Virus record (IMG/VR): IMGVR_UViG_3300044730_002040
Span: 11,795 to 75,794 of that record
DNA: 64,000 bases
Source of the DNA: a virus
Taxonomy: Duplodnaviria > Caudoviricetes
Direction: 5' to 3' (one strand)
Under the pieces are notes generated by a model. The model was not told the origin of the DNA and searched no databases. It worked only from the letters and a program-made list of their open reading frames with translations. This document shows, piece by piece, positions 1 through 64,000 of the stretch (positions are counted from its first letter, which is position 1; each line of letters begins with the position of its first letter). Position numbers and translations under genes: made by a program.

Positions 1-8
1 TATTTATA
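1..8 (+). promoter_or_regulatory. candidate late promoter TATTTATA
   Basis: recurrent intergenic motif, 22 nt before the SOD ATG. Confidence 0.55.
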
Positions 9-30
9 TAACAAACGCCTTTCATTAGAT

Positions 31-1563
31 ATGAAGAAAATAGAACAACAAATTCAAAATCTTGAGTATCAGATTTTGGAGAACAAAGTGAACGAAGAAA
101 AAAATTTACTTCTCACTGAAATGAAAAAAATTGGAATAGAAAAATTACCTTATTCTTACTCAGCACTAAAAACGTTCATTGACCCTGAAACCATGGAGTT
201 TCATTATAACAAACATTATAAGGGTTATGTAGATAAATTGAACGACGCATTAGCAAAGAAAAATTATGGTGATTTGGAACTTGAAAAAATTATTAAAAAC
301 ATTTCAAGATACGATAAAACAATCAGAAACAACGCAGGTGGAGCTTTCAACCACGCACTTTTTTGGAACATGCTCACACCCAAACCAAAAAAACTAACTG
401 GAGACCTTTATAAAAAAATTACAAAAGAATATGGGACTTTTACAAATTTCAAAAAGAAGTTTGAGACAATAGCTAAAGATAGATTTGGTTCAGGTTGGGT
501 ATGGTTAATTATAACAAAGAACGGGAGTTTGAAAATTATGTCAACCCCTAATCAAGACAATCCACTTATGAATGTGGTTGAAGGTGGTGGTTTTCCTCTG
601 TTAGGATTAGATTTATGGGAACACGCTTACTATCTCAAATACAGAAACAAAAGAGATGAATATATCACAAACTTTTGGAAAGTAGTCAACTGGGATTTTG
701 TATCAAAACTTTTTGATATGAAAACCAAAACAAAACTAATTGAATCTAAATTAAATAAGGAACTATTGATTGAAAATACTGATTCATCATACATTCAGGC
801 GTGTACTTTGGAAGATGATAAATTCTTTCAACAACTTTTAAAAACTGACGAAATTAGTAAAATTTACGGTGGGGGGATTTATACCGCACTAAAAAAAGTA
901 CCTTGGTTAGAATACAGACCCAAAGACCTTGAAATCAACAGAATGCAAGGGTTTTACAAAGATGGTCAAAGACACGATATAAGTTATTTAGCAGGTAATC
1001 ATAGAGCCTTTTGTATGATTACAAAAAGTGTAAACGCGATACTAAAAAAAGTCGGAAGACCAAAGATTATATTAAAGGGAAAAACATTACCTGAACAAAT
1101 TGTAGGTGTAAGAAAACTAGTACATATTTTGATTGAAGCTGCGGAAAAAATATTCAACGAAGAATCTGCATTTTACAAAGCAATCATGTCAAACTTAGGC
1201 GAAAGTAGAATTAAAGGAGAGAAAGTAGAAACTTGGTCTAGTAAAAGATTGAAAAAAGAATTTGGATTAGAAAACGTAAAAATTAAAAGTGAGTTCGGTG
1301 CACAATCAGATTCAGAAGGACTTGATGGTGAAATTACAATTGATGGAAATGTGATGACCGCGCAAATAAAACCATTCTCAACTTATTTTACCGAAGAAGG
1401 AAAAGTTGTGGTTCTTACTCCAAGCAGTGTAAAAAAATACAATGTAGACTTTATGATTTTCAGTAATTCTTTCGAAACGATTGTTTTCAAAAATCAAAAT
1501 GTTGAATTGGGTATCAACGCATACAAGTTCCCTCCCGATGATTTGATTTATACACTAAGATGA
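31..1563 (+). CDS. sodA: Mn/Fe superoxide dismutase fused to a C-terminal PD-(D/E)XK-like domain
   Basis: SOD motifs LPYSYSAL, HYNKH, NNAGGAFNHALFW, FGSGWVWL, NQDNP, DLWEHAYY (GG and NQD suggest Mn type). Extra ~270-aa C-terminus contains GxxxE...DxxGxD...QIK. Confidence 0.9.
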   Translation: MKKIEQQIQNLEYQILENKVNEEKNLLLTEMKKIGIEKLPYSYSALKTFIDPETMEFHYNKHYKGYVDKLNDALAKKNYGDLELEKIIKNISRYDKTIRNNAGGAFNHALFWNMLTPKPKKLTGDLYKKITKEYGTFTNFKKKFETIAKDRFGSGWVWLIITKNGSLKIMSTPNQDNPLMNVVEGGGFPLLGLDLWEHAYYLKYRNKRDEYITNFWKVVNWDFVSKLFDMKTKTKLIESKLNKELLIENTDSSYIQACTLEDDKFFQQLLKTDEISKIYGGGIYTALKKVPWLEYRPKDLEINRMQGFYKDGQRHDISYLAGNHRAFCMITKSVNAILKKVGRPKIILKGKTLPEQIVGVRKLVHILIEAAEKIFNEESAFYKAIMSNLGESRIKGEKVETWSSKRLKKEFGLENVKIKSEFGAQSDSEGLDGEITIDGNVMTAQIKPFSTYFTEEGKVVVLTPSSVKKYNVDFMIFSNSFETIVFKNQNVELGINAYKFPPDDLIYTLR

Positions 1564-1571
1564 TATTTATA
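1564..1571 (+). promoter_or_regulatory. candidate late promoter TATTTATA
   Basis: between two + genes, before the neck gene. Confidence 0.65.
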
Positions 1572-1585
1572 TGTAAATCATTCTA

Positions 1586-2713
1586 ATGGCCGTTATTCCA
1601 GAACCAGAAAGAAGTAGAATTTATAATCGACTAAGAAATCAATTGGGTGCACCCCTAAGAAGTGTAGAACTAACAGATGAGATGTTAGACTCATTGATGG
1701 AATTGTCAATCGGAGACTATGAGGAATACGTCCTACAGTGGCTCATTGATTCTCAATGGGTAAATCTCGTTAACTTGAACATGAATGAAAAATCTGTTGC
1801 AAGAGCCCTTGTTACAAGAACAATGGATTTTGAACAACAATTTTCTTACGCATATTCCAAAATTGTTGGTTTACAGACCGTGGGTCCTTGGGTTTTAAAG
1901 AAAGATTATTTTATACTGAGTGCCAACACTCAAAACTACGAAATTCCAGCAGGCAGAGAGGTCAACGAATTATTGTGGTTTTCCAACCAACCATGGACAG
2001 CGTTCGGATTGGGCGGTGTTGGTGGATTTGGATTTGGTGGTATTGGTTTAGGTGCAAACGAAGCCGGTTATGCTCAAATGGGATATCAAGGTTCATACTT
2101 TATGATGTCAGGTTTTGACTATCTCATAAGAATGCAAGAAGCGAATATCTTAAACAGAATCTTAGGTGGTTCATTAACTTATAGAATAACAGGTTTACCC
2201 GATGGGAAGAAAAATGTATTTCTTTATAACACTCCAGGTGGAAGATTCAATTGGAGTAACTATAGCCTGTATGTTGGAAAGGCTGTTTGGTACTGGTATT
2301 ATGATGTAGGACCCGATGACAGAAATGACTGTTTGAAAGCCAACCCCGACATAATAAAACTTCCAACTGACGTCCCAATTGAATCTCTTTCTTGGGAGGA
2401 CTTGAACGTTCCGGGTCAACAATGGGTAAGAAGATGGTTTACCGCATACGCCAAAGAAACTTTATCAAGAGTAAGAGGTAAGTTTTCAGGAAATCTGAAA
2501 ACACCAGACTCAGAAATAACCATGGATTATCAAAGTTTGGCAACCGAGTCTAAAGATGAAAAAAGTAAACTAATAGAAGAACTTACGGGAGCTGAAGGTT
2601 GGTTGACAAGATTGAGACCTGAAAAGGTTATGGAAAGAGAAGCTTTAATTGCGGAAAACCTAAACAAACAAATGAAATTTAGAGCGTTTCCAAGACAAAT
2701 TTATGTAATTTAA
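1586..2713 (+). CDS. T4 gp13-like neck protein
   Basis: N-terminal RNQLGAPLRSVELTDEMLD and C-terminal WVRRWFTAYAKETLSRVRGKF resemble gp13-family neck proteins; preceded by the TATTTATA motif. Confidence 0.7.
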   Translation: MAVIPEPERSRIYNRLRNQLGAPLRSVELTDEMLDSLMELSIGDYEEYVLQWLIDSQWVNLVNLNMNEKSVARALVTRTMDFEQQFSYAYSKIVGLQTVGPWVLKKDYFILSANTQNYEIPAGREVNELLWFSNQPWTAFGLGGVGGFGFGGIGLGANEAGYAQMGYQGSYFMMSGFDYLIRMQEANILNRILGGSLTYRITGLPDGKKNVFLYNTPGGRFNWSNYSLYVGKAVWYWYYDVGPDDRNDCLKANPDIIKLPTDVPIESLSWEDLNVPGQQWVRRWFTAYAKETLSRVRGKFSGNLKTPDSEITMDYQSLATESKDEKSKLIEELTGAEGWLTRLRPEKVMEREALIAENLNKQMKFRAFPRQIYVI

Positions 2714-3048
2714 TGGCAATTGTTAAATCCATACCATCAACAAGAATTATTAACGGTCTCAGAATTGAAACTTCCGAGGTCGCTTTGGTTTCAGAAGCTA
2801 GTTACACAGTTCAAGGAGAGGCTTGTATTGTTGTAAGAGGTGTTCCTGATGCAGTCCTAACATTAAACTCTCGTAAAAGTGACCACGTAGTAGTTAAATC
2901 AATGACAAAACTTTTGGTAGTTCCTGATGTAGGTTTGATTGATGAAGAATACGATGAAGTTGAGTTGGACAAACTTGCTTGTGTCGAATTCAGATTTGTT
3001 AGAAATAATTGGTATATATTATCTTCAGACGGATTGAAACAATCCTAA
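2713..3048 (+). CDS. hypothetical protein, probably virion-associated (beta-rich)
   Basis: 111-aa ORF translationally coupled (TAATG) to the neck gene; 3' end overlaps the polymerase gene convergently. Confidence 0.6.
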   Translation: MAIVKSIPSTRIINGLRIETSEVALVSEASYTVQGEACIVVRGVPDAVLTLNSRKSDHVVVKSMTKLLVVPDVGLIDEEYDEVELDKLACVEFRFVRNNWYILSSDGLKQS

Positions 3049-5823
3049 CTTTGTTTCCCAATCCTCCTCAGCTAATTCGTACATATAGTTTGGTTCTAAA
3101 CCTCTTTTTTTCCAATATTCCAATTCTTGTTCTGTAATATCCAAAACATCTTCTTGTAACTTGTCTTGGTCTCCCTCTTCGAAAGGCATTCCATTTATAA
3201 GTTCACACTGAGAAGTTGTGAAAATACCTCTCTCCGCTGGGTCTGTTACAAGTAAACCATCTCGAACCTCTTGTTGAAACACAACCAACAAAGGTTCAAT
3301 TCTTTTGTTGAATGTTACAATTGCTCGTGGCACATTGTATTCTCCTGTTGTATCAGGATTGTTTTCTAAAATATTAGCATCCAACATGTAACAGTTAACA
3401 ATTACACCATCAGTAATTTGTGGTGCATTTGGGTTTTGCAACTTATTAAGGTCGTTAGTATCTTTGATTTGCTTAGCAGTCATTTTCTGCACGTCACCTT
3501 GAGAAGCTTTCTTACCATTGTTTACGTACATTATAACATCACCCAAGTTAACATTCAAATTCTGTTGAATTGCAAGTTCCATATGTGCCATTCTTGACAT
3601 AGAATTTCCTGCCTTGGTCTTTTGTGTTAATCTTTTCTTGTAGTCATCCAACGTGAGTTTTACTTTAGCTCTCTGAGCAATCTTTGATAATGGAATTCTT
3701 TGGTCAAAAATCTTTTGTAGGTATTCATAATAGTATTCAATGAATTCTTTACCCCTACCCTCCAAAAGATATTTTATTCCTTTATCAAGGAATTCTTCAA
3801 TATATAAAGGAAGTTTTTTTGATTTGATAGAATTGCCAGTCAACTTTATCTTTCCCTTCGCATCCATAACTGCGTAATTTTTTCTGGCAAGATTTATACA
3901 TGAAGGCCAAACACCATCAGTATCTAAAGCCATCTCACCTCTCATGAAAATATCATTGTATTCTGCTACGTCAGCATCAGGACCGGTGTATTCTTTACCA
4001 ACCTTAACTTTCCAGTTCAGTCCTCTACCTACATACCTATGAATATCCACATCATCAGGACTCGAAAAGTTTACCCCGTCAGTATCCATAACAAGTGGTG
4101 TGTATCCTTTACTCATAAAGAATTTAATCATCTGACGAAGGTATTGTCGACCTGTACAAGTGATTTGTTCTCCCATGTACATGTCACCCCAAGCGAATAC
4201 CTGAGGGGCAGAAAGAGCCCCGAACATAGAGTTAATGAATATCTTGATTGGTAATTGTTTGTTAGAGTAGGACGCGGATTTCTGTGGGTCAGTTTTTTCA
4301 AACTCTTCAGCGAGTTGTTTATATCTAATACGAGTATCACGAAAGTACTTCAACATACCCTTCATTGCACCTGTAACATCACACTCGGGAAATACATCGT
4401 GTACAAGCTGAATAGAGGGGTATAGAGACGAGAAGTCTAACTTGAGTACATTCTTACTATACCCAACCTTAAGTAGTCGGGAAAGACCTCCTACGAAGTC
4501 TGTTTTACTTTGTTTCTGTGGTATCGCAAGTCCGTGCTTGTAAGACCAGGCAAGCATCAACATTTTCCATAGGGTTGCGGTACCCATTGTTGAAACTCTC
4601 TCATAAGTTGTTGGAATCATTGATGCAAGTAAGAATGACGCTTGATTAAACTCTTTATCAACAGCCAAGGTCTCTTCCAAGTCATCATCCAAATATCTTT
4701 CTACAAGATTGTCACCCGTAGTTTTGATGTATATATCTTCTCTTCTTCTGCAAACATTATCGATTTCGGGGTCAATTCCTACCTTTTTATATTTTCCATT
4801 TTGTATGTTTAACCAAAATTCTTCTTTTTCAGCGTAGAACTTTCCGATGTCTGTGTGTTCTATGTAAACACGGTCAGGGGCTTCTTTGTTGATAAATTTG
4901 GTGATGTATTTAAGACCCGCAGCCTTGATGTTCGAATTGATAGCTTGAGCTCTTCTGACCGCGTGAATAATATCAATTACGTTATATCCCCAAATGGAAG
5001 TCTGTAAGTAATCCTCAACCTCGTTTGCAAGTTTGAGAATTGATTCTTTTCTTGTATAAGAATGTTGAGGGTGTAAAGATTTGATTGATTTTCTCATGTC
5101 AATACCAAGACGTTGACCCCTTTCGAATATCCAATGCCAGTCGAAGTTTGCTGAATTATATCCACCTATGATGGAAGGCTTTATTTGGTCAATGATATTG
5201 AAGAACTCAATGATTGCACCCTTTTCTTGGGATTCATCGAGACACTCAATTACTTTATGGTAACCTTTATTGGTTTTTATTCCAATCATGAAAATACGAC
5301 CATCTTTAGGGTCAAGAGCATTGGTCTCTAAGTCGAATACAAGTCTTGTAACTTGGTCGTAGTCATCAAAACCTTTGAACAATCTTTTTTCTTTTGCTAT
5401 TAGATATTGCTCAACAGGAGGGAGAACCATTATTTTATCTTTCGCTTTCTCACCCCACGGGTCCAAGTTTCCATCACGAAAAAATTGAATTAATTCTCTA
5501 TATCCTTTAAGAGACTTCACCATGAATGTAAGACCCTTTTCAAGTCTTTCATCTCCTTTGGTTTCGAGTTTGTCGATGACTATTCCGTATTTGGTCATGG
5601 CTTCTTTTTGTGCCATTTTGGAATCATTGTAAAAACCAAGACCTCTTAGGTCACCAACCCACGCGAATGGAATAAACTGGTCTTTTCTAATGTCTTTACC
5701 TTTACCTGGTATTTCTTTGACTTTGTAGATTGAGTTAGAAACGTAGTCAAACTCTATTGCGACTATAAATTCTTCAGGGTCGTTCCCTTGAAGAAACTCT
5801 TCAATTTCTTTATTCGAAATCAT
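3025..5823 (-). CDS. family B DNA polymerase with 3'-5' exonuclease
   Basis: Exo motifs FDLETN, GYNSANFD, YLDDD; polymerase motifs DFSSLYPS, KIFINSMFG, DTDG. Start moved to ATG 5823 (A-rich context). Confidence 0.95.
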   Translation of the reverse strand: MISNKEIEEFLQGNDPEEFIVAIEFDYVSNSIYKVKEIPGKGKDIRKDQFIPFAWVGDLRGLGFYNDSKMAQKEAMTKYGIVIDKLETKGDERLEKGLTFMVKSLKGYRELIQFFRDGNLDPWGEKAKDKIMVLPPVEQYLIAKEKRLFKGFDDYDQVTRLVFDLETNALDPKDGRIFMIGIKTNKGYHKVIECLDESQEKGAIIEFFNIIDQIKPSIIGGYNSANFDWHWIFERGQRLGIDMRKSIKSLHPQHSYTRKESILKLANEVEDYLQTSIWGYNVIDIIHAVRRAQAINSNIKAAGLKYITKFINKEAPDRVYIEHTDIGKFYAEKEEFWLNIQNGKYKKVGIDPEIDNVCRRREDIYIKTTGDNLVERYLDDDLEETLAVDKEFNQASFLLASMIPTTYERVSTMGTATLWKMLMLAWSYKHGLAIPQKQSKTDFVGGLSRLLKVGYSKNVLKLDFSSLYPSIQLVHDVFPECDVTGAMKGMLKYFRDTRIRYKQLAEEFEKTDPQKSASYSNKQLPIKIFINSMFGALSAPQVFAWGDMYMGEQITCTGRQYLRQMIKFFMSKGYTPLVMDTDGVNFSSPDDVDIHRYVGRGLNWKVKVGKEYTGPDADVAEYNDIFMRGEMALDTDGVWPSCINLARKNYAVMDAKGKIKLTGNSIKSKKLPLYIEEFLDKGIKYLLEGRGKEFIEYYYEYLQKIFDQRIPLSKIAQRAKVKLTLDDYKKRLTQKTKAGNSMSRMAHMELAIQQNLNVNLGDVIMYVNNGKKASQGDVQKMTAKQIKDTNDLNKLQNPNAPQITDGVIVNCYMLDANILENNPDTTGEYNVPRAIVTFNKRIEPLLVVFQQEVRDGLLVTDPAERGIFTTSQCELINGMPFEEGDQDKLQEDVLDITEQELEYWKKRGLEPNYMYELAEEDWETKLGLFQSV

Positions 5824-5884
5824 AAAATTTACGAGTGGTTTATTGGCTTTCACACTATCGTGAAGTTTACCTTACTCATTACCC

Positions 5885-5891
5885 ATAAATA
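5885..5891 (-). promoter_or_regulatory. candidate promoter TATTTAT (overlaps TTGATA-N16-TATATT)
   Basis: upstream of the structured DNA polymerase leader. Confidence 0.45.
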
Positions 5892-5917
5892 TAAAAAAAA
5901 ATTCCCTTATATCAAAT

Positions 5918-6298
5918 TTAACAACAAGGGGACTCTGCAATGAAGCTGTCTTCGATATTAATGTAAAGTTGTTCTCTAAGAGGTAAAATGAGATTACCTT
6001 CTTCATTCTTAATTAAAAATTGGCCTTGATACCTACCCGGTGTGTCTGTATCCATTGAAGTAAATTGGAAATAAATATAATATTCTACACCCGCACCTGG
6101 TTCAGGTAATATCAATGAAGTAATATAACAAGGAGCAGACACGATTTTTGGAACCCCCGTATAATAATCTATCATTGTAAAATAGATGGTGGAAAATGGG
6201 AGAGATTCCATGAACTCCAAATAACTTGACCTACCATCTTGAACTACTTGCATTTTCAACAGAGGAAGGGTGGCATTCTTTGCGATATAAAATTCCAT
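5918..6298 (-). CDS. small Ig-like (BppU N-terminal-like) virion protein
   Basis: FYIAKNATLP...YFQFTSMDTDTPGRYQGQF pattern; late motif immediately upstream. Confidence 0.45.
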   Translation of the reverse strand: MEFYIAKNATLPLLKMQVVQDGRSSYLEFMESLPFSTIYFTMIDYYTGVPKIVSAPCYITSLILPEPGAGVEYYIYFQFTSMDTDTPGRYQGQFLIKNEEGNLILPLREQLYINIEDSFIAESPCC

Positions 6299-6302
6299 AA
6301 CA

Positions 6303-6309
6303 ATAAATA
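6303..6309 (-). promoter_or_regulatory. candidate late promoter TATTTAT
   Basis: 4 nt upstream of the 6298 start. Confidence 0.5.
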
Positions 6310-6314
6310 TATTG

Positions 6315-7994
6315 TTATGACTCTTTACGAAGTTCTCTATTATAATGTTCGAACCTGTTATGTTCCGTGGGTGTCATCAACAAGATACCAGGTTTTAATT
6401 GACCTTTTTTGGTGAGTTGATACATGTGACTCATCCACGTTTGTTCAAAAGGATGTGCCCATGTAGTTTCTAAAAACATTTTTTGATTTCCTGTTTTTGA
6501 AACAATTTGAGGCCAATTACAGTAGTAAATCTCACCTGTGGCATAAGGAACTCCCTTATGTGATAAAATTGAATCAAACTCAAGTTTTGGTGCATTTGGG
6601 TCCAATCCCATTTGTGGAAGTCTTGGTTTACCAGGCCAAAACTCCTCTCTCACATTTTGAGGAACATTGTACCATGACCATTGAACACTATTGTCACCAA
6701 AAAATTCAGTGTAATTTAATTTTAAAAAATCAAAATTTTCTTTTTTAGCAATTTCTAAAGATTTTGTGTATAAGTTGTCCACTTTTCTATTGAAACCGTT
6801 TCTACAAACTTCTCCATCTTTACAATAAAAAAACATGTCATCTTCGAAGAACAAATAATAATGTAAATCAGTTTTGTCGAAGTGCTCCGCAATGAACTGT
6901 CTTCCACCACAAATTCCTAAATTACCTTCATCAGGTATAATGTGTTCAAAATCATATTTTTCACAAAGATATTTGTATGCTTCATATGTTGAATTATCTG
7001 TAGAATTATTCAGAAGGAATTTTTTCGTCTTGTTAAGATAATCTTTATCGTATTCCAAAAACGAATTTATCAAAGTTTCGAATTGTTTCGGACTATTAAA
7101 TGTGATTACATACAACCCAACTTTGTTGATATCAAGATTATTTTTCGATACAACACTTGTTTCATTCTTAACTTCCAAAACATCATTTTTCAAATCTTCA
7201 AAAAACTTACCAATAAGTCCGTTATATTCAATTTTGAAATAATTTATTAAATCAGAGTGTTTGTAACACATGATACTGAAAATCGATTCTTCAGTTCCCA
7301 TGTAACCTTCTTCAAGAGTAGATTTCAACAATCCATAATAGATAGAGTTTATTGAAGGTATTGTTGATTTTGGTCCACCAAAGAACCCTCCTCTTGCAAC
7401 TTTATTTACTTTGGCACCCGCAAGTTCATTTAACTTATTGTATTCAAATCCATGAATTTCTCTTTCTGCATCATAAGGAAAACAAATAAATGAAAACTTG
7501 GAAATGTATTTGGTTAGTTTATCTAATACTTTGTCATGAGTAAAATAACCAGGATGAACAGTATTTGTTAATCCACCATCAATCCAAAACATGTATTCAG
7601 AATCAAACTTATCCATTATTTTTGCGTCATGTAAAAGAAACACTTTGGACATAACAAGGGGGTTATAATTCTCCAATCTTGCTTGTGTTGAATCTTTCAA
7701 CCAGCCCGACAGGTTTTTCCAATCTTCTCTATTTCTTATTTGTTGAATTAACGGATAAAACTCATTGTCAATGAACCAAGAAAGAGGTCGTTCTATGAAT
7801 TGTGTATTTTTTTCACTTCTTCTTTGGAAAACGAATTCCCTCAAAGACGATTCGCCAAATACGATAAGATTTTCCTCCACCTTCAACAACGATTCAAATT
7901 TATCCAAATAATGTTGAAAAGGTCTTGCCCAACCCTCAGAGAGAGATGACCTTCCTATGTCCCATATTCCTGTTACAAGAGTTATATTATTCAT
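6315..7994 (-). CDS. two-domain glycosyltransferase (HtrL/YibB-like plus GT-A/GT2-like)
   Basis: TLVTGIWDIGR, FWIDGG, GGFFGG, GTEESI in the N-half; YVITFN and FFEDD in the C-half. Confidence 0.7.
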   Translation of the reverse strand: MNNITLVTGIWDIGRSSLSEGWARPFQHYLDKFESLLKVEENLIVFGESSLREFVFQRRSEKNTQFIERPLSWFIDNEFYPLIQQIRNREDWKNLSGWLKDSTQARLENYNPLVMSKVFLLHDAKIMDKFDSEYMFWIDGGLTNTVHPGYFTHDKVLDKLTKYISKFSFICFPYDAEREIHGFEYNKLNELAGAKVNKVARGGFFGGPKSTIPSINSIYYGLLKSTLEEGYMGTEESIFSIMCYKHSDLINYFKIEYNGLIGKFFEDLKNDVLEVKNETSVVSKNNLDINKVGLYVITFNSPKQFETLINSFLEYDKDYLNKTKKFLLNNSTDNSTYEAYKYLCEKYDFEHIIPDEGNLGICGGRQFIAEHFDKTDLHYYLFFEDDMFFYCKDGEVCRNGFNRKVDNLYTKSLEIAKKENFDFLKLNYTEFFGDNSVQWSWYNVPQNVREEFWPGKPRLPQMGLDPNAPKLEFDSILSHKGVPYATGEIYYCNWPQIVSKTGNQKMFLETTWAHPFEQTWMSHMYQLTKKGQLKPGILLMTPTEHNRFEHYNRELRKES

Positions 7995-8868
7995 AAATTC
8001 TATTAAATTCTTCTAATATTCTGAAAAAACTTTTATTTAATGTAAAGAAAGTTTCATCCACTCCACTTGGCGCATTGTCCCTACACCACCAAATATCGAA
8101 ATGTTTTCTATAAAACAACTCTTGGTGGTTGAAAAACATGAGACTCATGATGTTTTCTTCGTGGGGTAATTGTTTAATATCTTCGATAACTTTTTTTGCA
8201 TAATCTTCAAATAAGTTTACAACTTCATCCCACTTACTTTTGTGTCCCCCAAAAAGACCACCAATGATGTGAATGCTCCTATCATAGTTTTTATACCATT
8301 TTGGGTCTAAGGTTCCTGACCAATAGTTTCTTTCATTCTCTTTACCAATAAGTAAAAACTTATCACCCGTATCTTCAATCATATTTTTTAAAAAATCATT
8401 ATTGAAAAGATTGGATTCATAATACCTTCTTTCGAGCTGGTTGTTGGTCAAATATTTCAAAGGGATTAAACCACAATGAGAAAGACCTGCATCAATCCAA
8501 TAGTAGTAATCATAACTTTTATCTTCATTCCACCACCAATGAAATTTTGAATATTGAATTTCAATACATCTGTCACCCGCTTTTATTGCACCAACATCCT
8601 TATAGGATAAAATCAAATCTTTGAATTTTGTTTGAGTTAAATCAAAAACTTTAAATTCCAATTTACTTGGATTGATTTGGTGTGTTTCATAAAAAAAGGT
8701 TTTTAGATTTTCCAATTCTCTGTCTGATGTGTAACACAAAAAATCGGCTTCAGTCATTTTAAGTAGAGATAATAAACTGTATCTGTAATGACTTACTCTT
8801 TGAGGTCTTCCTCCAAACTCTGTACCATTCAAATCACTGTAGATACAAGTAATAAATTTAACTGACAT
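7987..8868 (-). CDS. HtrL/YibB-like glycosyltransferase
   Basis: YYWIDAG, IGGLFGG, HEENIM motifs; start moved to ATG 8868, overlapping the upstream stop. Confidence 0.65.
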   Translation of the reverse strand: MSVKFITCIYSDLNGTEFGGRPQRVSHYRYSLLSLLKMTEADFLCYTSDRELENLKTFFYETHQINPSKLEFKVFDLTQTKFKDLILSYKDVGAIKAGDRCIEIQYSKFHWWWNEDKSYDYYYWIDAGLSHCGLIPLKYLTNNQLERRYYESNLFNNDFLKNMIEDTGDKFLLIGKENERNYWSGTLDPKWYKNYDRSIHIIGGLFGGHKSKWDEVVNLFEDYAKKVIEDIKQLPHEENIMSLMFFNHQELFYRKHFDIWWCRDNAPSGVDETFFTLNKSFFRILEEFNRIYE

Positions 8869-9592
8869 AATAAAAATCTTTGTGAATATTATTTTCTTTA
8901 AGTTCTTTAAGGTTGACACCATTTAAAAACTCACTAGGAATTTTGAAAGGACTGTATAAATTCCAGTTGTAAGTTTGAGTGTAAAAGTTATTATATTGTC
9001 CTTGAGAAACATCCGACCAACTACTAATTTGCGGTGCTAATGGTAGGATTGGAGAATAACTCTGTTTTCTTGGGTAGACAAATTGATAAATGAAATCATC
9101 AATCGCATAGTAACCCAAATTTTCAGGTTTCGCAATTTCCATAACTCCATCGTAAATGGAATTATGATATAACATAAAATTAGTTGCAAATATACCTCTT
9201 TCATGTTCTTTTTTCGGAGGGAGGTTTGTTATATCCAAGAACAAAGGTTGAATTGAACTTTGTAGTACTGGTCTATTCAAAGTGGGAGCAAAATTTATTA
9301 CACCGAATTCAAAATCATCAGTCTCATTTTCAATCTTATTTATTAAACTTTTTGAATAAGGTAAAAATGTACAATCATCTTCTATGACCATTACAGACTC
9401 ATAATTTCTCTCTTTTGCTAATTTCAAAATTTCAAAATGAGATAAACTACAACCTCCGTGATTGTTCAAATCAATTGCTTTGAACAATTCAAAGTCCCAA
9501 CCGATATACTCCATTTCTTTTTTGATATGTTCCAACCGGTCAGGTCTTCTTTCTAAATTTACAACAAATTTGGGTATATTTGATAGGTTCAT
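8858..9592 (-). CDS. GT25 family glycosyltransferase
   Basis: VVNLERRPDR, GCSLSH, VIEDD signature motifs. Confidence 0.85.
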   Translation of the reverse strand: MNLSNIPKFVVNLERRPDRLEHIKKEMEYIGWDFELFKAIDLNNHGGCSLSHFEILKLAKERNYESVMVIEDDCTFLPYSKSLINKIENETDDFEFGVINFAPTLNRPVLQSSIQPLFLDITNLPPKKEHERGIFATNFMLYHNSIYDGVMEIAKPENLGYYAIDDFIYQFVYPRKQSYSPILPLAPQISSWSDVSQGQYNNFYTQTYNWNLYSPFKIPSEFLNGVNLKELKENNIHKDFYYVS

Positions 9593-10860
9593 TAACTTAC
9601 GTGATTGTGGTTTAGTTGTCCCGTTAATCTATCACACCAACCTTTTGATTCAGAGTGAGGCCACACCACCCAATACTTTGGAAGAACGTCAGTTTGAAAT
9701 TCTCTCCATATCTTACAGTATTTGTCTGGGTCATTCATCATTCTGGCAATCTCGTTTTTATCCGCATCTTTTCTAAATAATGTTTCATCGTTCGGTCCGT
9801 GGAACGCAACTACCCAAAAATCATAATCCTTTTCAGGAACACTAGAATATCCAACATCAATACAATGTTTATAAACTGATGCAAAATCTTTTTTCCAAGC
9901 CTCTTCGTTTTCATAGTTATATGGATTTGGAGGATAATTTTTATCCAAAGTATATCTTTGAACCGCTCTTTTCTCAAACAACAAACCCGAATATTTTTCG
10001 TAATCTCTTAAGGTTCTTACAGTTCCAAATCCGTACGGACCATCATGACCTTCTTGTGTTTCACCATCCATACCGAAAAGTTTTCTATTGGTCAGATGTG
10101 AATGTCTATTTTTTTCACCCCAAGTTTTATCATCATCCCATTGTTTAGTTCTACCTTTACGAGTGTACTCATGGTATACAACAGGAATGTGTGGATGGAA
10201 TAAGTCGTATCCCCACGTGTAAGCTCTCGCCGCTATTGAAATCTCTTCGCCATGAAAATAATATTCAGGATTGTGTTGAACTTCTTTGGAGAACTCACCC
10301 AAAGTGAAGCAAAAGTGTGCCGAGTAAAATCTTGCAGTTACAGGTTTTGTCATTTCTCTCCAACCTGGTATTGTTTCGGGCAAAAAGAAAACAGCCCCTT
10401 CAGGGATAAATCTATCGAATACCATTCTCCATGCATCTTTTGCTCTCCCTGCGGGGTCGTTGTCAGGGTCAAAGGAAGGTACGTAACCCGTAAGTAGAGG
10501 TTTTTTGTACCCGTCCTTTTGTAGACCCTTAATCATTTTTATTAAAGTATCATCCCAATCCTTTTCAAATCTCATATGAGAATCGATTTGCATTGTATAC
10601 TTTTCATTTTTATAAAGTTGTTGAACTAAGTGTCTTGCCCAACAAACACCCTTGGCTTCTTGGTATGGGATATTCAAAATTCTGAATCTTTTATCATCTT
10701 TCCATTCATCCAAGTTATCAAAACCATCAGTTTCAGAATATTGTCTTGCAATACCTATGACAAGGTTTTCAGGTTTTTTGGCATTTGCCAACATATCTTT
10801 AATTGTTGGAACAAGCTGTGGGTCTCTGTAAGATGCGATTTGAATAAAAATTTTGTTCAT
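9592..10860 (-). CDS. GT60 family polypeptide alpha-GlcNAc-transferase-like protein
   Basis: IFIQIASYRD, GVCWARH, QIDSHMRF..DWD, GEEISIAARAYTWGYD match the Dictyostelium Gnt1/Gnt2 and Trypanosoma OGNT family; start moved to ATG 10860. Confidence 0.85.
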   Translation of the reverse strand: MNKIFIQIASYRDPQLVPTIKDMLANAKKPENLVIGIARQYSETDGFDNLDEWKDDKRFRILNIPYQEAKGVCWARHLVQQLYKNEKYTMQIDSHMRFEKDWDDTLIKMIKGLQKDGYKKPLLTGYVPSFDPDNDPAGRAKDAWRMVFDRFIPEGAVFFLPETIPGWREMTKPVTARFYSAHFCFTLGEFSKEVQHNPEYYFHGEEISIAARAYTWGYDLFHPHIPVVYHEYTRKGRTKQWDDDKTWGEKNRHSHLTNRKLFGMDGETQEGHDGPYGFGTVRTLRDYEKYSGLLFEKRAVQRYTLDKNYPPNPYNYENEEAWKKDFASVYKHCIDVGYSSVPEKDYDFWVVAFHGPNDETLFRKDADKNEIARMMNDPDKYCKIWREFQTDVLPKYWVVWPHSESKGWCDRLTGQLNHNHVS

Positions 10861-10882
10861 GAAATATATTTTGTATAAAAAT

Positions 10883-10911
10883 AAAAAACCCTCCACAAAA
10901 GTAGAGGGTTT
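10883..10911 (-). terminator. Rho-independent terminator
   Basis: minus strand AAACCCTCTAC-TTTT-GTGGAGGGTTTTTT downstream of the 10936 gene. Confidence 0.75.
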
Positions 10912-10935
10912 AAAAGAAATTAGTTTTTGTATTAA

Positions 10936-12669
10936 TTAGTCCGTAATATCCAATTGCACTACGTCGTTAGTATATACAGGTACACCTCCACTACTTAAAG
11001 CAATAGCTATTGAACCAGTAGAAGTTCCTGAGTATATGAATATACTATTGTTGTAAACCGCGTAATTATAGGTACTTGAACCACTAACAGCAGCAACAGG
11101 ATTTGTATCAGTTGTTGGATGATTTCCACTTAAGGTTTGACCACTCAAAACAGGGAATGGAATTGATTGAAAATTAAGACTTATCGGTCCTGAATCATCA
11201 CTGAAACCATCAATCTGAACATCAGTTGTTGCATTGTTATTAAAAATTAAATTAATTGGAAGCGTTGATGTAGGTGTTGGAGTTGAAGTTTGTGTTGGAG
11301 TTTGTGTATTTGTTGGTGTTTGTGTTGGAGTTTGTGTATTTGTTGAAGTTTGTGTTGGAGTTTGTGTATTTGTTGGTGTTTGTGTTGGAGTTTGTGTTGG
11401 TAATCCTGAGCAACCATTAGGGTCACTACTTGTAATCAATCCTGAACCACCAGTCACCAAATACCAAGCGGTTCCATTTGAATAGTAACCATCAGCGACT
11501 GTGTTTGTTGGAGGATTACCAGCTGTTTGATACAAAGCTTCACCGATATTAGGACCAATGCCACCTGAAACTGAACCATAAACTGTATTTGGTGATGATG
11601 TAAAGTTATCACAAGCATCATTAGGTGTTGCACCTGAACCTAAAGTATATTCATAATATCCACGAGTTGCCGTCGGTGTTGTTGTTGGAGTAGGTGTTGG
11701 TGTTTCTGTAGTTGTTGTAGTTGGAGTAGGTGTTGGAGTTGGTATAACCGCACAACTATCCATTCCCCCCACTTGAGAACCGTAAGTATCTATTTCAGTC
11801 ACTATACTACTGTTAACATAGAATCCTGCAGTGAATCCTGTTGTACCTATATCATCTAAGTAAAACTGTGTACAATCATTGAATATAGAAAAATTTCCCC
11901 AAATTGTTCCTACAGTTCCTGAAGCACAAGCCTCATTTGCTGTTGAGCCTGAGCCAACAGGAAATGCAAATATCACAGGGGTGGGTGTCGGAGAAGAAGT
12001 TTGTGTTGGGGTATTAGTGTTTGTAGGTGTGTTTGTAGGAGTTTGAGTATTAGTAGGTGTTGGTGTTGGACCACAAGTCCCGTAAACCTCTATAGTTGCA
12101 CCTGTAATACAACCAACGGAACAACCGCTACTTACTAAGTAAATAATTCCATCTTCTGTGTAGTAACCCTCAGGATTTCCAGTATTAGGTCCGAATTGGT
12201 CTGACCAAACTAAAGTTGAATCCGCCAAACTAGTTCCGTTTACAAAAATTGTAGCAGTTCCAGGACAGTTACAAATTGAACCAAAATTAAACGCACTATG
12301 ACAAACATTTGATAAAGTTGTTCTTAGAATATTTGTTGGTGTGGGTGTTTGGGTGGTTGTTGGTGTATTAGTTTGTGTTGGTGTGTTTGTATTAGTCGGC
12401 GTATTGGTTGGTGTTGGAGTCTTTGTTGGAGTAGCGGAGGCCGTAATACTTGGAGTTGAAGTTACAGTAAGAGATGGGAATTCACCCTCATCTACAACTA
12501 CGATTCTCGGGAATGCCGATGAATAAGTATTGTTTAACAACCAAATGTTTTTTACTTCATTTGGTAATAATTCCACTTGGTATTGCCACAGTGCATCATC
12601 ACATCTTTGATAATTGAATGTGACGATTGTGGTTCCTGTATTTGTTAGATTATATTTACTGCACGCCAT
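10936..12669 (-). CDS. mucin-like virion protein: Cys-bracketed modules joined by Thr/Pro linkers
   Basis: Five TPT(N/Q)T-type tracts separating small beta-rich domains; no signal peptide; late motif upstream. Confidence 0.75.
   Translation of the reverse strand: MACSKYNLTNTGTTIVTFNYQRCDDALWQYQVELLPNEVKNIWLLNNTYSSAFPRIVVVDEGEFPSLTVTSTPSITASATPTKTPTPTNTPTNTNTPTQTNTPTTTQTPTPTNILRTTLSNVCHSAFNFGSICNCPGTATIFVNGTSLADSTLVWSDQFGPNTGNPEGYYTEDGIIYLVSSGCSVGCITGATIEVYGTCGPTPTPTNTQTPTNTPTNTNTPTQTSSPTPTPVIFAFPVGSGSTANEACASGTVGTIWGNFSIFNDCTQFYLDDIGTTGFTAGFYVNSSIVTEIDTYGSQVGGMDSCAVIPTPTPTPTTTTTETPTPTPTTTPTATRGYYEYTLGSGATPNDACDNFTSSPNTVYGSVSGGIGPNIGEALYQTAGNPPTNTVADGYYSNGTAWYLVTGGSGLITSSDPNGCSGLPTQTPTQTPTNTQTPTQTSTNTQTPTQTPTNTQTPTQTSTPTPTSTLPINLIFNNNATTDVQIDGFSDDSGPISLNFQSIPFPVLSGQTLSGNHPTTDTNPVAAVSGSSTYNYAVYNNSIFIYSGTSTGSIAIALSSGGVPVYTNDVVQLDITD
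11282..11400. repeat. tandem ~30/60-bp coding repeat ([10 protein letters not shown])
   Basis: 11282-11337 identical to 11342-11397. Confidence 0.85.
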
Positions 12670-12684
12670 TTTAAATCTTTTTTA

Positions 12685-12692
12685 TATAAATA
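12685..12692 (-). promoter_or_regulatory. candidate late promoter TATTTATA
   Basis: upstream of the mucin-like gene (start 12669). Confidence 0.65.
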
Positions 12693-12730
12693 CTTGTCCT
12701 CGAAGAAAAATTTTTCTTTTTTCAATTAAC

Positions 12731-13258
12731 TTATGGACAAATTCCAATGTTCACAACCAAACCTGTCAGTAGGTCGATTTGTATCCATGTATTACCATCG
12801 GTAATTGTCATTTGAGCTCCGATTGGAGGTATTGTACAAAGAGGATTTCCATATACATAATCACCTGCCACAAGTTCAGGGAATGGGATAAATGAATAAA
12901 TTGTAACATTTGAAGGTCCATAACCGGCCTCATCACAGGCGTTATTCCAAACAGAATCTGTCCAAAGATTATCCATATAAACCAAAGCCGGTGTCGGTGT
13001 AGGTGTTGGGTGAGGTGTAGGTGTGATTGGAGGTGTAACTGTTGGTGTAGGGGTAGGACCAGGAATTACAACAGTATAAGTGTATTTGCAACTTGGCAAA
13101 TAACAATAGAATGTTCCGTAGACATAATCGGACTCATAGGTAAAAGGAAAAACTTTTTCACCAAGTGTAATTGTTCCCCCCGAATCAGGCATGAAAACTA
13201 CATTAGTGAGTTGTCCACTAAAATTGATACTTGATATAGTTACACCACAATCTGACAT
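12731..13258 (-). CDS. small Thr/Pro-linker virion protein
   Basis: Two small domains joined by PTPTPTVTPPITPTPHPTPTPTP. Confidence 0.65.
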   Translation of the reverse strand: MSDCGVTISSINFSGQLTNVVFMPDSGGTITLGEKVFPFTYESDYVYGTFYCYLPSCKYTYTVVIPGPTPTPTVTPPITPTPHPTPTPTPALVYMDNLWTDSVWNNACDEAGYGPSNVTIYSFIPFPELVAGDYVYGNPLCTIPPIGAQMTITDGNTWIQIDLLTGLVVNIGICP

Positions 13259-13259
13259 T

Positions 13260-14465
13260 TTAAACTTGTGTTACTGTAACAATTATTGATGGTGTTGCAG
13301 GTTTTGCATATGGTGTTGTTTGTATTGGTTCACCTAACAACTCATATGTGGTATCCGCTGACGCCCAAACAATTTCCAAATATTCATTAGCATTCAACTG
13401 TTCCAAAATATTCCACGCAGCAACCAACTTTCCTGTCGAACCTTGTTTTGGAACTTGCATTTCAGTGTTTGAATTTGGTAAGTCAACACCATTTTTTCTA
13501 AACCAAATTGCAATTTCGTCTGTTCCGCTTGAGGTTTTATTAAGTTGTGATGAAAATTGTAAATTGTAAATTCCAGAGTTTAATACCACAAATTTTGTTC
13601 CTCCACTTAATACCACACCACTTGATAATGATGAAGTGTTTGCACTCATGACTTGTGGAGTGTTAGCTGCCGCTAATGGCTGTGTTTCAGTGTCATAAAA
13701 CGCCCCATAAGATTTGGTGGTTCCCGTTGCAGAAGTCCCAGATGTTCCTGATGAACCTGACGTTCCAGTTGAACCAGATGTTCCTGAAGAGCCTGAACTA
13801 CCATCTGTACCTGAAGTTCCTGAAGAACCATCTGTACCACTTGTTCCTGAAGAACCATCTGTACCTGAAGAACCGCTTGTTCCTGAGCTACCATCTGTAC
13901 CTGAAGTTCCTGATGAACCATCTATTCCACTTGTTCCTGAACTACCATCTATACCTGAAGTTCCACTTGAGCCATCTGTTCCACTTGTTCCTGAACTTCC
14001 ATCTATACCTGAAGTACCTGATGAACCATCTATTCCACTTGTTCCTGAACTACCATCTATACCTGAAGTTCCACTTGAGCCATCTGTTCCACTTGTTCCT
14101 GAACTACCATCTATACCTGAAGTTCCACTAGTTCCTGATGAACCATCTGTCCCACTAGTTCCTGAACTTCCATCTATACCTGAAGTACCTGATGAACCAT
14201 CTATACCACTAGTTCCCGAACTACCATCCGTTCCACTTGAACCAGAAGTTCCTGATGAACCGTCTATTCCACTTGTACCAGAACTACCATCTATTCCGCT
14301 AGTTCCACTTGTTCCTGTTGAACCTGAAAATTGTTCTGTTAATGATGAGAAATATATTTTATTTGTAATACCTGATGGGTCAACATCGTAGTTTACAATC
14401 GCCATCCAAGATTCAGGTTGTCCTGACGTTGCTAATGGTAATTGGGATATCGGTAAATTTGGCAT
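13260..14465 (-). CDS. collagen-like (Gly-X-Y) fibre protein with C1q/BclA-C-like head
   Basis: 66 uninterrupted Gly-X-Y triplets; C-terminal YGAFYD...SGIYNLQFSSQL...WFRKNG trimer-type domain; N-terminal ISQLP. Confidence 0.8.
   Translation of the reverse strand: MPNLPISQLPLATSGQPESWMAIVNYDVDPSGITNKIYFSSLTEQFSGSTGTSGTSGIDGSSGTSGIDGSSGTSGSSGTDGSSGTSGIDGSSGTSGIDGSSGTSGTDGSSGTSGTSGIDGSSGTSGTDGSSGTSGIDGSSGTSGIDGSSGTSGIDGSSGTSGTDGSSGTSGIDGSSGTSGIDGSSGTSGTDGSSGTSGSSGTDGSSGTSGTDGSSGTSGTDGSSGSSGTSGSTGTSGSSGTSGTSATGTTKSYGAFYDTETQPLAAANTPQVMSANTSSLSSGVVLSGGTKFVVLNSGIYNLQFSSQLNKTSSGTDEIAIWFRKNGVDLPNSNTEMQVPKQGSTGKLVAAWNILEQLNANEYLEIVWASADTTYELLGEPIQTTPYAKPATPSIIVTVTQV
13731..14324 (-). repeat. Gly-X-Y coding repeat (GSS-GTS-GID/GTD)n
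   Basis: 9/27-bp periodic tract with a near-identical block repeated at 108-bp spacing (from about 13921 and 14029). Confidence 0.9.
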
Positions 14466-14477
14466 TTTGTTTTATTT

Positions 14478-14485
14478 TATAAATA
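14478..14485 (-). promoter_or_regulatory. candidate late promoter TATTTATA
   Basis: upstream of the collagen-like gene. Confidence 0.65.
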
Positions 14486-14510
14486 TGTTTTTATAGTCCG
14501 TATTTTGATT

Positions 14511-15023
14511 TTAACTTATTTTAATATATCCGTAATCAACCGTAACGTTTGAACCTGTATTGTTTTGAATACCGAATACAAATGTATTAGTTGTTGTGCC
14601 TACAGCTGGTGAAGCGGTGGATATTGCACCCGCAGTTCCTATAATCTGTACAGGTATACTTGTAAACAATATTGGACTACCCCCACCAGTATAATTCCAT
14701 GCATACTGAACACCGATTACGGGTACATTAAGATTACTTATACTTACTGTAGCATTATAAACTATTATACCATTTGGTATATTTCCCTGAACCCATAAGT
14801 TATATGTGTTTCTGTCAGCAACTGTAAAACTGTAGTTATTAGTCCCTGGAGTCACCGTCCAACTTCCTGAGACTGGTGATACCACATTTGTTGAATATCC
14901 ACTAAATAATGTTTCTTTAGCCACCTTAAATGATTCCGTATTACCACTATTGTTCATAACAATAAACGACCCATTAGTATTTCCCGTAAATGTTGGTAAT
15001 TGACTTATTTTTGTGTTTGCCAT
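14511..15023 (-). CDS. putative fibre/spike protein
   Basis: N-terminal MANTKISQLP, beta-rich Thr/Ser/Gly composition, in the structural operon. Confidence 0.55.
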   Translation of the reverse strand: MANTKISQLPTFTGNTNGSFIVMNNSGNTESFKVAKETLFSGYSTNVVSPVSGSWTVTPGTNNYSFTVADRNTYNLWVQGNIPNGIIVYNATVSISNLNVPVIGVQYAWNYTGGGSPILFTSIPVQIIGTAGAISTASPAVGTTTNTFVFGIQNNTGSNVTVDYGYIKIS

Positions 15024-15044
15024 TTTATTTTATATTAATTTTTT

Positions 15045-18000
15045 TTATAGTTCATATTTGGATTTATCTGCATTGAAGTTTTGTAAAACTTGTGCAGAAG
15101 TTAATGATGTATCATACATTCTTATAATTCCAACAGTTCCTTTGAATGGAACTTGTAATCCTCCAGTTCCTGACGCAACTCTTCCTGCAATACCAACGGG
15201 ACTCGTATTACTTACTTGTCCCACACCAACTAAACTTGTAGTTCCGCCAGATACACCATCTCTATAAACTGTTAGAGTGTCACCAACGAAATCAAATACC
15301 GCAACTAGTTGTTTCCAAGTATTGACAGGGAATCCTGTCACACTAACTTGAGGGAAGTTAGTACCGTCGTAAGCCGCCACTAACATACTACTTGCACCTT
15401 CATTAAATCTAATTGTGTAGGGGTACCTTGGTTCATTGTTTAAGTTCCATTTCTCCAACAATTCAGCCTCACCTGCGTTAGGTTGACCATTTGCAGGATT
15501 GAACCATATCTCAACCGTATATTGTTGAGAATTTGTGAAGTTTGTTACACCATTCACACTTGGTATTCTACCATAAGATGAAGTTCCGTTAAAAGTAAAT
15601 CCACTTAATATATTGTATGTTGGACTTCCTGATAGAGTGGCGTCAGTTGTTCCAACAGTTGTATCCCAAACATTTCCTGAACCAACATAACTACTTGGTA
15701 ATAATTGTAGTTGTAAGTTTGTTGTAACAATATTAGGTGTTGCGGATGGTGTTTGAGTTTGAGTAACTGTTGGTGTTACTGTTGGCGTACTTGTTGTTGT
15801 AGGTGTAGGTGTTGGTTCCACAAATCTTGGAGCCAAGTAATTGTATTGTTGTGTTATTTCAGCAAGGTTTAATTGTCTGTTATAGAAATACATGTTAGCA
15901 ACATGTCCCCAAGGTTGACCCGCCGTATCATTATTACCCCATCCCCAATGTGTGGTTCCACCAGCACCCGCACTGATTGTGATACCCACTTGGGAACCAT
16001 TTATGTAGAATGTTTGAGATGTATTTGTTCCAACTACAGCATACTGAACCCAAACTTCAGCTGAAGATGCAACATCATATCCCGAACTTTTGAAAGAAGT
16101 ATCCCAATATCCTAATGTGTTTGATGCGTTAGGGATTGTAATTGGTGTGTATTTTGGCGAGTTTGTGTAAAGTAATGTTCTAAATCCAGCAGTACTAGGT
16201 ATTAATCTTGCCCAAGTAATATATGTGTATCCTGAGTTGGGTAACGTAGGTCCTGTTAAGTTGTAATTAACTCTATTATTTCCTGTCGTACAATCAAAAC
16301 ATTTTATACCATTAAGAACTGTGTAAGTTGCACCGATTAATGTATGGTTGTATCCACCTGTGATATCAAAAACAGTTGTTCCTCCAGAATAACTCGAACT
16401 CTCATAAGCGTCAAGTTGAATAACCAATCCTGAAGTTACAATATTATTTGGTGTTGTAGATGGTGTTGGTGTTAATGTTCCTGTATTGGTATTTGTTGGC
16501 GTTTGAGTCTGGGTAGGTGTCTCTGTGTTAGTAGGTGTTACAGTATTAGTTACCGTTGGCGTTTGTGTCGGAGTTTCCGTATTTGTTGGTGTTGGTGATG
16601 GAATAATATCAATTTGAATATTATCATCATTTTCCGCAGTTGCAACTGAGTTATCTTCAAACAGTAAGAAATCTAAATCAGGTAAAGTTGGGGTCGGAGT
16701 GTTAGTTGTTGTTGGTGTTGAAGTAATAATTGGTGTTTCAGTTGGGGTATTAGTAGGAGTATTGGTAGGAGTTTCACTTGGTGTATTTGTAGGCGTTTCA
16801 GTGTTAGTAGGGGTGTTAGTAGGAGTTGCAGTTTGAGTGGGAGATGGTGATGCAACTTGTATTAAAATACCAAATCCATCCTCTTGTAAAATCATAAAAT
16901 AATCTTCCTGTAACAAGAAATTATCGTCAGGTAATGTTGGTGTTGGTGTAGGCGTTTCTGTGTTTGTCGGTGTGTTTGTTGGGGTTTGAGTTGGTTCTGC
17001 AGTCACTGAAGGCGTAGGCGTCTCAGTGTTTGTAGGCGTTAATGTTGGTGTGGGCGTAGTTGTAGACTCAGGGGTTTGAGTTGGAGTCTGAGTTGGAGTT
17101 TCTGTTGGAGTCTGTGTTGCAGTCTCACTTGGTGTTTGAGTTATTGTTTCTGTAGGCGTAAATGTAGGAGTCTGAGTTGGAGTTTCAGAATTAGTAGGAG
17201 TCTGAGTTATAGTCTCCGTAGGAGTCTGAGTTGGAGTATCAGTAATAGTAGGTGTGTTCGTCGGGGTTGGTGTTTCAGTTGGAGTTTCAGTAGGTGTAGG
17301 GGTGCTTGTTTCAGTAGGGGTTGATGTGGAACCAACCGTTGCAGTGGTAGATGGCGTGGCGGTTTGAGTGGGTGTTTCAGTTGGAGTTTGTGTTGATGTC
17401 TCCGTGTTTGTAGGTGTTGCGGTTTGTGTTGGTGTCTCTGTATTTGTAGGAGTCTGTGTTTGGGTAGGAGTTTCAGTCTGAGTAGGTGTTTCAGTTTGAG
17501 TGGGTGTTTCAGTTGGAGTTGAAGTCTGAGTTTGTGTTGGTGTTTCTGTAGGGGTTGGTGTCTCTGTATTGGTAGGAGTCTGTGTTTGGGTAGGTGTCTC
17601 GGTCTGAGTAGGAGTTTCAGTAGGAGTTTGTGTGGCTGTTTCAGTATTCGTTGGAGTAGAGGTATTTGTTGGAGTCTGTGTTGGACACAATGAGAATGCA
17701 CCAATTGTGAAACCATCAGAATCCAATTCAATAACAACATCGTTATATGAATAATAACCAGTTAAATCCACAGTATTTGGACCTGATATTGAATCAAAAA
17801 ACTGAACGTTTTCATCAAAAACTGGTTTATCACCCCATATTGTTCCCGTGTCAAGACACAAACATGCATCACTTAACGAAGTCCCTGAACAAACATTAAA
17901 TTGAAATCTCAAATTAGTTGGTGTAGGTGTTGATGTCGTAGTATTTGTTGGAGTGTTTGTTGGAGTTTCAGTGTTCGTCGGAGTTTGTGTTGGTGTCTCA

Positions 18001-20279
18001 GTTGGTGTAGGTGTTGAAGTTTGCGTGAAAGAAGGCGTTGGTGTTTGAGTTGTACATAACGAGTACGGACTTATTGTTACACCACTTGAATTAAGTTCAA
18101 CAACAACATTATTGTAAGCAAAATAACCTGTCAGGTCTGTGGTGTTAGGTCCGAACACGGAATCATAAAATTCTATATTGTCATCAAAATTTGGTTTATC
18201 ACCCCATATTGTGCCTGTGTCAGTACAATTGCAGGCATCGTAAGATGTGACCCCTGAACAAACAATGAATTGTGTTCTTAGATTTGTTGGTGTGGGTGTT
18301 ATTGTGTTAGTTGGTGTTACGGTTTGTGTTGGCGTGTTTGATGGTGTATTTGTTGGAGTTGATGTTTGTGTTGGTGTTGGGCATGGGTAGAAAGAATATG
18401 TTAAATCGTTTGGAGGACAATCAATTACACAAACAACACAATTAGGGTCTAATAGTTGGTATCTTTGTTTTAACAATCTAAAATTGTGGGCAACCTCAGA
18501 GGCATCCAACGGCTCGGTATACATTCTAAAGGCACTTATATCCCCTATGAAACTGCCCCCGAATATTTCTTCCAATTTTATCTCAGTGGTCAACCCTGAA
18601 TAAATTGTATGTGTTAAGTCTTCAGTTGTAAGACACTCAGGGTCCTGTTGATAGGTCATTCCTGAAAGAGAAGGTGGACATCCACCAGATAAAGTAAGGT
18701 TGTCATGGAGACCTTGAGTACCTCCACCGAGAGAAATATTATACCCCACACCAATTTGTTTTTCTCTTGGTGTATTAAGAAGCCTTGGAATTATTTCCTC
18801 AAAATCAGGAATAATCATAAACGGTCTTCCGTTCACATAAATTATAAAATCACCTAATCTATATTTCTTTTCATCAAACCAAGAATCTTTGAAATGGACA
18901 ACTTCAGTTGTTGCGGGTTCAATATCGTCATGGGTTATCGGAGGTTCAATTAAACTCAATGTATTATTGGCTGTAGTAGCCGTATATTCTTTGGAAACAA
19001 TCAATCCTAAACCACCCAAGTCTCTCAAATCACATAATTCGAACCACTCTCTTCTTCTGAATACAGCATCTATTTGAACCCAATGTTCCGTTTCGGAGTA
19101 AGTGGTTCCGGTACAAAAATCAAATATACCCCTGGTTGAGCACCACTCAGTTACGGACGTTCCTGTATGATATGTTAATCCTGTCGTACAAGTTCCAGTG
19201 GTTTCACAACCTCCTGTAATAGTATAAACTTTAACACAAACTCTTGGGTTTCCTGTGTCTCCTGAAAGTCTTATAGACATAGCATTTGAAACACCATCAT
19301 AAAGTGGGTCTAATTCAGGTATCGAAGCATAAATTCCACAAGAGCAAGGACATCCACAATTACAATTTGTTGAGGTTACTCCTGAGGGTTGATAAACTGG
19401 TATACAACTATGAGAGTTTGAAATTCCTGATAAACCACACTCACAAGTATTCATGCAAGTGAGACCCGATGTAACCCTTGTGTATCCTGTATCTTGTTTC
19501 GGACTTCCATCAGCGTAGTGATAGAATTTGTTTTCGGCTCTTGCCCCCATGAAAAAGAAAGTACCTTTGTTATCGGGATATCGGTTATTGAGACCAATGT
19601 TGGTTGTACCTGTCCATCTATATCTCAACATAAATTCTGCAGACCATCCGAGATTAACTCTTTCAGGGAAAATCTGATATTCGTATCCGGCTAATTTGTA
19701 AAACCCTTGGAAAAATCCCCCTTGTAATCTTGCGAAATAACCTACTTCATCTCCATAGGTGGTGTAATCTAAATTATAGGTGTATGAGTTGTCGTTCCAA
19801 AGTCTGTTATTTGTTGTTGTAAAACCAGTGATAGGGTGCATTTTGAAACGTCTATCATACTTGTAACGACTAAACTTGTCATTTATATTTGTATAAAGTC
19901 CGGTTGTAATATCTATTGTCTCTCCTGATATTTGTTTTACAAGTCCGTTGTCAATACCAGTCAAACCTACATTACACAATGTTGATGCTGTTGGACAGAA
20001 ATTTGGGTCAATATCATCAGGGTTCCAATAGTTTTCTGATACTATTGTGTCGGAGTCAAAAGAACAAGTTGTTCTCTGACAAAGTGTTGTGGCTGAAGAA
20101 TCAAAATCAAACCTGAAAGGCATTACGTTTCCATCAGTTTGTCCAATGAGAAGCGGAGAAAAAACAACCTCTTGGTTGAATTCTCTTTCGTCAGTTGCCA
20201 GACATATATCTGAGATTTCTCTGACAGGAACTAAACCATATTTTCTGTAATTGTACTGTAGAATATTCTGATAAGCCAT
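15045..20279 (-). CDS. large mucin-like virion protein with LamG/ConA-like lectin domains
   Basis: Cys-rich N-domain ending [15 protein letters not shown]; two duplicated ~80-aa modules; ~250-aa Thr/Pro tract; two C-terminal LamG-like domains ([23 protein letters not shown]). Start moved to ATG 20279. Confidence 0.8.
16935..17685 (-). repeat. long Thr/Pro low-complexity coding repeat (TPTETPTQT)
   Basis: degenerate 6/12/18-bp repeats encoding about 250 aa dominated by T and P. Confidence 0.9.
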
Positions 20280-20288
20280 AAACTTATG

Positions 20289-20315
20289 ATAAATACTTTG
20301 TGAGATAGTATTTAT
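20289..20315. promoter_or_regulatory. divergent pair of TATTTAT motifs
   Basis: minus-strand copy 20289-20295 before start 20279; plus-strand copy 20309-20315 before start 20331. Confidence 0.65.
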
Positions 20316-20330
20316 GTATAAAGAATTTGT

Positions 20331-21155
20331 ATGATTGAGATAGACAAAGAATTTTATTCCAGTCCTTATTATTTTTTGATAAGAGAAAAAGCCAAAGAAT
20401 TCCATCTTTATTTCTCATCAGAGAACACTCTGACCGAAGCGAGAAAAAAAGATGTGATGGTTAAAGTCCCTGCAGACAAAGTTGAGGATGTAAAAAAATA
20501 TATTAACTCTTTGGTTAAGAAAAAAAAGAAAAAGACTACAAAGGAAGTAGGAGGAGAAATTGAAGAACTTGTAAACTCAGATGGTTCTATGTCTAATTCA
20601 AAAATACCAATTCTTGACCCAAGACTTCATCCTGAAAAAACAATGGACCAAACTGTGGCCGCCGCTAGAATCACTAATGACCCAATTGCTCGTGGTTATA
20701 GAACTTACTATGGTGAGTCAGTAGAAGAAGTTAAAGAAGAAGATATGTCAGGTGCATTCGGATATGAAGAGACAAAGGAATTAGACGGTAAAGAAACTTT
20801 TAAATATTTTAAAGACGAGCTCGATATGGATGAAATGGATGCATGGGAAAGAACAGAGGAACAAGGTAAAGACCCTTCAGGAAAAAAGGATGAAAAATCA
20901 GAGTATTATGATGACTCAGATTTTATCACAAGAGCAACTCTATCTGAAATTCAAAGACAAAAAGCAATAAAAATGCTAGAAGATATTCTGATGAAACAAA
21001 AAAATTCTAACAAATCTGATGTTTTAGAAAAGGAAAAAGAAAAAGAGAAAGAAGTTCCAAATATCATAAAAAAGAACTTGTCAACATTGCTAAAACAAAT
21101 GGAAAAACAAGGAATGTCAAAAAAAGATTTAATCAAAATTATTAACCGTGAATAA
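20331..21155 (+). CDS. hypothetical charged protein, possible internal head protein
   Basis: 274-aa K/E-rich ORF, late motif upstream, L-x-E motifs (TLTE, TLSE). Confidence 0.6.
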
Positions 21156-21615
21156 ATCACTTTACGATAAGTTTGTTGAATTCCCCAAGGATAAACAAGA
21201 ACATATGAAAAAATCATCTGCGATGGTAAAAAATGCAGATGAAAATTCAGAAGGTTTCAAAAGAAATAAGGAACTGCAAAATAAAAATTATATTACCTAC
21301 AAACAGCTGAAAAGAATAAAAAACTTTTTTGACAATTTTAAAGGAAACCATAAAGACGCAGCTTTTATTTTGAATGGTGGAGTGATGATGAAAAATTGGG
21401 TAAATGACCAGCTTAGAAAAATGAGAGAAGGGTTGAATATGACCAAAACAAATAAAATGAACACGGGTATGCAAAACCAATTCATTAAACCTCACGAGAA
21501 AAAAGATTTTACAAATGTAAGACCTTCACAAAAACACAAGTCTACTGTCGAAAAATATGACACAGCTGTAACAGAGAGCCTTAGAAGAATAAACGAAATA
21601 ATATCTAAACTTTAA
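21148..21615 (+). CDS. hypothetical basic protein
   Basis: GTG start overlapping the previous gene; LKRIKNFF...LNGG...NWV; C-terminal VTESLRRINEI. Confidence 0.6.
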   Translation: MNKSLYDKFVEFPKDKQEHMKKSSAMVKNADENSEGFKRNKELQNKNYITYKQLKRIKNFFDNFKGNHKDAAFILNGGVMMKNWVNDQLRKMREGLNMTKTNKMNTGMQNQFIKPHEKKDFTNVRPSQKHKSTVEKYDTAVTESLRRINEIISKL

Positions 21616-21619
21616 ATCT

Positions 21620-21919
21620 ATGTCAGAACAAATCACACTCGATTTGAGTCAAACCGAAAAAAACACACTGACAGCAGTTGCAGATGCTGAGAGAGCTAAA
21701 TTAATTCCAAAAAATGACTACAATGGTGTTGGAAACCAATACTCATCTGTAAACCGTGATGCAGTTGCTGATGGTGACTCAATGGGAAGAGGAACCGGTT
21801 CCTACCTTGATGTTTATAATGTTAATGCTGGAACAATTACCGACGTTGTAGAAAGAAAAAATGAAATTAAAATCAACAAATACAACTCGTCTAATCCATA
21901 CCCTAACTTCACAACATGA
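21620..21919 (+). CDS. hypothetical protein
   Basis: 99-aa ORF in the operon. Confidence 0.6.
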   Translation: MSEQITLDLSQTEKNTLTAVADAERAKLIPKNDYNGVGNQYSSVNRDAVADGDSMGRGTGSYLDVYNVNAGTITDVVERKNEIKINKYNSSNPYPNFTT

Positions 21920-22299
21920 GACTAAACAAGATATTAAAAACTTTAATTACGGAAATAGCTTCGATACAAAGTATTGGAGATGCTATTGACCGAAAAAAAG
22001 TTGTTTCTATCTATTATGATGGGGATGAACCAGGTGGTAGAGGACTCAGAACTATCGAACCAGTCTGCTTGTTTGTAGATAAAAGAAGTCAAAATACAAA
22101 TTTGTGTGCTTGGGATAGAGAAGGTGCTTCACATAAGGTGGCTGTCGGAGATGGTGTTCTTCCTGGTTGGAGATTGTTTAGATTAGATAAAATTTTATCT
22201 TTCAATCCAACAGGAGAAAATTTTACTCAGATGAGACCTGGTTTCAACCCACAAGGGGATAAAAGAGCTTCCCGTATAATTTATATTGCAAAATTTTAA
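21916..22299 (+). CDS. standalone WYL-domain protein
   Basis: AIDRKKVVSIYY, RTIEP, LCAWD, WRLFRLDKI are WYL-domain hallmarks; no HTH. Confidence 0.8.
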   Translation: MRLNKILKTLITEIASIQSIGDAIDRKKVVSIYYDGDEPGGRGLRTIEPVCLFVDKRSQNTNLCAWDREGASHKVAVGDGVLPGWRLFRLDKILSFNPTGENFTQMRPGFNPQGDKRASRIIYIAKF

Positions 22300-22302
22300 T
22301 TT

Positions 22303-22887
22303 ATGGACCAGTTGATGCAAAAATTGATGATTTCGAAACAAATAATGGATAAACACAATGAGATGGGTAGAGGTAACGCAAAACCTTCTATGAATGAATC
22401 AGCTCCTTTGGAGACATTTAATGTTCCTCAAGCGAAATATAATATTCCTTCTGAGTTCATGCAACAACCTCCTCAAAATGTTTCTGTTCAAAGACAAGCC
22501 CCATCTGGTCCACCAACAATAGACGCAATCAAAAATTCTAGATTACCTGATGAAATCAAAAAATTAATGATTGAACATCCCATTGAAAAGCCTCAACAAC
22601 AATCAGTAGGACTATCAGATGAGCTTATCGAAAAGGCATCTAGATTAATGAAAGAGCAATCTAATAACTATACCCCCGAGAGTGCTAAACCTAAAACAAT
22701 TCAATCACCAAAAATTTCTAATGAACCATCTGATTTAAAAAAGATGATTAAAGAAGCCGTTAGGGAAACATTGAAAGAGCAAGGTTTGATTGCCGAGTCA
22801 ACAGAAAAGACAAACGAGATTTTTTCATTCAAAGTTGGGAAACATATTTTCGAAGGTAAAATTACAAAGGTCAAAAAGATTTCTTAA
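22303..22887 (+). CDS. hypothetical protein, possible internal head protein
   Basis: Q/P/M-rich; contains LKKMIKEAVRETLKE and LIAES. Confidence 0.6.
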   Translation: MDQLMQKLMISKQIMDKHNEMGRGNAKPSMNESAPLETFNVPQAKYNIPSEFMQQPPQNVSVQRQAPSGPPTIDAIKNSRLPDEIKKLMIEHPIEKPQQQSVGLSDELIEKASRLMKEQSNNYTPESAKPKTIQSPKISNEPSDLKKMIKEAVRETLKEQGLIAESTEKTNEIFSFKVGKHIFEGKITKVKKIS

Positions 22888-22941
22888 CATCTTTCTTTAT
22901 TCGGTGAAAATTGTTATATTTTCAGGACATAATAAAAAATC

Positions 22942-24153
22942 ATGTCCAAAATTAACGTATTAGTAATTCCATCCGACAGAACCGGAGTAGGTAAATTCAG
23001 GTCAGTAGACCCCCACATTTTTTTACAAAATTTATATCCTGAAGATTTTCACGTAGATATTTCATTTGAAGTTCCTCTCAATAACTTAGATTTCTTCAAA
23101 AAATATCAAATAGTTGCACTTCACAGAAGTATAGGTCCTGATTTTGACAAAGCAGCAGAAGTAATACAAGAACTAAATAAAATGGGTATTGCAACCGTCT
23201 GTGACATTGATGATTATTGGATGCCAGGTAAAGAGCATCCTATTCATGATGTAATCAAATTCAATAAAATCAATGAAAAGATTGTTACTAATTTGAGGGT
23301 AGCCAAATATGTTAGTACTACAACTACAATCTTTGCAGACGAAATAAAAAAATTGAACCCCAACATCGTTATTTTTCCAAACGCAATCAATCCAAACGAA
23401 ACCCAATTCAAAGAACCAACTTTACCCTCAGACCGTTTGAGAGTTGGTTGGCTCGGTGGTTCATCACATCTTCATGACATACAACTTTTAGACCAATCAT
23501 TCAGTAAACTTGAAAGGTATAAAGATGAATTACAATTTGTTTTGTGTGGATTTGATACTAGAGGTAGTGTTACTGAAATAAATTCAGCAAATGGAGAACA
23601 CAAAAAAAGAGACATTTTACCTCACGAAACCGTATGGGCCAGATACGAAGAAATTTTTACACAAAAATATTCTACCGTATCCGAGGAATACAAAAAACAT
23701 TTACTACAATATGGTAAAGAAGATTACTCCAATGCAATGAATGAAGCATATCTCAGAGTTTGGACCAAACCAGTAACATCGTATGCAAAGAACTACTCTA
23801 AATTTGATGTTTCTTTAGCACCGATTAAAAACACAATGTTCAATAGAGTAAAATCTCAACTTAAAGTAATTGAAGCTGGTTTCTATAAAAAAGCACTTAT
23901 TGCTTCAAATATCGGTCCTTACACAATTGATTTGAAACATTCACTACAAAACGGTAACTTTGTTGATGGAAACGCTCTTCTTGTTGATGAGAATAGAAAT
24001 CATTCGGATTGGGCCAAATACATTGAAAAATTATTGAAAAACCCCAACATGGTTAAAGATATGGGTGAAAGATTGTATGAGACTGTAAAAGACAAATATG
24101 ATTTATCTATTGTAACCAAATCAAGAGCTGAGTTCTACAAATCAATTGTATGA
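22942..24153 (+). CDS. GT-B (GT4-like) glycosyltransferase
   Basis: DIDDYW, VGWLGGSSH, FDVSLAP...FNRVKSQLKVIEAG. Confidence 0.85.
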   Translation: MSKINVLVIPSDRTGVGKFRSVDPHIFLQNLYPEDFHVDISFEVPLNNLDFFKKYQIVALHRSIGPDFDKAAEVIQELNKMGIATVCDIDDYWMPGKEHPIHDVIKFNKINEKIVTNLRVAKYVSTTTTIFADEIKKLNPNIVIFPNAINPNETQFKEPTLPSDRLRVGWLGGSSHLHDIQLLDQSFSKLERYKDELQFVLCGFDTRGSVTEINSANGEHKKRDILPHETVWARYEEIFTQKYSTVSEEYKKHLLQYGKEDYSNAMNEAYLRVWTKPVTSYAKNYSKFDVSLAPIKNTMFNRVKSQLKVIEAGFYKKALIASNIGPYTIDLKHSLQNGNFVDGNALLVDENRNHSDWAKYIEKLLKNPNMVKDMGERLYETVKDKYDLSIVTKSRAEFYKSIV

Positions 24154-24851
24154 TAAACATACCTTTCAATAAACTTTTATTCTTAGATATTGAAACCGTC
24201 GGAATCGAGCCGACGTGGGATGACTTGGTAAAAAACAGACCTGCACTCTCATTTCAGTTTCAAAATTATTTAGATTGGTTTCAAAAAAGATTTCCTGAAG
24301 ATGCAGACAAACCAATCTCAGAAATGTTTGTTAATAGGTCAGCATTAGTTCCTGAATTCAATAGAGTTGTCTGTGTGAGTGTTGCGTTTGTAACAGATTC
24401 TAATATCACCAAAGTTCAGTCATTCAACGATGTTGAAGAAAAAAAACTTTTGTTTGATGTTCAAAAACTTTTGGAAAAAGTAGGAGAATTAGGTTTTTTC
24501 TTATGTGGACACAATGTCAAAGGATTTGACATTCCCGTTCTTGCAAAAAGGATGATAATGAATGGGTTAAAACCTCCTAAGATTTTACCAGGTCATGATA
24601 CAAAACCTTGGGAAATCAAAGCCTTTGATACCAAGGAATTTTGGCAATTCAATAACTATACATCAATAGCGTCATTAGAACTTATGAGTGTTTGTCTTAA
24701 TGTACCATCTCCAAAAACAATGGAAGTCACAGGGAACAAGGTTCACGATGCATTTTGGAATAAAAAAGATTACAAAGGAATTTCTGATTATTGTGAAGCA
24801 GATGTACGTTGTCTAATTGATGTTGTAAAAAAAATCACAAATTTAAAATAA
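24150..24851 (+). CDS. standalone PolB-type 3'-5' exonuclease
   Basis: LDIETV, GHNVKGFD, YCEAD (DEDDy motifs). Confidence 0.85.
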   Translation: MINIPFNKLLFLDIETVGIEPTWDDLVKNRPALSFQFQNYLDWFQKRFPEDADKPISEMFVNRSALVPEFNRVVCVSVAFVTDSNITKVQSFNDVEEKKLLFDVQKLLEKVGELGFFLCGHNVKGFDIPVLAKRMIMNGLKPPKILPGHDTKPWEIKAFDTKEFWQFNNYTSIASLELMSVCLNVPSPKTMEVTGNKVHDAFWNKKDYKGISDYCEADVRCLIDVVKKITNLK

Positions 24852-24852
24852 T

Positions 24853-25446
24853 ATGGAAACAAGTTACGATGATGAATTAAAAGGCCTCTTTGAAAAATTA
24901 CAAGAGGAAATCAAAAAAACAGATACAGGTGATGACGATGAACTTTCTAACCTTATCAACATTTCTTTTGAAGATTTGGAACAGGAATTTATGAGAGAAC
25001 AAAATACAAAAGTCATCAAATTCAAGAGATTGTCAGAAGATGTTAAATCACCATCTTACGTATATGAATTAGACTCTGGTTTTGATTTATATTCTACAGA
25101 AAAAATTGTTTTAGGTCCATTTGGTAGAGCTTTAGTACCGACAGGATTGTCATTTGATATTCCTGAAGGTTATGAAATACAGGTAAGACCTAAGAGCGGT
25201 CTTGCAATCAACATGGGTTTGACTGTTTTGAATACCCCTGGTACAGTTGACCGAGGTTATTTGGGAGAAATCAAAGTTCCCGTGTTCAACACAAATAATA
25301 GTTCTATAACAATCGAAAAAGGAATGAAAGTTGCTCAAGCTGTGTTGTGTCCCGTTGTTTGTGGTAAATTTGTGAAATTTGATGAGGTAGATAGTTTAGG
25401 TGATTCAGATAGGGGTGATAAAGGTTTCGGTAGTACAGGTATTTAA
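24853..25446 (+). CDS. dut: trimeric dUTPase with acidic N-terminal extension
   Basis: SGFDL, RPKSGLA, GTVDRGYLG, AQ, RGDKGFGSTG. Confidence 0.95.
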   Translation: METSYDDELKGLFEKLQEEIKKTDTGDDDELSNLINISFEDLEQEFMREQNTKVIKFKRLSEDVKSPSYVYELDSGFDLYSTEKIVLGPFGRALVPTGLSFDIPEGYEIQVRPKSGLAINMGLTVLNTPGTVDRGYLGEIKVPVFNTNNSSITIEKGMKVAQAVLCPVVCGKFVKFDEVDSLGDSDRGDKGFGSTGI

Positions 25447-25463
25447 TTTTTAAACCTAACACG

Positions 25464-25634
25464 ATGGGAAAATATTATGAAAATCTTGACACCTTAATAG
25501 ACCTTATTAAGAAATTAGAAAAGAAAAATCAATTAGCCGAGTTTATGTTGGATTGTATTTCTCGAGCAAGAAAAGAACCCGACAAAACAGCCCACGAAAT
25601 TATCAAAGAATCCAAAAATAAAATTTTGAAATGA
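25464..25634 (+). CDS. small hypothetical protein (56 aa, below the ORF-track cutoff)
   Basis: MGKYYENLDTLIDLIKKLEKKNQLAEFMLDCISRARKEPDKTAHEIIKESKNKILK; fills the intergenic gap; ATGA overlap with the next gene. Confidence 0.6.
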   Translation: MGKYYENLDTLIDLIKKLEKKNQLAEFMLDCISRARKEPDKTAHEIIKESKNKILK

Positions 25635-27259
25635 TTACAATAGGTTATTCAACAAAATCAAACAAACCAGAGTTCACCGAATATTTGATTAAAAGTTCGG
25701 GATTTAAAAAGGTAAAAATTATTGAAAAAATCAACAATGGTGAAAAGTCATTAGCTCAGGTTTATAACGAAATTTTAGACGAGTCTGAAACTGATATTGT
25801 AGTATTTTGTCATGATGACATATATTTTGATTCTTCCGCATGGTTTCCCAAAATCACCAAACACTTTGAAAAGAGTGATTACGGAATTTTAGGTGTTGCT
25901 GGAACAAGTTACATGCCAAAATCAGGTATGTGGTGGGAAGATAGAAAAAAAATGATTGGAATTGTAAATCATGAGAGTGGAGGGAAAAAATGGGAATCGA
26001 AATATTCGGAAGCTTTCGGTAATGGAATTGAACCCTCTATTGTTGTTGACGGACTTTTTATTGCAATTCATAAAAAAAGAATTAAGAAAAAATTTAATGA
26101 AGACTTTGAGGGATTTCATTTTTATGACATTCCATTTTCTTTTGAAAACTTTCTCGAAGGTGTGAAAGTTGGTGTTATTTCAAATATTAGAATTACACAT
26201 AAATCTATCGGACAAACCAATGAACAATGGGAACAAAATAGACAAAAGTTCGAAAAAATGTTTTCAGAAAATCTGCCTGTCAAACTTCCAATAGATAAAA
26301 ATAAGAAATTAAAAGTTTTGATTTCTTGTCTCATGTTCAAAACATTCACAGGGTCAGAATTGTATGTATACGAATTAGCCAAAAGTCTTACACAATTAAA
26401 TTGTAACGTAACCATTCTTTCTCAAATTGGTGGACCTCTCACTGATATGGCGAGAAAATTAGGGATTAGAGTTCTACCATTTGAACAAGCACCAGGTTTT
26501 AAGTTAGGGGATGGTAAATGGGGAATTCAAACTGAAAAGGGGTTTGAACCATCCAAAGAAAATGTAATGTATAGGGTTTCAGAAGTAGATTTTGACATTA
26601 TACATATTCAACACAAACCAGTTGCTGAACGGATTTGTAGTTTTTATCCTGAGATACCTAAGATTTATTCTATTCACTCCGAAGTAATAAGTTTGGAAGA
26701 ACCTCATCTTGATGACACAATCAAAAAATTCATAGCAATCAGACCGGAAATAAAAACACATTTGATTGAAAACTTTGAAGTTAAAGAAGAGAACATTGAA
26801 ATAATATACAACCCTATCGACAACGAGAAATTCAATTCAAATGGAAACAAAGAAGGAAACTACGTTTTATTTGTTGGTACAATAGACTATTTGAGAAAAG
26901 ATACCCTCATGGAACTTTCGGAATATTGTGATAAAAACGGTTTAGAACTTTGGATTGTAGGAGAGGATAAGTCAAATTATTTACCATTACTCTTAAACGA
27001 AAAACACGTAAAACATTTTCCAGCAACTTGGAACGTTGAAAAGTATATCAAGAATTGTAAGGAGACCGCAGGTATACAGTTAGGAAGAAGTACAATTGAA
27101 GGATGGTTGTGTAGAAAACCAGGTTGGATTTTCAAGGTTAACTCTAATGGTTTCATTCTTGATAAAGAAAAATTTGACCCACCTCAAGATTTAGAAAAAT
27201 ATCATTCTTCAAAAGTAGCTGAAAAAATCAAAGAGGAATATTTCAAAATTATTTCATGA
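25631..27259 (+). CDS. two-domain glycosyltransferase (GT-A plus GT-B)
   Basis: N-half FCHDD, VDGLF, FHFYD; C-half TGSELYVYELA, IIYNPID, GRSTIEG. Confidence 0.8.
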   Translation: MITIGYSTKSNKPEFTEYLIKSSGFKKVKIIEKINNGEKSLAQVYNEILDESETDIVVFCHDDIYFDSSAWFPKITKHFEKSDYGILGVAGTSYMPKSGMWWEDRKKMIGIVNHESGGKKWESKYSEAFGNGIEPSIVVDGLFIAIHKKRIKKKFNEDFEGFHFYDIPFSFENFLEGVKVGVISNIRITHKSIGQTNEQWEQNRQKFEKMFSENLPVKLPIDKNKKLKVLISCLMFKTFTGSELYVYELAKSLTQLNCNVTILSQIGGPLTDMARKLGIRVLPFEQAPGFKLGDGKWGIQTEKGFEPSKENVMYRVSEVDFDIIHIQHKPVAERICSFYPEIPKIYSIHSEVISLEEPHLDDTIKKFIAIRPEIKTHLIENFEVKEENIEIIYNPIDNEKFNSNGNKEGNYVLFVGTIDYLRKDTLMELSEYCDKNGLELWIVGEDKSNYLPLLLNEKHVKHFPATWNVEKYIKNCKETAGIQLGRSTIEGWLCRKPGWIFKVNSNGFILDKEKFDPPQDLEKYHSSKVAEKIKEEYFKIIS

Positions 27260-27966
27260 CTATTTTAACGACTACATACAACTGCGAGAAATTTATTGAA
27301 AGATGTATTTTTTCAATTATGTCTCAGAGTTTCAAGGACTTCAAATGTTATATAACAGATGATATGTCTACTGATAAAACAGTTGAAAAAATTAAATCTG
27401 CAATTAAAGATGACAATAGATTTATTCTAATAGAAAATCACTGTAAGTTTTATCAACCTGGTAACTATGACCAAGTAATACGGTTCAGAGCTCTCGATGG
27501 TGAAGAAATTTGCGTAGAAATAGATGGGGATGATTGGCTTCCAAACCCGAAAGTTTTAGAAAAAATTTCCGAGGTTTACAAAGACCCGAATGTTTGGATG
27601 ACCAGTGGCTCTTTCAAGTATCACGACGGAAGACCCGGTTTTGCAAACCCTCCAACAAGATTTACAAATGTGAGACGGGAAGTTTTCACTCTTTCTCATT
27701 TACGAACATGGAAATCTTGGCTTTGGAAAAAAATTGAATTAGAAGATTTGAAAGACGAGAAAGGAAATTATTGGAATGTGGCAGGAGACTTAGCATTCAT
27801 GTTTCCAATGTTAGAAATGTCGGGAGAGGAACATTATAGATTTTTACCTGACATTTTATACATTTATAACGAATCAAACCCTCTTAATGACCATAAGGTG
27901 AACATGGCAAATGTTACACAAACGGTGAATAAAATCAGGGCCAAAAAACCATATTCTAAATTATAA
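27256..27966 (+). CDS. GT2 family glycosyltransferase
   Basis: TTTYN, TDDMSTD, IDGDD. Confidence 0.85.
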   Translation: MTILTTTYNCEKFIERCIFSIMSQSFKDFKCYITDDMSTDKTVEKIKSAIKDDNRFILIENHCKFYQPGNYDQVIRFRALDGEEICVEIDGDDWLPNPKVLEKISEVYKDPNVWMTSGSFKYHDGRPGFANPPTRFTNVRREVFTLSHLRTWKSWLWKKIELEDLKDEKGNYWNVAGDLAFMFPMLEMSGEEHYRFLPDILYIYNESNPLNDHKVNMANVTQTVNKIRAKKPYSKL

Positions 27967-27967
27967 A

Positions 27968-28657
27968 ATGAAAGTCTCGATTTGTATACCTACGTGGGAG
28001 CAGTTTGGAAGAGGGATAGAATTTTTGAAAAACAATTTAGATAAAATCTCAAAACAAACTTATAAAAATTTTGAAGTTGTAGTTTCAGACCACAGTAAAA
28101 ATTCAGAAATAGAAATTTTATGTTCGGAATATAAAAATTATTTCGAAATAAATTATTTTAAAAATCAAGAAAAACTTGGAAACGGTCCCGCGAACACAAA
28201 TAATGCAATTAAAAATTCGAAAGGAGACATAGTCAAAATAATTTTTCAAGATGATTTTTTTTACGACGAAACCGCTTTGGAAACAATCATAAAAGAATTT
28301 GAAAACGGAGCTAAGTGGGTTGTAAATGGTTGTAATCACACTCATGATGATGGAAAAACGTTTTCGAATTTTATGGTTCCTTATTGGAACTCAAATATTG
28401 CCACGGGAACTAACACAATAAGTTCCCCTTCAGTTTTGTCTTTTATCAATAACGACCCCTGTTTTTTCGATGAAGACCTTGTAATGTTGATGGACTGCGA
28501 AATGTATTATCAACTTTACAAAAGATATGGACTTCCAATAGTTATACCTAATATTTTAATAACTAATAGAATGCATCCTCACCAAATTTCAAGTATGTAT
28601 AATAAAAACATGTGGGACGAAATCAACCACGTAAAAACTAAACATAAATTACTATAA
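27968..28657 (+). CDS. GT2 family glycosyltransferase
   Basis: VSICIPT, VVSDHS, FQDD, SSPS. Confidence 0.85.
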   Translation: MKVSICIPTWEQFGRGIEFLKNNLDKISKQTYKNFEVVVSDHSKNSEIEILCSEYKNYFEINYFKNQEKLGNGPANTNNAIKNSKGDIVKIIFQDDFFYDETALETIIKEFENGAKWVVNGCNHTHDDGKTFSNFMVPYWNSNIATGTNTISSPSVLSFINNDPCFFDEDLVMLMDCEMYYQLYKRYGLPIVIPNILITNRMHPHQISSMYNKNMWDEINHVKTKHKLL

Positions 28658-28658
28658 A

Positions 28659-29210
28659 ATGGACCAAATCGAATTAATGTACGAAAGGAAGAAAATGACT
28701 CCAAGTGATATCAACGAACATCTTCCAACACTAAAAAAATATGCCGAAGAGTGTGAAACCATCGTAGAGATGGGAGTAAGAACTATTGTTTCTACTTGGG
28801 CATTTTTATCGGGTAATCCGAAAAAATTAATCTCAGTAGATTATAAAAACCCCTCAGAATATAATTCAGGGGATTTACCGCTTGTAGAAACCTCATCAAA
28901 AGAAAGAGGAATTGACTTTTCATTCATTCTTTCAGATAGTAGGACTGTTGATATTCCTGAATGTGATTTGTTATTCATCGATACTTTACACACATATCCC
29001 CAAATCAAGGTTGAATTGGAGGTTCACTCAAAAAAAGTAAAAAAATATATTGTTTTTCATGATACAGAAACTTTCAGAACTGTAGGTGAAATTAACACTG
29101 AAGTTGGTATATGGCCGGCTATTGAAGAGTTTTTGGAGAAAAATCCTGAGTGGACAATACACGAGATTTTTAAAAATAATAATGGATTGACTATAATTAA
29201 AAGAAACTAA
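28659..29210 (+). CDS. class I SAM-dependent methyltransferase (Methyltransf_24-like)
   Basis: VEMGV, DLLFIDTLH, IVFHD, NNGL. Confidence 0.8.
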   Translation: MDQIELMYERKKMTPSDINEHLPTLKKYAEECETIVEMGVRTIVSTWAFLSGNPKKLISVDYKNPSEYNSGDLPLVETSSKERGIDFSFILSDSRTVDIPECDLLFIDTLHTYPQIKVELEVHSKKVKKYIVFHDTETFRTVGEINTEVGIWPAIEEFLEKNPEWTIHEIFKNNNGLTIIKRN

Positions 29211-29211
29211 T

Positions 29212-29982
29212 ATGGAAAATACAAGATTAAAACTTTTGTTTATTCAGAGAGTACTCATTGATTCGGTGGGCAGTGACTCGATAAAAAATTCATTTTTTAG
29301 TAATGGGGTCTATCCTTCAAATGAAGTTATGGAATCAATTGTTTCTCAACCCGTTCAAGGAGAAAGACTTACTGGTAGAGATTGGCCTCAGTTTGCCCAC
29401 ACTATGATTGGTCTTAAGAGAATGGAAAATCTTCACGAGTCTTTGGACTATGTAAGAGAAAATAATATTGAAGGAGACTTCATAGAAACTGGTGTTTGGA
29501 GAGGTGGTGCTTCAATTTTTGCTAGGAAATATTTTGAACTCTATGGTATGAACAAAAAGGTTTTTGTTGCAGATTCGTTTAGAGGTTTACCACCACCAAA
29601 AGTAAAAGAAGATGAAGGTGACCCTCACCATACAATAGATTTCTTGAGAGTATCACTGGCTCAAGTGAAAAATAATTTTGAGATGTATGGTGCGTTGGAT
29701 GAGAGTGTTATTTTCTTAGAAGGTTGGTTTGAAGACACTTTACCAAACAATCCTCAAATTGAAAAATTGAGTATATTAAGAATGGATGGAGATATGTTCA
29801 AATCTACTATGGATGTTTTTGAATCCTGTTATCATAAAGTAGTTTCAGGGGGTCGTGTAATAATCGATGACTATTGTATTCCAAATTGCAAAAACGCAGT
29901 TGAAAAATTCAGAAAGGACAATTCTTTTGATGAACCTATGACTGTGGTTGACCAATGTGGAATATTTTGGACAAAAAAATAA
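29212..29982 (+). CDS. TylF/MycF-family sugar O-methyltransferase
   Basis: TMIG, GDFIETGVWRGG, DSFRGLP, GWFEDTLP, LRMDGD, IIDDY. Confidence 0.9.
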   Translation: MENTRLKLLFIQRVLIDSVGSDSIKNSFFSNGVYPSNEVMESIVSQPVQGERLTGRDWPQFAHTMIGLKRMENLHESLDYVRENNIEGDFIETGVWRGGASIFARKYFELYGMNKKVFVADSFRGLPPPKVKEDEGDPHHTIDFLRVSLAQVKNNFEMYGALDESVIFLEGWFEDTLPNNPQIEKLSILRMDGDMFKSTMDVFESCYHKVVSGGRVIIDDYCIPNCKNAVEKFRKDNSFDEPMTVVDQCGIFWTKK

Positions 29983-29986
29983 TAAT

Positions 29987-30784
29987 ATGTACAATTTATC
30001 CATTATTGCAAACTTCGGTTTGGATATCCATTTTCAAACCCATGTTCCTTGTGAACTTTATGTTGACATAATTCCAAGCACTCCGAAGAATGCAATTAGA
30101 GTTTTATGGATTATTGAACCAAATGAAGTTTCTGGTTTCAGACAAGCAGCAATTAATAATTGTGACAAATTCGATTTGATTCTTACTTGGGATGAAAATA
30201 TTTTGAATTCATGCCCAAATGCAAAACTTTTTCCCTACGGAACAACTTGGATTAAAGATTTTGTTTTTACAGAAAAAGAATTTTGTATTACAACTTTGAT
30301 TGGCGGAAAAACACAGTGTGATGGACACGTATTACGTCATTCCATACCACAGGCATTAACAGCAATTGATAACATACCTTATCATATCTATAACAGTATT
30401 AATTCATCATTTTCTCATGGAACAAACTTTAGAACCATGAAAAGTAATGTTTGGAAAAACGAACTTTTTTATTCTCAATTCCATATCGTTGTAGAAAATG
30501 TTTTTTCGAATAACTGGTTTACAGAAAAATTGATTGATTGTTTTCAAACCAAAACAATTCCCATTTACATAGGCTGTGAAAATATTGGAGATTTCTTTGA
30601 TAAAAGAGGTTTTTTCCACGTAAAAAATTTGGATGAATTAGTCGATGTGTGTAAAGGTATTAATCCTTCCACGTATAACACTATGTTAGATTATGTTGAA
30701 CACAATTATCTTGAGTCTATGAAATACAATGACCATAAAGCAAGAATAGAAAACACAATCAAAGACTTCGTTTCAAAGACATAA
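29987..30784 (+). CDS. GT10-like alpha-1,3/4-fucosyltransferase-family protein
   Basis: FHIVVEN...WFTEKLIDCF...PIYIG motif; start moved to ATG 29987. Confidence 0.8.
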   Translation: MYNLSIIANFGLDIHFQTHVPCELYVDIIPSTPKNAIRVLWIIEPNEVSGFRQAAINNCDKFDLILTWDENILNSCPNAKLFPYGTTWIKDFVFTEKEFCITTLIGGKTQCDGHVLRHSIPQALTAIDNIPYHIYNSINSSFSHGTNFRTMKSNVWKNELFYSQFHIVVENVFSNNWFTEKLIDCFQTKTIPIYIGCENIGDFFDKRGFFHVKNLDELVDVCKGINPSTYNTMLDYVEHNYLESMKYNDHKARIENTIKDFVSKT

Positions 30785-30786
30785 TA

Positions 30787-31569
30787 ATGGAAATAGTATC
30801 GACAAAATTGATGGGAGGACTTGGGAATGTGTTATTCCAAATCGCCACTGCCTACGCAGTTTCACTCAGAGATAGTAAAAAATTTGTTTGTGACACAAGA
30901 GAAATGGTAATTCCACACAAACCATTTTCCGCCTATGTAAACAACATTTTGAGAAAAATTGAATTCTCAGACAAACTTCCTCAAATGCAACATCACGGTG
31001 AGAGAGGATTTGAATTTTATCCAATCCCAAAAGTAGAGGGTAATGTAAAATTGATTGGACACTTTCAAAGTGAAAAATATTTCTCTGATTTTAGAAAGGA
31101 AATCTTAGAACTTTTTGAAATAGATGAACATACATCAAATAGATTGTTGAAAAAATACGGTGAAATTCTTAATCAAGACACTTGCTCAATTCACGTAAGA
31201 CGTGGTGATTATGTAGGATTACCAAATCACCATCCAACACAACCAATTGAATATTATATTGAATCCGTAGAAAAAATCGGAAAAGAAAAACATTTTCTAA
31301 TTTTTTCAGATGATTTAAATTGGTGTAAACAAAACTTTGATTTTATAGAAAATAAAACTTTGGTTTCAAACAACTCAGACTACGAAGATTTATATCTTAT
31401 GTCTATGTGTAAAAATAACATAATTGCAAATTCTACGTTCAGTTGGTGGGCAGCTTGGTTGAACAAAAACGAAAACCCAACAGTTATAATTCCAAAAAAA
31501 TGGTTTGGACCGGCATACGCTAGCTTCAGAACTGAGGATTTGTATTGTAAAAATTGGATTAAATTATGA
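30787..31569 (+). CDS. GT11 alpha-1,2-fucosyl/colitosyltransferase
   Basis: GGLGN, GHFQSEKYF, HVRRGDY, FSDD, NSTFSWW. Confidence 0.92.
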   Translation: MEIVSTKLMGGLGNVLFQIATAYAVSLRDSKKFVCDTREMVIPHKPFSAYVNNILRKIEFSDKLPQMQHHGERGFEFYPIPKVEGNVKLIGHFQSEKYFSDFRKEILELFEIDEHTSNRLLKKYGEILNQDTCSIHVRRGDYVGLPNHHPTQPIEYYIESVEKIGKEKHFLIFSDDLNWCKQNFDFIENKTLVSNNSDYEDLYLMSMCKNNIIANSTFSWWAAWLNKNENPTVIIPKKWFGPAYASFRTEDLYCKNWIKL

Positions 31570-32489
31570 AAGTTTTAGTAACAGGCTCAAATGGATTAGT
31601 GGGAAATGCCCTTAAAGAAATCTTAGGTGAGGGACACGTTTACCACACAAGAAAAGACGTAGACCTCAAACATGAAGAGAACACTCTTAATTACATAACC
31701 CACAATGTAAAGAATAATGGAGTTGACACCATTATACACTGTGCAGCTAAAGTCGGAGGTGTTCAAGCTAATTCAACAAACAACGAGTTGTTTTTTGAAG
31801 AAAATTATAAAATCAATCACAATGTTATTACTGCGGCTTTTGTCTCAGGTGTAGAAAACTTTGTGAACTTATCATCTACTTGTATATTTCCAGACTCAAA
31901 TATCACTTACCCACTCACCGCAGACCAAATCGACATTGCACCACCACACCCATCAAATCACGGATATTCTTATGCAAAAAGACTTTCAGGTTATCAAACA
32001 AAAATTATAAGAAATCTAACAGGAAGAAATTGGATTAATATTGTCCCAACAAACGTATACGGTCCACATGATAACTTTCACCCTGACCACAGTCATATGA
32101 TACCTGGTATTATATACCGAGCATATCACTGCAAAGAAAAAAATGAGGACTTTGTAGTTTGGGGAGATGGAACACCATTGAGACAATTTATTCATTCGAG
32201 AGACCTTGCGAGAATTATTCTTTGGGCTATCGAAAATTGGAAATCAGAGGTTCCATTTATGGCAGTAAATGCTCAAGAACATTCTGTGATGGACATTGTA
32301 AAGATGGTCGTGAAAAAATTCGAAATCAGCGAAGATAAATTGTTTTTCGATGCATCCAAACCAAGAGGTCAGTTTAGAAAACCTGCTATTTCTGACATAC
32401 CGATGGACTTTTCACTCACAGATATTAATGTTGGTATTAATGAAACTATTGATTGGTTTATAAAAAATTATAATACATTAAGAAAATGA
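31566..32489 (+). CDS. GDP-L-fucose synthase / ColC-type epimerase-reductase
   Basis: TGSNGLVG, AAKVGG, SSTCIFP, YSYAK, NVYGPHDNF, WGDGTPLRQF. Confidence 0.9.
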   Translation: MKVLVTGSNGLVGNALKEILGEGHVYHTRKDVDLKHEENTLNYITHNVKNNGVDTIIHCAAKVGGVQANSTNNELFFEENYKINHNVITAAFVSGVENFVNLSSTCIFPDSNITYPLTADQIDIAPPHPSNHGYSYAKRLSGYQTKIIRNLTGRNWINIVPTNVYGPHDNFHPDHSHMIPGIIYRAYHCKEKNEDFVVWGDGTPLRQFIHSRDLARIILWAIENWKSEVPFMAVNAQEHSVMDIVKMVVKKFEISEDKLFFDASKPRGQFRKPAISDIPMDFSLTDINVGINETIDWFIKNYNTLRK

Positions 32490-33649
32490 AACGTATTGAT
32501 TTAATTCAAGATACTATTGATAACAAAGACATTGATTCTCTAATAGAATGGTTAAAAACTTATCCAAGATTAACAAAAGGCTCAAAGACCTTAGAGTTTG
32601 AATCCAAATGGTCAAATTGGTTAGGAACCAAATATTCTGTTTTTGTAAACTCTGGTTCCTCTGCAAATCTTTTGATGTTGTACGCATTGAAAGTTTTGAA
32701 TAAAATGAAAAATAACAAAGTTTGTGTTCCCTCATTATGTTGGGCAACTGACTTAGCACCTGTGTTACAATTCGATATGGAACCTTTATTAGTGGATTGT
32801 AATTTGGATAATCTCTCAGTTGATTTGGAACACTTAGAAGAAATTTTTATTAAGGAAAGTCCTTCTGTTCTTATTTTAGTTTCCGTTCTTGGTCTATCCC
32901 CAAACATCAAAAAAATCACTGAACTTTGTGAAAAATATGATGTCATTTTATTGGAGGACAATTGTGAGTCACAAGGCACAAAATTCGAAAATGTAAAACT
33001 TGGAAACTTTGGTCTTATGACTTCATTCTCAACTTACTTTGGACACACCATGTCGACCATAGAAGGGGGAATGATTTCAACAAATAATAAAGAGGTATAT
33101 GAAACATTACTTCAATTAAGAAGTCATGGTTGGGACAGAGATTTAACCGAAGATAAACAAAAGGAACTACGTTCAGCTTGGGATGTAACAGATTTTTCAG
33201 CTCTTTATACTTTTTATATTCCCGGTTTTAATCTTCGTAGTACGGATTTACAAGCCCAAATAGGACTTCAACAACTTGACAAAGTTGATGGGATGATACA
33301 AAACAGATATAATAATTTTCTTTATTATAAATCAAAATTGGACGGTAAAATTTGGTTTCCAAAATCATTCGAAAACGAATTCACATCCAACTTCGCAATT
33401 CCTGTGATTACAAAATCTAGCGAAGACAAAGAAAATTTAGTTAAAGATTTACAGGACAACAACATTGCTTGTAGACCATTAATATCTGGTTCCATGGGAA
33501 CACAACCGTTTTACAAAAAACTTTATGGTGAGAAAAAACTTCCTAATTGTTCAATTATAGATGAGAGAGGAATTTATGTTCCGAACCACGACAAAATGAC
33601 CAATGAAGATATCGATAGAGTTTGTGAGATATTATTAAAATACCAATAA
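32486..33649 (+). CDS. colD: ColD-like GDP-4-keto-6-deoxymannose 3-dehydratase (DegT family)
   Basis: NSGSSAN, EDNCES, SFSTYFGHTMSTIEGG (His at the Schiff-base Lys position), RSHGW. Confidence 0.75.
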   Translation: MKRIDLIQDTIDNKDIDSLIEWLKTYPRLTKGSKTLEFESKWSNWLGTKYSVFVNSGSSANLLMLYALKVLNKMKNNKVCVPSLCWATDLAPVLQFDMEPLLVDCNLDNLSVDLEHLEEIFIKESPSVLILVSVLGLSPNIKKITELCEKYDVILLEDNCESQGTKFENVKLGNFGLMTSFSTYFGHTMSTIEGGMISTNNKEVYETLLQLRSHGWDRDLTEDKQKELRSAWDVTDFSALYTFYIPGFNLRSTDLQAQIGLQQLDKVDGMIQNRYNNFLYYKSKLDGKIWFPKSFENEFTSNFAIPVITKSSEDKENLVKDLQDNNIACRPLISGSMGTQPFYKKLYGEKKLPNCSIIDERGIYVPNHDKMTNEDIDRVCEILLKYQ

Positions 33650-33651
33650 GG

Positions 33652-34437
33652 ATGTTAAGGTTTTTTAAACCGGCAAGAGGTAAGGACATTCATCAAAGAG
33701 GTTATTTTTCTTACATCACGGAGGCCGTTGTACATATTCAAAATTTATACCTGACGTTTCCAAATGAAACTTTCAAAATATATTATGATTTGGAAGACAT
33801 CTATGGATACGGTAAGGGAAACATCTATGATATATGTTTTCTTCAAGACAAACAAGACTGGCTTGAACACAAAAAAAGTTACGTAGATATTGAGTCACTA
33901 AGTCTAAAAACTAGTTTAGACCCTTATAACTCAAAAACATTTTCGAAAGAAAATCTAGAAATGACCGAGGAAATAATCAAAAAACATTTTTTATTTAATG
34001 AGAAAATGGAATATTTGTTTTATTCAAGGTTTCCACAAATAAATTTTGAAAATACAATTGGTTTTCACAGACGTGCCACAGACATGGAGACCGTTCATAA
34101 TTTAACAACAATTCAATTATCACAAATTTTTGATATATTAGATAAAGAAGAATTCGAAAACATATTTTTAATGTCAGACAACATTCAAGATAAAAATCAA
34201 TTTTCGGAGCGTTACGGGGAAAGGTTGATAACGTTTGATGATTTTTCTTCAAACGATGAAAAACTCCCTTTTTTCAAACAGCACAACAATGAAGATTCAA
34301 TCAAAAAACATATTCAAGAAATTGTGTTTGGTGCTGTCGGCCTCGGAAAAACAAAAAAACTTTTTTGTACAACATCAAATTTATCTACGTTTTCGATTTT
34401 TTCAAATTCAAAATTAAATTACGTTAGACTAAATTAA
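33652..34437 (+). CDS. NodZ/GT23-like fucosyltransferase-fold protein
   Basis: RGYFS, GFHRRATD, IFLMSD, SNLS motifs. Confidence 0.6.
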   Translation: MLRFFKPARGKDIHQRGYFSYITEAVVHIQNLYLTFPNETFKIYYDLEDIYGYGKGNIYDICFLQDKQDWLEHKKSYVDIESLSLKTSLDPYNSKTFSKENLEMTEEIIKKHFLFNEKMEYLFYSRFPQINFENTIGFHRRATDMETVHNLTTIQLSQIFDILDKEEFENIFLMSDNIQDKNQFSERYGERLITFDDFSSNDEKLPFFKQHNNEDSIKKHIQEIVFGAVGLGKTKKLFCTTSNLSTFSIFSNSKLNYVRLN

Positions 34438-34438
34438 A

Positions 34439-35416
34439 ATGACAAATAAAATTGCACTTATCACGGGCATTAATGGTCAAGACGGTTCATACTTGGCCGA
34501 ATTTTTATTGGAAAAAGGTTATGAAGTCCACGGAACCTTGAAAAGAAACTCTATTTCAGAAAATCAGACAGCCAGATTAGAAAAGATTTTTTCCAAAATT
34601 AAACTTCATTATGCCGACCTTACAGATTTATCTTCTCTCATAACAGTTATACAAAAATGTAAACCATCCGAAATTTATAATTTAGCAGCACAATCACATG
34701 TTAGAATTTCTTTCGACCAACCTATCTACACCGCAAATGTTACTGGACTTGGTACACTCAATATTTTAGAAGCAGTTAAACTTGTTGATAAGAATATAAA
34801 AATATATCAAGCATCATCATCAGAGATGTTTGGTAATTGTATTGACCATGATGGATTTCAGAGGGAAACAACCCCAATGAATCCAGTTTCCCCTTACGGA
34901 TGTGCTAAAGTATTCTCTTATAACATTTGTAGGAACTATAGAAACTCATATGGAATGTTCATTTCAAATGGTATTCTTTTTAATCATGAATCACCAAGAA
35001 GAGGTACCAATTTTGTAACAAACAAAGTTTGTAAAGAAGCTGTCAAAATAAAACTTGGATTATCTAATGAGTTAAAATTAGGTAATTTGGATGCCACGAG
35101 AGATTGGGGACACGCTAAAGACTTTGTTAAAGCCATGTGGTTAATTTTACAACAAGAACAATCAGATGATTTTGTTTGCTCTACAGGAATTTCTCACTCG
35201 GTAAAAGAACTCTGTGAATATGTTTTTGGTAAACTTGATTTGAACTATGAAATGTATGTAAAAATGGATGAAAAATTTCTAAGACCAGAAGAACTAAATA
35301 ACCTGAAAGGAGATTGTTCAAAATTAAAAAGGGTCACAGGGTGGACACCTGAATATAATTTCGAAACTATGTTAGACGAAATGATTGAACATTGGATAAA
35401 CTATTATAAAAATTAA
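34439..35416 (+). CDS. gmd: GDP-mannose 4,6-dehydratase
   Basis: GINGQDGSYL, AAQSHV, QASSSE, SPYGCAK, FNHESPRRG, RDWGHA. Confidence 0.96.
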   Translation: MTNKIALITGINGQDGSYLAEFLLEKGYEVHGTLKRNSISENQTARLEKIFSKIKLHYADLTDLSSLITVIQKCKPSEIYNLAAQSHVRISFDQPIYTANVTGLGTLNILEAVKLVDKNIKIYQASSSEMFGNCIDHDGFQRETTPMNPVSPYGCAKVFSYNICRNYRNSYGMFISNGILFNHESPRRGTNFVTNKVCKEAVKIKLGLSNELKLGNLDATRDWGHAKDFVKAMWLILQQEQSDDFVCSTGISHSVKELCEYVFGKLDLNYEMYVKMDEKFLRPEELNNLKGDCSKLKRVTGWTPEYNFETMLDEMIEHWINYYKN

Positions 35417-35420
35417 TATT

Positions 35421-35807
35421 ATGATTAACGTACCAGTTAGTGTCGGTGAATTGATTGATAAACTTTCAATCCTACAAGTTAAAAAGACAAAAGTTACAAA
35501 CCCTCAAAAATTAGAATACATTAAAAAGGAGTTTGAACTTTTATACAATTTGTCATCGGAGTTTTTGAACAATAACTTAATTGAAAATTTATATCACGAG
35601 TTAGTTTCAACAAACTCCAATCTTTGGGAAATCGAGGACAGACTTAGAATTTTAGAAAAGGACGGTCGCTTTGAGGGTGAATTTATTGATATGGCAAGAA
35701 AAGTTTATTTCACAAATGATAAAAGGTTTGAACTTAAAAATGAAATTAATTCATTAACTTCATCCGAGATAAGAGAGGTCAAAGAGTATGTAGATTACAA
35801 AAAATAA
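35421..35807 (+). CDS. DUF6165-like protein
   Basis: PVSVGELIDKLSIL...LWEIED...ARKVY.TND.R...K. Confidence 0.7.
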   Translation: MINVPVSVGELIDKLSILQVKKTKVTNPQKLEYIKKEFELLYNLSSEFLNNNLIENLYHELVSTNSNLWEIEDRLRILEKDGRFEGEFIDMARKVYFTNDKRFELKNEINSLTSSEIREVKEYVDYKK

Positions 35808-35823
35808 AATTAAAAATTCAAAA

Positions 35824-36555
35824 ATGGGTAAAACTAAAAGATTAATATCAACACCCTTACCAACACCAGATGAAAAACCAAAATCAAAAAAGGAAATTAT
35901 AAATCAAATAATTAAGAAAAAAACCAAAGAAAAATTTTTAAGTGAAAGTCAAAAAGAATATTACAGATTACTAAAAACAAATCAAATTACTATTTGTTCT
36001 GGTCCTGCGGGAGTAGGTAAAAGTTATATTGCAATGAAATGTGCGATTGACCTTTTAGCCGACCCTGAAAACTCATATGAAAAAATAATAATTGTTAGAC
36101 CAGCTGTTGAAGCTGAAGAAAAGTTAGGAAGTTTACCTGGTGGTGTAGAGGAAAAACTTGACCCGTACATTTTTCCGTCTTATTATCTTTTGAACAAAAT
36201 TATCGGAAAAGAAGCTCGAGAAAAACTCAAAGAGATAGAATCAATCGAAGTTTTCGCTTTGGCATATATGAGAGGAATGAATATTGATAATTCAATTTTG
36301 ATTTTCGAAGAAGCACAAAACGCAACTCCTAATCAAATGAAGTTACTCCTAACAAGAATTGGATTTAATTCTAAGTTTTTTATCTCAGGTGATTTGGACC
36401 AATTTGATAGACACAAAGATAAAACACAAACAGGTCTTTGGGATGCTCTATTAAAATTCAAGGAAATGGAAGACGTTGGAGTTTTTGAGTTCAAACCTGT
36501 TGATGTTGTAAGAAACCCATTAATAAGTAAAATTTTACAAAGATACGAAGAATGA
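35824..36555 (+). CDS. phoH: PhoH-like ATPase
   Basis: GPAGVGKS, RPAVE, AYMRG, EEAQN, LLTRIG, GDLDQ. Confidence 0.93.
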   Translation: MGKTKRLISTPLPTPDEKPKSKKEIINQIIKKKTKEKFLSESQKEYYRLLKTNQITICSGPAGVGKSYIAMKCAIDLLADPENSYEKIIIVRPAVEAEEKLGSLPGGVEEKLDPYIFPSYYLLNKIIGKEAREKLKEIESIEVFALAYMRGMNIDNSILIFEEAQNATPNQMKLLLTRIGFNSKFFISGDLDQFDRHKDKTQTGLWDALLKFKEMEDVGVFEFKPVDVVRNPLISKILQRYEE

Positions 36556-37148
36556 AAATTGGTATTGAAATAAATGGAGTTTTGAGAGATACCCTAAAAA
36601 AAATTCAAGAGGTCTATCAAAAATGGAATATAGAAAACCCTTTTCTTAGTGAAGAAAAAGAGTCTTTCGGATATGAAGTTTTATCAGATGTTACCTCATT
36701 GAATTTGATGGAGCACCTCAAATTTAAAGATGAAGATGAAGTATATAATTTTCTCTATAAAGAATACACTATGGAAATTTTCGGTCATGCTGGTTCCGTT
36801 GAGTATAACGGAATGAATGACTTGAATGAATTTTATATTGACCATAGAGATAATCATGATATTTGGATTGTTTCAGATGAAATTGGTAAATCCAAACCCG
36901 CTTCTTTATTTTTCTTATCAAAGTTTGGATGTTTAGTCGAGAACTATAAATTTTATAGTGAAACAACTATTGATTCGATGTGGTCTACTTTGGATTGTTT
37001 GGTAACAGCTAATCCTAAATTATTATTAAATGCTCCAACAGATAAAACTTTAATTAAATTCAAAACTTCTTATAATTCACATATCCATGTAACTCACGAA
37101 GTTGAAAGTATCAAGGATTTAAAACAAAAAATTTCAGAAATATGTTAA
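36552..37148 (+). CDS. HAD-fold 5'(3')-deoxyribonucleotidase-like protein with degenerate catalytic motif
   Basis: MKIGIEINGVLRD (DxD replaced by ExN); SYN near the C-terminus. Confidence 0.55.
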   Translation: MKIGIEINGVLRDTLKKIQEVYQKWNIENPFLSEEKESFGYEVLSDVTSLNLMEHLKFKDEDEVYNFLYKEYTMEIFGHAGSVEYNGMNDLNEFYIDHRDNHDIWIVSDEIGKSKPASLFFLSKFGCLVENYKFYSETTIDSMWSTLDCLVTANPKLLLNAPTDKTLIKFKTSYNSHIHVTHEVESIKDLKQKISEIC

Positions 37149-37414
37149 ATGTCTTAGGTGAAAGTTATTTTGTTGATTTAGACGAAATAGAAAATTATTT
37201 AGATATCAGAGAAATTGAGTCTGATATTACTGGTGGTACTGAAAGTAGAGTTAATATAATAAAATTCGAAATGGTGAAAATGTTAATGGAAGTTCTTCTT
37301 ACAGAAAATCCAGATATGGATGATAAACTCGGAATGAAGTCCAAAGAAGTTAGTATACCATTCAAAATTGCATTCAATACACTTTTAAATAAAAAATTGA
37401 TTAATCATTATTAA
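37142..37414 (+). CDS. hypothetical protein
   Basis: 90-aa ORF overlapping the upstream gene. Confidence 0.6.
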   Translation: MLNVLGESYFVDLDEIENYLDIREIESDITGGTESRVNIIKFEMVKMLMEVLLTENPDMDDKLGMKSKEVSIPFKIAFNTLLNKKLINHY

Positions 37415-37415
37415 T

Positions 37416-38471
37416 ATGTCAAACGTAAACAAAGAAAGAGTAGAATTGTCAATAAAAAATCTACGAGAAAAAAAGGCTAAAATTTATCTTTTTGTTCAAG
37501 ACACTAAAGGTAATGCTAGAGCTTCTGTTAGATACATTTATCAGATGGCAATGGCTTTAAAAAATGCCGAATTTAATCCAATAATCCTCCACGAAAAAAA
37601 CGACTACGCTGGAGTTTCAAATTGGTTAGGTAAAGAATACATGGAAAAATTACCTCATCAATCGATTGAAAGTCAAAATTTAGAAATTACTCCTGAGGAT
37701 TTTTTAGTGGTTCCTGAAATTTTCGGTTATGTAATGGACCAAGTAAAGAAGTTACCATGTGCAAAAATTGTTTTAGTTCAGTCATACGCATACATTACTG
37801 AAACTTTACAACCAGGACAAGGTTGGTCTCAGTTTGGTTTTTACAAATGTCTCACAACGTCAGGCAAACAGAAAGAATACATAGAAAAAGTTATGAGACA
37901 AGCAAGTTTTGACATTGTAGAACCTTACATTACAGAAAATTTCCGAAAAAGAAATTTACCTCCAATGCCGATTATTGCAGTTCATACAAAAGAACAGGAA
38001 GACGCAATAAATCTTATCAAAACTTTCTATCTCAAATTCCCACAATTTAGATGGTTTACTTTTAGAGATATGAGAGGTTTAAGTGAAAAAGATTTTGCAA
38101 ATTCACTCAAGGAGTGTTGTTTAAGTGTGTGGATTGATGATAAATCCGGTTTCGGTACATTTCCACTTGAATCTATGGCTTGTGGTGTACCTTGTTTGGG
38201 TAAAATACCTGATTTACAACCAAGTTGGATAAATGAAGACAATGGTATATGGATTACAGATGTAACCTTGATGACTGACTTCATTGCAGATTTTATTCAA
38301 AATTGGTTAGAGGATAACATCAAACCAGATTTGTATACCAATATGGAACAAACTGCAGAAAAATTTACCAATAAACAAAAATTCGAAACTGAGGTTGTTG
38401 AACTATTCAATTCATATCTTACAACCCGAGCAAACTCATTCGAAGAACAAATTTCAAAACTCAACGACTAA
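37416..38471 (+). CDS. GT-B (GT4-like) glycosyltransferase
   Basis: VVPE, SGFGTFPLESMACG motifs. Confidence 0.75.
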   Translation: MSNVNKERVELSIKNLREKKAKIYLFVQDTKGNARASVRYIYQMAMALKNAEFNPIILHEKNDYAGVSNWLGKEYMEKLPHQSIESQNLEITPEDFLVVPEIFGYVMDQVKKLPCAKIVLVQSYAYITETLQPGQGWSQFGFYKCLTTSGKQKEYIEKVMRQASFDIVEPYITENFRKRNLPPMPIIAVHTKEQEDAINLIKTFYLKFPQFRWFTFRDMRGLSEKDFANSLKECCLSVWIDDKSGFGTFPLESMACGVPCLGKIPDLQPSWINEDNGIWITDVTLMTDFIADFIQNWLEDNIKPDLYTNMEQTAEKFTNKQKFETEVVELFNSYLTTRANSFEEQISKLND

Positions 38472-38472
38472 T

Positions 38473-39276
38473 ATGAAAAAACTTTCACTATCCGTTATTC
38501 TACCTTTGAAATCTGCAGTCACAAAAGATTTCGCGGATTATTTTACTAAAGCGATAGATTCAATTAAAAATCAAAAAATCGAAATCGAAGAATTACTTAT
38601 AGTTGCAACTCAAGAGGAACAACTTACAAACTTTTTGGACACTTATGATTTTGGAACTCTCACTGTTAACAGAGTCATTTGGAATGAAACTCCAAATTTT
38701 GCATCTCAGGTTAACTTTGGTGTCAAAAGTGCTAAAGGTGAATGGGTTTCTGTTTTGGAGTTCGATGATGAATACTCAAATATTTGGTTCGAAAATGTTC
38801 AAAAGTACTCTCAAGCGTATCCTGAAGTTCAAGTGTTCTTACCGGTCGTTGTAGAAACGGACGAGAAGGGTGGATTTGCAGGTTTCACAAATGAAGCTAC
38901 GTTCGCTGCAAATTTTTCACAAGAAATGGGTATTTTAACTAACGACACGCTACAAGATTACCAAAACTTCCAAGTTTCTGGTTCTGCAATGAAGAAAACT
39001 ATATTTGAAGACTTCGGTGGTATCAAACCTAATTTCCAATTAACATTTATTTATGAATTTTTATTGAGATTAACTTACAACTCAGTACAAATCATGACCA
39101 TACCAAGACTTGGATACAAACACACAAATATGAGAGAAGGCTCCATATTTTGGAATTACAAGTTCGGTGATTCTATCCTATCAGAACCTGAAGTTAGATT
39201 TTGGATTCAAAGTGCAAAACAAGAATATTTCTTTACTGACGACAGAGTCATAAAATATGAACCATCTACAATATAA
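38473..39276 (+). CDS. GT2-like glycosyltransferase
   Basis: SVILP, NFGV, LEFDDE, EFLLR, YKH; start moved to ATG 38473. Confidence 0.75.
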   Translation: MKKLSLSVILPLKSAVTKDFADYFTKAIDSIKNQKIEIEELLIVATQEEQLTNFLDTYDFGTLTVNRVIWNETPNFASQVNFGVKSAKGEWVSVLEFDDEYSNIWFENVQKYSQAYPEVQVFLPVVVETDEKGGFAGFTNEATFAANFSQEMGILTNDTLQDYQNFQVSGSAMKKTIFEDFGGIKPNFQLTFIYEFLLRLTYNSVQIMTIPRLGYKHTNMREGSIFWNYKFGDSILSEPEVRFWIQSAKQEYFFTDDRVIKYEPSTI

Positions 39277-39278
39277 TT

Positions 39279-40025
39279 TTGGAAACTCTTTCTGCATCTA
39301 CAGAAGATGTGAAATCAAAAAAAAGAGGGAGAAAAGCTGTTAAAGAAAATTATTTCGATGTAAGAGAAGAAAACGCAGTCAAAAAATTTTTGGTTGCTGA
39401 CACGGTAGAAGAAAAAAATAAGATTTACAACGAATTTCTTAGAGCACCCTTGGACAAGATGATTTCATCTATCATCAGGAGGTATAAGCTATACCGTAAA
39501 GATATGGATTTTATAGAAATTCATACTGATACTCATTCGTTTTTGATGACCAAAGTAGATAAATTCAAACCATCAAAAAACAAAAAAGCATATTCCTACT
39601 TTGGTACAATTTGTAAAAATTACCTAATGGGTCAAATCATTAAGGACCAAAAGGAAACCAACAGAAAGGTTTCTTACGAAGATATTTCTTCAAGCTTGGA
39701 GGAAAGAGCTGATTTGATTTATAGAATTGATGATGACGTTATTGATACTAACTATGTTCTAACAAAATATTTAGAAGAACTTAAGAATTTTGTAGACTCT
39801 GAAAATTTGAATGAGAATGAAAAAAAGTTAGGAATTGCTTTAATTGACCTTTTCAATAATTACGAAACAATTTTCACTGGAGAAGAAAATAATAAGTTCA
39901 ACAAAAATATTATACTTCTTTCACTTAGAGAGATGACAAACCTAAGCACCAAAGAAATTAGAGGTTCTATAAAGAAATTTAAGAAGTTGTACACAATAAC
40001 AATGATTAAGTTCAAAAATTTATAA
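39279..40025 (+). CDS. gp55-like late-transcription sigma factor
   Basis: NYF near the N-terminus and region-2 motif KFKPSKNKKAYSYFGTICKNY; TTG start. Confidence 0.75.
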   Translation: METLSASTEDVKSKKRGRKAVKENYFDVREENAVKKFLVADTVEEKNKIYNEFLRAPLDKMISSIIRRYKLYRKDMDFIEIHTDTHSFLMTKVDKFKPSKNKKAYSYFGTICKNYLMGQIIKDQKETNRKVSYEDISSSLEERADLIYRIDDDVIDTNYVLTKYLEELKNFVDSENLNENEKKLGIALIDLFNNYETIFTGEENNKFNKNIILLSLREMTNLSTKEIRGSIKKFKKLYTITMIKFKNL

Positions 40026-40038
40026 ATAACTATTTATA
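40021..40038. promoter_or_regulatory. palindromic back-to-back late motifs TATAAATA-AC-TATTTATA
   Basis: overlaps the sigma gene stop; + copy faces 40042, - copy faces the sigma gene. Confidence 0.6.
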
Positions 40039-40041
40039 GTT

Positions 40042-40407
40042 ATGCCAAGACCACAAAAAAAAGAAATAAATTTTACTAAAGATTCAATTTTGTCTTTGAT
40101 GCAGGAGATTTACAATGAACTTGTAGAACAAAGAAATACTGCAATTAGAATTCAAAATAAAATGTTGTCAATGCTCAAGGACCCAGAAGATATGACAACT
40201 ATTGGTCCTGTCATTGAAAAACAACAAAAAATTGTAAACGACTGTGTCGAGAAAAAATTGACTTTATCAAAACTTCAATCAACCATTTGGGAGAAAACAA
40301 ACTCATCTACTGAATCATTCACTTTGTCTGATTTGGACGATGACCTACTCCAAAATTTGATTGAAAAGGATGTTTCTTCAGACGAAGAAACATACAAAAT
40401 AAAGTAA
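40042..40407 (+). CDS. hypothetical coiled-coil protein
   Basis: 121-aa ORF with late motif upstream. Confidence 0.6.
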   Translation: MPRPQKKEINFTKDSILSLMQEIYNELVEQRNTAIRIQNKMLSMLKDPEDMTTIGPVIEKQQKIVNDCVEKKLTLSKLQSTIWEKTNSSTESFTLSDLDDDLLQNLIEKDVSSDEETYKIK

Positions 40408-42507
40408 ATGCAAGCGACGAATTCTTCCATAGACATTACTAGTTCCAGTCAACAGATTAGTGGTAACATTAGTGCTACTAAACGTTACAAGGAAACGTTA
40501 GACGCAGAAAGAACTATTAGACGTGAGTTAAAAAACTCTACCGCTAAGTCAGTTGAGCAAACCGCTAATCAACTTAACAAAATTTCACAACAACAGAAGA
40601 GGTTTCAAAGAAACACACCAACATCCTCGGACCAATTGATTAATTTCATAGGTCTCACAAAAGGTACAGGAAGCACTGAAATGAAAGCTATTAGAAACCT
40701 ATTATTACGTGCTGCAAGAAAATCGGAACAAGAAATACAAAATATCTTACAGGAAGAGGTAATAAAATCTTTAGGTTGCAGTCAGGAACAAACATACAAA
40801 GGGGTAAGTCCTACCGCCGCAGCCGACATGGATTTATTACCGGTCTCAGAAGCAATATATGTACCTCTACAATCATTAGATTTAATTACTTTGGCAAGCG
40901 GTCTTTTGAAAGAGGATTTCACCTCAACTGTTGGAAGAATTTTATATGAACCGACTGGTGCTACACCGAACAACATTACTGAATTCCGAAATTATGGTGG
41001 AGAGGTTCCTTTTCCAATGAATCGTACACTATATGAACTAACTCAGACTCAAAACGCATTTAATCAAACTTACAATGTTTTTTTTAGCGGTAGGAGTGGA
41101 CAGAATTTATTCAACATAAAATATACAACAGTCAACGAGTTTGGGATTACGGGTAATTATTACAAAATCGCACTAATTAATCGTACAGGTAATGAAACAG
41201 GTGTTGTCACCGCTTTCACAGAGAACAAAATCGGACAATGGATAGCCGATTATTATAGTTCAATTAAATTGTTCGATTCCGCGGACTTAGTCGCTCAAAT
41301 TTTACAATTTATATCTCAGTTCATGAACATACAACTACCAGCACCTGCTGGTCCAATTTCCGACCAATCAAAGTTTTATAAAATTTTACAAAGAATTTTA
41401 GGTTTATGTTTTGACCAAAAAACTGAAATAGATGTGAGTGGAATATCAAAAATAGCAGAGCTGGACGGTATAGACGATTCTTTTTTTGAGTTCACAGAAG
41501 TTGATTTGAGAAATATTGACCTCAACGTATCAAACGTTCAAAACGGTGTAATTGAACTTGTTGATTGTGATAATGTGAAAGTTCCTGTGGATGCTCAAAA
41601 CCTTTCCGACCAATTGATAGAATTCAAAAGTCAATTAGACAACTTGACGGAGGAAGAACAAATTGCTAGAATGGAAACCATAATTGATAGTTTATCACAA
41701 AATCCAAATTGGAAGATATACATTCCGGCAGGATTTAACGCTGAGGCAAAATTTAGCGAAGACATCATAAGAGATATTGCCTTAGGTGTTGCTAGTGCGG
41801 TTCTAAGTCCCAAAGTATTATTACCAATTTTCATAATGTTGAAAGTTGTAGAAAACTCTTATAATCTATCTTACAACCAAACTATTACGACGGCAACCAC
41901 AATAAATCAATTGAATATTCAAGCATCAAACATTATTACCAACTCTGTTGAATTCATAAAAAAGTTCAAAAAATTCATGGTTCAAGTGGTCAGCAGAATT
42001 GGTGCAATTTTCATCGAAGCCTTGTTTGATATATTGAAAAAAGAATTACTGAATATCATCACAACTTTAGTTTTAGACATATTAAAAGAACAGCGTAAGA
42101 AGGGTTACAAACAAGCTTTAAGATTGATTGGTATTGCAGCCAACGTTGTGAAAGGCGTCTTTGATTACAGAAAATGTCAATCATTGATGGACGAAATAAA
42201 AAATATTCTTAATTTGATTCAAGCACCAGGAGGACCAGCTCCACATAAAAGAAAAAAAATAAATTTAGCTTTAGCAATTCTCTCTGATTTTTTACCAGGG
42301 GAATCCCCTCAGAGAGCATTTCTGAATACTATCAAATATTTAGAAGAGGCCGGACTTCCCACACAAGTATTACCTAACGGACAACCAAATTTGATGCTCA
42401 TTTACAACTTAGCAACTCATCGAGGAAGAAGTGATGAACAAGCAGAAAATGGTGTAAACGATTGTTTTGTTCCAGGTGGACCACCTTGTTTCAGTTTACC
42501 AAGATAA
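40408..42507 (+). CDS. hypothetical protein, probably structural
   Basis: 699-aa ORF in the late operon upstream of the gp5-like gene. Confidence 0.55.
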   Translation: MQATNSSIDITSSSQQISGNISATKRYKETLDAERTIRRELKNSTAKSVEQTANQLNKISQQQKRFQRNTPTSSDQLINFIGLTKGTGSTEMKAIRNLLLRAARKSEQEIQNILQEEVIKSLGCSQEQTYKGVSPTAAADMDLLPVSEAIYVPLQSLDLITLASGLLKEDFTSTVGRILYEPTGATPNNITEFRNYGGEVPFPMNRTLYELTQTQNAFNQTYNVFFSGRSGQNLFNIKYTTVNEFGITGNYYKIALINRTGNETGVVTAFTENKIGQWIADYYSSIKLFDSADLVAQILQFISQFMNIQLPAPAGPISDQSKFYKILQRILGLCFDQKTEIDVSGISKIAELDGIDDSFFEFTEVDLRNIDLNVSNVQNGVIELVDCDNVKVPVDAQNLSDQLIEFKSQLDNLTEEEQIARMETIIDSLSQNPNWKIYIPAGFNAEAKFSEDIIRDIALGVASAVLSPKVLLPIFIMLKVVENSYNLSYNQTITTATTINQLNIQASNIITNSVEFIKKFKKFMVQVVSRIGAIFIEALFDILKKELLNIITTLVLDILKEQRKKGYKQALRLIGIAANVVKGVFDYRKCQSLMDEIKNILNLIQAPGGPAPHKRKKINLALAILSDFLPGESPQRAFLNTIKYLEEAGLPTQVLPNGQPNLMLIYNLATHRGRSDEQAENGVNDCFVPGGPPCFSLPR

Positions 42508-42510
42508 CAA

Positions 42511-42720
42511 ATGGAAAAAAATGAATACGATATAATCTTTGGGCAATTGTCGAATATAAAAAATATTCCGAACGGCAAACTTGTTGATTGGATGGATAAG
42601 TTGTCCACAGATTTTGAAGCCAAAAAGGGACAGATTATAAATTTGACTTTGGAATTAGACAATGTAGAATTGTTGTATAATTCGATACTCAAAGAGTACC
42701 AAAATAGAAACAACAAATGA
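42511..42720 (+). CDS. small hypothetical protein
   Basis: 69-aa ORF; ATGA overlap with the next gene. Confidence 0.55.
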   Translation: MEKNEYDIIFGQLSNIKNIPNGKLVDWMDKLSTDFEAKKGQIINLTLELDNVELLYNSILKEYQNRNNK

Positions 42721-44249
42721 CACCAATATTTTACCAATGTACTGTCTTGAACAATCAGGACCCTTTGATGCTCGGAAGGGTTAGAGCAAGAATTAATATT
42801 ATTAATTACCCCGATGTCTTAAAATCTGTTACATCACCCGATTGGAATGAGGAAAAGGATATTTGGACTGAAAGAGACCCTTTGATTTTTTACCCCCTAT
42901 TACCTTACTTCATTTATCAGGTTCCGAATGTAGGTGAACTTATTCAAGTTATTTTTGTAAATTCAGATTTCAAATACCAAAATCAATATTACGTACAAAG
43001 TAACTTTTTTTCCGTAAACTCAGCATTTAATACCAACAATAGTGGAGGTGCGAAATTTACTGGAACGGGAATGCAGTTCAAAGCACCAAAAAACATAAAA
43101 AACCAAAATGGTACTTGGCCAGCTAAAAGTTTTCTAAAAGGAATTTATCCTGAACCTGGTGACAATGCTTTGTTGGGTAGAGGAAGCACTGACGTTGTCG
43201 TAAAAGAAACTGATGTACTTTTACGTGCTGGAAAGTATAGTGCAACACCACAATCAAATTTAGAAACACCACCAAATGACAATAGGTCTTTCATACAACT
43301 CTCTATTTTTGATAAAACAAAAGTTTCAGAAAATTTTACAAAACAAATTGTTTCAAAACCCATTACTTTACCTGTCAGACATCTTATTGAATGGGTTATT
43401 CTTAATCCCGAAAATACTGTTGATAGATTTACTGGAGCAATATTTTTATATTCATTAAAAAGTGCCGTAGAAACAAACACAAATAACATTCAAGTTTCTA
43501 CCGAAATCCCTGAGGTAAATAAATTTTTGATTTATAAACAAGATTTCCAAGCTCTACCATTTCAAAGTGCTGTAGATTTGATTAATAACTTTATCAAAAC
43601 CTGTAATAGTAAAAATGTCTTGAGTGACGGGACAAAAATTTTTTCTGACAATCAAAACAAATTTCCAATCTATTTTAGACCAGGCAAGTTTACATATGAT
43701 TTACTCACTGACGCAAGTCCCGCAACTCCAATACAACAAATAATGAAAGATAATTTGACTTTGTTCAATAACAGAATCAAATTATTGCCTTCAGATGAAA
43801 CTGCATCATCCGATAGTCAGTTTGGGTTGATATGGAAAAAAGACACTGTTGGGTTACCAACTCAAACAGAAATTAAATCCATTACCTCGGAGGTTTTTGA
43901 ACCCAAACCAAAAACATATTCTGTGATGGGTGGACAAGAAATTTATCTTTTAAGTCAAGATTCTTCAATCGAAGGCAAAGGAAAAATAAATTTCGCGAAT
44001 TCCATTTACGGTCTACCATTGAGTGCATTCACCGGCGAAATCAGAGCTAAAACTTCTTCGTTAGTAAGAGGTGAAGAATTACTTGAACTTTTAAACTTGA
44101 TTGTAAGATTTCTTCTTACACATACACACGCCTACCCAGGTTTATCCCCTGTTGATGAAACGGAAGATGGTGCCAAGTCTAAAGATATTCAAACCCAAAT
44201 GCGGAATGCTGTGAATAAAATATTAAACAGTAATATTAGACTTAATTGA
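42717..44249 (+). CDS. gp5/VgrG-like baseplate hub/spike protein (N-terminal OB fold)
   Basis: VLNNQDPLMLGRVRARI...PLLP...PNVGE.IQV and C-terminal VRGEEL...HTH; no lysozyme domain evident. Confidence 0.65.
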   Translation: MTPIFYQCTVLNNQDPLMLGRVRARINIINYPDVLKSVTSPDWNEEKDIWTERDPLIFYPLLPYFIYQVPNVGELIQVIFVNSDFKYQNQYYVQSNFFSVNSAFNTNNSGGAKFTGTGMQFKAPKNIKNQNGTWPAKSFLKGIYPEPGDNALLGRGSTDVVVKETDVLLRAGKYSATPQSNLETPPNDNRSFIQLSIFDKTKVSENFTKQIVSKPITLPVRHLIEWVILNPENTVDRFTGAIFLYSLKSAVETNTNNIQVSTEIPEVNKFLIYKQDFQALPFQSAVDLINNFIKTCNSKNVLSDGTKIFSDNQNKFPIYFRPGKFTYDLLTDASPATPIQQIMKDNLTLFNNRIKLLPSDETASSDSQFGLIWKKDTVGLPTQTEIKSITSEVFEPKPKTYSVMGGQEIYLLSQDSSIEGKGKINFANSIYGLPLSAFTGEIRAKTSSLVRGEELLELLNLIVRFLLTHTHAYPGLSPVDETEDGAKSKDIQTQMRNAVNKILNSNIRLN

Positions 44250-44256
44250 TATTTAT
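44250..44256 (+). promoter_or_regulatory. candidate late promoter TATTTAT
   Basis: upstream of 44269. Confidence 0.6.
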
Positions 44257-44268
44257 TAAAAAAGTCTA

Positions 44269-45777
44269 ATGTCAGTTTTAAGGTCATACGTAGATAAAAA
44301 TAACACCATAGTTTCAAATTCTTTAGTAAACACAGGTAGAAACCCTGTGATGGAATTGAATTTTGGTGCTTCCTACATTGCCGTACCTAATTTCGGGTTT
44401 TCCCGTATATTATTTGACCTTGATTTAGATTTATTAATCGAAAACATAGAAAGTGGTATAATTTCAACAGGTTGTACATCTGCTATGACCCACACATTGA
44501 AAATGACAAACACTTCTTCTTTCGATAACGAATTACTGAACACCTTCATGTCTAACGACAGGAGAAGAGCAAGCTCGTTTGACTTGATTTTATTTAGAAT
44601 TCCAAAAACGTCGGGAACTACAGGAAATACTCAAACTTGGGATGAAGGTGTTGGATATGACTACAACGACTTCAACTTAGCGAGAAATTCTTCAGTTGGT
44701 GGTTCAAACCCACTAACTTACGTGGACCCTAGAGCCTATTCAACAAGACCATCAAATTGGTTTCAAACTCAGACTGTATCCAATTGGTCAGAACCTGGTG
44801 TATACAATAATAAGAACCAAGGTTTGGTTAATTTCACAGGGTTGACCATAATAGCCACCCAACATTTTGAGTTCGGTAATGAGGATATAAACATGGATAT
44901 GAGCAACGAGATAAATTCCATTCTTAACGGAACACTAACGGGTGTAACAGGTTGGGGTATTGCTTATCTTCCATCTATAGAAAACATATCAGGTCTTACG
45001 GATAGTTACAGCGTTGCCTTCTTTTCAAGACATACACAAACTTTTTATCAACCGTTCCTTCTTACAACTTATGACGATTTAATTCAAGATGATAGAAATA
45101 GATTTTTGAAAAACCAAGTTAACAAACTTTACCTGTACATATATCAGAATGGAGATGCGGTTAATTTAGACGAATTACCTTTAGTTACAATCCAACAAAG
45201 AGATGGAACAGTTTACAATAACTTGTCAGGTTTAACAACTTGCTTGAGAACGAGAGGGGTCTATGAGTGTATTATACCGAACTCATTCACGGGCTCACCT
45301 ACACCATGTATGTTTTACGATGTTTGGTCAAATTTGAAAATAAACGGACAATCCTTGGGAAACGTCAAAAATCAATTTGTTCTTCAAGAATACTCTGCGG
45401 GGATACAGATTGGTGTTAGTAGTCATGAGCCTGAAAAATTTGGTTTTGATATCTATGGTATTTTACAAAATGAAAATATTATAAACTCAGACATAAGAAA
45501 AGTTGGAGTTACAATCAAGAAAGCATATACAGGACAACAACCTTTAGACGGTGTTACAGCTTTCTACCGAGTTTATGTTAAAGAGGGTACAACTGAAGTC
45601 CAAGTGCAAGATTGGACACCAATCAATAGAACACCTAATGAATACTATTTTATGATTGATATGAGAGATAAAATTCCAAATCAATATTATGTAGACATTC
45701 AAGTGAATACTTCAGGAGAGAAAGATACTTATAAAAGACAATTAACCTTTAATGTAGTAAATGAAAAAGATAGTTAA
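44269..45777 (+). CDS. putative virion structural protein
   Basis: beta-rich; SRILFDL, WDEGVG, FFSRHTQTFYQP; late motif upstream. Confidence 0.6.
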   Translation: MSVLRSYVDKNNTIVSNSLVNTGRNPVMELNFGASYIAVPNFGFSRILFDLDLDLLIENIESGIISTGCTSAMTHTLKMTNTSSFDNELLNTFMSNDRRRASSFDLILFRIPKTSGTTGNTQTWDEGVGYDYNDFNLARNSSVGGSNPLTYVDPRAYSTRPSNWFQTQTVSNWSEPGVYNNKNQGLVNFTGLTIIATQHFEFGNEDINMDMSNEINSILNGTLTGVTGWGIAYLPSIENISGLTDSYSVAFFSRHTQTFYQPFLLTTYDDLIQDDRNRFLKNQVNKLYLYIYQNGDAVNLDELPLVTIQQRDGTVYNNLSGLTTCLRTRGVYECIIPNSFTGSPTPCMFYDVWSNLKINGQSLGNVKNQFVLQEYSAGIQIGVSSHEPEKFGFDIYGILQNENIINSDIRKVGVTIKKAYTGQQPLDGVTAFYRVYVKEGTTEVQVQDWTPINRTPNEYYFMIDMRDKIPNQYYVDIQVNTSGEKDTYKRQLTFNVVNEKDS

Positions 45778-46231
45778 ATTAACAGAAAGTGATATTTCAA
45801 GACTTGTGAATAAAGTTTTGAAGGAGCAAGAATCTCCCAATTATATGTTCTTCAGTAATTTAGAACAATTAATCCGTCAAGCTAATTTACTTTTGGAATT
45901 AAATCCTGAAGTTATAGATGACATTCTATTGAATGGTCATGATTGGGCTGCCGACCACATCACTGTGGCAAAAGAAAACTTAGACCAAGTTTTTGATTTC
46001 ATGATGAATGAGATTAAAGGCAAAGAACATGAAGAGGATAATGAAATGATGGACATGACAGAGGGGAGAAAAAAAACAGGAACCAAACTTTGTTCTAGAG
46101 GTAAAGCCGCAGCAAAAGCTAAATTCAAAGTTTATCCCTCGGCATATAGTTCGGGTTACGGAGTTCAAGTGTGTAAAGGTCGTATGCCAGGTTTAGATGG
46201 AAAAAAACATTGCTCAGGTTCCTATTGTTAA
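45761..46231 (+). CDS. hypothetical protein with N-terminal LTESD tag and C-terminal PSAY motif
   Basis: MKKIVKLTESDISRLVNKVLKEQ; HDWAADHI; CSRGKAAAKAKFKVYPSAY. Confidence 0.65.
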   Translation: MKKIVKLTESDISRLVNKVLKEQESPNYMFFSNLEQLIRQANLLLELNPEVIDDILLNGHDWAADHITVAKENLDQVFDFMMNEIKGKEHEEDNEMMDMTEGRKKTGTKLCSRGKAAAKAKFKVYPSAYSSGYGVQVCKGRMPGLDGKKHCSGSYC

Positions 46232-46259
46232 TTGATTTTTTTTCATTTATTTTTGTAGA

Positions 46260-46673
46260 ATGGAAAGAAATATCACAGGTTACATCCCTCGTATATTATT
46301 CAGGATATACCTCACACTCAAAGAAAAATTCGACCCAAGACCTCCAATCGCAGCAGAGGAACAATTCTCAATTGACATATGTTCCAAATTGATTTCCAAA
46401 AAAGACTCAGAACTTCATTACGCTCCGAAATCAAATAAAAGGTTTATTAGGAATGACGAATTTGACATTTTTATTGTCATAACAAGCAGAACTATACAAA
46501 TTACCAACCATGATTACAGTCATAGTGTATATATCGAAAATAATGACTTGTATGGTGAACTTTTAGAAAATTTTGACTCCGAAATAGAGCAAAGAAAAGA
46601 GGAACTTGAAATGGAGATTTCAAATAACATTCAACATTCCCTAAAAAATATTCTTCAAAAGGTCAATCAATAA
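46260..46673 (+). CDS. hypothetical protein
   Basis: 137-aa ORF; convergent overlap with the 46667 gene. Confidence 0.6.
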   Translation: MERNITGYIPRILFRIYLTLKEKFDPRPPIAAEEQFSIDICSKLISKKDSELHYAPKSNKRFIRNDEFDIFIVITSRTIQITNHDYSHSVYIENNDLYGELLENFDSEIEQRKEELEMEISNNIQHSLKNILQKVNQ

Positions 46674-47542
46674 TTTCCTGAAAAATATACATACAATACT
46701 TCAGGAATTTTGAAACACGTTCTTTTTTCACCATTGTCGTTTACACAAGGGATTGGTTTCAATTGAGAAACTATTCTTTTTAACTCGACAGGAGCTTTAG
46801 ATACTGCTGAATAAACCGATTCGACAGGATATAGTTTTTTTGGTTCGTAAATTTCTTTCAAAACTTTTTTTACCAAGGAATTGATAGATTCTTTTCTTGT
46901 TTTGTATGAGACCATAGTTGGTTTGTTTCCTGTTCCAATTTTAGGGTTTTTTTTCTCTTCTCTCCTTTTTTGTTGACAAGCGGCTCTTTTTTGAGATTCG
47001 GACATTTTAGAGGCGACGTGAACGGCTCTACACTTAGGATATGATTTTGTTTTAGCTTCAGGTCTACCACAAGGTGGATGTTTTCCATTAACTTTACTAC
47101 AGATGTTCACCCAAGGTCCCTTAGGTTCTTTACTTCCTTTAGGTTTTTTCTTTGTACCGAACCAAACAGCTAAATCTTCATCCAAAACCTTTTCTTCTTT
47201 AAGGGGTCCTACAGCCTTTTTAATGACATCCTCAGGGTTCTCTATATCAGCAATGTTACTTCCACCCTCATCACTTTGTCCTGTGTAAAATTGTTTCAAA
47301 TATTCATCAACCTTTGATATTTTCTTTGTTCTTCTTTCAATCTTTTCTCTTTCTTCAGGAGACTGTTTGAAATCACCATCTGCTTCCTCATAAGCAAGTT
47401 CTGCGTTTGTATAACTGTATACAGGTTCAATGAAAGGACCAAGTTCATCATTTGTCCACGGTTGTGGTGATAGAACAATTGGAACTTTAAATTTCCCACT
47501 ACTTGCAGCAGTCGTGGCTTCTTTAATATTGAATTTTTTCAT
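46667..47542 (-). CDS. hypothetical protein with basic Cys-containing domain
   Basis: LAVWF...WVNIC...CGR...YPKCR; late motif upstream. Confidence 0.65.
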   Translation of the reverse strand: MKKFNIKEATTAASSGKFKVPIVLSPQPWTNDELGPFIEPVYSYTNAELAYEEADGDFKQSPEEREKIERRTKKISKVDEYLKQFYTGQSDEGGSNIADIENPEDVIKKAVGPLKEEKVLDEDLAVWFGTKKKPKGSKEPKGPWVNICSKVNGKHPPCGRPEAKTKSYPKCRAVHVASKMSESQKRAACQQKRREEKKNPKIGTGNKPTMVSYKTRKESINSLVKKVLKEIYEPKKLYPVESVYSAVSKAPVELKRIVSQLKPIPCVNDNGEKRTCFKIPEVLYVYFSGNY

Positions 47543-47555
47543 ATATTATACTATA

Positions 47556-47562
47556 ATAAATA
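47556..47562 (-). promoter_or_regulatory. candidate late promoter TATTTAT
   Basis: upstream of start 47542. Confidence 0.55.
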
Positions 47563-47568
47563 TTACAA

Positions 47569-47832
47569 ATGATTAATAATTTCAATCAGGAGACGGGAGG
47601 TCAACTTTTCGAGTCTATAAAATTCCAAGACCTCAAAGATGTTAGAAATTTGATAGAGGACTTGAACTTTGAACAATCTCTTTTTTTTCTAAATAAATGT
47701 GTCGATTACTCTTATTCAAAAGGAGTTTTTTCGTTATTGGAAAGTGAAGTAATTTCAAAATCTTTATCAATAATAAATTCTAAGTTTATCAACAATAAAG
47801 ACTTCAACCAACAAGAAACAAATAATATTTAA
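47569..47832 (+). CDS. hypothetical protein
   Basis: 87-aa ORF ending at the bidirectional terminator. Confidence 0.55.
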   Translation: MINNFNQETGGQLFESIKFQDLKDVRNLIEDLNFEQSLFFLNKCVDYSYSKGVFSLLESEVISKSLSIINSKFINNKDFNQQETNNI

Positions 47833-47858
47833 AAAAAAGGGTCCCGAAGGACCCTTTT
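47831..47858. terminator. bidirectional Rho-independent terminator with UUCG tetraloop
   Basis: minus strand AAAAGGGTCC-TTCG-GGACCCTTTTTTTT downstream of the major capsid gene. Confidence 0.9.
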
Positions 47859-47877
47859 ATATTTTGGTTAGACCATA

Positions 47878-49689
47878 TTATCTCAACTCTTTCAAATCGA
47901 ATGTTCTAACTCCATCAACTGTGATTCTACCATAGAAACGGTTGTTAACCATTTTCTTAGCGTATCTAGTCATGATACCCTTGATAGGTGTGAAGTTGAA
48001 TGGGTTATACATTGTTGGAGTAAGTTGTAAAGGTACATATGGTGCGTAGATGTAACCTGTGTCAAGTAAAGATGTACCTTTGTGACCCAACAACACTTGG
48101 TTTGGTGGGAAATAAGGGTCTCTATACACTTGATATCTACCAGCTAAAGTACCAACTCTTTCAATACCCATGTTATATTGGTCTTGCTCAGGAGCTGCAT
48201 TTGAAACGTGGAAATACTCCAAGTCATCAAAAATTGCACTGATTTCAGAAGATACAACAATCCAGTTAGCACCACCTCTTAAAGTAGACTTATGGATTTG
48301 AGCTGAAATTTGGTTGATTGCTGTGATAAGCGTTTGGTTCCAGTCTTTCTGAGTGTAAGGAACTGCGTTAGTACCTAATCTCTTCCAACCGTTGTAATCC
48401 CATCTCAAGTTCCAAGCTGCACCTTTTCTAAGGTCTCTCAAGATTTCTCTATCGATTTCAGCTGCAACTTGCTCAGACAACAAAGCTGTCAATTCAGCTT
48501 CAGCGTCGATGTTGTGGAATGCTGCAACGTCTTGTGCCATTTCTGGTGACCATTGAGCTCTTAATTTTCTTTCAGTTACAGAAACTGTTACTGACATAAG
48601 GTCAAATGAAACCTCACCCATTCTGTCTTCGAATTCCAAATTCTTGTAAATTCTGTATACAGGAGTGAAAGCTTGGTTATTTGCTGTAGTTGAAGAGAAT
48701 GTTGAACCTGTGTAACCATCAATACATCCTGTGCAACTTACACAACATGGAACCTGAAGGTCTACTTCAAGATAGATTTCTCCATCAGGAGTACAAAGGT
48801 CATCATACTGACCACCACCTGTTTTACTGTTAGGGAAAACTGCAGTTGCGTTCGTATTACCATACTGAACGATTCCTTTACCGTATCTCTGAGTTACAAC
48901 TCTGAAAAGGTATGGACCACCAGCTTTTCCTGTACCAGTGTTGAGGTTATTTCCTGTTGCACTACCATAGATAGTCAAATCAGCCAAGAAAGACTCGTTG
49001 TCCATTGGTTGACCATCAGGACCAATTAATTTACCAGCACCATCGCTAGCAAAACCTGACATGATTAACAATACCTTTCTGTAATTGTCTTCACCATAAC
49101 CTGAAACATTTAAGTTCAAAGTTGTGTTGTTCCATACAGCGGTTACTGCAGTACCTGTCACAGCTGAGAATTGACCTTTAGAATAGTCATACAAACCTGG
49201 TGGGTCTAATGCTGGTTCGTTACCTTCATAAAATCTATCATAAAGGTCTCTTCCTGCATTATAATCGTAACCATTGTTTGGGTCTGTTGGACCGTTTGGT
49301 GCTCCTACTGGTGCACGGTGAATACCGTTATCAGCAGTGCTTTCATCAGTATAACTTTGAATGTTAGGTACAAAGTAGAACAATTTACCAATTGGTAAGT
49401 TCATTGCTTGTACTGATACAATATCGTTAGCTAACAATTTAGAGAAAACTCTTCTAACGATAGGGAAAACCACAGTTTCAAACGCACCTGTATCAGATGT
49501 CGTTGCTGCTTCGTTGATTAAGTAACTTGCTTGGTTTTCATAAAGCTGAGCTACGTTTTCTTTCAAGTGACCTTTAAGACCCTCAAGGAATCCTAATTTG
49601 TCCCACTTGCTGATTGTGTCTTCTTTGATAACTTTAAGGTGCTTAAGACCGATGTTACCAACAAGACCTGATTCTAATAATGCTCCCAT
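47878..49689 (-). CDS. gp23: major capsid protein (T4 gp23 family)
   Basis: LYENQ, PIVRRV, VQAM, RKLRAQWSPE.AQD..A.H.IDAEAEL, EIDREI, YAPYVPL, PIKGIMTRY. Confidence 0.96.
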   Translation of the reverse strand: MGALLESGLVGNIGLKHLKVIKEDTISKWDKLGFLEGLKGHLKENVAQLYENQASYLINEAATTSDTGAFETVVFPIVRRVFSKLLANDIVSVQAMNLPIGKLFYFVPNIQSYTDESTADNGIHRAPVGAPNGPTDPNNGYDYNAGRDLYDRFYEGNEPALDPPGLYDYSKGQFSAVTGTAVTAVWNNTTLNLNVSGYGEDNYRKVLLIMSGFASDGAGKLIGPDGQPMDNESFLADLTIYGSATGNNLNTGTGKAGGPYLFRVVTQRYGKGIVQYGNTNATAVFPNSKTGGGQYDDLCTPDGEIYLEVDLQVPCCVSCTGCIDGYTGSTFSSTTANNQAFTPVYRIYKNLEFEDRMGEVSFDLMSVTVSVTERKLRAQWSPEMAQDVAAFHNIDAEAELTALLSEQVAAEIDREILRDLRKGAAWNLRWDYNGWKRLGTNAVPYTQKDWNQTLITAINQISAQIHKSTLRGGANWIVVSSEISAIFDDLEYFHVSNAAPEQDQYNMGIERVGTLAGRYQVYRDPYFPPNQVLLGHKGTSLLDTGYIYAPYVPLQLTPTMYNPFNFTPIKGIMTRYAKKMVNNRFYGRITVDGVRTFDLKELR

Positions 49690-49717
49690 TTTGAGTATTT
49701 TTAGTTTTTGTTTATTT

Positions 49718-51340
49718 TTATTTTATCTTACTCATCAAATCTTTCATTCTCATAAACTGAGGATTTTCGTAAGTTTTTGATTCAATAAGATTGATTGCTG
49801 AACCTGAAGTCACAGTTGTATTCAACTTGTTTTCTACAGACTCAGTAATCGATTTACTTTCTCCTTGAGATAATTCTTCTTTGATTGACTTATAAAGACC
49901 TTTCGACTCTTTCAAAGTCTCAACAGAATCAAATCTTCTTAGGATGTTAATTTTTTCCTTTTTAGTAGTTGAGTGTTCAGTGAACAATCTTGTTGCGTAA
50001 GCTAAGTTTGAATTAAAAATAGCCACTTCATTTAATTTTTCTCTGAATAAATTAAGAGCCTTTCTGTACTCCTCATTCTTTTCTCTCAACATACTTACTT
50101 CCGCCTCGAGGGATTCTACTTTAACTCCATTGTCTGTATACACATAGTTTCTATTGTTGGAAATTGCTTTTCTGTAACCTCTTCCTTCTTTAGAACCCAT
50201 AGCGTATGTTCTTGCAGCTTCTTTTGTTTCAGTTTTTTCATAGTCCTTGTAGTGACCTTTTACGTCACCAGCTTTCTTTTCAACACCGTCAACTTTTTTA
50301 CGCTTGAACTCGTGCTTTTTAGAACCATATCCCTCTTTAGTTTCAGCCTTTACGATTTTGGATTTACCTTCCATATTAGCACCTTTCTTGTATTCGAATT
50401 TAGCTTTACCAGTTCCCATAGTAGCATTACCCTGCTTCATATCTTCTTTGAATCCACCTTTACCAGATGACTTGTAAGAAAATTTAGGACCTTTACCAAT
50501 TCCAACACCTTTAGGTTTAATCGCTTTCTTGTGGTTGTACGCTTCGTCTAAATTGTCATCTTCATCAGATTTCTCATCTAGCATTGATTCGTCCTCTTCA
50601 TCAGATTCCATCATTTCATCTTCATCAGATTCCATCATTTCATCTTCATCAGATTCCATCATTTCATCTTCATCAGATTCCATCATTTCATCTTCATCAG
50701 ATTCCATCATTTCATCTTCATCAGATTCCTCATCCAAAGTAATTTCATACATTACTTCCTCACCTTCCATTTCAGGTTCCATTTCAGTTTCCATGTCAGT
50801 TTCCATATCTGTTTCCATGTCTTCATCAGAATCCTTGAACAAATCAGCAACAATTGCATCCAAGTCAGAATTTTCTTCCTCATTAACCTTAGATTTTGTT
50901 TTTGATTCACCGAGTTTAATAATGTACTCATTATCTGAGTCATTGTCAGTGAGTTGAATTTCCTCATCGTCTTTTGTTACGATAATTCCATCCTCTTCAC
51001 TCATAGCTTTGAAAACCTTTAAGATTTCCTCATCAGACGCTCCAGTCAAATCGATTGGAGTTTCATCAGAATCCATGTCAAGTTCCATTTCCATTTCACC
51101 CTCCATGTCATCAACTTCTGCATCCATTTCAATGTCCATCTCTTCTTCATCAGAAGCGGGCATTTCCATTTCAGCGTCAACGTCAACCTCCTCTTGTTCA
51201 GAAAGAGATTCTTTTACTAATTGGTTGATTTCTTCCTTCATCGTTGAAGCAAGTATTCCTTTTGCATTTTCGGCGATAGCCTCTTCAACATTTTTCATTT
51301 GAATGAGCGCCTCTTCTACTAGATTTTTATTTTCTTGCAT
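49718..51340 (-). CDS. prohead scaffold/core protein (gp22-like position)
   Basis: highly acidic, coiled-coil C-terminus, many hydrophobic-x-E motifs, directly upstream of MCP. Confidence 0.75.
   Translation of the reverse strand: MQENKNLVEEALIQMKNVEEAIAENAKGILASTMKEEINQLVKESLSEQEEVDVDAEMEMPASDEEEMDIEMDAEVDDMEGEMEMELDMDSDETPIDLTGASDEEILKVFKAMSEEDGIIVTKDDEEIQLTDNDSDNEYIIKLGESKTKSKVNEEENSDLDAIVADLFKDSDEDMETDMETDMETEMEPEMEGEEVMYEITLDEESDEDEMMESDEDEMMESDEDEMMESDEDEMMESDEDEMMESDEEDESMLDEKSDEDDNLDEAYNHKKAIKPKGVGIGKGPKFSYKSSGKGGFKEDMKQGNATMGTGKAKFEYKKGANMEGKSKIVKAETKEGYGSKKHEFKRKKVDGVEKKAGDVKGHYKDYEKTETKEAARTYAMGSKEGRGYRKAISNNRNYVYTDNGVKVESLEAEVSMLREKNEEYRKALNLFREKLNEVAIFNSNLAYATRLFTEHSTTKKEKINILRRFDSVETLKESKGLYKSIKEELSQGESKSITESVENKLNTTVTSGSAINLIESKTYENPQFMRMKDLMSKIK
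50595..50729. repeat. perfect 24-bp tandem repeat, 5 copies plus a partial (encodes MMESDEDE)
   Basis: unit tcttcatcagattccatcatttca. Confidence 0.95.
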
Positions 51341-51363
51341 AGCAATAATTATTGATTTAACTA

Positions 51364-51370
51364 ATAAATA
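51364..51370 (-). promoter_or_regulatory. candidate late promoter TATTTAT
   Basis: upstream of the scaffold-MCP operon. Confidence 0.65.
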
Positions 51371-51409
51371 TTGTTAATTATAAAAAAAGTTAAAAAATTA
51401 TGGAATTTA

Positions 51410-51748
51410 TTATACTGCTGAGAAAAAACTTGAAACCTGTCTTGTCATAAAATCTATTTGCCAACCCATTTCTTTTCTCATGTCTATAACAGCTTGAATT
51501 TGTCTCCAGTCATCATCAAAAATTATTACGGTATCAACACTACTTCCCTCAATCAAACTAAATTGTAATCTCCAACTTACTGTAGCCATGGCAGATTTTA
51601 CATCCATGGTAGATGTTACAAGATTTGAACCGATAATTTGAAAACCTTGTTTTTCCAAATAATTGATACCTGAAGAAAAAGTATTACATTCGACTACGGC
51701 GAGAAGGTTGCCCTCCCTCGAATCTTTATAGGAAACAGAAATATACAT
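51410..51748 (-). CDS. hypothetical protein
   Basis: start moved to ATG 51748 (MYISVSY), downstream of a terminator and a late motif. Confidence 0.55.
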   Translation of the reverse strand: MYISVSYKDSREGNLLAVVECNTFSSGINYLEKQGFQIIGSNLVTSTMDVKSAMATVSWRLQFSLIEGSSVDTVIIFDDDWRQIQAVIDMRKEMGWQIDFMTRQVSSFFSAV

Positions 51749-51765
51749 AAAAAGTAAATTTGACA

Positions 51766-51772
51766 ATAAATA
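51766..51772 (-). promoter_or_regulatory. candidate late promoter TATTTAT
   Basis: between the terminator and start 51748. Confidence 0.55.
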
Positions 51773-51784
51773 GTTATAAAAACT

Positions 51785-51809
51785 AAAAAGTGGCCCTAAG
51801 ACCACTTTT
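51785..51809 (-). terminator. Rho-independent terminator
   Basis: minus strand AAAAGTGGTC-TTAG-GGCCACTTTTT just after the 51808 stop. Confidence 0.75.
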
Positions 51810-52020
51810 ATTTTTCAATTACTTCATCAATTTTACTTTCAGAGACTGAAGTTATCCTCCAATCATATGAAAATGATTCGTACCTTTTGGTTACTTTAGC
51901 TTCTACATCAGTAACCGAAAAACCTTTTACTAATTTTTCTTCTCTGATTTTTTTTATTTTACCTGTGGTATCATCAGGAAGTTCATACTGAATTTTTGCT
52001 ACAAAATACTTTTCGTCCAT
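51808..52020 (-). CDS. DUF4494-like single-repeat protein
   Basis: YFVAKIQY...GKIKKIREEKLV...SVTDVEAKV...ITSVSESKIDEV resembles the Bacteroidota DUF4494 repeat. Confidence 0.6.
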   Translation of the reverse strand: MDEKYFVAKIQYELPDDTTGKIKKIREEKLVKGFSVTDVEAKVTKRYESFSYDWRITSVSESKIDEVIEK

Positions 52021-52024
52021 AAAT

Positions 52025-52738
52025 TTATTTTCCCAAAAAATCGTTAAGTTTTTTCATTAAATCAATAGATTTATTCATTGGACCTTCAAGTTTTGCAACT
52101 TTTTCTTCCTCTAAATTTTCTTCGTATTGACCCCTCTCATTTACATCAGAAAATAAATAAGCACCGGGTGTTGACGGTGAAGAAACTAAATCAAAACAAA
52201 TTAATTCAAAGTCATCTTGAACTTCGTTTCTTTCACCAACTTTTTTTAATGACCCAACACCTCTCGATGAAACTCCCATAGTTACTCCTTGTCTCATTAA
52301 ATTTGCTGCAACATCTCCTTTACAAGATACTACACCTGTTTCGTGGAAACCCGGACTTGTAAGAAGTTTCAATTTACCCATCAATATGTTTTTATCCCAC
52401 CATATGTCAGTTATTAAATGAGATACTCTATCTAAGTCAATAAGAGACGATTCAGGGTGATTTAGTTCTGATGTAGATAGTCCTTTTTGAATAATTTTTT
52501 TATATCTATCCGCTTCTCTTTTTAATATTTTTTCAGGATAAAATCTTCCGTTTCTATTTGGTGTGTCATACTTTTGAAGTACAGCATAGAATTCAAAAGG
52601 ACTTTTATAATCTAATTTTTTTGCTTGTTCCAACAATGGTAAATTCAATGAGTCATTTGGATTTATAAAACCCGCGTCCATCTCTATAAGAATTCCGTGA
52701 CCAAGTTCATTTGCCTCTAATATACGAAGTTGTTTCAT
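52025..52738 (-). CDS. gp21: prohead maturation protease (T4 gp21 family)
   Basis: NRNGRFY, ELNHP, VSH, GVSSRGVGS, FDLVSSPSTPGA. Confidence 0.93.
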   Translation of the reverse strand: MKQLRILEANELGHGILIEMDAGFINPNDSLNLPLLEQAKKLDYKSPFEFYAVLQKYDTPNRNGRFYPEKILKREADRYKKIIQKGLSTSELNHPESSLIDLDRVSHLITDIWWDKNILMGKLKLLTSPGFHETGVVSCKGDVAANLMRQGVTMGVSSRGVGSLKKVGERNEVQDDFELICFDLVSSPSTPGAYLFSDVNERGQYEENLEEEKVAKLEGPMNKSIDLMKKLNDFLGK

Positions 52739-52751
52739 CCTTTGTTTTCAG

Positions 52752-52758
52752 ATAAATA
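52752..52758 (-). promoter_or_regulatory. candidate late promoter TATTTAT
   Basis: upstream of the prohead protease gene. Confidence 0.65.
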
Positions 52759-52777
52759 TACAAGATTGAATTGTTAA

Positions 52778-53206
52778 TTATTTTTTTGACTTAGAAAAAG
52801 TAAAATATTTGTTTTTTTCGATATTGTTAATGTAGATAGATTTAATAATTTGTTTGATTTCAAATTTGATTTTTTCAGATTTAAAATCTAATTGTTCGTT
52901 TGAAAACAAATTAACTTCAAGATTAAAAAAAGATTTTTTACCTATTGAAATACCACTAACACGTAAGTCTAAATCGACTATAGTTTTTGGAAGAAATATT
53001 TCAGATTTATTGGAATTTAAAATCGAATGTTTGATTTCTCTGTTCAGATTACCAACAACTCTACCCCAATTTTCCATTTCATTTTTGGGTGTGACCCAAG
53101 ATTGAATGTTTATAAAAACAGATTTCAAATTTTTAGAATCTACCGTTCCATACATTGATTTTATTGGGTTGAATAGATTTAGTTTTACACTTTTTCCTTT
53201 TTTCAT
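52778..53206 (-). CDS. hypothetical protein
   Basis: 142-aa basic ORF with a sigma70-like promoter upstream. Confidence 0.6.
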   Translation of the reverse strand: MKKGKSVKLNLFNPIKSMYGTVDSKNLKSVFINIQSWVTPKNEMENWGRVVGNLNREIKHSILNSNKSEIFLPKTIVDLDLRVSGISIGKKSFFNLEVNLFSNEQLDFKSEKIKFEIKQIIKSIYINNIEKNKYFTFSKSKK

Positions 53207-53238
53207 TTTTGTTCATATTACTATGTTTATTTTTGTTA

Positions 53239-53267
53239 AAAATAAGAGTAAGTTGTTTCATTGTCAA
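53239..53267 (-). promoter_or_regulatory. sigma70-like promoter TTGACA-N17-TATTTT
   Basis: perfect -35 box, 17-nt spacer, divergent from the bS21 gene. Confidence 0.5.
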
Positions 53268-53285
53268 AAATGAAAACAATTAGTA

Positions 53286-53292
53286 TATTTAT
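53286..53292 (+). promoter_or_regulatory. candidate late promoter TATTTAT
   Basis: upstream of bS21. Confidence 0.6.
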
Positions 53293-53301
53293 TTTAGAAT
53301 T

Positions 53302-53490
53302 ATGTTAATTATAGAAGTAAAAAATAATGACAACTTAGAGAAGTCTTTAAAAATTCTCAAAAACAAAGTCATCAAAACAAAACAAAATCAAATTCTAAAC
53401 GAAAGAAAAGAATTTGAAAAGAAATCTGTAAAGTCAAGGAAAAAAATTCTCAAAGCAATTTACGTTCAGAAAAAAAGGAACGGATTATAA
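53302..53490 (+). CDS. rpsU: phage-encoded ribosomal protein bS21
   Basis: MLIIEVK...LEKSLK...L.ERKEFEKKS...KAIYVQ; 62 aa, basic; Tyr at position 54. Confidence 0.88.
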   Translation: MLIIEVKNNDNLEKSLKILKNKVIKTKQNQILNERKEFEKKSVKSRKKILKAIYVQKKRNGL

Positions 53491-54183
53491 CCCGTTTTTC
53501 AAAGAAATTAATTTCACGTAATTAATCTGAGTGAATTCTTCTTTTTGTAGTTTTTCAATAGTCTCAGAGATTTTGGATTTGATTTCACCCTCTTCAGACT
53601 CAGTGAACAAAGTTTTCAATTTGTCAATTGTGCCTTCTTTCAAGGTAGAGTAATCTTTTTCCATATTTTCTTTATCTCCCTTGATTACATCAATGAATAT
53701 TTTTTTACTCTCTGAGTCCATGTCTTTGATATAGTTTTCGAGAGTTAAATTAGCAATTTTAACCATTGAACTAACAGGAATTTTTATTCCCTCAGTAATC
53801 TTTTTTGGTTCACTCATCAGAACATTCAAAATATTTTTTCTTGATTGAATTCTTTCTTTCAAATTCAATTTGTTTGTGTAAACCAATGTATCAATGTCCG
53901 AATAAAGATTGTTTTCTGATTTTTTTGTTGATGAAGGCATCTTTACCGATGGAAGAATTTTTTCAATCAAATTCAACCCCTCATTCAAATAATTTTCGGC
54001 ATCAACTTGATTTAAACCTTGAGGTTGAGAAAGTTGGTCGTATACTGAATAAAGTTTTGAAACTTGTTTATTATTCAAAACATTTTCTTTGAATTCTCTG
54101 AGAGTTTTTTTGAACTCTTTTTCGTTTTTATACGAATCCAATAAGTTTGACTCAATTGTTGATTTTACTAGGCCGAAAGTCAT
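53485..54183 (-). CDS. hypothetical head-module protein
   Basis: 232-aa helical ORF downstream of the portal gene; stop codons shared with bS21 in a TTATAA palindrome. Confidence 0.65.
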   Translation of the reverse strand: MTFGLVKSTIESNLLDSYKNEKEFKKTLREFKENVLNNKQVSKLYSVYDQLSQPQGLNQVDAENYLNEGLNLIEKILPSVKMPSSTKKSENNLYSDIDTLVYTNKLNLKERIQSRKNILNVLMSEPKKITEGIKIPVSSMVKIANLTLENYIKDMDSESKKIFIDVIKGDKENMEKDYSTLKEGTIDKLKTLFTESEEGEIKSKISETIEKLQKEEFTQINYVKLISLKNGL

Positions 54184-54201
54184 TGTGTGATTTATTTGTA
54201 A

Positions 54202-54208
54202 ATAAATA
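54202..54208 (-). promoter_or_regulatory. candidate late promoter TATTTAT
   Basis: between the portal gene and start 54183. Confidence 0.6.
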
Positions 54209-56044
54209 TTAGGAGTTCAATAACTTGTCTAGTTCTTCAGAAATTTTTCCTAAAGATTCTTGTGCACCACCAAGTTCAATGATTTGTTTACCTTCAATCA
54301 AATCATTTTCAATCAAAATATTCATATCTTTGTTCTTTGACTCAGGTGTTACTGCCGCTTCAGCTGGTGCTGGTTCTTCGGGTGCTGTTGGTGCTTCAGC
54401 TGGTAAAGTTTCCTCTCCACCAGCACTTGGTAATCCACCCAATACTTCCTCACCTCCTGGTGTCGTGGAAGCCTCACTCGATTTTGTTCCACCAGTTGAG
54501 GAACCGTAAAGTTTGTCAATATTGTCGAATACCCCTGTCTTAGTTATTACGGTAGGAGTTGCCTTTAATTCTTCTCCGACCGCTCTTTCAATTCTTTGTT
54601 GTTGTAAATCGAGTTTTACCTCATCATCAGACCAACCAAAAATGTGTTTTTTAGCCCAAGTAGAAGATGTTGCCTGGATTCCGTTTCCTGGGTCTGCAAC
54701 CAAGTCTTTATATAATAGAACTTTTTCTTTCCAAACATCGATTTTCAACAGGTCCGCCTGTGTTGAAGGGTTTGTTAAACCTAAAGTAAAATTATCAAGT
54801 TCGTCCTCAAAACCCAAAAGGAATAAATGAATAATTGCAATCTTATTCATTTCCTGTAACATACTCCTTTGAATTCTGTTGATAGTTCGTGCGAAACGAA
54901 TATCTTGTAATGATAAATTTTTACCATCACCAACTACTTCTTCAAATCCCAAAAATGCTTTTGGAACACGTAAAGCCGTTAATAGTTTCTTTTGAATGTA
55001 TTCTATATCCGCAATTTCAGATAAATTTTGAGCCCCAGCTAATGTATCAATTGGACTTGGTGCTGCTGGGTCACGTACCGGTACGAAATAATCTTGGTCA
55101 ACAGCCATTTGATTAAATCTCATATCAACTTGACCTGTTTTACTGTCCACAATTTGTTCTCTCTTAAACTTATTCGCAACACGTTGTACATATGCTTCAA
55201 CATCATCATCGTTCATGTTTCCAACAAATACCTTGAAAATTCTTCTTTCTGGCGCTCTTGAAGTTCTATAAATTAACATCGCATCCTCGGACAAAAGAAG
55301 TTGTTTCCAAATCCTTCTTGCTTTTTCTAACATAGATGTACCGTAAGGTAATCTTCTGTCATCGCCTAATAATCTAAAGTGAGCAATTTCCCAAGATTGA
55401 AAAGTCATATTTTTATTCTTCCAATCAAAATGAAGTGCTTTTCTATCCTCAGGTTTTTCTGGCTCAACAGTAATTTTTTGACTGACACCAACTTCTCGTC
55501 TCTCTATTTCAATTGTCGGAAGTTGTTGACACCCAACCACTCCTTTTTCAGGGTCCAACTTTAAATAAACAAAATTGTCACCGTATTTACAAGTATTTCT
55601 TGTCCACATTGGAAGGTTGGTGTTAATGTCCAAGGCGTTGTTGAATAGGTCAGCTAATACACCCTTTATCCTTTTTGACTCAGAATAAATTTGTAAAATA
55701 AACCCATCTTCGTTGGGTGTTGTTGACTCCTCGGCATAGATATCTAACGCAGCTGAAATCTCAGGAGTATACTCCATTGATTCATAATCATACTGAGCAG
55801 ATAATCTTGATGGTTCGTAGTAAATTGCCTGAGAATAAAGGTTATTTTCTACCTTAGCCCATTGATTTGCAAGATAATAACTTTGTTGTGCTTGAAGTTT
55901 CTCTCTTTCATATTCATCTCTATTCTTTGTTCTTAACAACTCAGTTTTATCAAACTTATAAGTTGGATAGTCTTGGTTCAGTAAAGAATTAGGACCAAAT
56001 GTTTTGGAAAGTCTCTGCCATACCGTTAAATTCTGCTCACTCAT
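54209..56044 (-). CDS. gp20: portal protein (T4 gp20 family)
   Basis: EISAALDI, EDAMLIYRTSRAPERRIF, DYFVP, IDTL.GAQNL, DIEY..KKL..ALRVP. Confidence 0.95.
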   Translation of the reverse strand: MSEQNLTVWQRLSKTFGPNSLLNQDYPTYKFDKTELLRTKNRDEYEREKLQAQQSYYLANQWAKVENNLYSQAIYYEPSRLSAQYDYESMEYTPEISAALDIYAEESTTPNEDGFILQIYSESKRIKGVLADLFNNALDINTNLPMWTRNTCKYGDNFVYLKLDPEKGVVGCQQLPTIEIERREVGVSQKITVEPEKPEDRKALHFDWKNKNMTFQSWEIAHFRLLGDDRRLPYGTSMLEKARRIWKQLLLSEDAMLIYRTSRAPERRIFKVFVGNMNDDDVEAYVQRVANKFKREQIVDSKTGQVDMRFNQMAVDQDYFVPVRDPAAPSPIDTLAGAQNLSEIADIEYIQKKLLTALRVPKAFLGFEEVVGDGKNLSLQDIRFARTINRIQRSMLQEMNKIAIIHLFLLGFEDELDNFTLGLTNPSTQADLLKIDVWKEKVLLYKDLVADPGNGIQATSSTWAKKHIFGWSDDEVKLDLQQQRIERAVGEELKATPTVITKTGVFDNIDKLYGSSTGGTKSSEASTTPGGEEVLGGLPSAGGEETLPAEAPTAPEEPAPAEAAVTPESKNKDMNILIENDLIEGKQIIELGGAQESLGKISEELDKLLNS

Positions 56045-56072
56045 TTTACAATTTTACTTTATACCCTAATAA

Positions 56073-56080
56073 TATAAATA
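56073..56080 (-). promoter_or_regulatory. candidate late promoter TATTTATA
   Basis: between the terminase and portal genes. Confidence 0.65.
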
Positions 56081-56081
56081 G

Positions 56082-57842
56082 TTATTTTACACCAAATAAC
56101 CATCCATATTTTTGGTAGTCACCTTTAGTAGGTGCACCGAAATTGTATCCATTTTGTCTACCCATCTGAGGGACCATTGGATTGAAAAATTCAGATGTAT
56201 TTTTATTTTCGTGTGAGATACTTGTCCAAGAATTTAACATCGCCTTAGTATGATTTACAACCTTTTGTAAAGACTGGAATGATTTCTCCGCGACATAAAT
56301 TGCCATCGAAAGTCCCATAATACAGTCGTCATGCTGACCTTTCTGATGGTCAGGTCTACCATTAATGTAAACAAAAGTATTCATCTCATTATAAGTCCTA
56401 TGAGAATAAATTTTAAATCCGTGTCGTATCGCTTCTTCAAATGAAGCAATTATTTGTACCCTTTTATTATTGAAATTAATACCCGGTATTTTTTCATTTG
56501 CCTTTGGGTCCCACTTCCATTTTTTGTTTGGGTCCACATTGTCTACATAAAGACCAAATTCGTAATTCATTTCCTGAAGTTTTCTTGCGGATGAAACTCC
56601 CATACCTCCTGTTATATCAATTACACAATATGCGTTGTACATTGAACCCCATTTGAAGGCAATTTCAGCTAAGACATCGGGAGGTACTTTCCCGACATAT
56701 TCTAATACCTGCTCTCTTTCATCAAAATCAATAATTTGTATACTTGAGAAATCTTCAGAATCTCCTCTGGATACGTCTAATCCCATAACATACTTATGGT
56801 TGTTTTCGGGCTCTTTGAATATCCATAAAGCACCACCCATTAGTTTTGCTGAAGGGTCTCTGAGTTGATTTTTTGATATGTTCAAAAGTAAATCGGAGTC
56901 AAAGACATTGTCTCCTGAACCCAAGAAATTACACTCCAACTCCTGTGCCACCTTTCTTCTATCATACTTCAATTTTTTAACCATACTCTCGAACCAAGAC
57001 GAACAGGGTTTGTAACCTTTTGAAATATATTCTTTTGTTATTTCATGGTCTCTTTCGTATGGGTTTTCTACTGATAAATCAACTATATCTTCAGCTTTGT
57101 ATTCTTCACGGTTCAACAAATAATGTACTAAATCATTCGTTTTGACCATGAATAAATCTCTCGTATATCTTGGGTCTTTGAACCAATACATCTCGGAGAT
57201 TTTAAAATCATTCATTCCTCTAAGAGCTTGGTCGTATATTTCATAATAAATTGGGTCATAACCATTTGGAGTTGAAACAACAATTACTTTACCACCTGTA
57301 GAAAGGGAAGCCATACAAGCAGACCAGAAATCATTGTCGGCTTCGATGAACGCAGCCTCATCGAAAATAAGAATAGTAGGTGTATAACCTCTAAGTGCGT
57401 CTTTTGATGTCGCTACCGCTTTTACTTCACAATCATTGGTAAGTTTGAAATGCCTTTGGGAATTTTTTTCTGCGGAGAAACCAACTCCAACCCAAGCGGG
57501 CCATTGTTCAGTGAAACCACGAATTTTATTAGCCATTTCAACTGAGGTATCGAGCTTGTTGGCAATAATTAGAATTTTCTCAGGTTTTTGTTTTTTTGCA
57601 AAAACTAACTTTTTTGATGCCCAAGCAGCGGTTACCGTAGTAACACCCGCTTGTCTATATTTTAAGGCGATATTTTCATTGCAACTATCGTAATCCTCAA
57701 TCAACTTGATTTGGTCAGGAAATAAATCCAACGGAACATACTTAGAAACAGTATTATCGTAAGTTTGCAAATATGTACGAAGTGCATAAGGAGTATTCCT
57801 CATGCACTTTGTAACTTCTATAATTAATTGTTCTTTGGTCAC
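56082..57842 (-). CDS. gp17: terminase large subunit (T4 gp17 family)
   Basis: FPDQ, KYRQAGVTT, LIFDEAAF, STPNG, QELECNF, GLDVSRG, HDDCIM; GTG start. Confidence 0.93.
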   Translation of the reverse strand: MTKEQLIIEVTKCMRNTPYALRTYLQTYDNTVSKYVPLDLFPDQIKLIEDYDSCNENIALKYRQAGVTTVTAAWASKKLVFAKKQKPEKILIIANKLDTSVEMANKIRGFTEQWPAWVGVGFSAEKNSQRHFKLTNDCEVKAVATSKDALRGYTPTILIFDEAAFIEADNDFWSACMASLSTGGKVIVVSTPNGYDPIYYEIYDQALRGMNDFKISEMYWFKDPRYTRDLFMVKTNDLVHYLLNREEYKAEDIVDLSVENPYERDHEITKEYISKGYKPCSSWFESMVKKLKYDRRKVAQELECNFLGSGDNVFDSDLLLNISKNQLRDPSAKLMGGALWIFKEPENNHKYVMGLDVSRGDSEDFSSIQIIDFDEREQVLEYVGKVPPDVLAEIAFKWGSMYNAYCVIDITGGMGVSSARKLQEMNYEFGLYVDNVDPNKKWKWDPKANEKIPGINFNNKRVQIIASFEEAIRHGFKIYSHRTYNEMNTFVYINGRPDHQKGQHDDCIMGLSMAIYVAEKSFQSLQKVVNHTKAMLNSWTSISHENKNTSEFFNPMVPQMGRQNGYNFGAPTKGDYQKYGWLFGVK

Positions 57843-57848
57843 AGAAAA

Positions 57849-59129
57849 TTATTTGGGTCTAGATATACCCAAACTGCCCAAGAAATCGTCCAACTCATCA
57901 TCTTCATCTCCACTTTCACCCTCTTCTTCTTGATACTCTTCGTATTCCCTTTTCAATTCCATAGCTCTTCTCATAAGTTCTTCAAACCTCTGAGTGGCTT
58001 TTTTATTTTTAGCTTCATCGTTTGAAATTGCATTTCCGATTATTTCTAAAAATTCTTGTGCAGGAATTTGGTATAGTTCTATTTCGAACCAGTTTATTAA
58101 CCCTTTATTCGAAGGGTCAAACATTTCATCAGGGAGAGCTACTCTAATCATTTCAGTAACTTCAGGACCAATACGTAATTGCATTGGTTCATTTGATAAG
58201 ATGTCTACCTGTGATTTTACTTTCTCTCTCATACTAGGTTCTGAAGGAAGACCGAAACGTGCGTTTGCAGCTTTTATCCCCTTTATGATTTCATGGGTTA
58301 GAATTGGGAAAATAATACCTTCGGCAATTATTTTTGTGTCAGGTTTTTCTTCTCCTTCACCTCCTCCATCGTCATCAGCATCATCCAATTCAACTTTTCC
58401 AGCAACCCCTTGTCCTGTTTGAGACATTTGCTCTATCATCTGTTCCATACTGAAATAAAGAAAATCGTTAATTGCCATGATACCTAAATAAGCTGGATAA
58501 AGTCGACTATCAATTCTATCGAGTTCTGCTTTAACTTCAGGTTTTTGAAACAAATAATGTCCCTTTTTTGCCGCTCCTTGAACGATTGCATTTATAAGAT
58601 TTCTTTTATGTTTTTCCAGTTCAAGTTGTTCCGCATCAGTTAAATCCTCAACATCGAATGATGGCATTTCAGGTTCCTCTTTTTCCTCCTCGTCCTCATC
58701 TTCTTTTTCTTCAGGTTCATATCTGAAATTGGATACATCAATTGGTTCTCTGTTCAATAATGCTTCTATTTGATACCATCCTTCAGGTACCTCAGTCTCT
58801 TCTAAAGATACTTTTTTTGCAAGTTCTTCCAACGCTTGTCTGTGTTGACCCTCAATTCTCATTACCATTGGGACTTTACTCATTTCCTCCATATAAATTT
58901 GTTGCATCATATTTGGAGTAATTCTTTCAAGACCTCTGGCTTGTCTCAATTTGTCGACAACTTTTTTAAATCTTGAGCTTGCAATTCTTGATACATCTTT
59001 TTCTCCTTTTCTGAAAGCAGGATTGGATGCATAAAGACTTTCTGGACTTTTTAACTTTTTTTCAAGTTTTGGGTCCATCCTCTCAGGATAGTCACCGTAA
59101 TCTATTTGTTCTCTAACTATTTTTTTCAT
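57849..59129 (-). CDS. hypothetical protein
   Basis: 426-aa acidic ORF; N-terminal MKKIVREQ; internal HEIIK. Confidence 0.65.
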   Translation of the reverse strand: MKKIVREQIDYGDYPERMDPKLEKKLKSPESLYASNPAFRKGEKDVSRIASSRFKKVVDKLRQARGLERITPNMMQQIYMEEMSKVPMVMRIEGQHRQALEELAKKVSLEETEVPEGWYQIEALLNREPIDVSNFRYEPEEKEDEDEEEKEEPEMPSFDVEDLTDAEQLELEKHKRNLINAIVQGAAKKGHYLFQKPEVKAELDRIDSRLYPAYLGIMAINDFLYFSMEQMIEQMSQTGQGVAGKVELDDADDDGGGEGEEKPDTKIIAEGIIFPILTHEIIKGIKAANARFGLPSEPSMREKVKSQVDILSNEPMQLRIGPEVTEMIRVALPDEMFDPSNKGLINWFEIELYQIPAQEFLEIIGNAISNDEAKNKKATQRFEELMRRAMELKREYEEYQEEEGESGDEDDELDDFLGSLGISRPK

Positions 59130-59932
59130 TTTTTTAAAAGATTCATTATTGTTTTGATTACTTTATCCTTCGCCTCTTCGGGATTAACTTTCTTAGCCCT
59201 TGGGGCTTCTTTTTCGCCTGGGTGCGGGTTTTTTCCTGGTCTCATTGGTCTTTCAGTTTTACCAGGTTTTTCTTTTGTACCAGGTTTTTCTTTAGTACCG
59301 GGTTTTGTTGGTGCGGTTGTTGGTCCTTCAGAAAGATATTTCATAATTTCTCCTTTTGTTATTTTTGGTGGTAAATGTTTTTCAACAATTTTCAAAATTT
59401 CGTTTTCCAAAAATAAAGATATAGGATTTTTTCCTTCTTTCAAAGATTTTTTTACGTCTTTAACACATCTCTCATACTTGTTGGTTTCTTTTGCACTCCA
59501 CAAATGTCTTTCTGTAGTTCCGAACTCTTTACCTAACTGTGCGGTACAAATTGCCCATGGATTTGTTTTTTGTTTCTTTTTACCTTCCGACATACCCATC
59601 ATTTTTCTATTATTGTCAGAATCGTCATCCATTCCATCAGGTGCCATATCATTAGCATCATGAGGAGCTTCTTGACCTGTAAGATTTTGAAGTGCGTCGG
59701 CACCTAAAGCATTTTGGTCAGTAACATCATCAGTTTCATCTTCATAGACCTCAAAAGGTTTTTTCTCATTTTTTAATCTTTGCATAGTTGTAGAGTCATC
59801 TTTTGAAACCATAGTAATTTCAGAAACTAATTTCTTATGTAAAGAACTAATTTGGTTCTCTGTAAGCTTAGAAACTAATTTTGATGATAATCCTTTTTCT
59901 ACTAACTCAAGTGCCTTTATATTATTTTTCAT
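59126..59932 (-). CDS. hypothetical protein, possible internal head protein
   Basis: several hydrophobic-x-E motifs, NPWAIC...YERCV, C-terminal KPGTKE repeats. Confidence 0.6.
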   Translation of the reverse strand: MKNNIKALELVEKGLSSKLVSKLTENQISSLHKKLVSEITMVSKDDSTTMQRLKNEKKPFEVYEDETDDVTDQNALGADALQNLTGQEAPHDANDMAPDGMDDDSDNNRKMMGMSEGKKKQKTNPWAICTAQLGKEFGTTERHLWSAKETNKYERCVKDVKKSLKEGKNPISLFLENEILKIVEKHLPPKITKGEIMKYLSEGPTTAPTKPGTKEKPGTKEKPGKTERPMRPGKNPHPGEKEAPRAKKVNPEEAKDKVIKTIMNLLKK

Positions 59933-60317
59933 AAACTACTTTTTTTTCAAATTCGAGAATTAAATCTCTTTCGTATAATTTATCTTTGATTTTTTGTTCA
60001 TCCTCACCAAATCTGAAGACCAATCTCTTTTGTCCTCTAACTTCATCTGGCTCCCAAGCTAAAGACACAACATCATCCATTGCGTCTATCATACAAAAAA
60101 AATCGGAGTTTTGAATTAATTCCAACTTAATATCGGTATTCCTCAAAACTCCAACTTTTTTAATTTTATTTAGTTCAGGAGGACTTGGATATCCATTAGA
60201 AGGTTTACTTTCCCAAGATTCTCCCCAAACATCTATATCATCAGAAAAAATAAATTCGTAAATATTATCACCTTTGTAGTTAGGTCCAAGACCATTCACA
60301 AAAATTAAATAACTCAT
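59922..60317 (-). CDS. hypothetical protein
   Basis: 131-aa ORF overlapping both neighbours. Confidence 0.6.
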   Translation of the reverse strand: MSYLIFVNGLGPNYKGDNIYEFIFSDDIDVWGESWESKPSNGYPSPPELNKIKKVGVLRNTDIKLELIQNSDFFCMIDAMDDVVSLAWEPDEVRGQKRLVFRFGEDEQKIKDKLYERDLILEFEKKVVYEK

Positions 60318-61534
60318 ATTACTAATCCCTCAGGTGTAATTTTTACTTGTTTTTCTGAACTTTCAAAAACCAAATTTTTCTTATTAGTTTTACCTACCAA
60401 AGTGAATTTTGAATTTTCTTCGAGAAATTTTTTCGACGCTAATTCTTGTTCAACAGTTTCAGTAAACTTAACAATACCTTTCATTTTTTCTTTTAGACGA
60501 GCATTGTTTTCTTTTTGTCTTCTGACTTTGTTTTCTCTTTCCTCCAAAATTTCTTTTTTTGAAACTTCAAAGTATTTAGACAAAACTTTGTCAACTTTAG
60601 ATTCTTTGAAAACGTTGTTCAAAATCATACCGTGACCCTCTCCCATTTCTTGGTCAACCGGAATATCCATGTCTGCTTGAATATCTTCAACTTCGGTGTC
60701 GGATGTGATGTCCTCAGTTTCAGAATCTTCCATACCCATATCCTCACCTCTCTCTTCAGCTTCTTCGAATTTAGACATGATATCTTCCTTATCCTCATCA
60801 CTTAAATTTTTCAAATCGAGTGATGACAATACCATGTTAATTACATATTTTATATCCTCAGAGGTCATTCCATCTTGATTGTCAAACTCTCTGATTTTTT
60901 GTGTCAATTTACCAGTCAATTTCTGAATAGATTTGAAAGAAACCATCTCATCTGATGGTTCAGTTTCCATGTCAGCAGACATTTCCATTTCTCCTTCAGG
61001 TGATGAAATTTCAGCATCCATTTCAACATCTCCCATTTCAGGACTTTGGTCTTCAGGACCCATATCAGCCGCCATTTCAGGGGCTGGTAATTCAGGAGCA
61101 GGTACCGCTGGCGGTGCAGCTGGTGCTGCCACAGCATCAACTTCGACTTCAGGTTTAGGAGTCTTTAAAACAAACTTTTTTTGTTCACCAAAAAGTTCAA
61201 CACCTTCTTCATTTTCGTTTAGTCTGTTAATTTCTTTAGCTAGTAAATTAAGTCTCTTCAAAGCTTGAGAATATGAAGAATAATATTTTCTATTTTTCAT
61301 AGGTTCCAAATAATCAGAAACAGATTCTGAAATATTTTTCTTGATAACATAACCTAATTTTTCCTTGACTATTTGATATTCGGTGCCATCCGCTAATGGG
61401 ATTGAAAATTCTGTACTAGCCGTTTCGTTAAGATTTTTTGGGGTTACTTCTTTATATTTGGCAATCTCCAAAATTCTTTGTATCTTATCTTGACCAGTTA
61501 ATTTTTCACTTCCGATTGGTTTTAAATCTGACAT
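60314..61534 (-). CDS. hypothetical acidic protein, possible core/internal head protein
   Basis: Ala/Pro and Met/Glu/Asp tracts; NLNE, ISES, RLNE motifs. Confidence 0.6.
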   Translation of the reverse strand: MSDLKPIGSEKLTGQDKIQRILEIAKYKEVTPKNLNETASTEFSIPLADGTEYQIVKEKLGYVIKKNISESVSDYLEPMKNRKYYSSYSQALKRLNLLAKEINRLNENEEGVELFGEQKKFVLKTPKPEVEVDAVAAPAAPPAVPAPELPAPEMAADMGPEDQSPEMGDVEMDAEISSPEGEMEMSADMETEPSDEMVSFKSIQKLTGKLTQKIREFDNQDGMTSEDIKYVINMVLSSLDLKNLSDEDKEDIMSKFEEAEERGEDMGMEDSETEDITSDTEVEDIQADMDIPVDQEMGEGHGMILNNVFKESKVDKVLSKYFEVSKKEILEERENKVRRQKENNARLKEKMKGIVKFTETVEQELASKKFLEENSKFTLVGKTNKKNLVFESSEKQVKITPEGLVI

Positions 61535-61553
61535 ATTTCTAAATTTAATTTTT

Positions 61554-62540
61554 TTAATTATTTAATCCATTGAATCCTCCAAGTTCAACTGCATTCATTT
61601 GAATTGCAACACCGTAAGTTGTTGCATACTGTGGACGAGGAGGATTTGCTGTTGTTCCACTTTCACAACAACCTGGTAAACCCGGTATATCACTTTCATA
61701 GAAAGTATTCACTTGAGTACCAGTATATGATGTACAATTATTGAAATCGTCATAAGGTCCTCCTTCAAAAATTGCATAATCAACTATCGGACCATAACTT
61801 GTGTTAACAACTGCGTAACAAGCATAAGGTGTATCACCACTAAATGTAAATGTATAAACTTTATCTAACGTTGGTGATACTCCTTCAATCTCAACAATAA
61901 ATTGTTCACCTGAGTAATTTTCTATTATCCAAAAACCAGGAGGAGTAGGTGTCGGGGTTGGTGTTTTTGTTGGAGTAGGTGTATTAGTCGTTGTATTAGT
62001 TGGTGTTTGAGTTTGTGTTGGTGTTTGAGTTGGTGTTCCAGTATTTGTTGCAGTGTTTGTAGGCGTCTGTGTTGGGGAAGCCGTGATAGTTGCTGTATTA
62101 GTTGGTGTCTGTGTTGGAGTAGCTGTAGTTGTTGTTGAAGGTGTTGGTGTATTTGAGGCCGTGTTTGTAGGCGTCTGTGTTGGTGTTTGGGTAGGAGTTC
62201 CTGTATTTGTTGCAGTATTAGTTGGTGTGTTTGTTGGTGTTTTTGTCGGAGTTGGAGTCTGCGAAGAGGTTTGAGTAGGTGTAACCGAAGCCGTTGGGGT
62301 TGGAGTTGGGACTAATAAACATGTGCCACAATCACCATAATCAGATGACATGGTAAGAACTTTATCGACACCTGTAGCAGGCTCAGCATTGTCAATTATA
62401 TCATAACATCCCTCAGGAGTTGCCCCTGTAAAAGTCAAATAATAGTTACCATTCACCGCAGGAAGTGACGAACTATCAAAATCTACTAAAATCGCAGAAC
62501 CACCAGAACAGGGTCCTAAAGAATATGTTACTAAGGCCAT
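61554..62540 (-). CDS. mucin-like Thr/Pro-repeat virion protein
   Basis: two related ~70-aa Cys-containing domains flanking ~125 aa of TPTNT/TPTQT repeats; late motif upstream. Confidence 0.75.
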
Positions 62541-62552
62541 CTAATTTTTCTT

Positions 62553-62577
62553 TATAAATATACGTTTTCTATAAATA
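62553..62577 (-). promoter_or_regulatory. tandem candidate late promoters TATTTATA (62553-62560, 62570-62577)
   Basis: two copies upstream of the mucin-like gene (start 62540). Confidence 0.6.
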
Positions 62578-62585
62578 ATTTTATA

Positions 62586-64000
62586 TCAAGATACTACCTG
62601 TGTGACTTTTTTTATACTTCCCACCAAAGAAGTCAAGTCGTTTTCATAATCTTGAGCCGAAGCATACCTATTTCCACCCACATTTACAAAGTTTTTAAGC
62701 AAATCTTCAGGTTTTCTTGTACCCGTCAAATAACTTCGGGTCATCAAGTCATAGTATAAACAAACTCCGTCCTCGAAAGAGGATTGATAATTCAATTTTC
62801 CCGAATCTGTATTACCTACATTGAAAGGATTTTTGGTAATAATTGGTTTTACGTTAGGTTCTTTAGATAGTCCACCTTCCAAAGTAAGTTGAGCAAGTGC
62901 GAGCTCCGGTGGTACATATCCTCGTGAAAAATATTTTTTTGCACAACTTGCCATCATTTCTCCATCAACCTGAGCATTTGAATTTCTGTGGTCAATAAAT
63001 TTTTGACAAATTTGTTTGTATTTTTCATAATCTTGTGGGTCGTTTAAATCCAAATAAGTAAAAATGTCACCGTCTATTTCTTTTTCGTATTGAATTGAAG
63101 ATAATTCAAAATCTTTAAATTTTTTGACAATTAGAGCCGCAATGATATATTTCAAGTCTTTTGTTTCCAATTTTCCCGAAGGTGTTAACAAATACTTTTT
63201 TTGAAACTGCTCCACCGCACCTTTTGTCTCTTGACCATATTTTCCATCAACTCCGTATTTTGGTAAAAGAAATCCCAAAAATTGTAATGCTTCTTGGATT
63301 TTTTCAACATCCTTATCAAAAATTAATTTCTGACCTGGAGTAAATTCAAAACTCAGATTTTCGTCCACCATTTTCATAAGCTCGGTTAAAAAAACCGAAT
63401 TGGAAACGATTTCATTTGTATCTAGATTTTCCACACTTTCTTGAACCACTCTCTCTACCGAAAGTTCTTTATCCATGACTTTGTTTTTCATATCAAACAA
63501 TCTTTCGATATGTCCTGACCTTCTCAAGAACTTGAAGACTAAATTTTCATAAGATAGTTCCCCATCTTTTTCAAGACCAGTTTTTCTGTATTCTTTCAAC
63601 TTTTCCTTTACAGAATCTATGATTTCTTTGTCATCGGATTTGGTTGACGTACTAATCGCTTTTTCAATTTTATTTGTCCAAGAATTTATTTTATTTTTCA
63701 AAATTTTTTCATCCACGTCAAACTTTTCTTTCTTTGGTGTTTTTACCCATTCATCATTCATAACCGAATAAACACCCGAGGCGAAATGAGATTCCTTTTC
63801 ATCCTGTGCATAAAGTTCTACATCGTGACCATATATTTTTATATCATGATTGGTATTAAAAACGAATTTTTTCAAATCAAACAATTCTTTGTAAAGTTTT
63901 TCGTTTTTACCATACTCAGAGAAATCAACTATAACGTGTAAATCAAAATCGGAATATTGAGACCAATTGAAATTAGACAAAGAACCTGTTAAAATAACAT
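62586..64000 (-). CDS. nucleotidyltransferase / peptidoglycan-binding / lysozyme-like (GH73-like) fusion, 5' end outside the window
   Basis: frame open to the edge, giving VILTGSLSNFNWSQYSDFDLH (Pol-beta GS...DxD); IQEAL...GVDGKYG.ET..AVEQFQ; LAQLTLEGG, NPFNVG, RYAS. Confidence 0.75.
   Translation of the reverse strand, partial: VILTGSLSNFNWSQYSDFDLHVIVDFSEYGKNEKLYKELFDLKKFVFNTNHDIKIYGHDVELYAQDEKESHFASGVYSVMNDEWVKTPKKEKFDVDEKILKNKINSWTNKIEKAISTSTKSDDKEIIDSVKEKLKEYRKTGLEKDGELSYENLVFKFLRRSGHIERLFDMKNKVMDKELSVERVVQESVENLDTNEIVSNSVFLTELMKMVDENLSFEFTPGQKLIFDKDVEKIQEALQFLGFLLPKYGVDGKYGQETKGAVEQFQKKYLLTPSGKLETKDLKYIIAALIVKKFKDFELSSIQYEKEIDGDIFTYLDLNDPQDYEKYKQICQKFIDHRNSNAQVDGEMMASCAKKYFSRGYVPPELALAQLTLEGGLSKEPNVKPIITKNPFNVGNTDSGKLNYQSSFEDGVCLYYDLMTRSYLTGTRKPEDLLKNFVNVGGNRYASAQDYENDLTSLVGSIKKVTQVVS

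Follow-up and report, generated by a model that had tools for sequence, protein, structure and literature searches.

A GT60 glycosyltransferase gene beside Thr/Pro-repeat fibre genes suggests a candidate O-glycosylation system for the virion of a jumbo phage

The window analysed here, a stretch of 64,000 nucleotides from the IMG/VR virus record IMGVR_UViG_3300044730_002040, originates from a giant, T4-like jumbo phage of freshwater, complete relatives of which reach 321 kb. It encodes a glycosyltransferase (GT) of family GT60, the family that starts mucin-type chains in protists, beside genes for Thr/Pro-repeat (TP) fibre proteins, suggesting that the phage probably sugar-coats its own particle. 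We put the probability that a cytoplasmic protein O-glycosylation pathway, encoded by the phage itself, acts on its virion fibre proteins at about 0.55. On the minus strand, three TP proteins and a collagen-like fibre are followed by GT60, GT25, a weakly HtrL-like ORF and a dual HtrL and GT2 enzyme (Table 1), and every ORF named in the first-pass annotation, which was made from the sequence alone, was found on this strand at the coordinates given there. The description of these genes as one co-oriented block holds for their strand, but a single operon is not supported: a conserved terminator-like hairpin lies between the fibre genes and the GT genes. The noted absence of signal peptides agrees with the N-termini inspected, in which no hydrophobic leader is apparent by eye. 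The proposal that these enzymes glycosylate the phage's own fibres gains from the GT60 identity, the fold, the co-occurrence and recurrent adjacency of GT60 and TP genes, and the glycoproteins of phage XacN1; however, it lacks support for a single operon, loses the premise that prolyl hydroxylases are absent, and is weakened by TP genes without GT60 and the reverse.

Table 1. Features of the fibre and glycosyltransferase block, the sugar island and an outlying TP gene in the window.
Position	Strand	Feature	Basis or description
6315..7994	-	dual glycosyltransferase, 559 aa	HtrL_YibB, residues 3-254, E 3.5e-17; weak GT2 match, E 0.0042
7987..8922	-	weakly HtrL-like ORF, 311 aa	resembles the HtrL domain of the dual enzyme along 49 residues (BLASTP E 8e-5)
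8858..9592	-	GT25-family glycosyltransferase	PF01755, E 8.1e-15, 55.7 bits (cut-off 24)
9592..10860	-	GT60 (PF11397) glycosyltransferase, 422 aa, soluble	Pfam PF11397 GlcNAc
10886..10911	-	terminator-like hairpin	stem of 11 bp and loop of 4 nt with a T-run; separates the last TP gene from the start of GT60
10936..12669	-	577-aa beads-on-a-string protein	small Cys-containing domains joined by four Thr/Pro linkers; directly upstream of GT60
12731..13258	-	175-aa protein	single Thr/Pro linker, residues 60-95
13260..14465	-	collagen-like fibre protein	Pfam collagen triple helix, E 5.8e-30
14511..15023	-	170-aa protein	N-terminal ISQLP motif, shared with the collagen-like fibre
15045..20279	-	modular 1744-aa protein	globular at the N-terminus, LamG-like domains at the C-terminus; also six Thr/Pro-repeat segments and small Cys-containing domains
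22942..39276	+	sugar island	GDP-mannose 4,6-dehydratase (GMD), GDP-fucose-synthase-like reductase, DegT-type aminotransferase, TylF-type O-methyltransferase, GT10-, GT11-, GT2- and GT4-type transferases
61554..62540	-	328-aa Thr/Pro-repeat protein	one TP segment, residues 72-206 (135 residues)

The GT60 enzyme, proposed as the initiating polypeptide O-glycosyltransferase, matches its Pfam profile with an E-value of 8.3e-68 and 229.8 bits (cut-off 21), bearing out the family first assigned to it, and matches phrog_24687 with an E-value of 1.6e-164. A GT-A catalytic domain (residues about 1-330) precedes a beta-rich C-terminal domain (about 331-415), and D93, H95 and H230 are invariant across 41 diverse sequences. 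When the AF2 model (pLDDT 94.9) was aligned to the PDB with VIA-align, the best 29 entries were all mucin-type polypeptide GalNAc-transferases (ppGalNAc-Ts; Z 19.5-22.3, rmsd 3.3-3.9, 255-282 residues aligned), with generic GT-A enzymes ranking below them at Z 18.2 or lower. GT60 has been described as the equivalent, in protists, of GT27, with mucin-type domains as its targets (PMC8724618), and Trypanosoma cruzi mucins are described as bearing alpha-GlcNAc on Thr (PMC3769586). A fused TP/SP-rich stretch is carried by only 1 of 150 GT60 representatives, which counts against the own-fibre reading.

The 1744-aa protein is a candidate acceptor and virion fibre, with 506 residues in its six TP segments, including 223 Thr and 103 Pro. 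Its C-terminal residues 1543-1742 match phrog_8510, annotated as virion structural protein (E 1.8e-14), and its look-alikes in the ESM Atlas are viral, some of them LamG_3; a Pfam search assigned no family, and the N-terminal 650 aa had no tblastn match in 50,697 phage records. The adjacent 170-aa product, which returned nothing in Pfam, PHROG or NCBIfam searches, is probably a small fibre or adaptor protein. The collagen-like fibre consists of Ser/Thr-rich G-X-Y triplets (GTS, GSS, GID) and a C-terminal domain without repeats, and the best of its 26 PHROG matches is to the tail fiber protein family phrog_5073 (E 4.3e-32, residues 141-366). The 577-aa protein matches phrog_15511 (E 4.8e-18) and phrog_38031 (E 9.3e-8), and the 328-aa protein is encoded inside a head, packaging and structural gene block, near the terminase (56082-57842) and portal (54209-56044) genes. 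It is from PHROG names and gene positions only that the TP proteins of the window are placed, putatively, in the virion, a limit that counts against the own-fibre reading. All of the mucin-like genes originally listed are present; however, TP genes also extend beyond the block, with nine TP-repeat ORFs spread over the 321 kb of a complete relative, and only two of these nine adjoin GT60, counting against action on the phage's own fibres.

Co-occurrence of GT60 with TP repeats, suggested as a check in the first-pass annotation, was borne out: TPTxTPT-coding motifs were present in 5 of 5 GT60-positive records (G001, 74; XacN1, 51; Xoo-sp13, 51; CM1, 22; G005, 10) and in 0 of 8 GT60-negative relatives totalling about 2.4 Mb, including Xanthomonas phage XbC2, counts that represent few independent lineages, as XacN1, Xoo-sp13 and CM1 may be one, four negatives are Rak2-like, and the L107 group is no more distant from the window clade than a sister group (59% identity). 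The reversed pattern, used as a control, gave 0 in every searched record. A TP-repeat ORF was found at the GT60 locus in 79 of 80 close relatives, and among window-clade loci with at least 1.5 kb upstream, 61 of 65 have a TP ORF ending no more than 300 nt upstream of GT60. The same arrangement was observed in three further GT60 clusters (7/9, 2/2 and 2/2 loci). Of ten GT60 lineages, four show it, and for one of these the setting is a crAss-like virion module. G049 (36% identity) has TP repeats on either side of GT60. A virion module of L101/L103 contains GT60 together with a GT32-like enzyme; in it, five ORFs match virion structural protein PHROGs, a 1863-aa TP giant matches phrog_14478 (E 4.9e-182), and one TP protein ends in a crAss muzzle domain at its C-terminus. 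In L103 this last protein belongs to phrog_38031, the family also matched by the 577-aa protein of the window. The adjacency recurs across different phage backbones, and a widespread phage protein O-glycosylation system is plausible. The XacN1 virion is reported to contain at least two glycoproteins, with ORF334 named as a candidate (PMC5852040); this ORF encodes the homolog of GT60, with 47% identity, and XacN1, as a cultured GT60-bearing phage with reported virion glycoproteins, supports the own-fibre reading. Against it, GT60 is found in only 11 of 47 TP-bearing IMG/VR records; six of the 47 have a completeness of 90% or more, and GT60 is present in one of these and absent from the other five. 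In addition, 4 of 10 GT60 clusters showed no TP ORF in the flanks examined, which span up to 10 kb on either side.

The GT25 start overlaps the GT60 stop, and the window's GT block abuts PolB, the latter a point against the own-fibre reading. Of the two HtrL/YibB-like transferases originally described, the dual enzyme was upheld, whereas the 311-aa ORF had no match in Pfam, PHROG or NCBIfam and retains only its short BLASTP likeness. In the AF2 model of the dual enzyme (pLDDT 78.5), residues 1-268 resemble GT6 enzymes by VIA-align (Z 12-13.1), whereas residues 284-546 resemble GT2-type enzymes (Z up to 13.6), which predicts two GT-A domains, the N-terminal HtrL_YibB one GT6-like in fold and the C-terminal one GT2-like. 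Homologs of this enzyme (46-58% identity) are kept beside GT60 in L105-L116, and GT60-HtrL fusions exist. The enzymes downstream of GT60 otherwise differ by lineage (GT25, carbamoyltransferase, FkbM methyltransferase, GT32-like, GT7-like), with GT60 as the constant partner. The sugar island, which may supply donor sugars and chain-extending enzymes, is interrupted by exonuclease, dUTPase and PhoH genes; its NCBIfam scores are 408.6 bits for GMD (cut-off 415) and 178 bits for the GDP-L-fucose synthase model (cut-off 500). Nine further GT genes had been claimed there, and Pfam supports eight, of which one has two domains and 37416-38471 scores below the cut-off.

In the mechanism we propose, the soluble GT60 would transfer a first HexNAc, probably alpha-GlcNAc from UDP-GlcNAc, onto Thr of the TPTxTPT linkers in modular fibre proteins, both those encoded just upstream and the TP-repeat proteins scattered elsewhere in the genome. 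Chains may then be extended by the co-transcribed GT25 and dual enzyme, possibly with the fucose-type sugar island, giving a bottle-brush coat that could confer protease resistance, stiffening or adhesion. The hairpin before GT60, a possible attenuator, would pass only part of the transcripts, so that catalytic amounts of enzyme are made behind abundant fibre proteins. Of 103 loci, 74 have a hairpin with a T-rich tail upstream of GT60; these include 10 of 12 window-clade loci among those listed and none from L099-L118. That it parts the fibre genes from GT60 counts against the own-fibre reading, as does a TATTTAT motif present upstream of the fibre genes and not found upstream of the GT genes.

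Thr is the likelier acceptor, rather than hydroxyproline (Hyp), because the complete, TP-rich, GT60-positive phages XacN1, Xoo-sp13 and CM1 are without prolyl 4-hydroxylase (P4H)-type genes; with G049 and G024, also GT60-positive with TP repeats, PF13640 genes number 0 in five records. The original argument for Thr, that no prolyl hydroxylase is visible, is true of the window and its 75.8-kb record but fails for the complete genome type, as three complete relatives encode three PF13640 (P4H-type) ORFs each, which among solved structures come closest to prolyl or PKHD-type hydroxylases (E 7.8e-5 and E 3.7e-7). These 2OG-Fe(II) oxygenases might hydroxylate TP-repeat Pro before GT60 adds GlcNAc, as in the PhyA-Gnt1 pathway, in which Gnt1 works on Hyp, and five metagenomic proteins carry a P4H-type domain fused with several of the GT60 type. 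However, no IMG/VR relatives of these fusions were found, some 40 to 90 kb separate the P4H-type genes of G001 from GT60, and the NCBIfam names of the P4H-type ORFs are weak and non-prolyl, making this route highly unlikely. The 2OG oxygenases of PF13640 have many other substrates.

The GT block and sugar island could instead be auxiliary genes for a non-protein glycoconjugate (LPS/LOS core, capsule or lipid-linked glycan), for example to block superinfection, with the fibre adjacency reflecting inherited gene order or moron-type insertion. The GT25 and HtrL_YibB family names refer to LPS biosynthesis, counting against the own-fibre reading, the island has the look of an O-antigen cluster (GMD, fucose-synthase-like reductase, DegT, GT2, GT4), a terminator stands between the GTs and the fibre genes, complete phages carry TP repeats without GT60, and in L100 and L115, the two clusters inspected among those lacking a nearby TP ORF, GT60 lies in nucleotide-sugar islands beside replication genes. 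We nevertheless regard this as unlikely: the characterised GT60 enzymes described in the cited literature all act on polypeptides, the nearest folds stand about 4 Z units over lipid- or polysaccharide-acting GT-A enzymes, and the TPTxTPT association, the L101/L103 virion module and the XacN1 glycoproteins also count against it. Rather improbable is a GT60 that glycosylates proteins other than TP repeats, such as the Ser/Thr-rich collagen-like triplets (the complete relative has five such fibres), proteins of the capsid or tail, or, at takeover, a protein of the host in the manner of Skp1. Gnt1 is a single-site regulatory member of GT60 and four GT60 lineages have no TP genes nearby, but the genome-wide association with TPTxTPT and the immediate adjacency in several lineages point to TP acceptors, and secretory GT60 enzymes are described as taking Thr/Pro-rich mucin-type domains as acceptors (PMC3769586, PMC8724618). 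Glycosylation of phage DNA as an anti-restriction hypermodification is extremely improbable; DNA-modifying phage GTs are well known (PMC12619734), PolB adjoins the GT block, and GT60 of XacN1 and Xoo-sp13 lies within the replication region, however the fold and the family of GT60 point to polypeptide acceptors, and in other phages it is located within a virion module. No Tet_JBP match was found, a search that also gave none in control genomes, and the relatives' ThyA-like gene has the TIGR03284 score of a true thymidylate synthase (302.8 bits, cut-off 108).

The IMG/VR record from which the window is drawn is 75.8 kb long and has a CheckV completeness of 25%. Alongside the capsid protein, the window encodes the T4-type hallmarks gp20 portal, prohead protease and large terminase, and close relatives in IMG/VR reach 317-326 kb, one of them with direct terminal repeats; on the basis of these hallmarks and relatives, the phage is a jumbo T4-like myovirus. 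In a set of 50,697 phage records, its capsid protein has its nearest matches, at no more than 42-45% identity, in an uncultured 484-kb phage, Microcystis phage Mel-JY01 and Flavobacterium 'immuto' phages. The better of two gp23 Pfam stretches covers only residues 350-588 of this protein and the tblastn matches span 53-66% of it, indicating that large extra parts are carried. The clade is very abundant in metagenomes, as the window-type GT60 alone matches 466 IMG/VR stretches and 6,941 proteins at an E-value of 1e-5 or better. The 'moraphage' was not equated with this phage, its lineage being placed outside the T4 group in the accessible text of its source (PMC12619734).

Features of the window discussed in the text (TP, Thr/Pro-repeat; GT, glycosyltransferase)
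Feature	Position	Strand	Remark
Superoxide dismutase fusion ORF	31-1563	+	510 aa
Family-B DNA polymerase (PolB)	3025-5853
Predicted dual GT (HtrL_YibB and GT2-type)	6315-7994	-	559 aa
Weak HtrL-like ORF	7987-8922	-
GT25	8858-9592	-
GT60	9592-10860	-	422 aa
Hairpin	10911-10886		11-bp stem, then T-run; in the spacer separating the last TP gene (stop at 10936) from GT60 (start at 10860)
TP ORF	10936-12669	-	577 aa
TP ORF	12731-13258	-	175 aa
Collagen-like fibre ORF	13260-14465	-
Neighbour of the collagen-like ORF	14511-15023
Giant TP ORF	15045-20279	-	1744 aa
Second (sugar) island	22942-39276	+
PolB-type exonuclease, dUTPase and PhoH	24150-25446; 35824-36555	+	interspersed in the sugar island
GT6-fold HtrL domain, GT11-like, GT10-like, GDP-mannose dehydratase, fucose-synthase-like reductase	6315-7994; 29948-31569; 31566-32489; 34439-35416
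gp23 capsid protein	47878-49689	-	603 aa; T4-type hallmark
TP ORF	61554-62540	-	328 aa
TATTTAT(A) elements (examples)	12685-12692; 14478-14485; 56073-56080; 62553-62560		on the coding strand

The ORFs named in the first-pass annotation were all found, on the minus strand. The giant TP protein contains six TP segments totalling 506 residues, including 223 Thr and 103 Pro, and further segments occur in the three smaller TP proteins. All four carry the long, Ser/Thr/Pro-rich, low-complexity tandem segments of mucin-type domains and are mucin-type by sequence, with dense O-glycosylation, the other defining trait, being putative. The proteins are modular, with small Cys-containing and LamG-like domains strung on TP linkers. 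Parts of two proteins of the block match PHROGs named 'virion structural protein' and 'tail fiber protein', the latter including the collagen-like protein, and the 328-aa TP ORF lies inside the structural gene block; from these names and positions the TP proteins are candidate virion components. The N-terminal 650 residues of the giant protein had no tblastn match among the 50,697 phage records. The collagen-like protein and its neighbour have a common N-terminal '(K/P)ISQLP' motif that may represent a shared fibre attachment module.

The assignment of the 422-aa enzyme to GT60, made at first without a database, was borne out by a match to PF11397 (GlcNAc) of 229.8 bits against a cut-off of 21 (E-value 8.3e-68), and a six-frame search of its own record with this profile gave 189.1 bits. 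Residues D93, H95 and H230 are invariant in an alignment of this protein with 40 diverse representatives of 33-56% identity. The D-x-H motif and downstream His are presumably the metal-binding motif of the GT-A/ppGalNAc-T catalytic domain. A PDB sequence search returned no match at an E-value of 0.01 or better. The AlphaFold model (pLDDT 94.9, pTM 0.91) was compared by structure: polypeptide GalNAc-transferases filled essentially all of the first 45 places in Foldseek and all of the top 29 entries in VIA-align (Z 19.5-22.3, rmsd 3.3-3.9 Å over 255-282 residues), with unrelated GT-A enzymes ranking lower (Z 18.2 or less). The modelled fold is a GT-A fold related to the GT27 ppGalNAc-T catalytic domain, the match covering residues 1 to ~330, and this agrees with the literature placing GT60, a protist pp-αGlcNAc-transferase family, beside GT27 (PMC8724618). 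Described acceptors of the family are Thr of Trypanosoma cruzi mucins, which receives αGlcNAc (PMC3769586), and Hyp of Skp1, on which Gnt1 acts (PMC6939170). By family and fold, the phage enzyme would use UDP-GlcNAc as donor and place alpha-GlcNAc on Thr or Hyp residues of polypeptides. The model opens straight into a strand at residues 4-11, with no N-terminal anchor, and ends in an extra β-rich domain (~331-415) that the PDB matches in VIA-align barely cover. This domain occupies the position of the C-terminal ricin-like lectin domain of GT27, which GT60 is described as lacking (PMC8724618); it is kept in GT60 homologs of ~420 aa, is absent from shorter or multi-domain ones, and may bind the acceptor.

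The co-occurrence of GT60 with TP repeats was assessed by counting DNA patterns that encode TPTxTPT. The motif was found in all five GT60-positive records, namely the complete relative G001 (74), XacN1 (51), Xoo-sp13 (51), CM1 (22) and G005, a 60-kb fragment (10), and in none of eight GT60-negative relatives (LR756508.1, Mel-JY01, immuto 3-5A, Xanthomonas phage XbC2, GAP32, RM378, Serratia BF and Erwinia Kaldavass); a reversed-pattern control gave 0 in every record. GT60 status was taken from two tblastn searches, each of which found only the same four phage records. The split corresponds to a Fisher p of ~8e-4, with the real support weaker because the lineages are not all independent. The converse fails, as GT60 was found in only 11 of 47 searchable IMG/VR records chosen solely by a TPTxTPTxTPT pattern (eight of the window clade, one ~60% identical and two new lineages), and among the six TP-bearing records with a completeness of 90% or more, five are without it. 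Even so, 11 of 47 is far higher than the frequency in the collection at large, in which 2.9 million contigs yielded 466 GT60 stretches.

Of the 65 window-clade loci with enough upstream sequence, 61 have a TP ORF ending no more than 300 nt from GT60, the TP genes differing widely in number and length while GT60 is 84-99% identical. Three other GT60 clusters show the same arrangement (7/9, 2/2 and 2/2 loci) and two more have TP ORFs within up to 10 kb on each side, whereas four clusters have none within that distance. TP repeats flank GT60 on both sides within ~3 kb in G049, a record with 36% identity. On a different backbone, loci L101 and L103 place GT60 in a virion module with five 'virion structural protein' PHROG matches, comprising a crAss muzzle-like protein, a TP giant of 1493-1863 aa (phrog_14478, E-value 4.9e-182) and a second TP protein, followed by GT60, a GT32-like enzyme and a TP protein with a crAss muzzle C-terminal domain. 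A search for a cultured relative of the crAss-like L103 locus matched its GT60 only to the same four phage records and its GT32-like enzyme to none. Against a special link, only two of the nine TP-repeat ORFs, which are scattered across the G001 genome, abut GT60, and the GT60 genes of loci L100 and L115 lie in sugar islands adjoining replication genes. When fusions between GT60 and TP repeats were sought by the Rosetta-stone approach, 1 of 150 GT60 representatives had one.

The block had been described as one co-oriented block; its ORFs are co-oriented, but it is not seamless, as the hairpin separates the fibre genes from GT60. Scored simply on energy and T-tail, hairpins of this kind precede GT60 in 74 of 103 loci; 10 of the 12 window-clade loci listed have one, and all 20 loci L099-L118 lack it. 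Of 60 listed genes, 16 have a TATTTAT motif 10-30 nt upstream, among them the TP, collagen-like, portal, protease and PolB genes; no such motif precedes the four GT genes, which mutually overlap. TATTTAT(A) is a candidate phage promoter element. The T4 late promoter TATAAATA was rejected, since its 9 matches compare with 5.4 expected (a count of 9 is attained in 11 of 100 shuffles) and the intergenic ones are on the wrong strand, the coding strand giving TATTTAT instead; a sigma-70-type scan showed no excess (52 found, 54 expected). Given the hairpin, the missing motif and the overlaps, the GT genes make up a compact unit of their own, preceded by a terminator. Attenuated read-through past the hairpin would yield little enzyme behind much fibre protein, and the same anatomy would equally allow separate regulation of the GT genes. 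Contigs of an aquatic metatranscriptome run are near-identical to the GT genes at 7248-7434, 9284-9434 and 9517-9667 (one mismatch each) and identical at 12699-12849, spanning the end of the 175-aa TP gene and the spacer beyond, these contigs being short and uninformative on transcription, strand and level, hence on co-expression or the terminator.

Behind GT60, the GT25 gene matches PF01755 at 55.7 bits (cut-off 24, E-value 8.1e-15) with no NCBIfam equivalog. Only one of the two HtrL/YibB-like GTs originally proposed held up: the N-terminal domain of the dual GT matches PF09612 at 63.3 bits (cut-off 24.1), scoring 71.4 bits against a cut-off of 264.9 for TIGR02192 and so not being a YibB ortholog, whereas the weak HtrL-like ORF has no Pfam or NCBIfam match and a single 49-residue BLASTP match (E-value 8e-5). 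A weak GT2 domain in Pfam is fused behind HtrL_YibB. In VIA-align, residues 1-268 match GT6 enzymes, BoGT6a and the ABO transferases among them (Z 12-13.1), and residues 284-546 match GT2-type enzymes (Z up to 13.6), so that the model, of uncertain domain orientation (pLDDT 78.5), is that of a dual GT-A enzyme; weaker fold matches include mimivirus R699 and S. pneumoniae GlyE. Other lineages also have a homolog of the dual GT beside GT60 (46-58% identity), and three metagenomic proteins are GT60-HtrL fusions. The gene following GT60 varies: GT25 in the window, a carbamoyltransferase in XacN1, Xoo-sp13 and sister lineage L107, a GT32-like gene in L103 and also in L101, where an FkbM methyltransferase comes before it, and a GT7-like gene in L098. 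This pattern, in which GT60 stays constant and the enzymes after it change, is consistent with GT60 being the initiating enzyme. The carbamoyltransferases of L107, XacN1 and Xoo-sp13 are ~760 aa long and lie directly after GT60 (L107:11263-13551, L004:13415-15712 and L003:13399-15696), which suggests O-carbamoylated sugars in these phages.

In the sugar island, eight genes have GT Pfam matches, one fewer than the nine first counted. Products of the island include a GDP-mannose dehydratase and a fucose-synthase-like reductase, alongside an aminotransferase, a methyltransferase of TylF type and enzymes of GT10/GT11 type. With GT11-, GT10- and GT6-fold enzymes and a GDP-fucose-type pathway, the chains could be fucosylated. 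A set of GT6-fold, GT10, GT11, GDP-mannose dehydratase and fucose synthase elsewhere makes fucosylated, histo-blood-group-like glycans. The stand-alone exonuclease, dUTPase and PhoH genes are interspersed in this island.

The proposal under consideration, first made from the DNA alone, is that the phage O-glycosylates its own TP-repeat fibres, with GT60 as the initiating enzyme. Family, fold, co-occurrence, synteny on several backbones and a hint from XacN1 speak for it, while the terminator and a link that is neither universal nor exclusive speak against it, and we give it a probability of roughly 0.55. The window has phage-encoded GTs, as a virion glycosylation system would require; glycan on virion proteins is reported only for XacN1, a distant GT60-bearing phage. 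The GTs may instead produce a non-protein glycan, which is unlikely, and it is quite unlikely that GT60 acts on other protein acceptors. Modification of DNA by these enzymes is highly improbable, as the ThyA-like gene of the relatives scores as a true thymidylate synthase, the kinship of GT60 points to polypeptides and GT60 sits in a virion module elsewhere; a Tet_JBP profile search gave no match, but as none appeared in any control genome either it is uninformative.

A further alternative, that glycans are attached through Hyp, is improbable. No prolyl hydroxylase had been seen in the window and this had been used to favour Thr, yet the complete relatives G001, G002 and G003 carry three PF13640 ORFs each, and the solved structures closest to these are prolyl or PKHD-type hydroxylases. 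Five metagenomic proteins of 1344-2461 aa (P0122, P0123, P0124, P0132 and P0134) fuse three or four GT60 domains to a P4H-type 2OG-Fe(II) oxygenase domain; four of them also carry a peroxiredoxin (AhpC/TSA) domain, and they resemble a fused hydroxylation-glycosylation machine. However, the PF13640 genes lie ~40 to 90 kb from GT60, none was found in the five GT60-positive records XacN1, Xoo-sp13, CM1, G049 and G024, and a search with P0122 found no relatives of the fusions in IMG/VR. For these reasons, which differ from the original one, Thr is predicted to be the likelier acceptor.

Cytoplasmic glycosylation of dense repeats is known from the serine-rich-repeat adhesins of Gram-positive bacteria, in which GtfA/B primes with O-GlcNAc and several GTs extend the chain; there priming is by a GT-B enzyme on Ser-rich repeats, and an accessory Sec system exports the product. 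By analogy, O-glycosylation of TP fibres would follow a like logic of cytoplasmic HexNAc priming on Ser/Thr repeats and subsequent extension. The GT60 enzymes of Dictyostelium and T. cruzi (OGNT) share with the phage enzyme the Pfam family, the GT27-like GT-A fold and the invariant D-x-H with downstream His, and their described acceptors are Thr-rich mucin-type domains resembling the TPTxTPT segments; some Dictyostelium chains are described as fucose-capped, and the phage likewise has a fucose-type pathway. Unlike these, the phage enzyme is encoded by a bacterial virus, lacks the membrane anchor, has a C-terminal domain matched by no listed PDB chain, and would act, putatively, on virion proteins made in the bacterial cytoplasm. 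In the Skp1 pathway, described as PhyA followed by Gnt1, GT60 is also soluble and cytoplasmic, and P4H-type domains are likewise present in genes of the complete relatives and in the metagenomic fusions; Skp1, however, is modified at a single regulatory site, where the phage would have hundreds of repeat residues modified, and P4H-type genes are missing from other GT60-positive phages and unlinked to GT60 here.

The closest phage parallels are XacN1, Xoo-sp13 and Stenotrophomonas CM1/RAS14, which have a GT60 homolog of 45-50% identity (ORF334 in XacN1), a TPTxTPT-rich proteome like that of the window phage type and a structural protein of >3200 aa with a TP segment ~9 kb from GT60; they differ in host phylum and in having the carbamoyltransferase rather than GT25 after GT60. 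At least two virion glycoproteins were reported for XacN1 and phage GTs were suggested as their makers, while neither the family nor the acceptors nor a TP link is named in the accessible text (PMC5852040). Viral GTs are described as modifying the virion without a secretory pathway in chlorovirus PBCV-1 (capsid), mimivirus (fibrils) and mycobacteriophages (capsid and tail tube), systems not presented there as GT60-initiated or TP-repeat based (PMC9614988, PMC5852040, PMC12619734). The mycobacteriophage sites are C-terminal (PMC12619734, citing Freeman 2023), and the glycans are said to shield against anti-phage responses (PMC12619734).

Virus-encoded virion glycosylation is thus already known, and the XacN1 authors suggested it for their phage (PMC5852040). 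Protein glycosylation of phage particles has been demonstrated in few cases, and the literature search found no paper linking GT60 or PF11397 to phages; relative to that literature, the GT60-initiated, mucin-type version on TP-repeat fibres across phage lineages would be new. That it is a conserved trait of several unrelated lineages, namely the abundant freshwater T4-like jumbo clade, crAss-like phages and Xanthomonadaceae jumbo phages, is a tentative proposal to which we assign slightly less than an even chance. If correct, tailed phages, very abundant environmental ones among them, would use a eukaryote-type initiating enzyme, from a family so far characterised only in eukaryotes, to build 'mucin' fibres with dense glycosylation in the bacterial cytoplasm. 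This would bear on adsorption, particle stability, protease resistance in water and the evolutionary history of GT60 and GT27, and would make a soluble enzyme of the bacterial cytoplasm available for mucin-type glycopeptide synthesis. As cultured GT60-positive phages exist, the claim is directly testable.

G001 (loci L119-L135) has five collagen-like ORFs, at 3-5420, 267771-275168 and 319769-321139: one of 1806 aa, composed of GTS/GSS triplets, lies at the left end of this terminally repeated genome, another like it lies at the right end, and the remainder are three consecutive GAQ-type collagen ORFs of 780-878 aa. At the start of the window, the superoxide dismutase ORF holds a complete Fe/Mn enzyme in residues 37-226 (Pfam E-values 1.8e-39 and 7.8e-23) with ~280 more residues of no known family, constituting a phage-encoded superoxide dismutase fusion.
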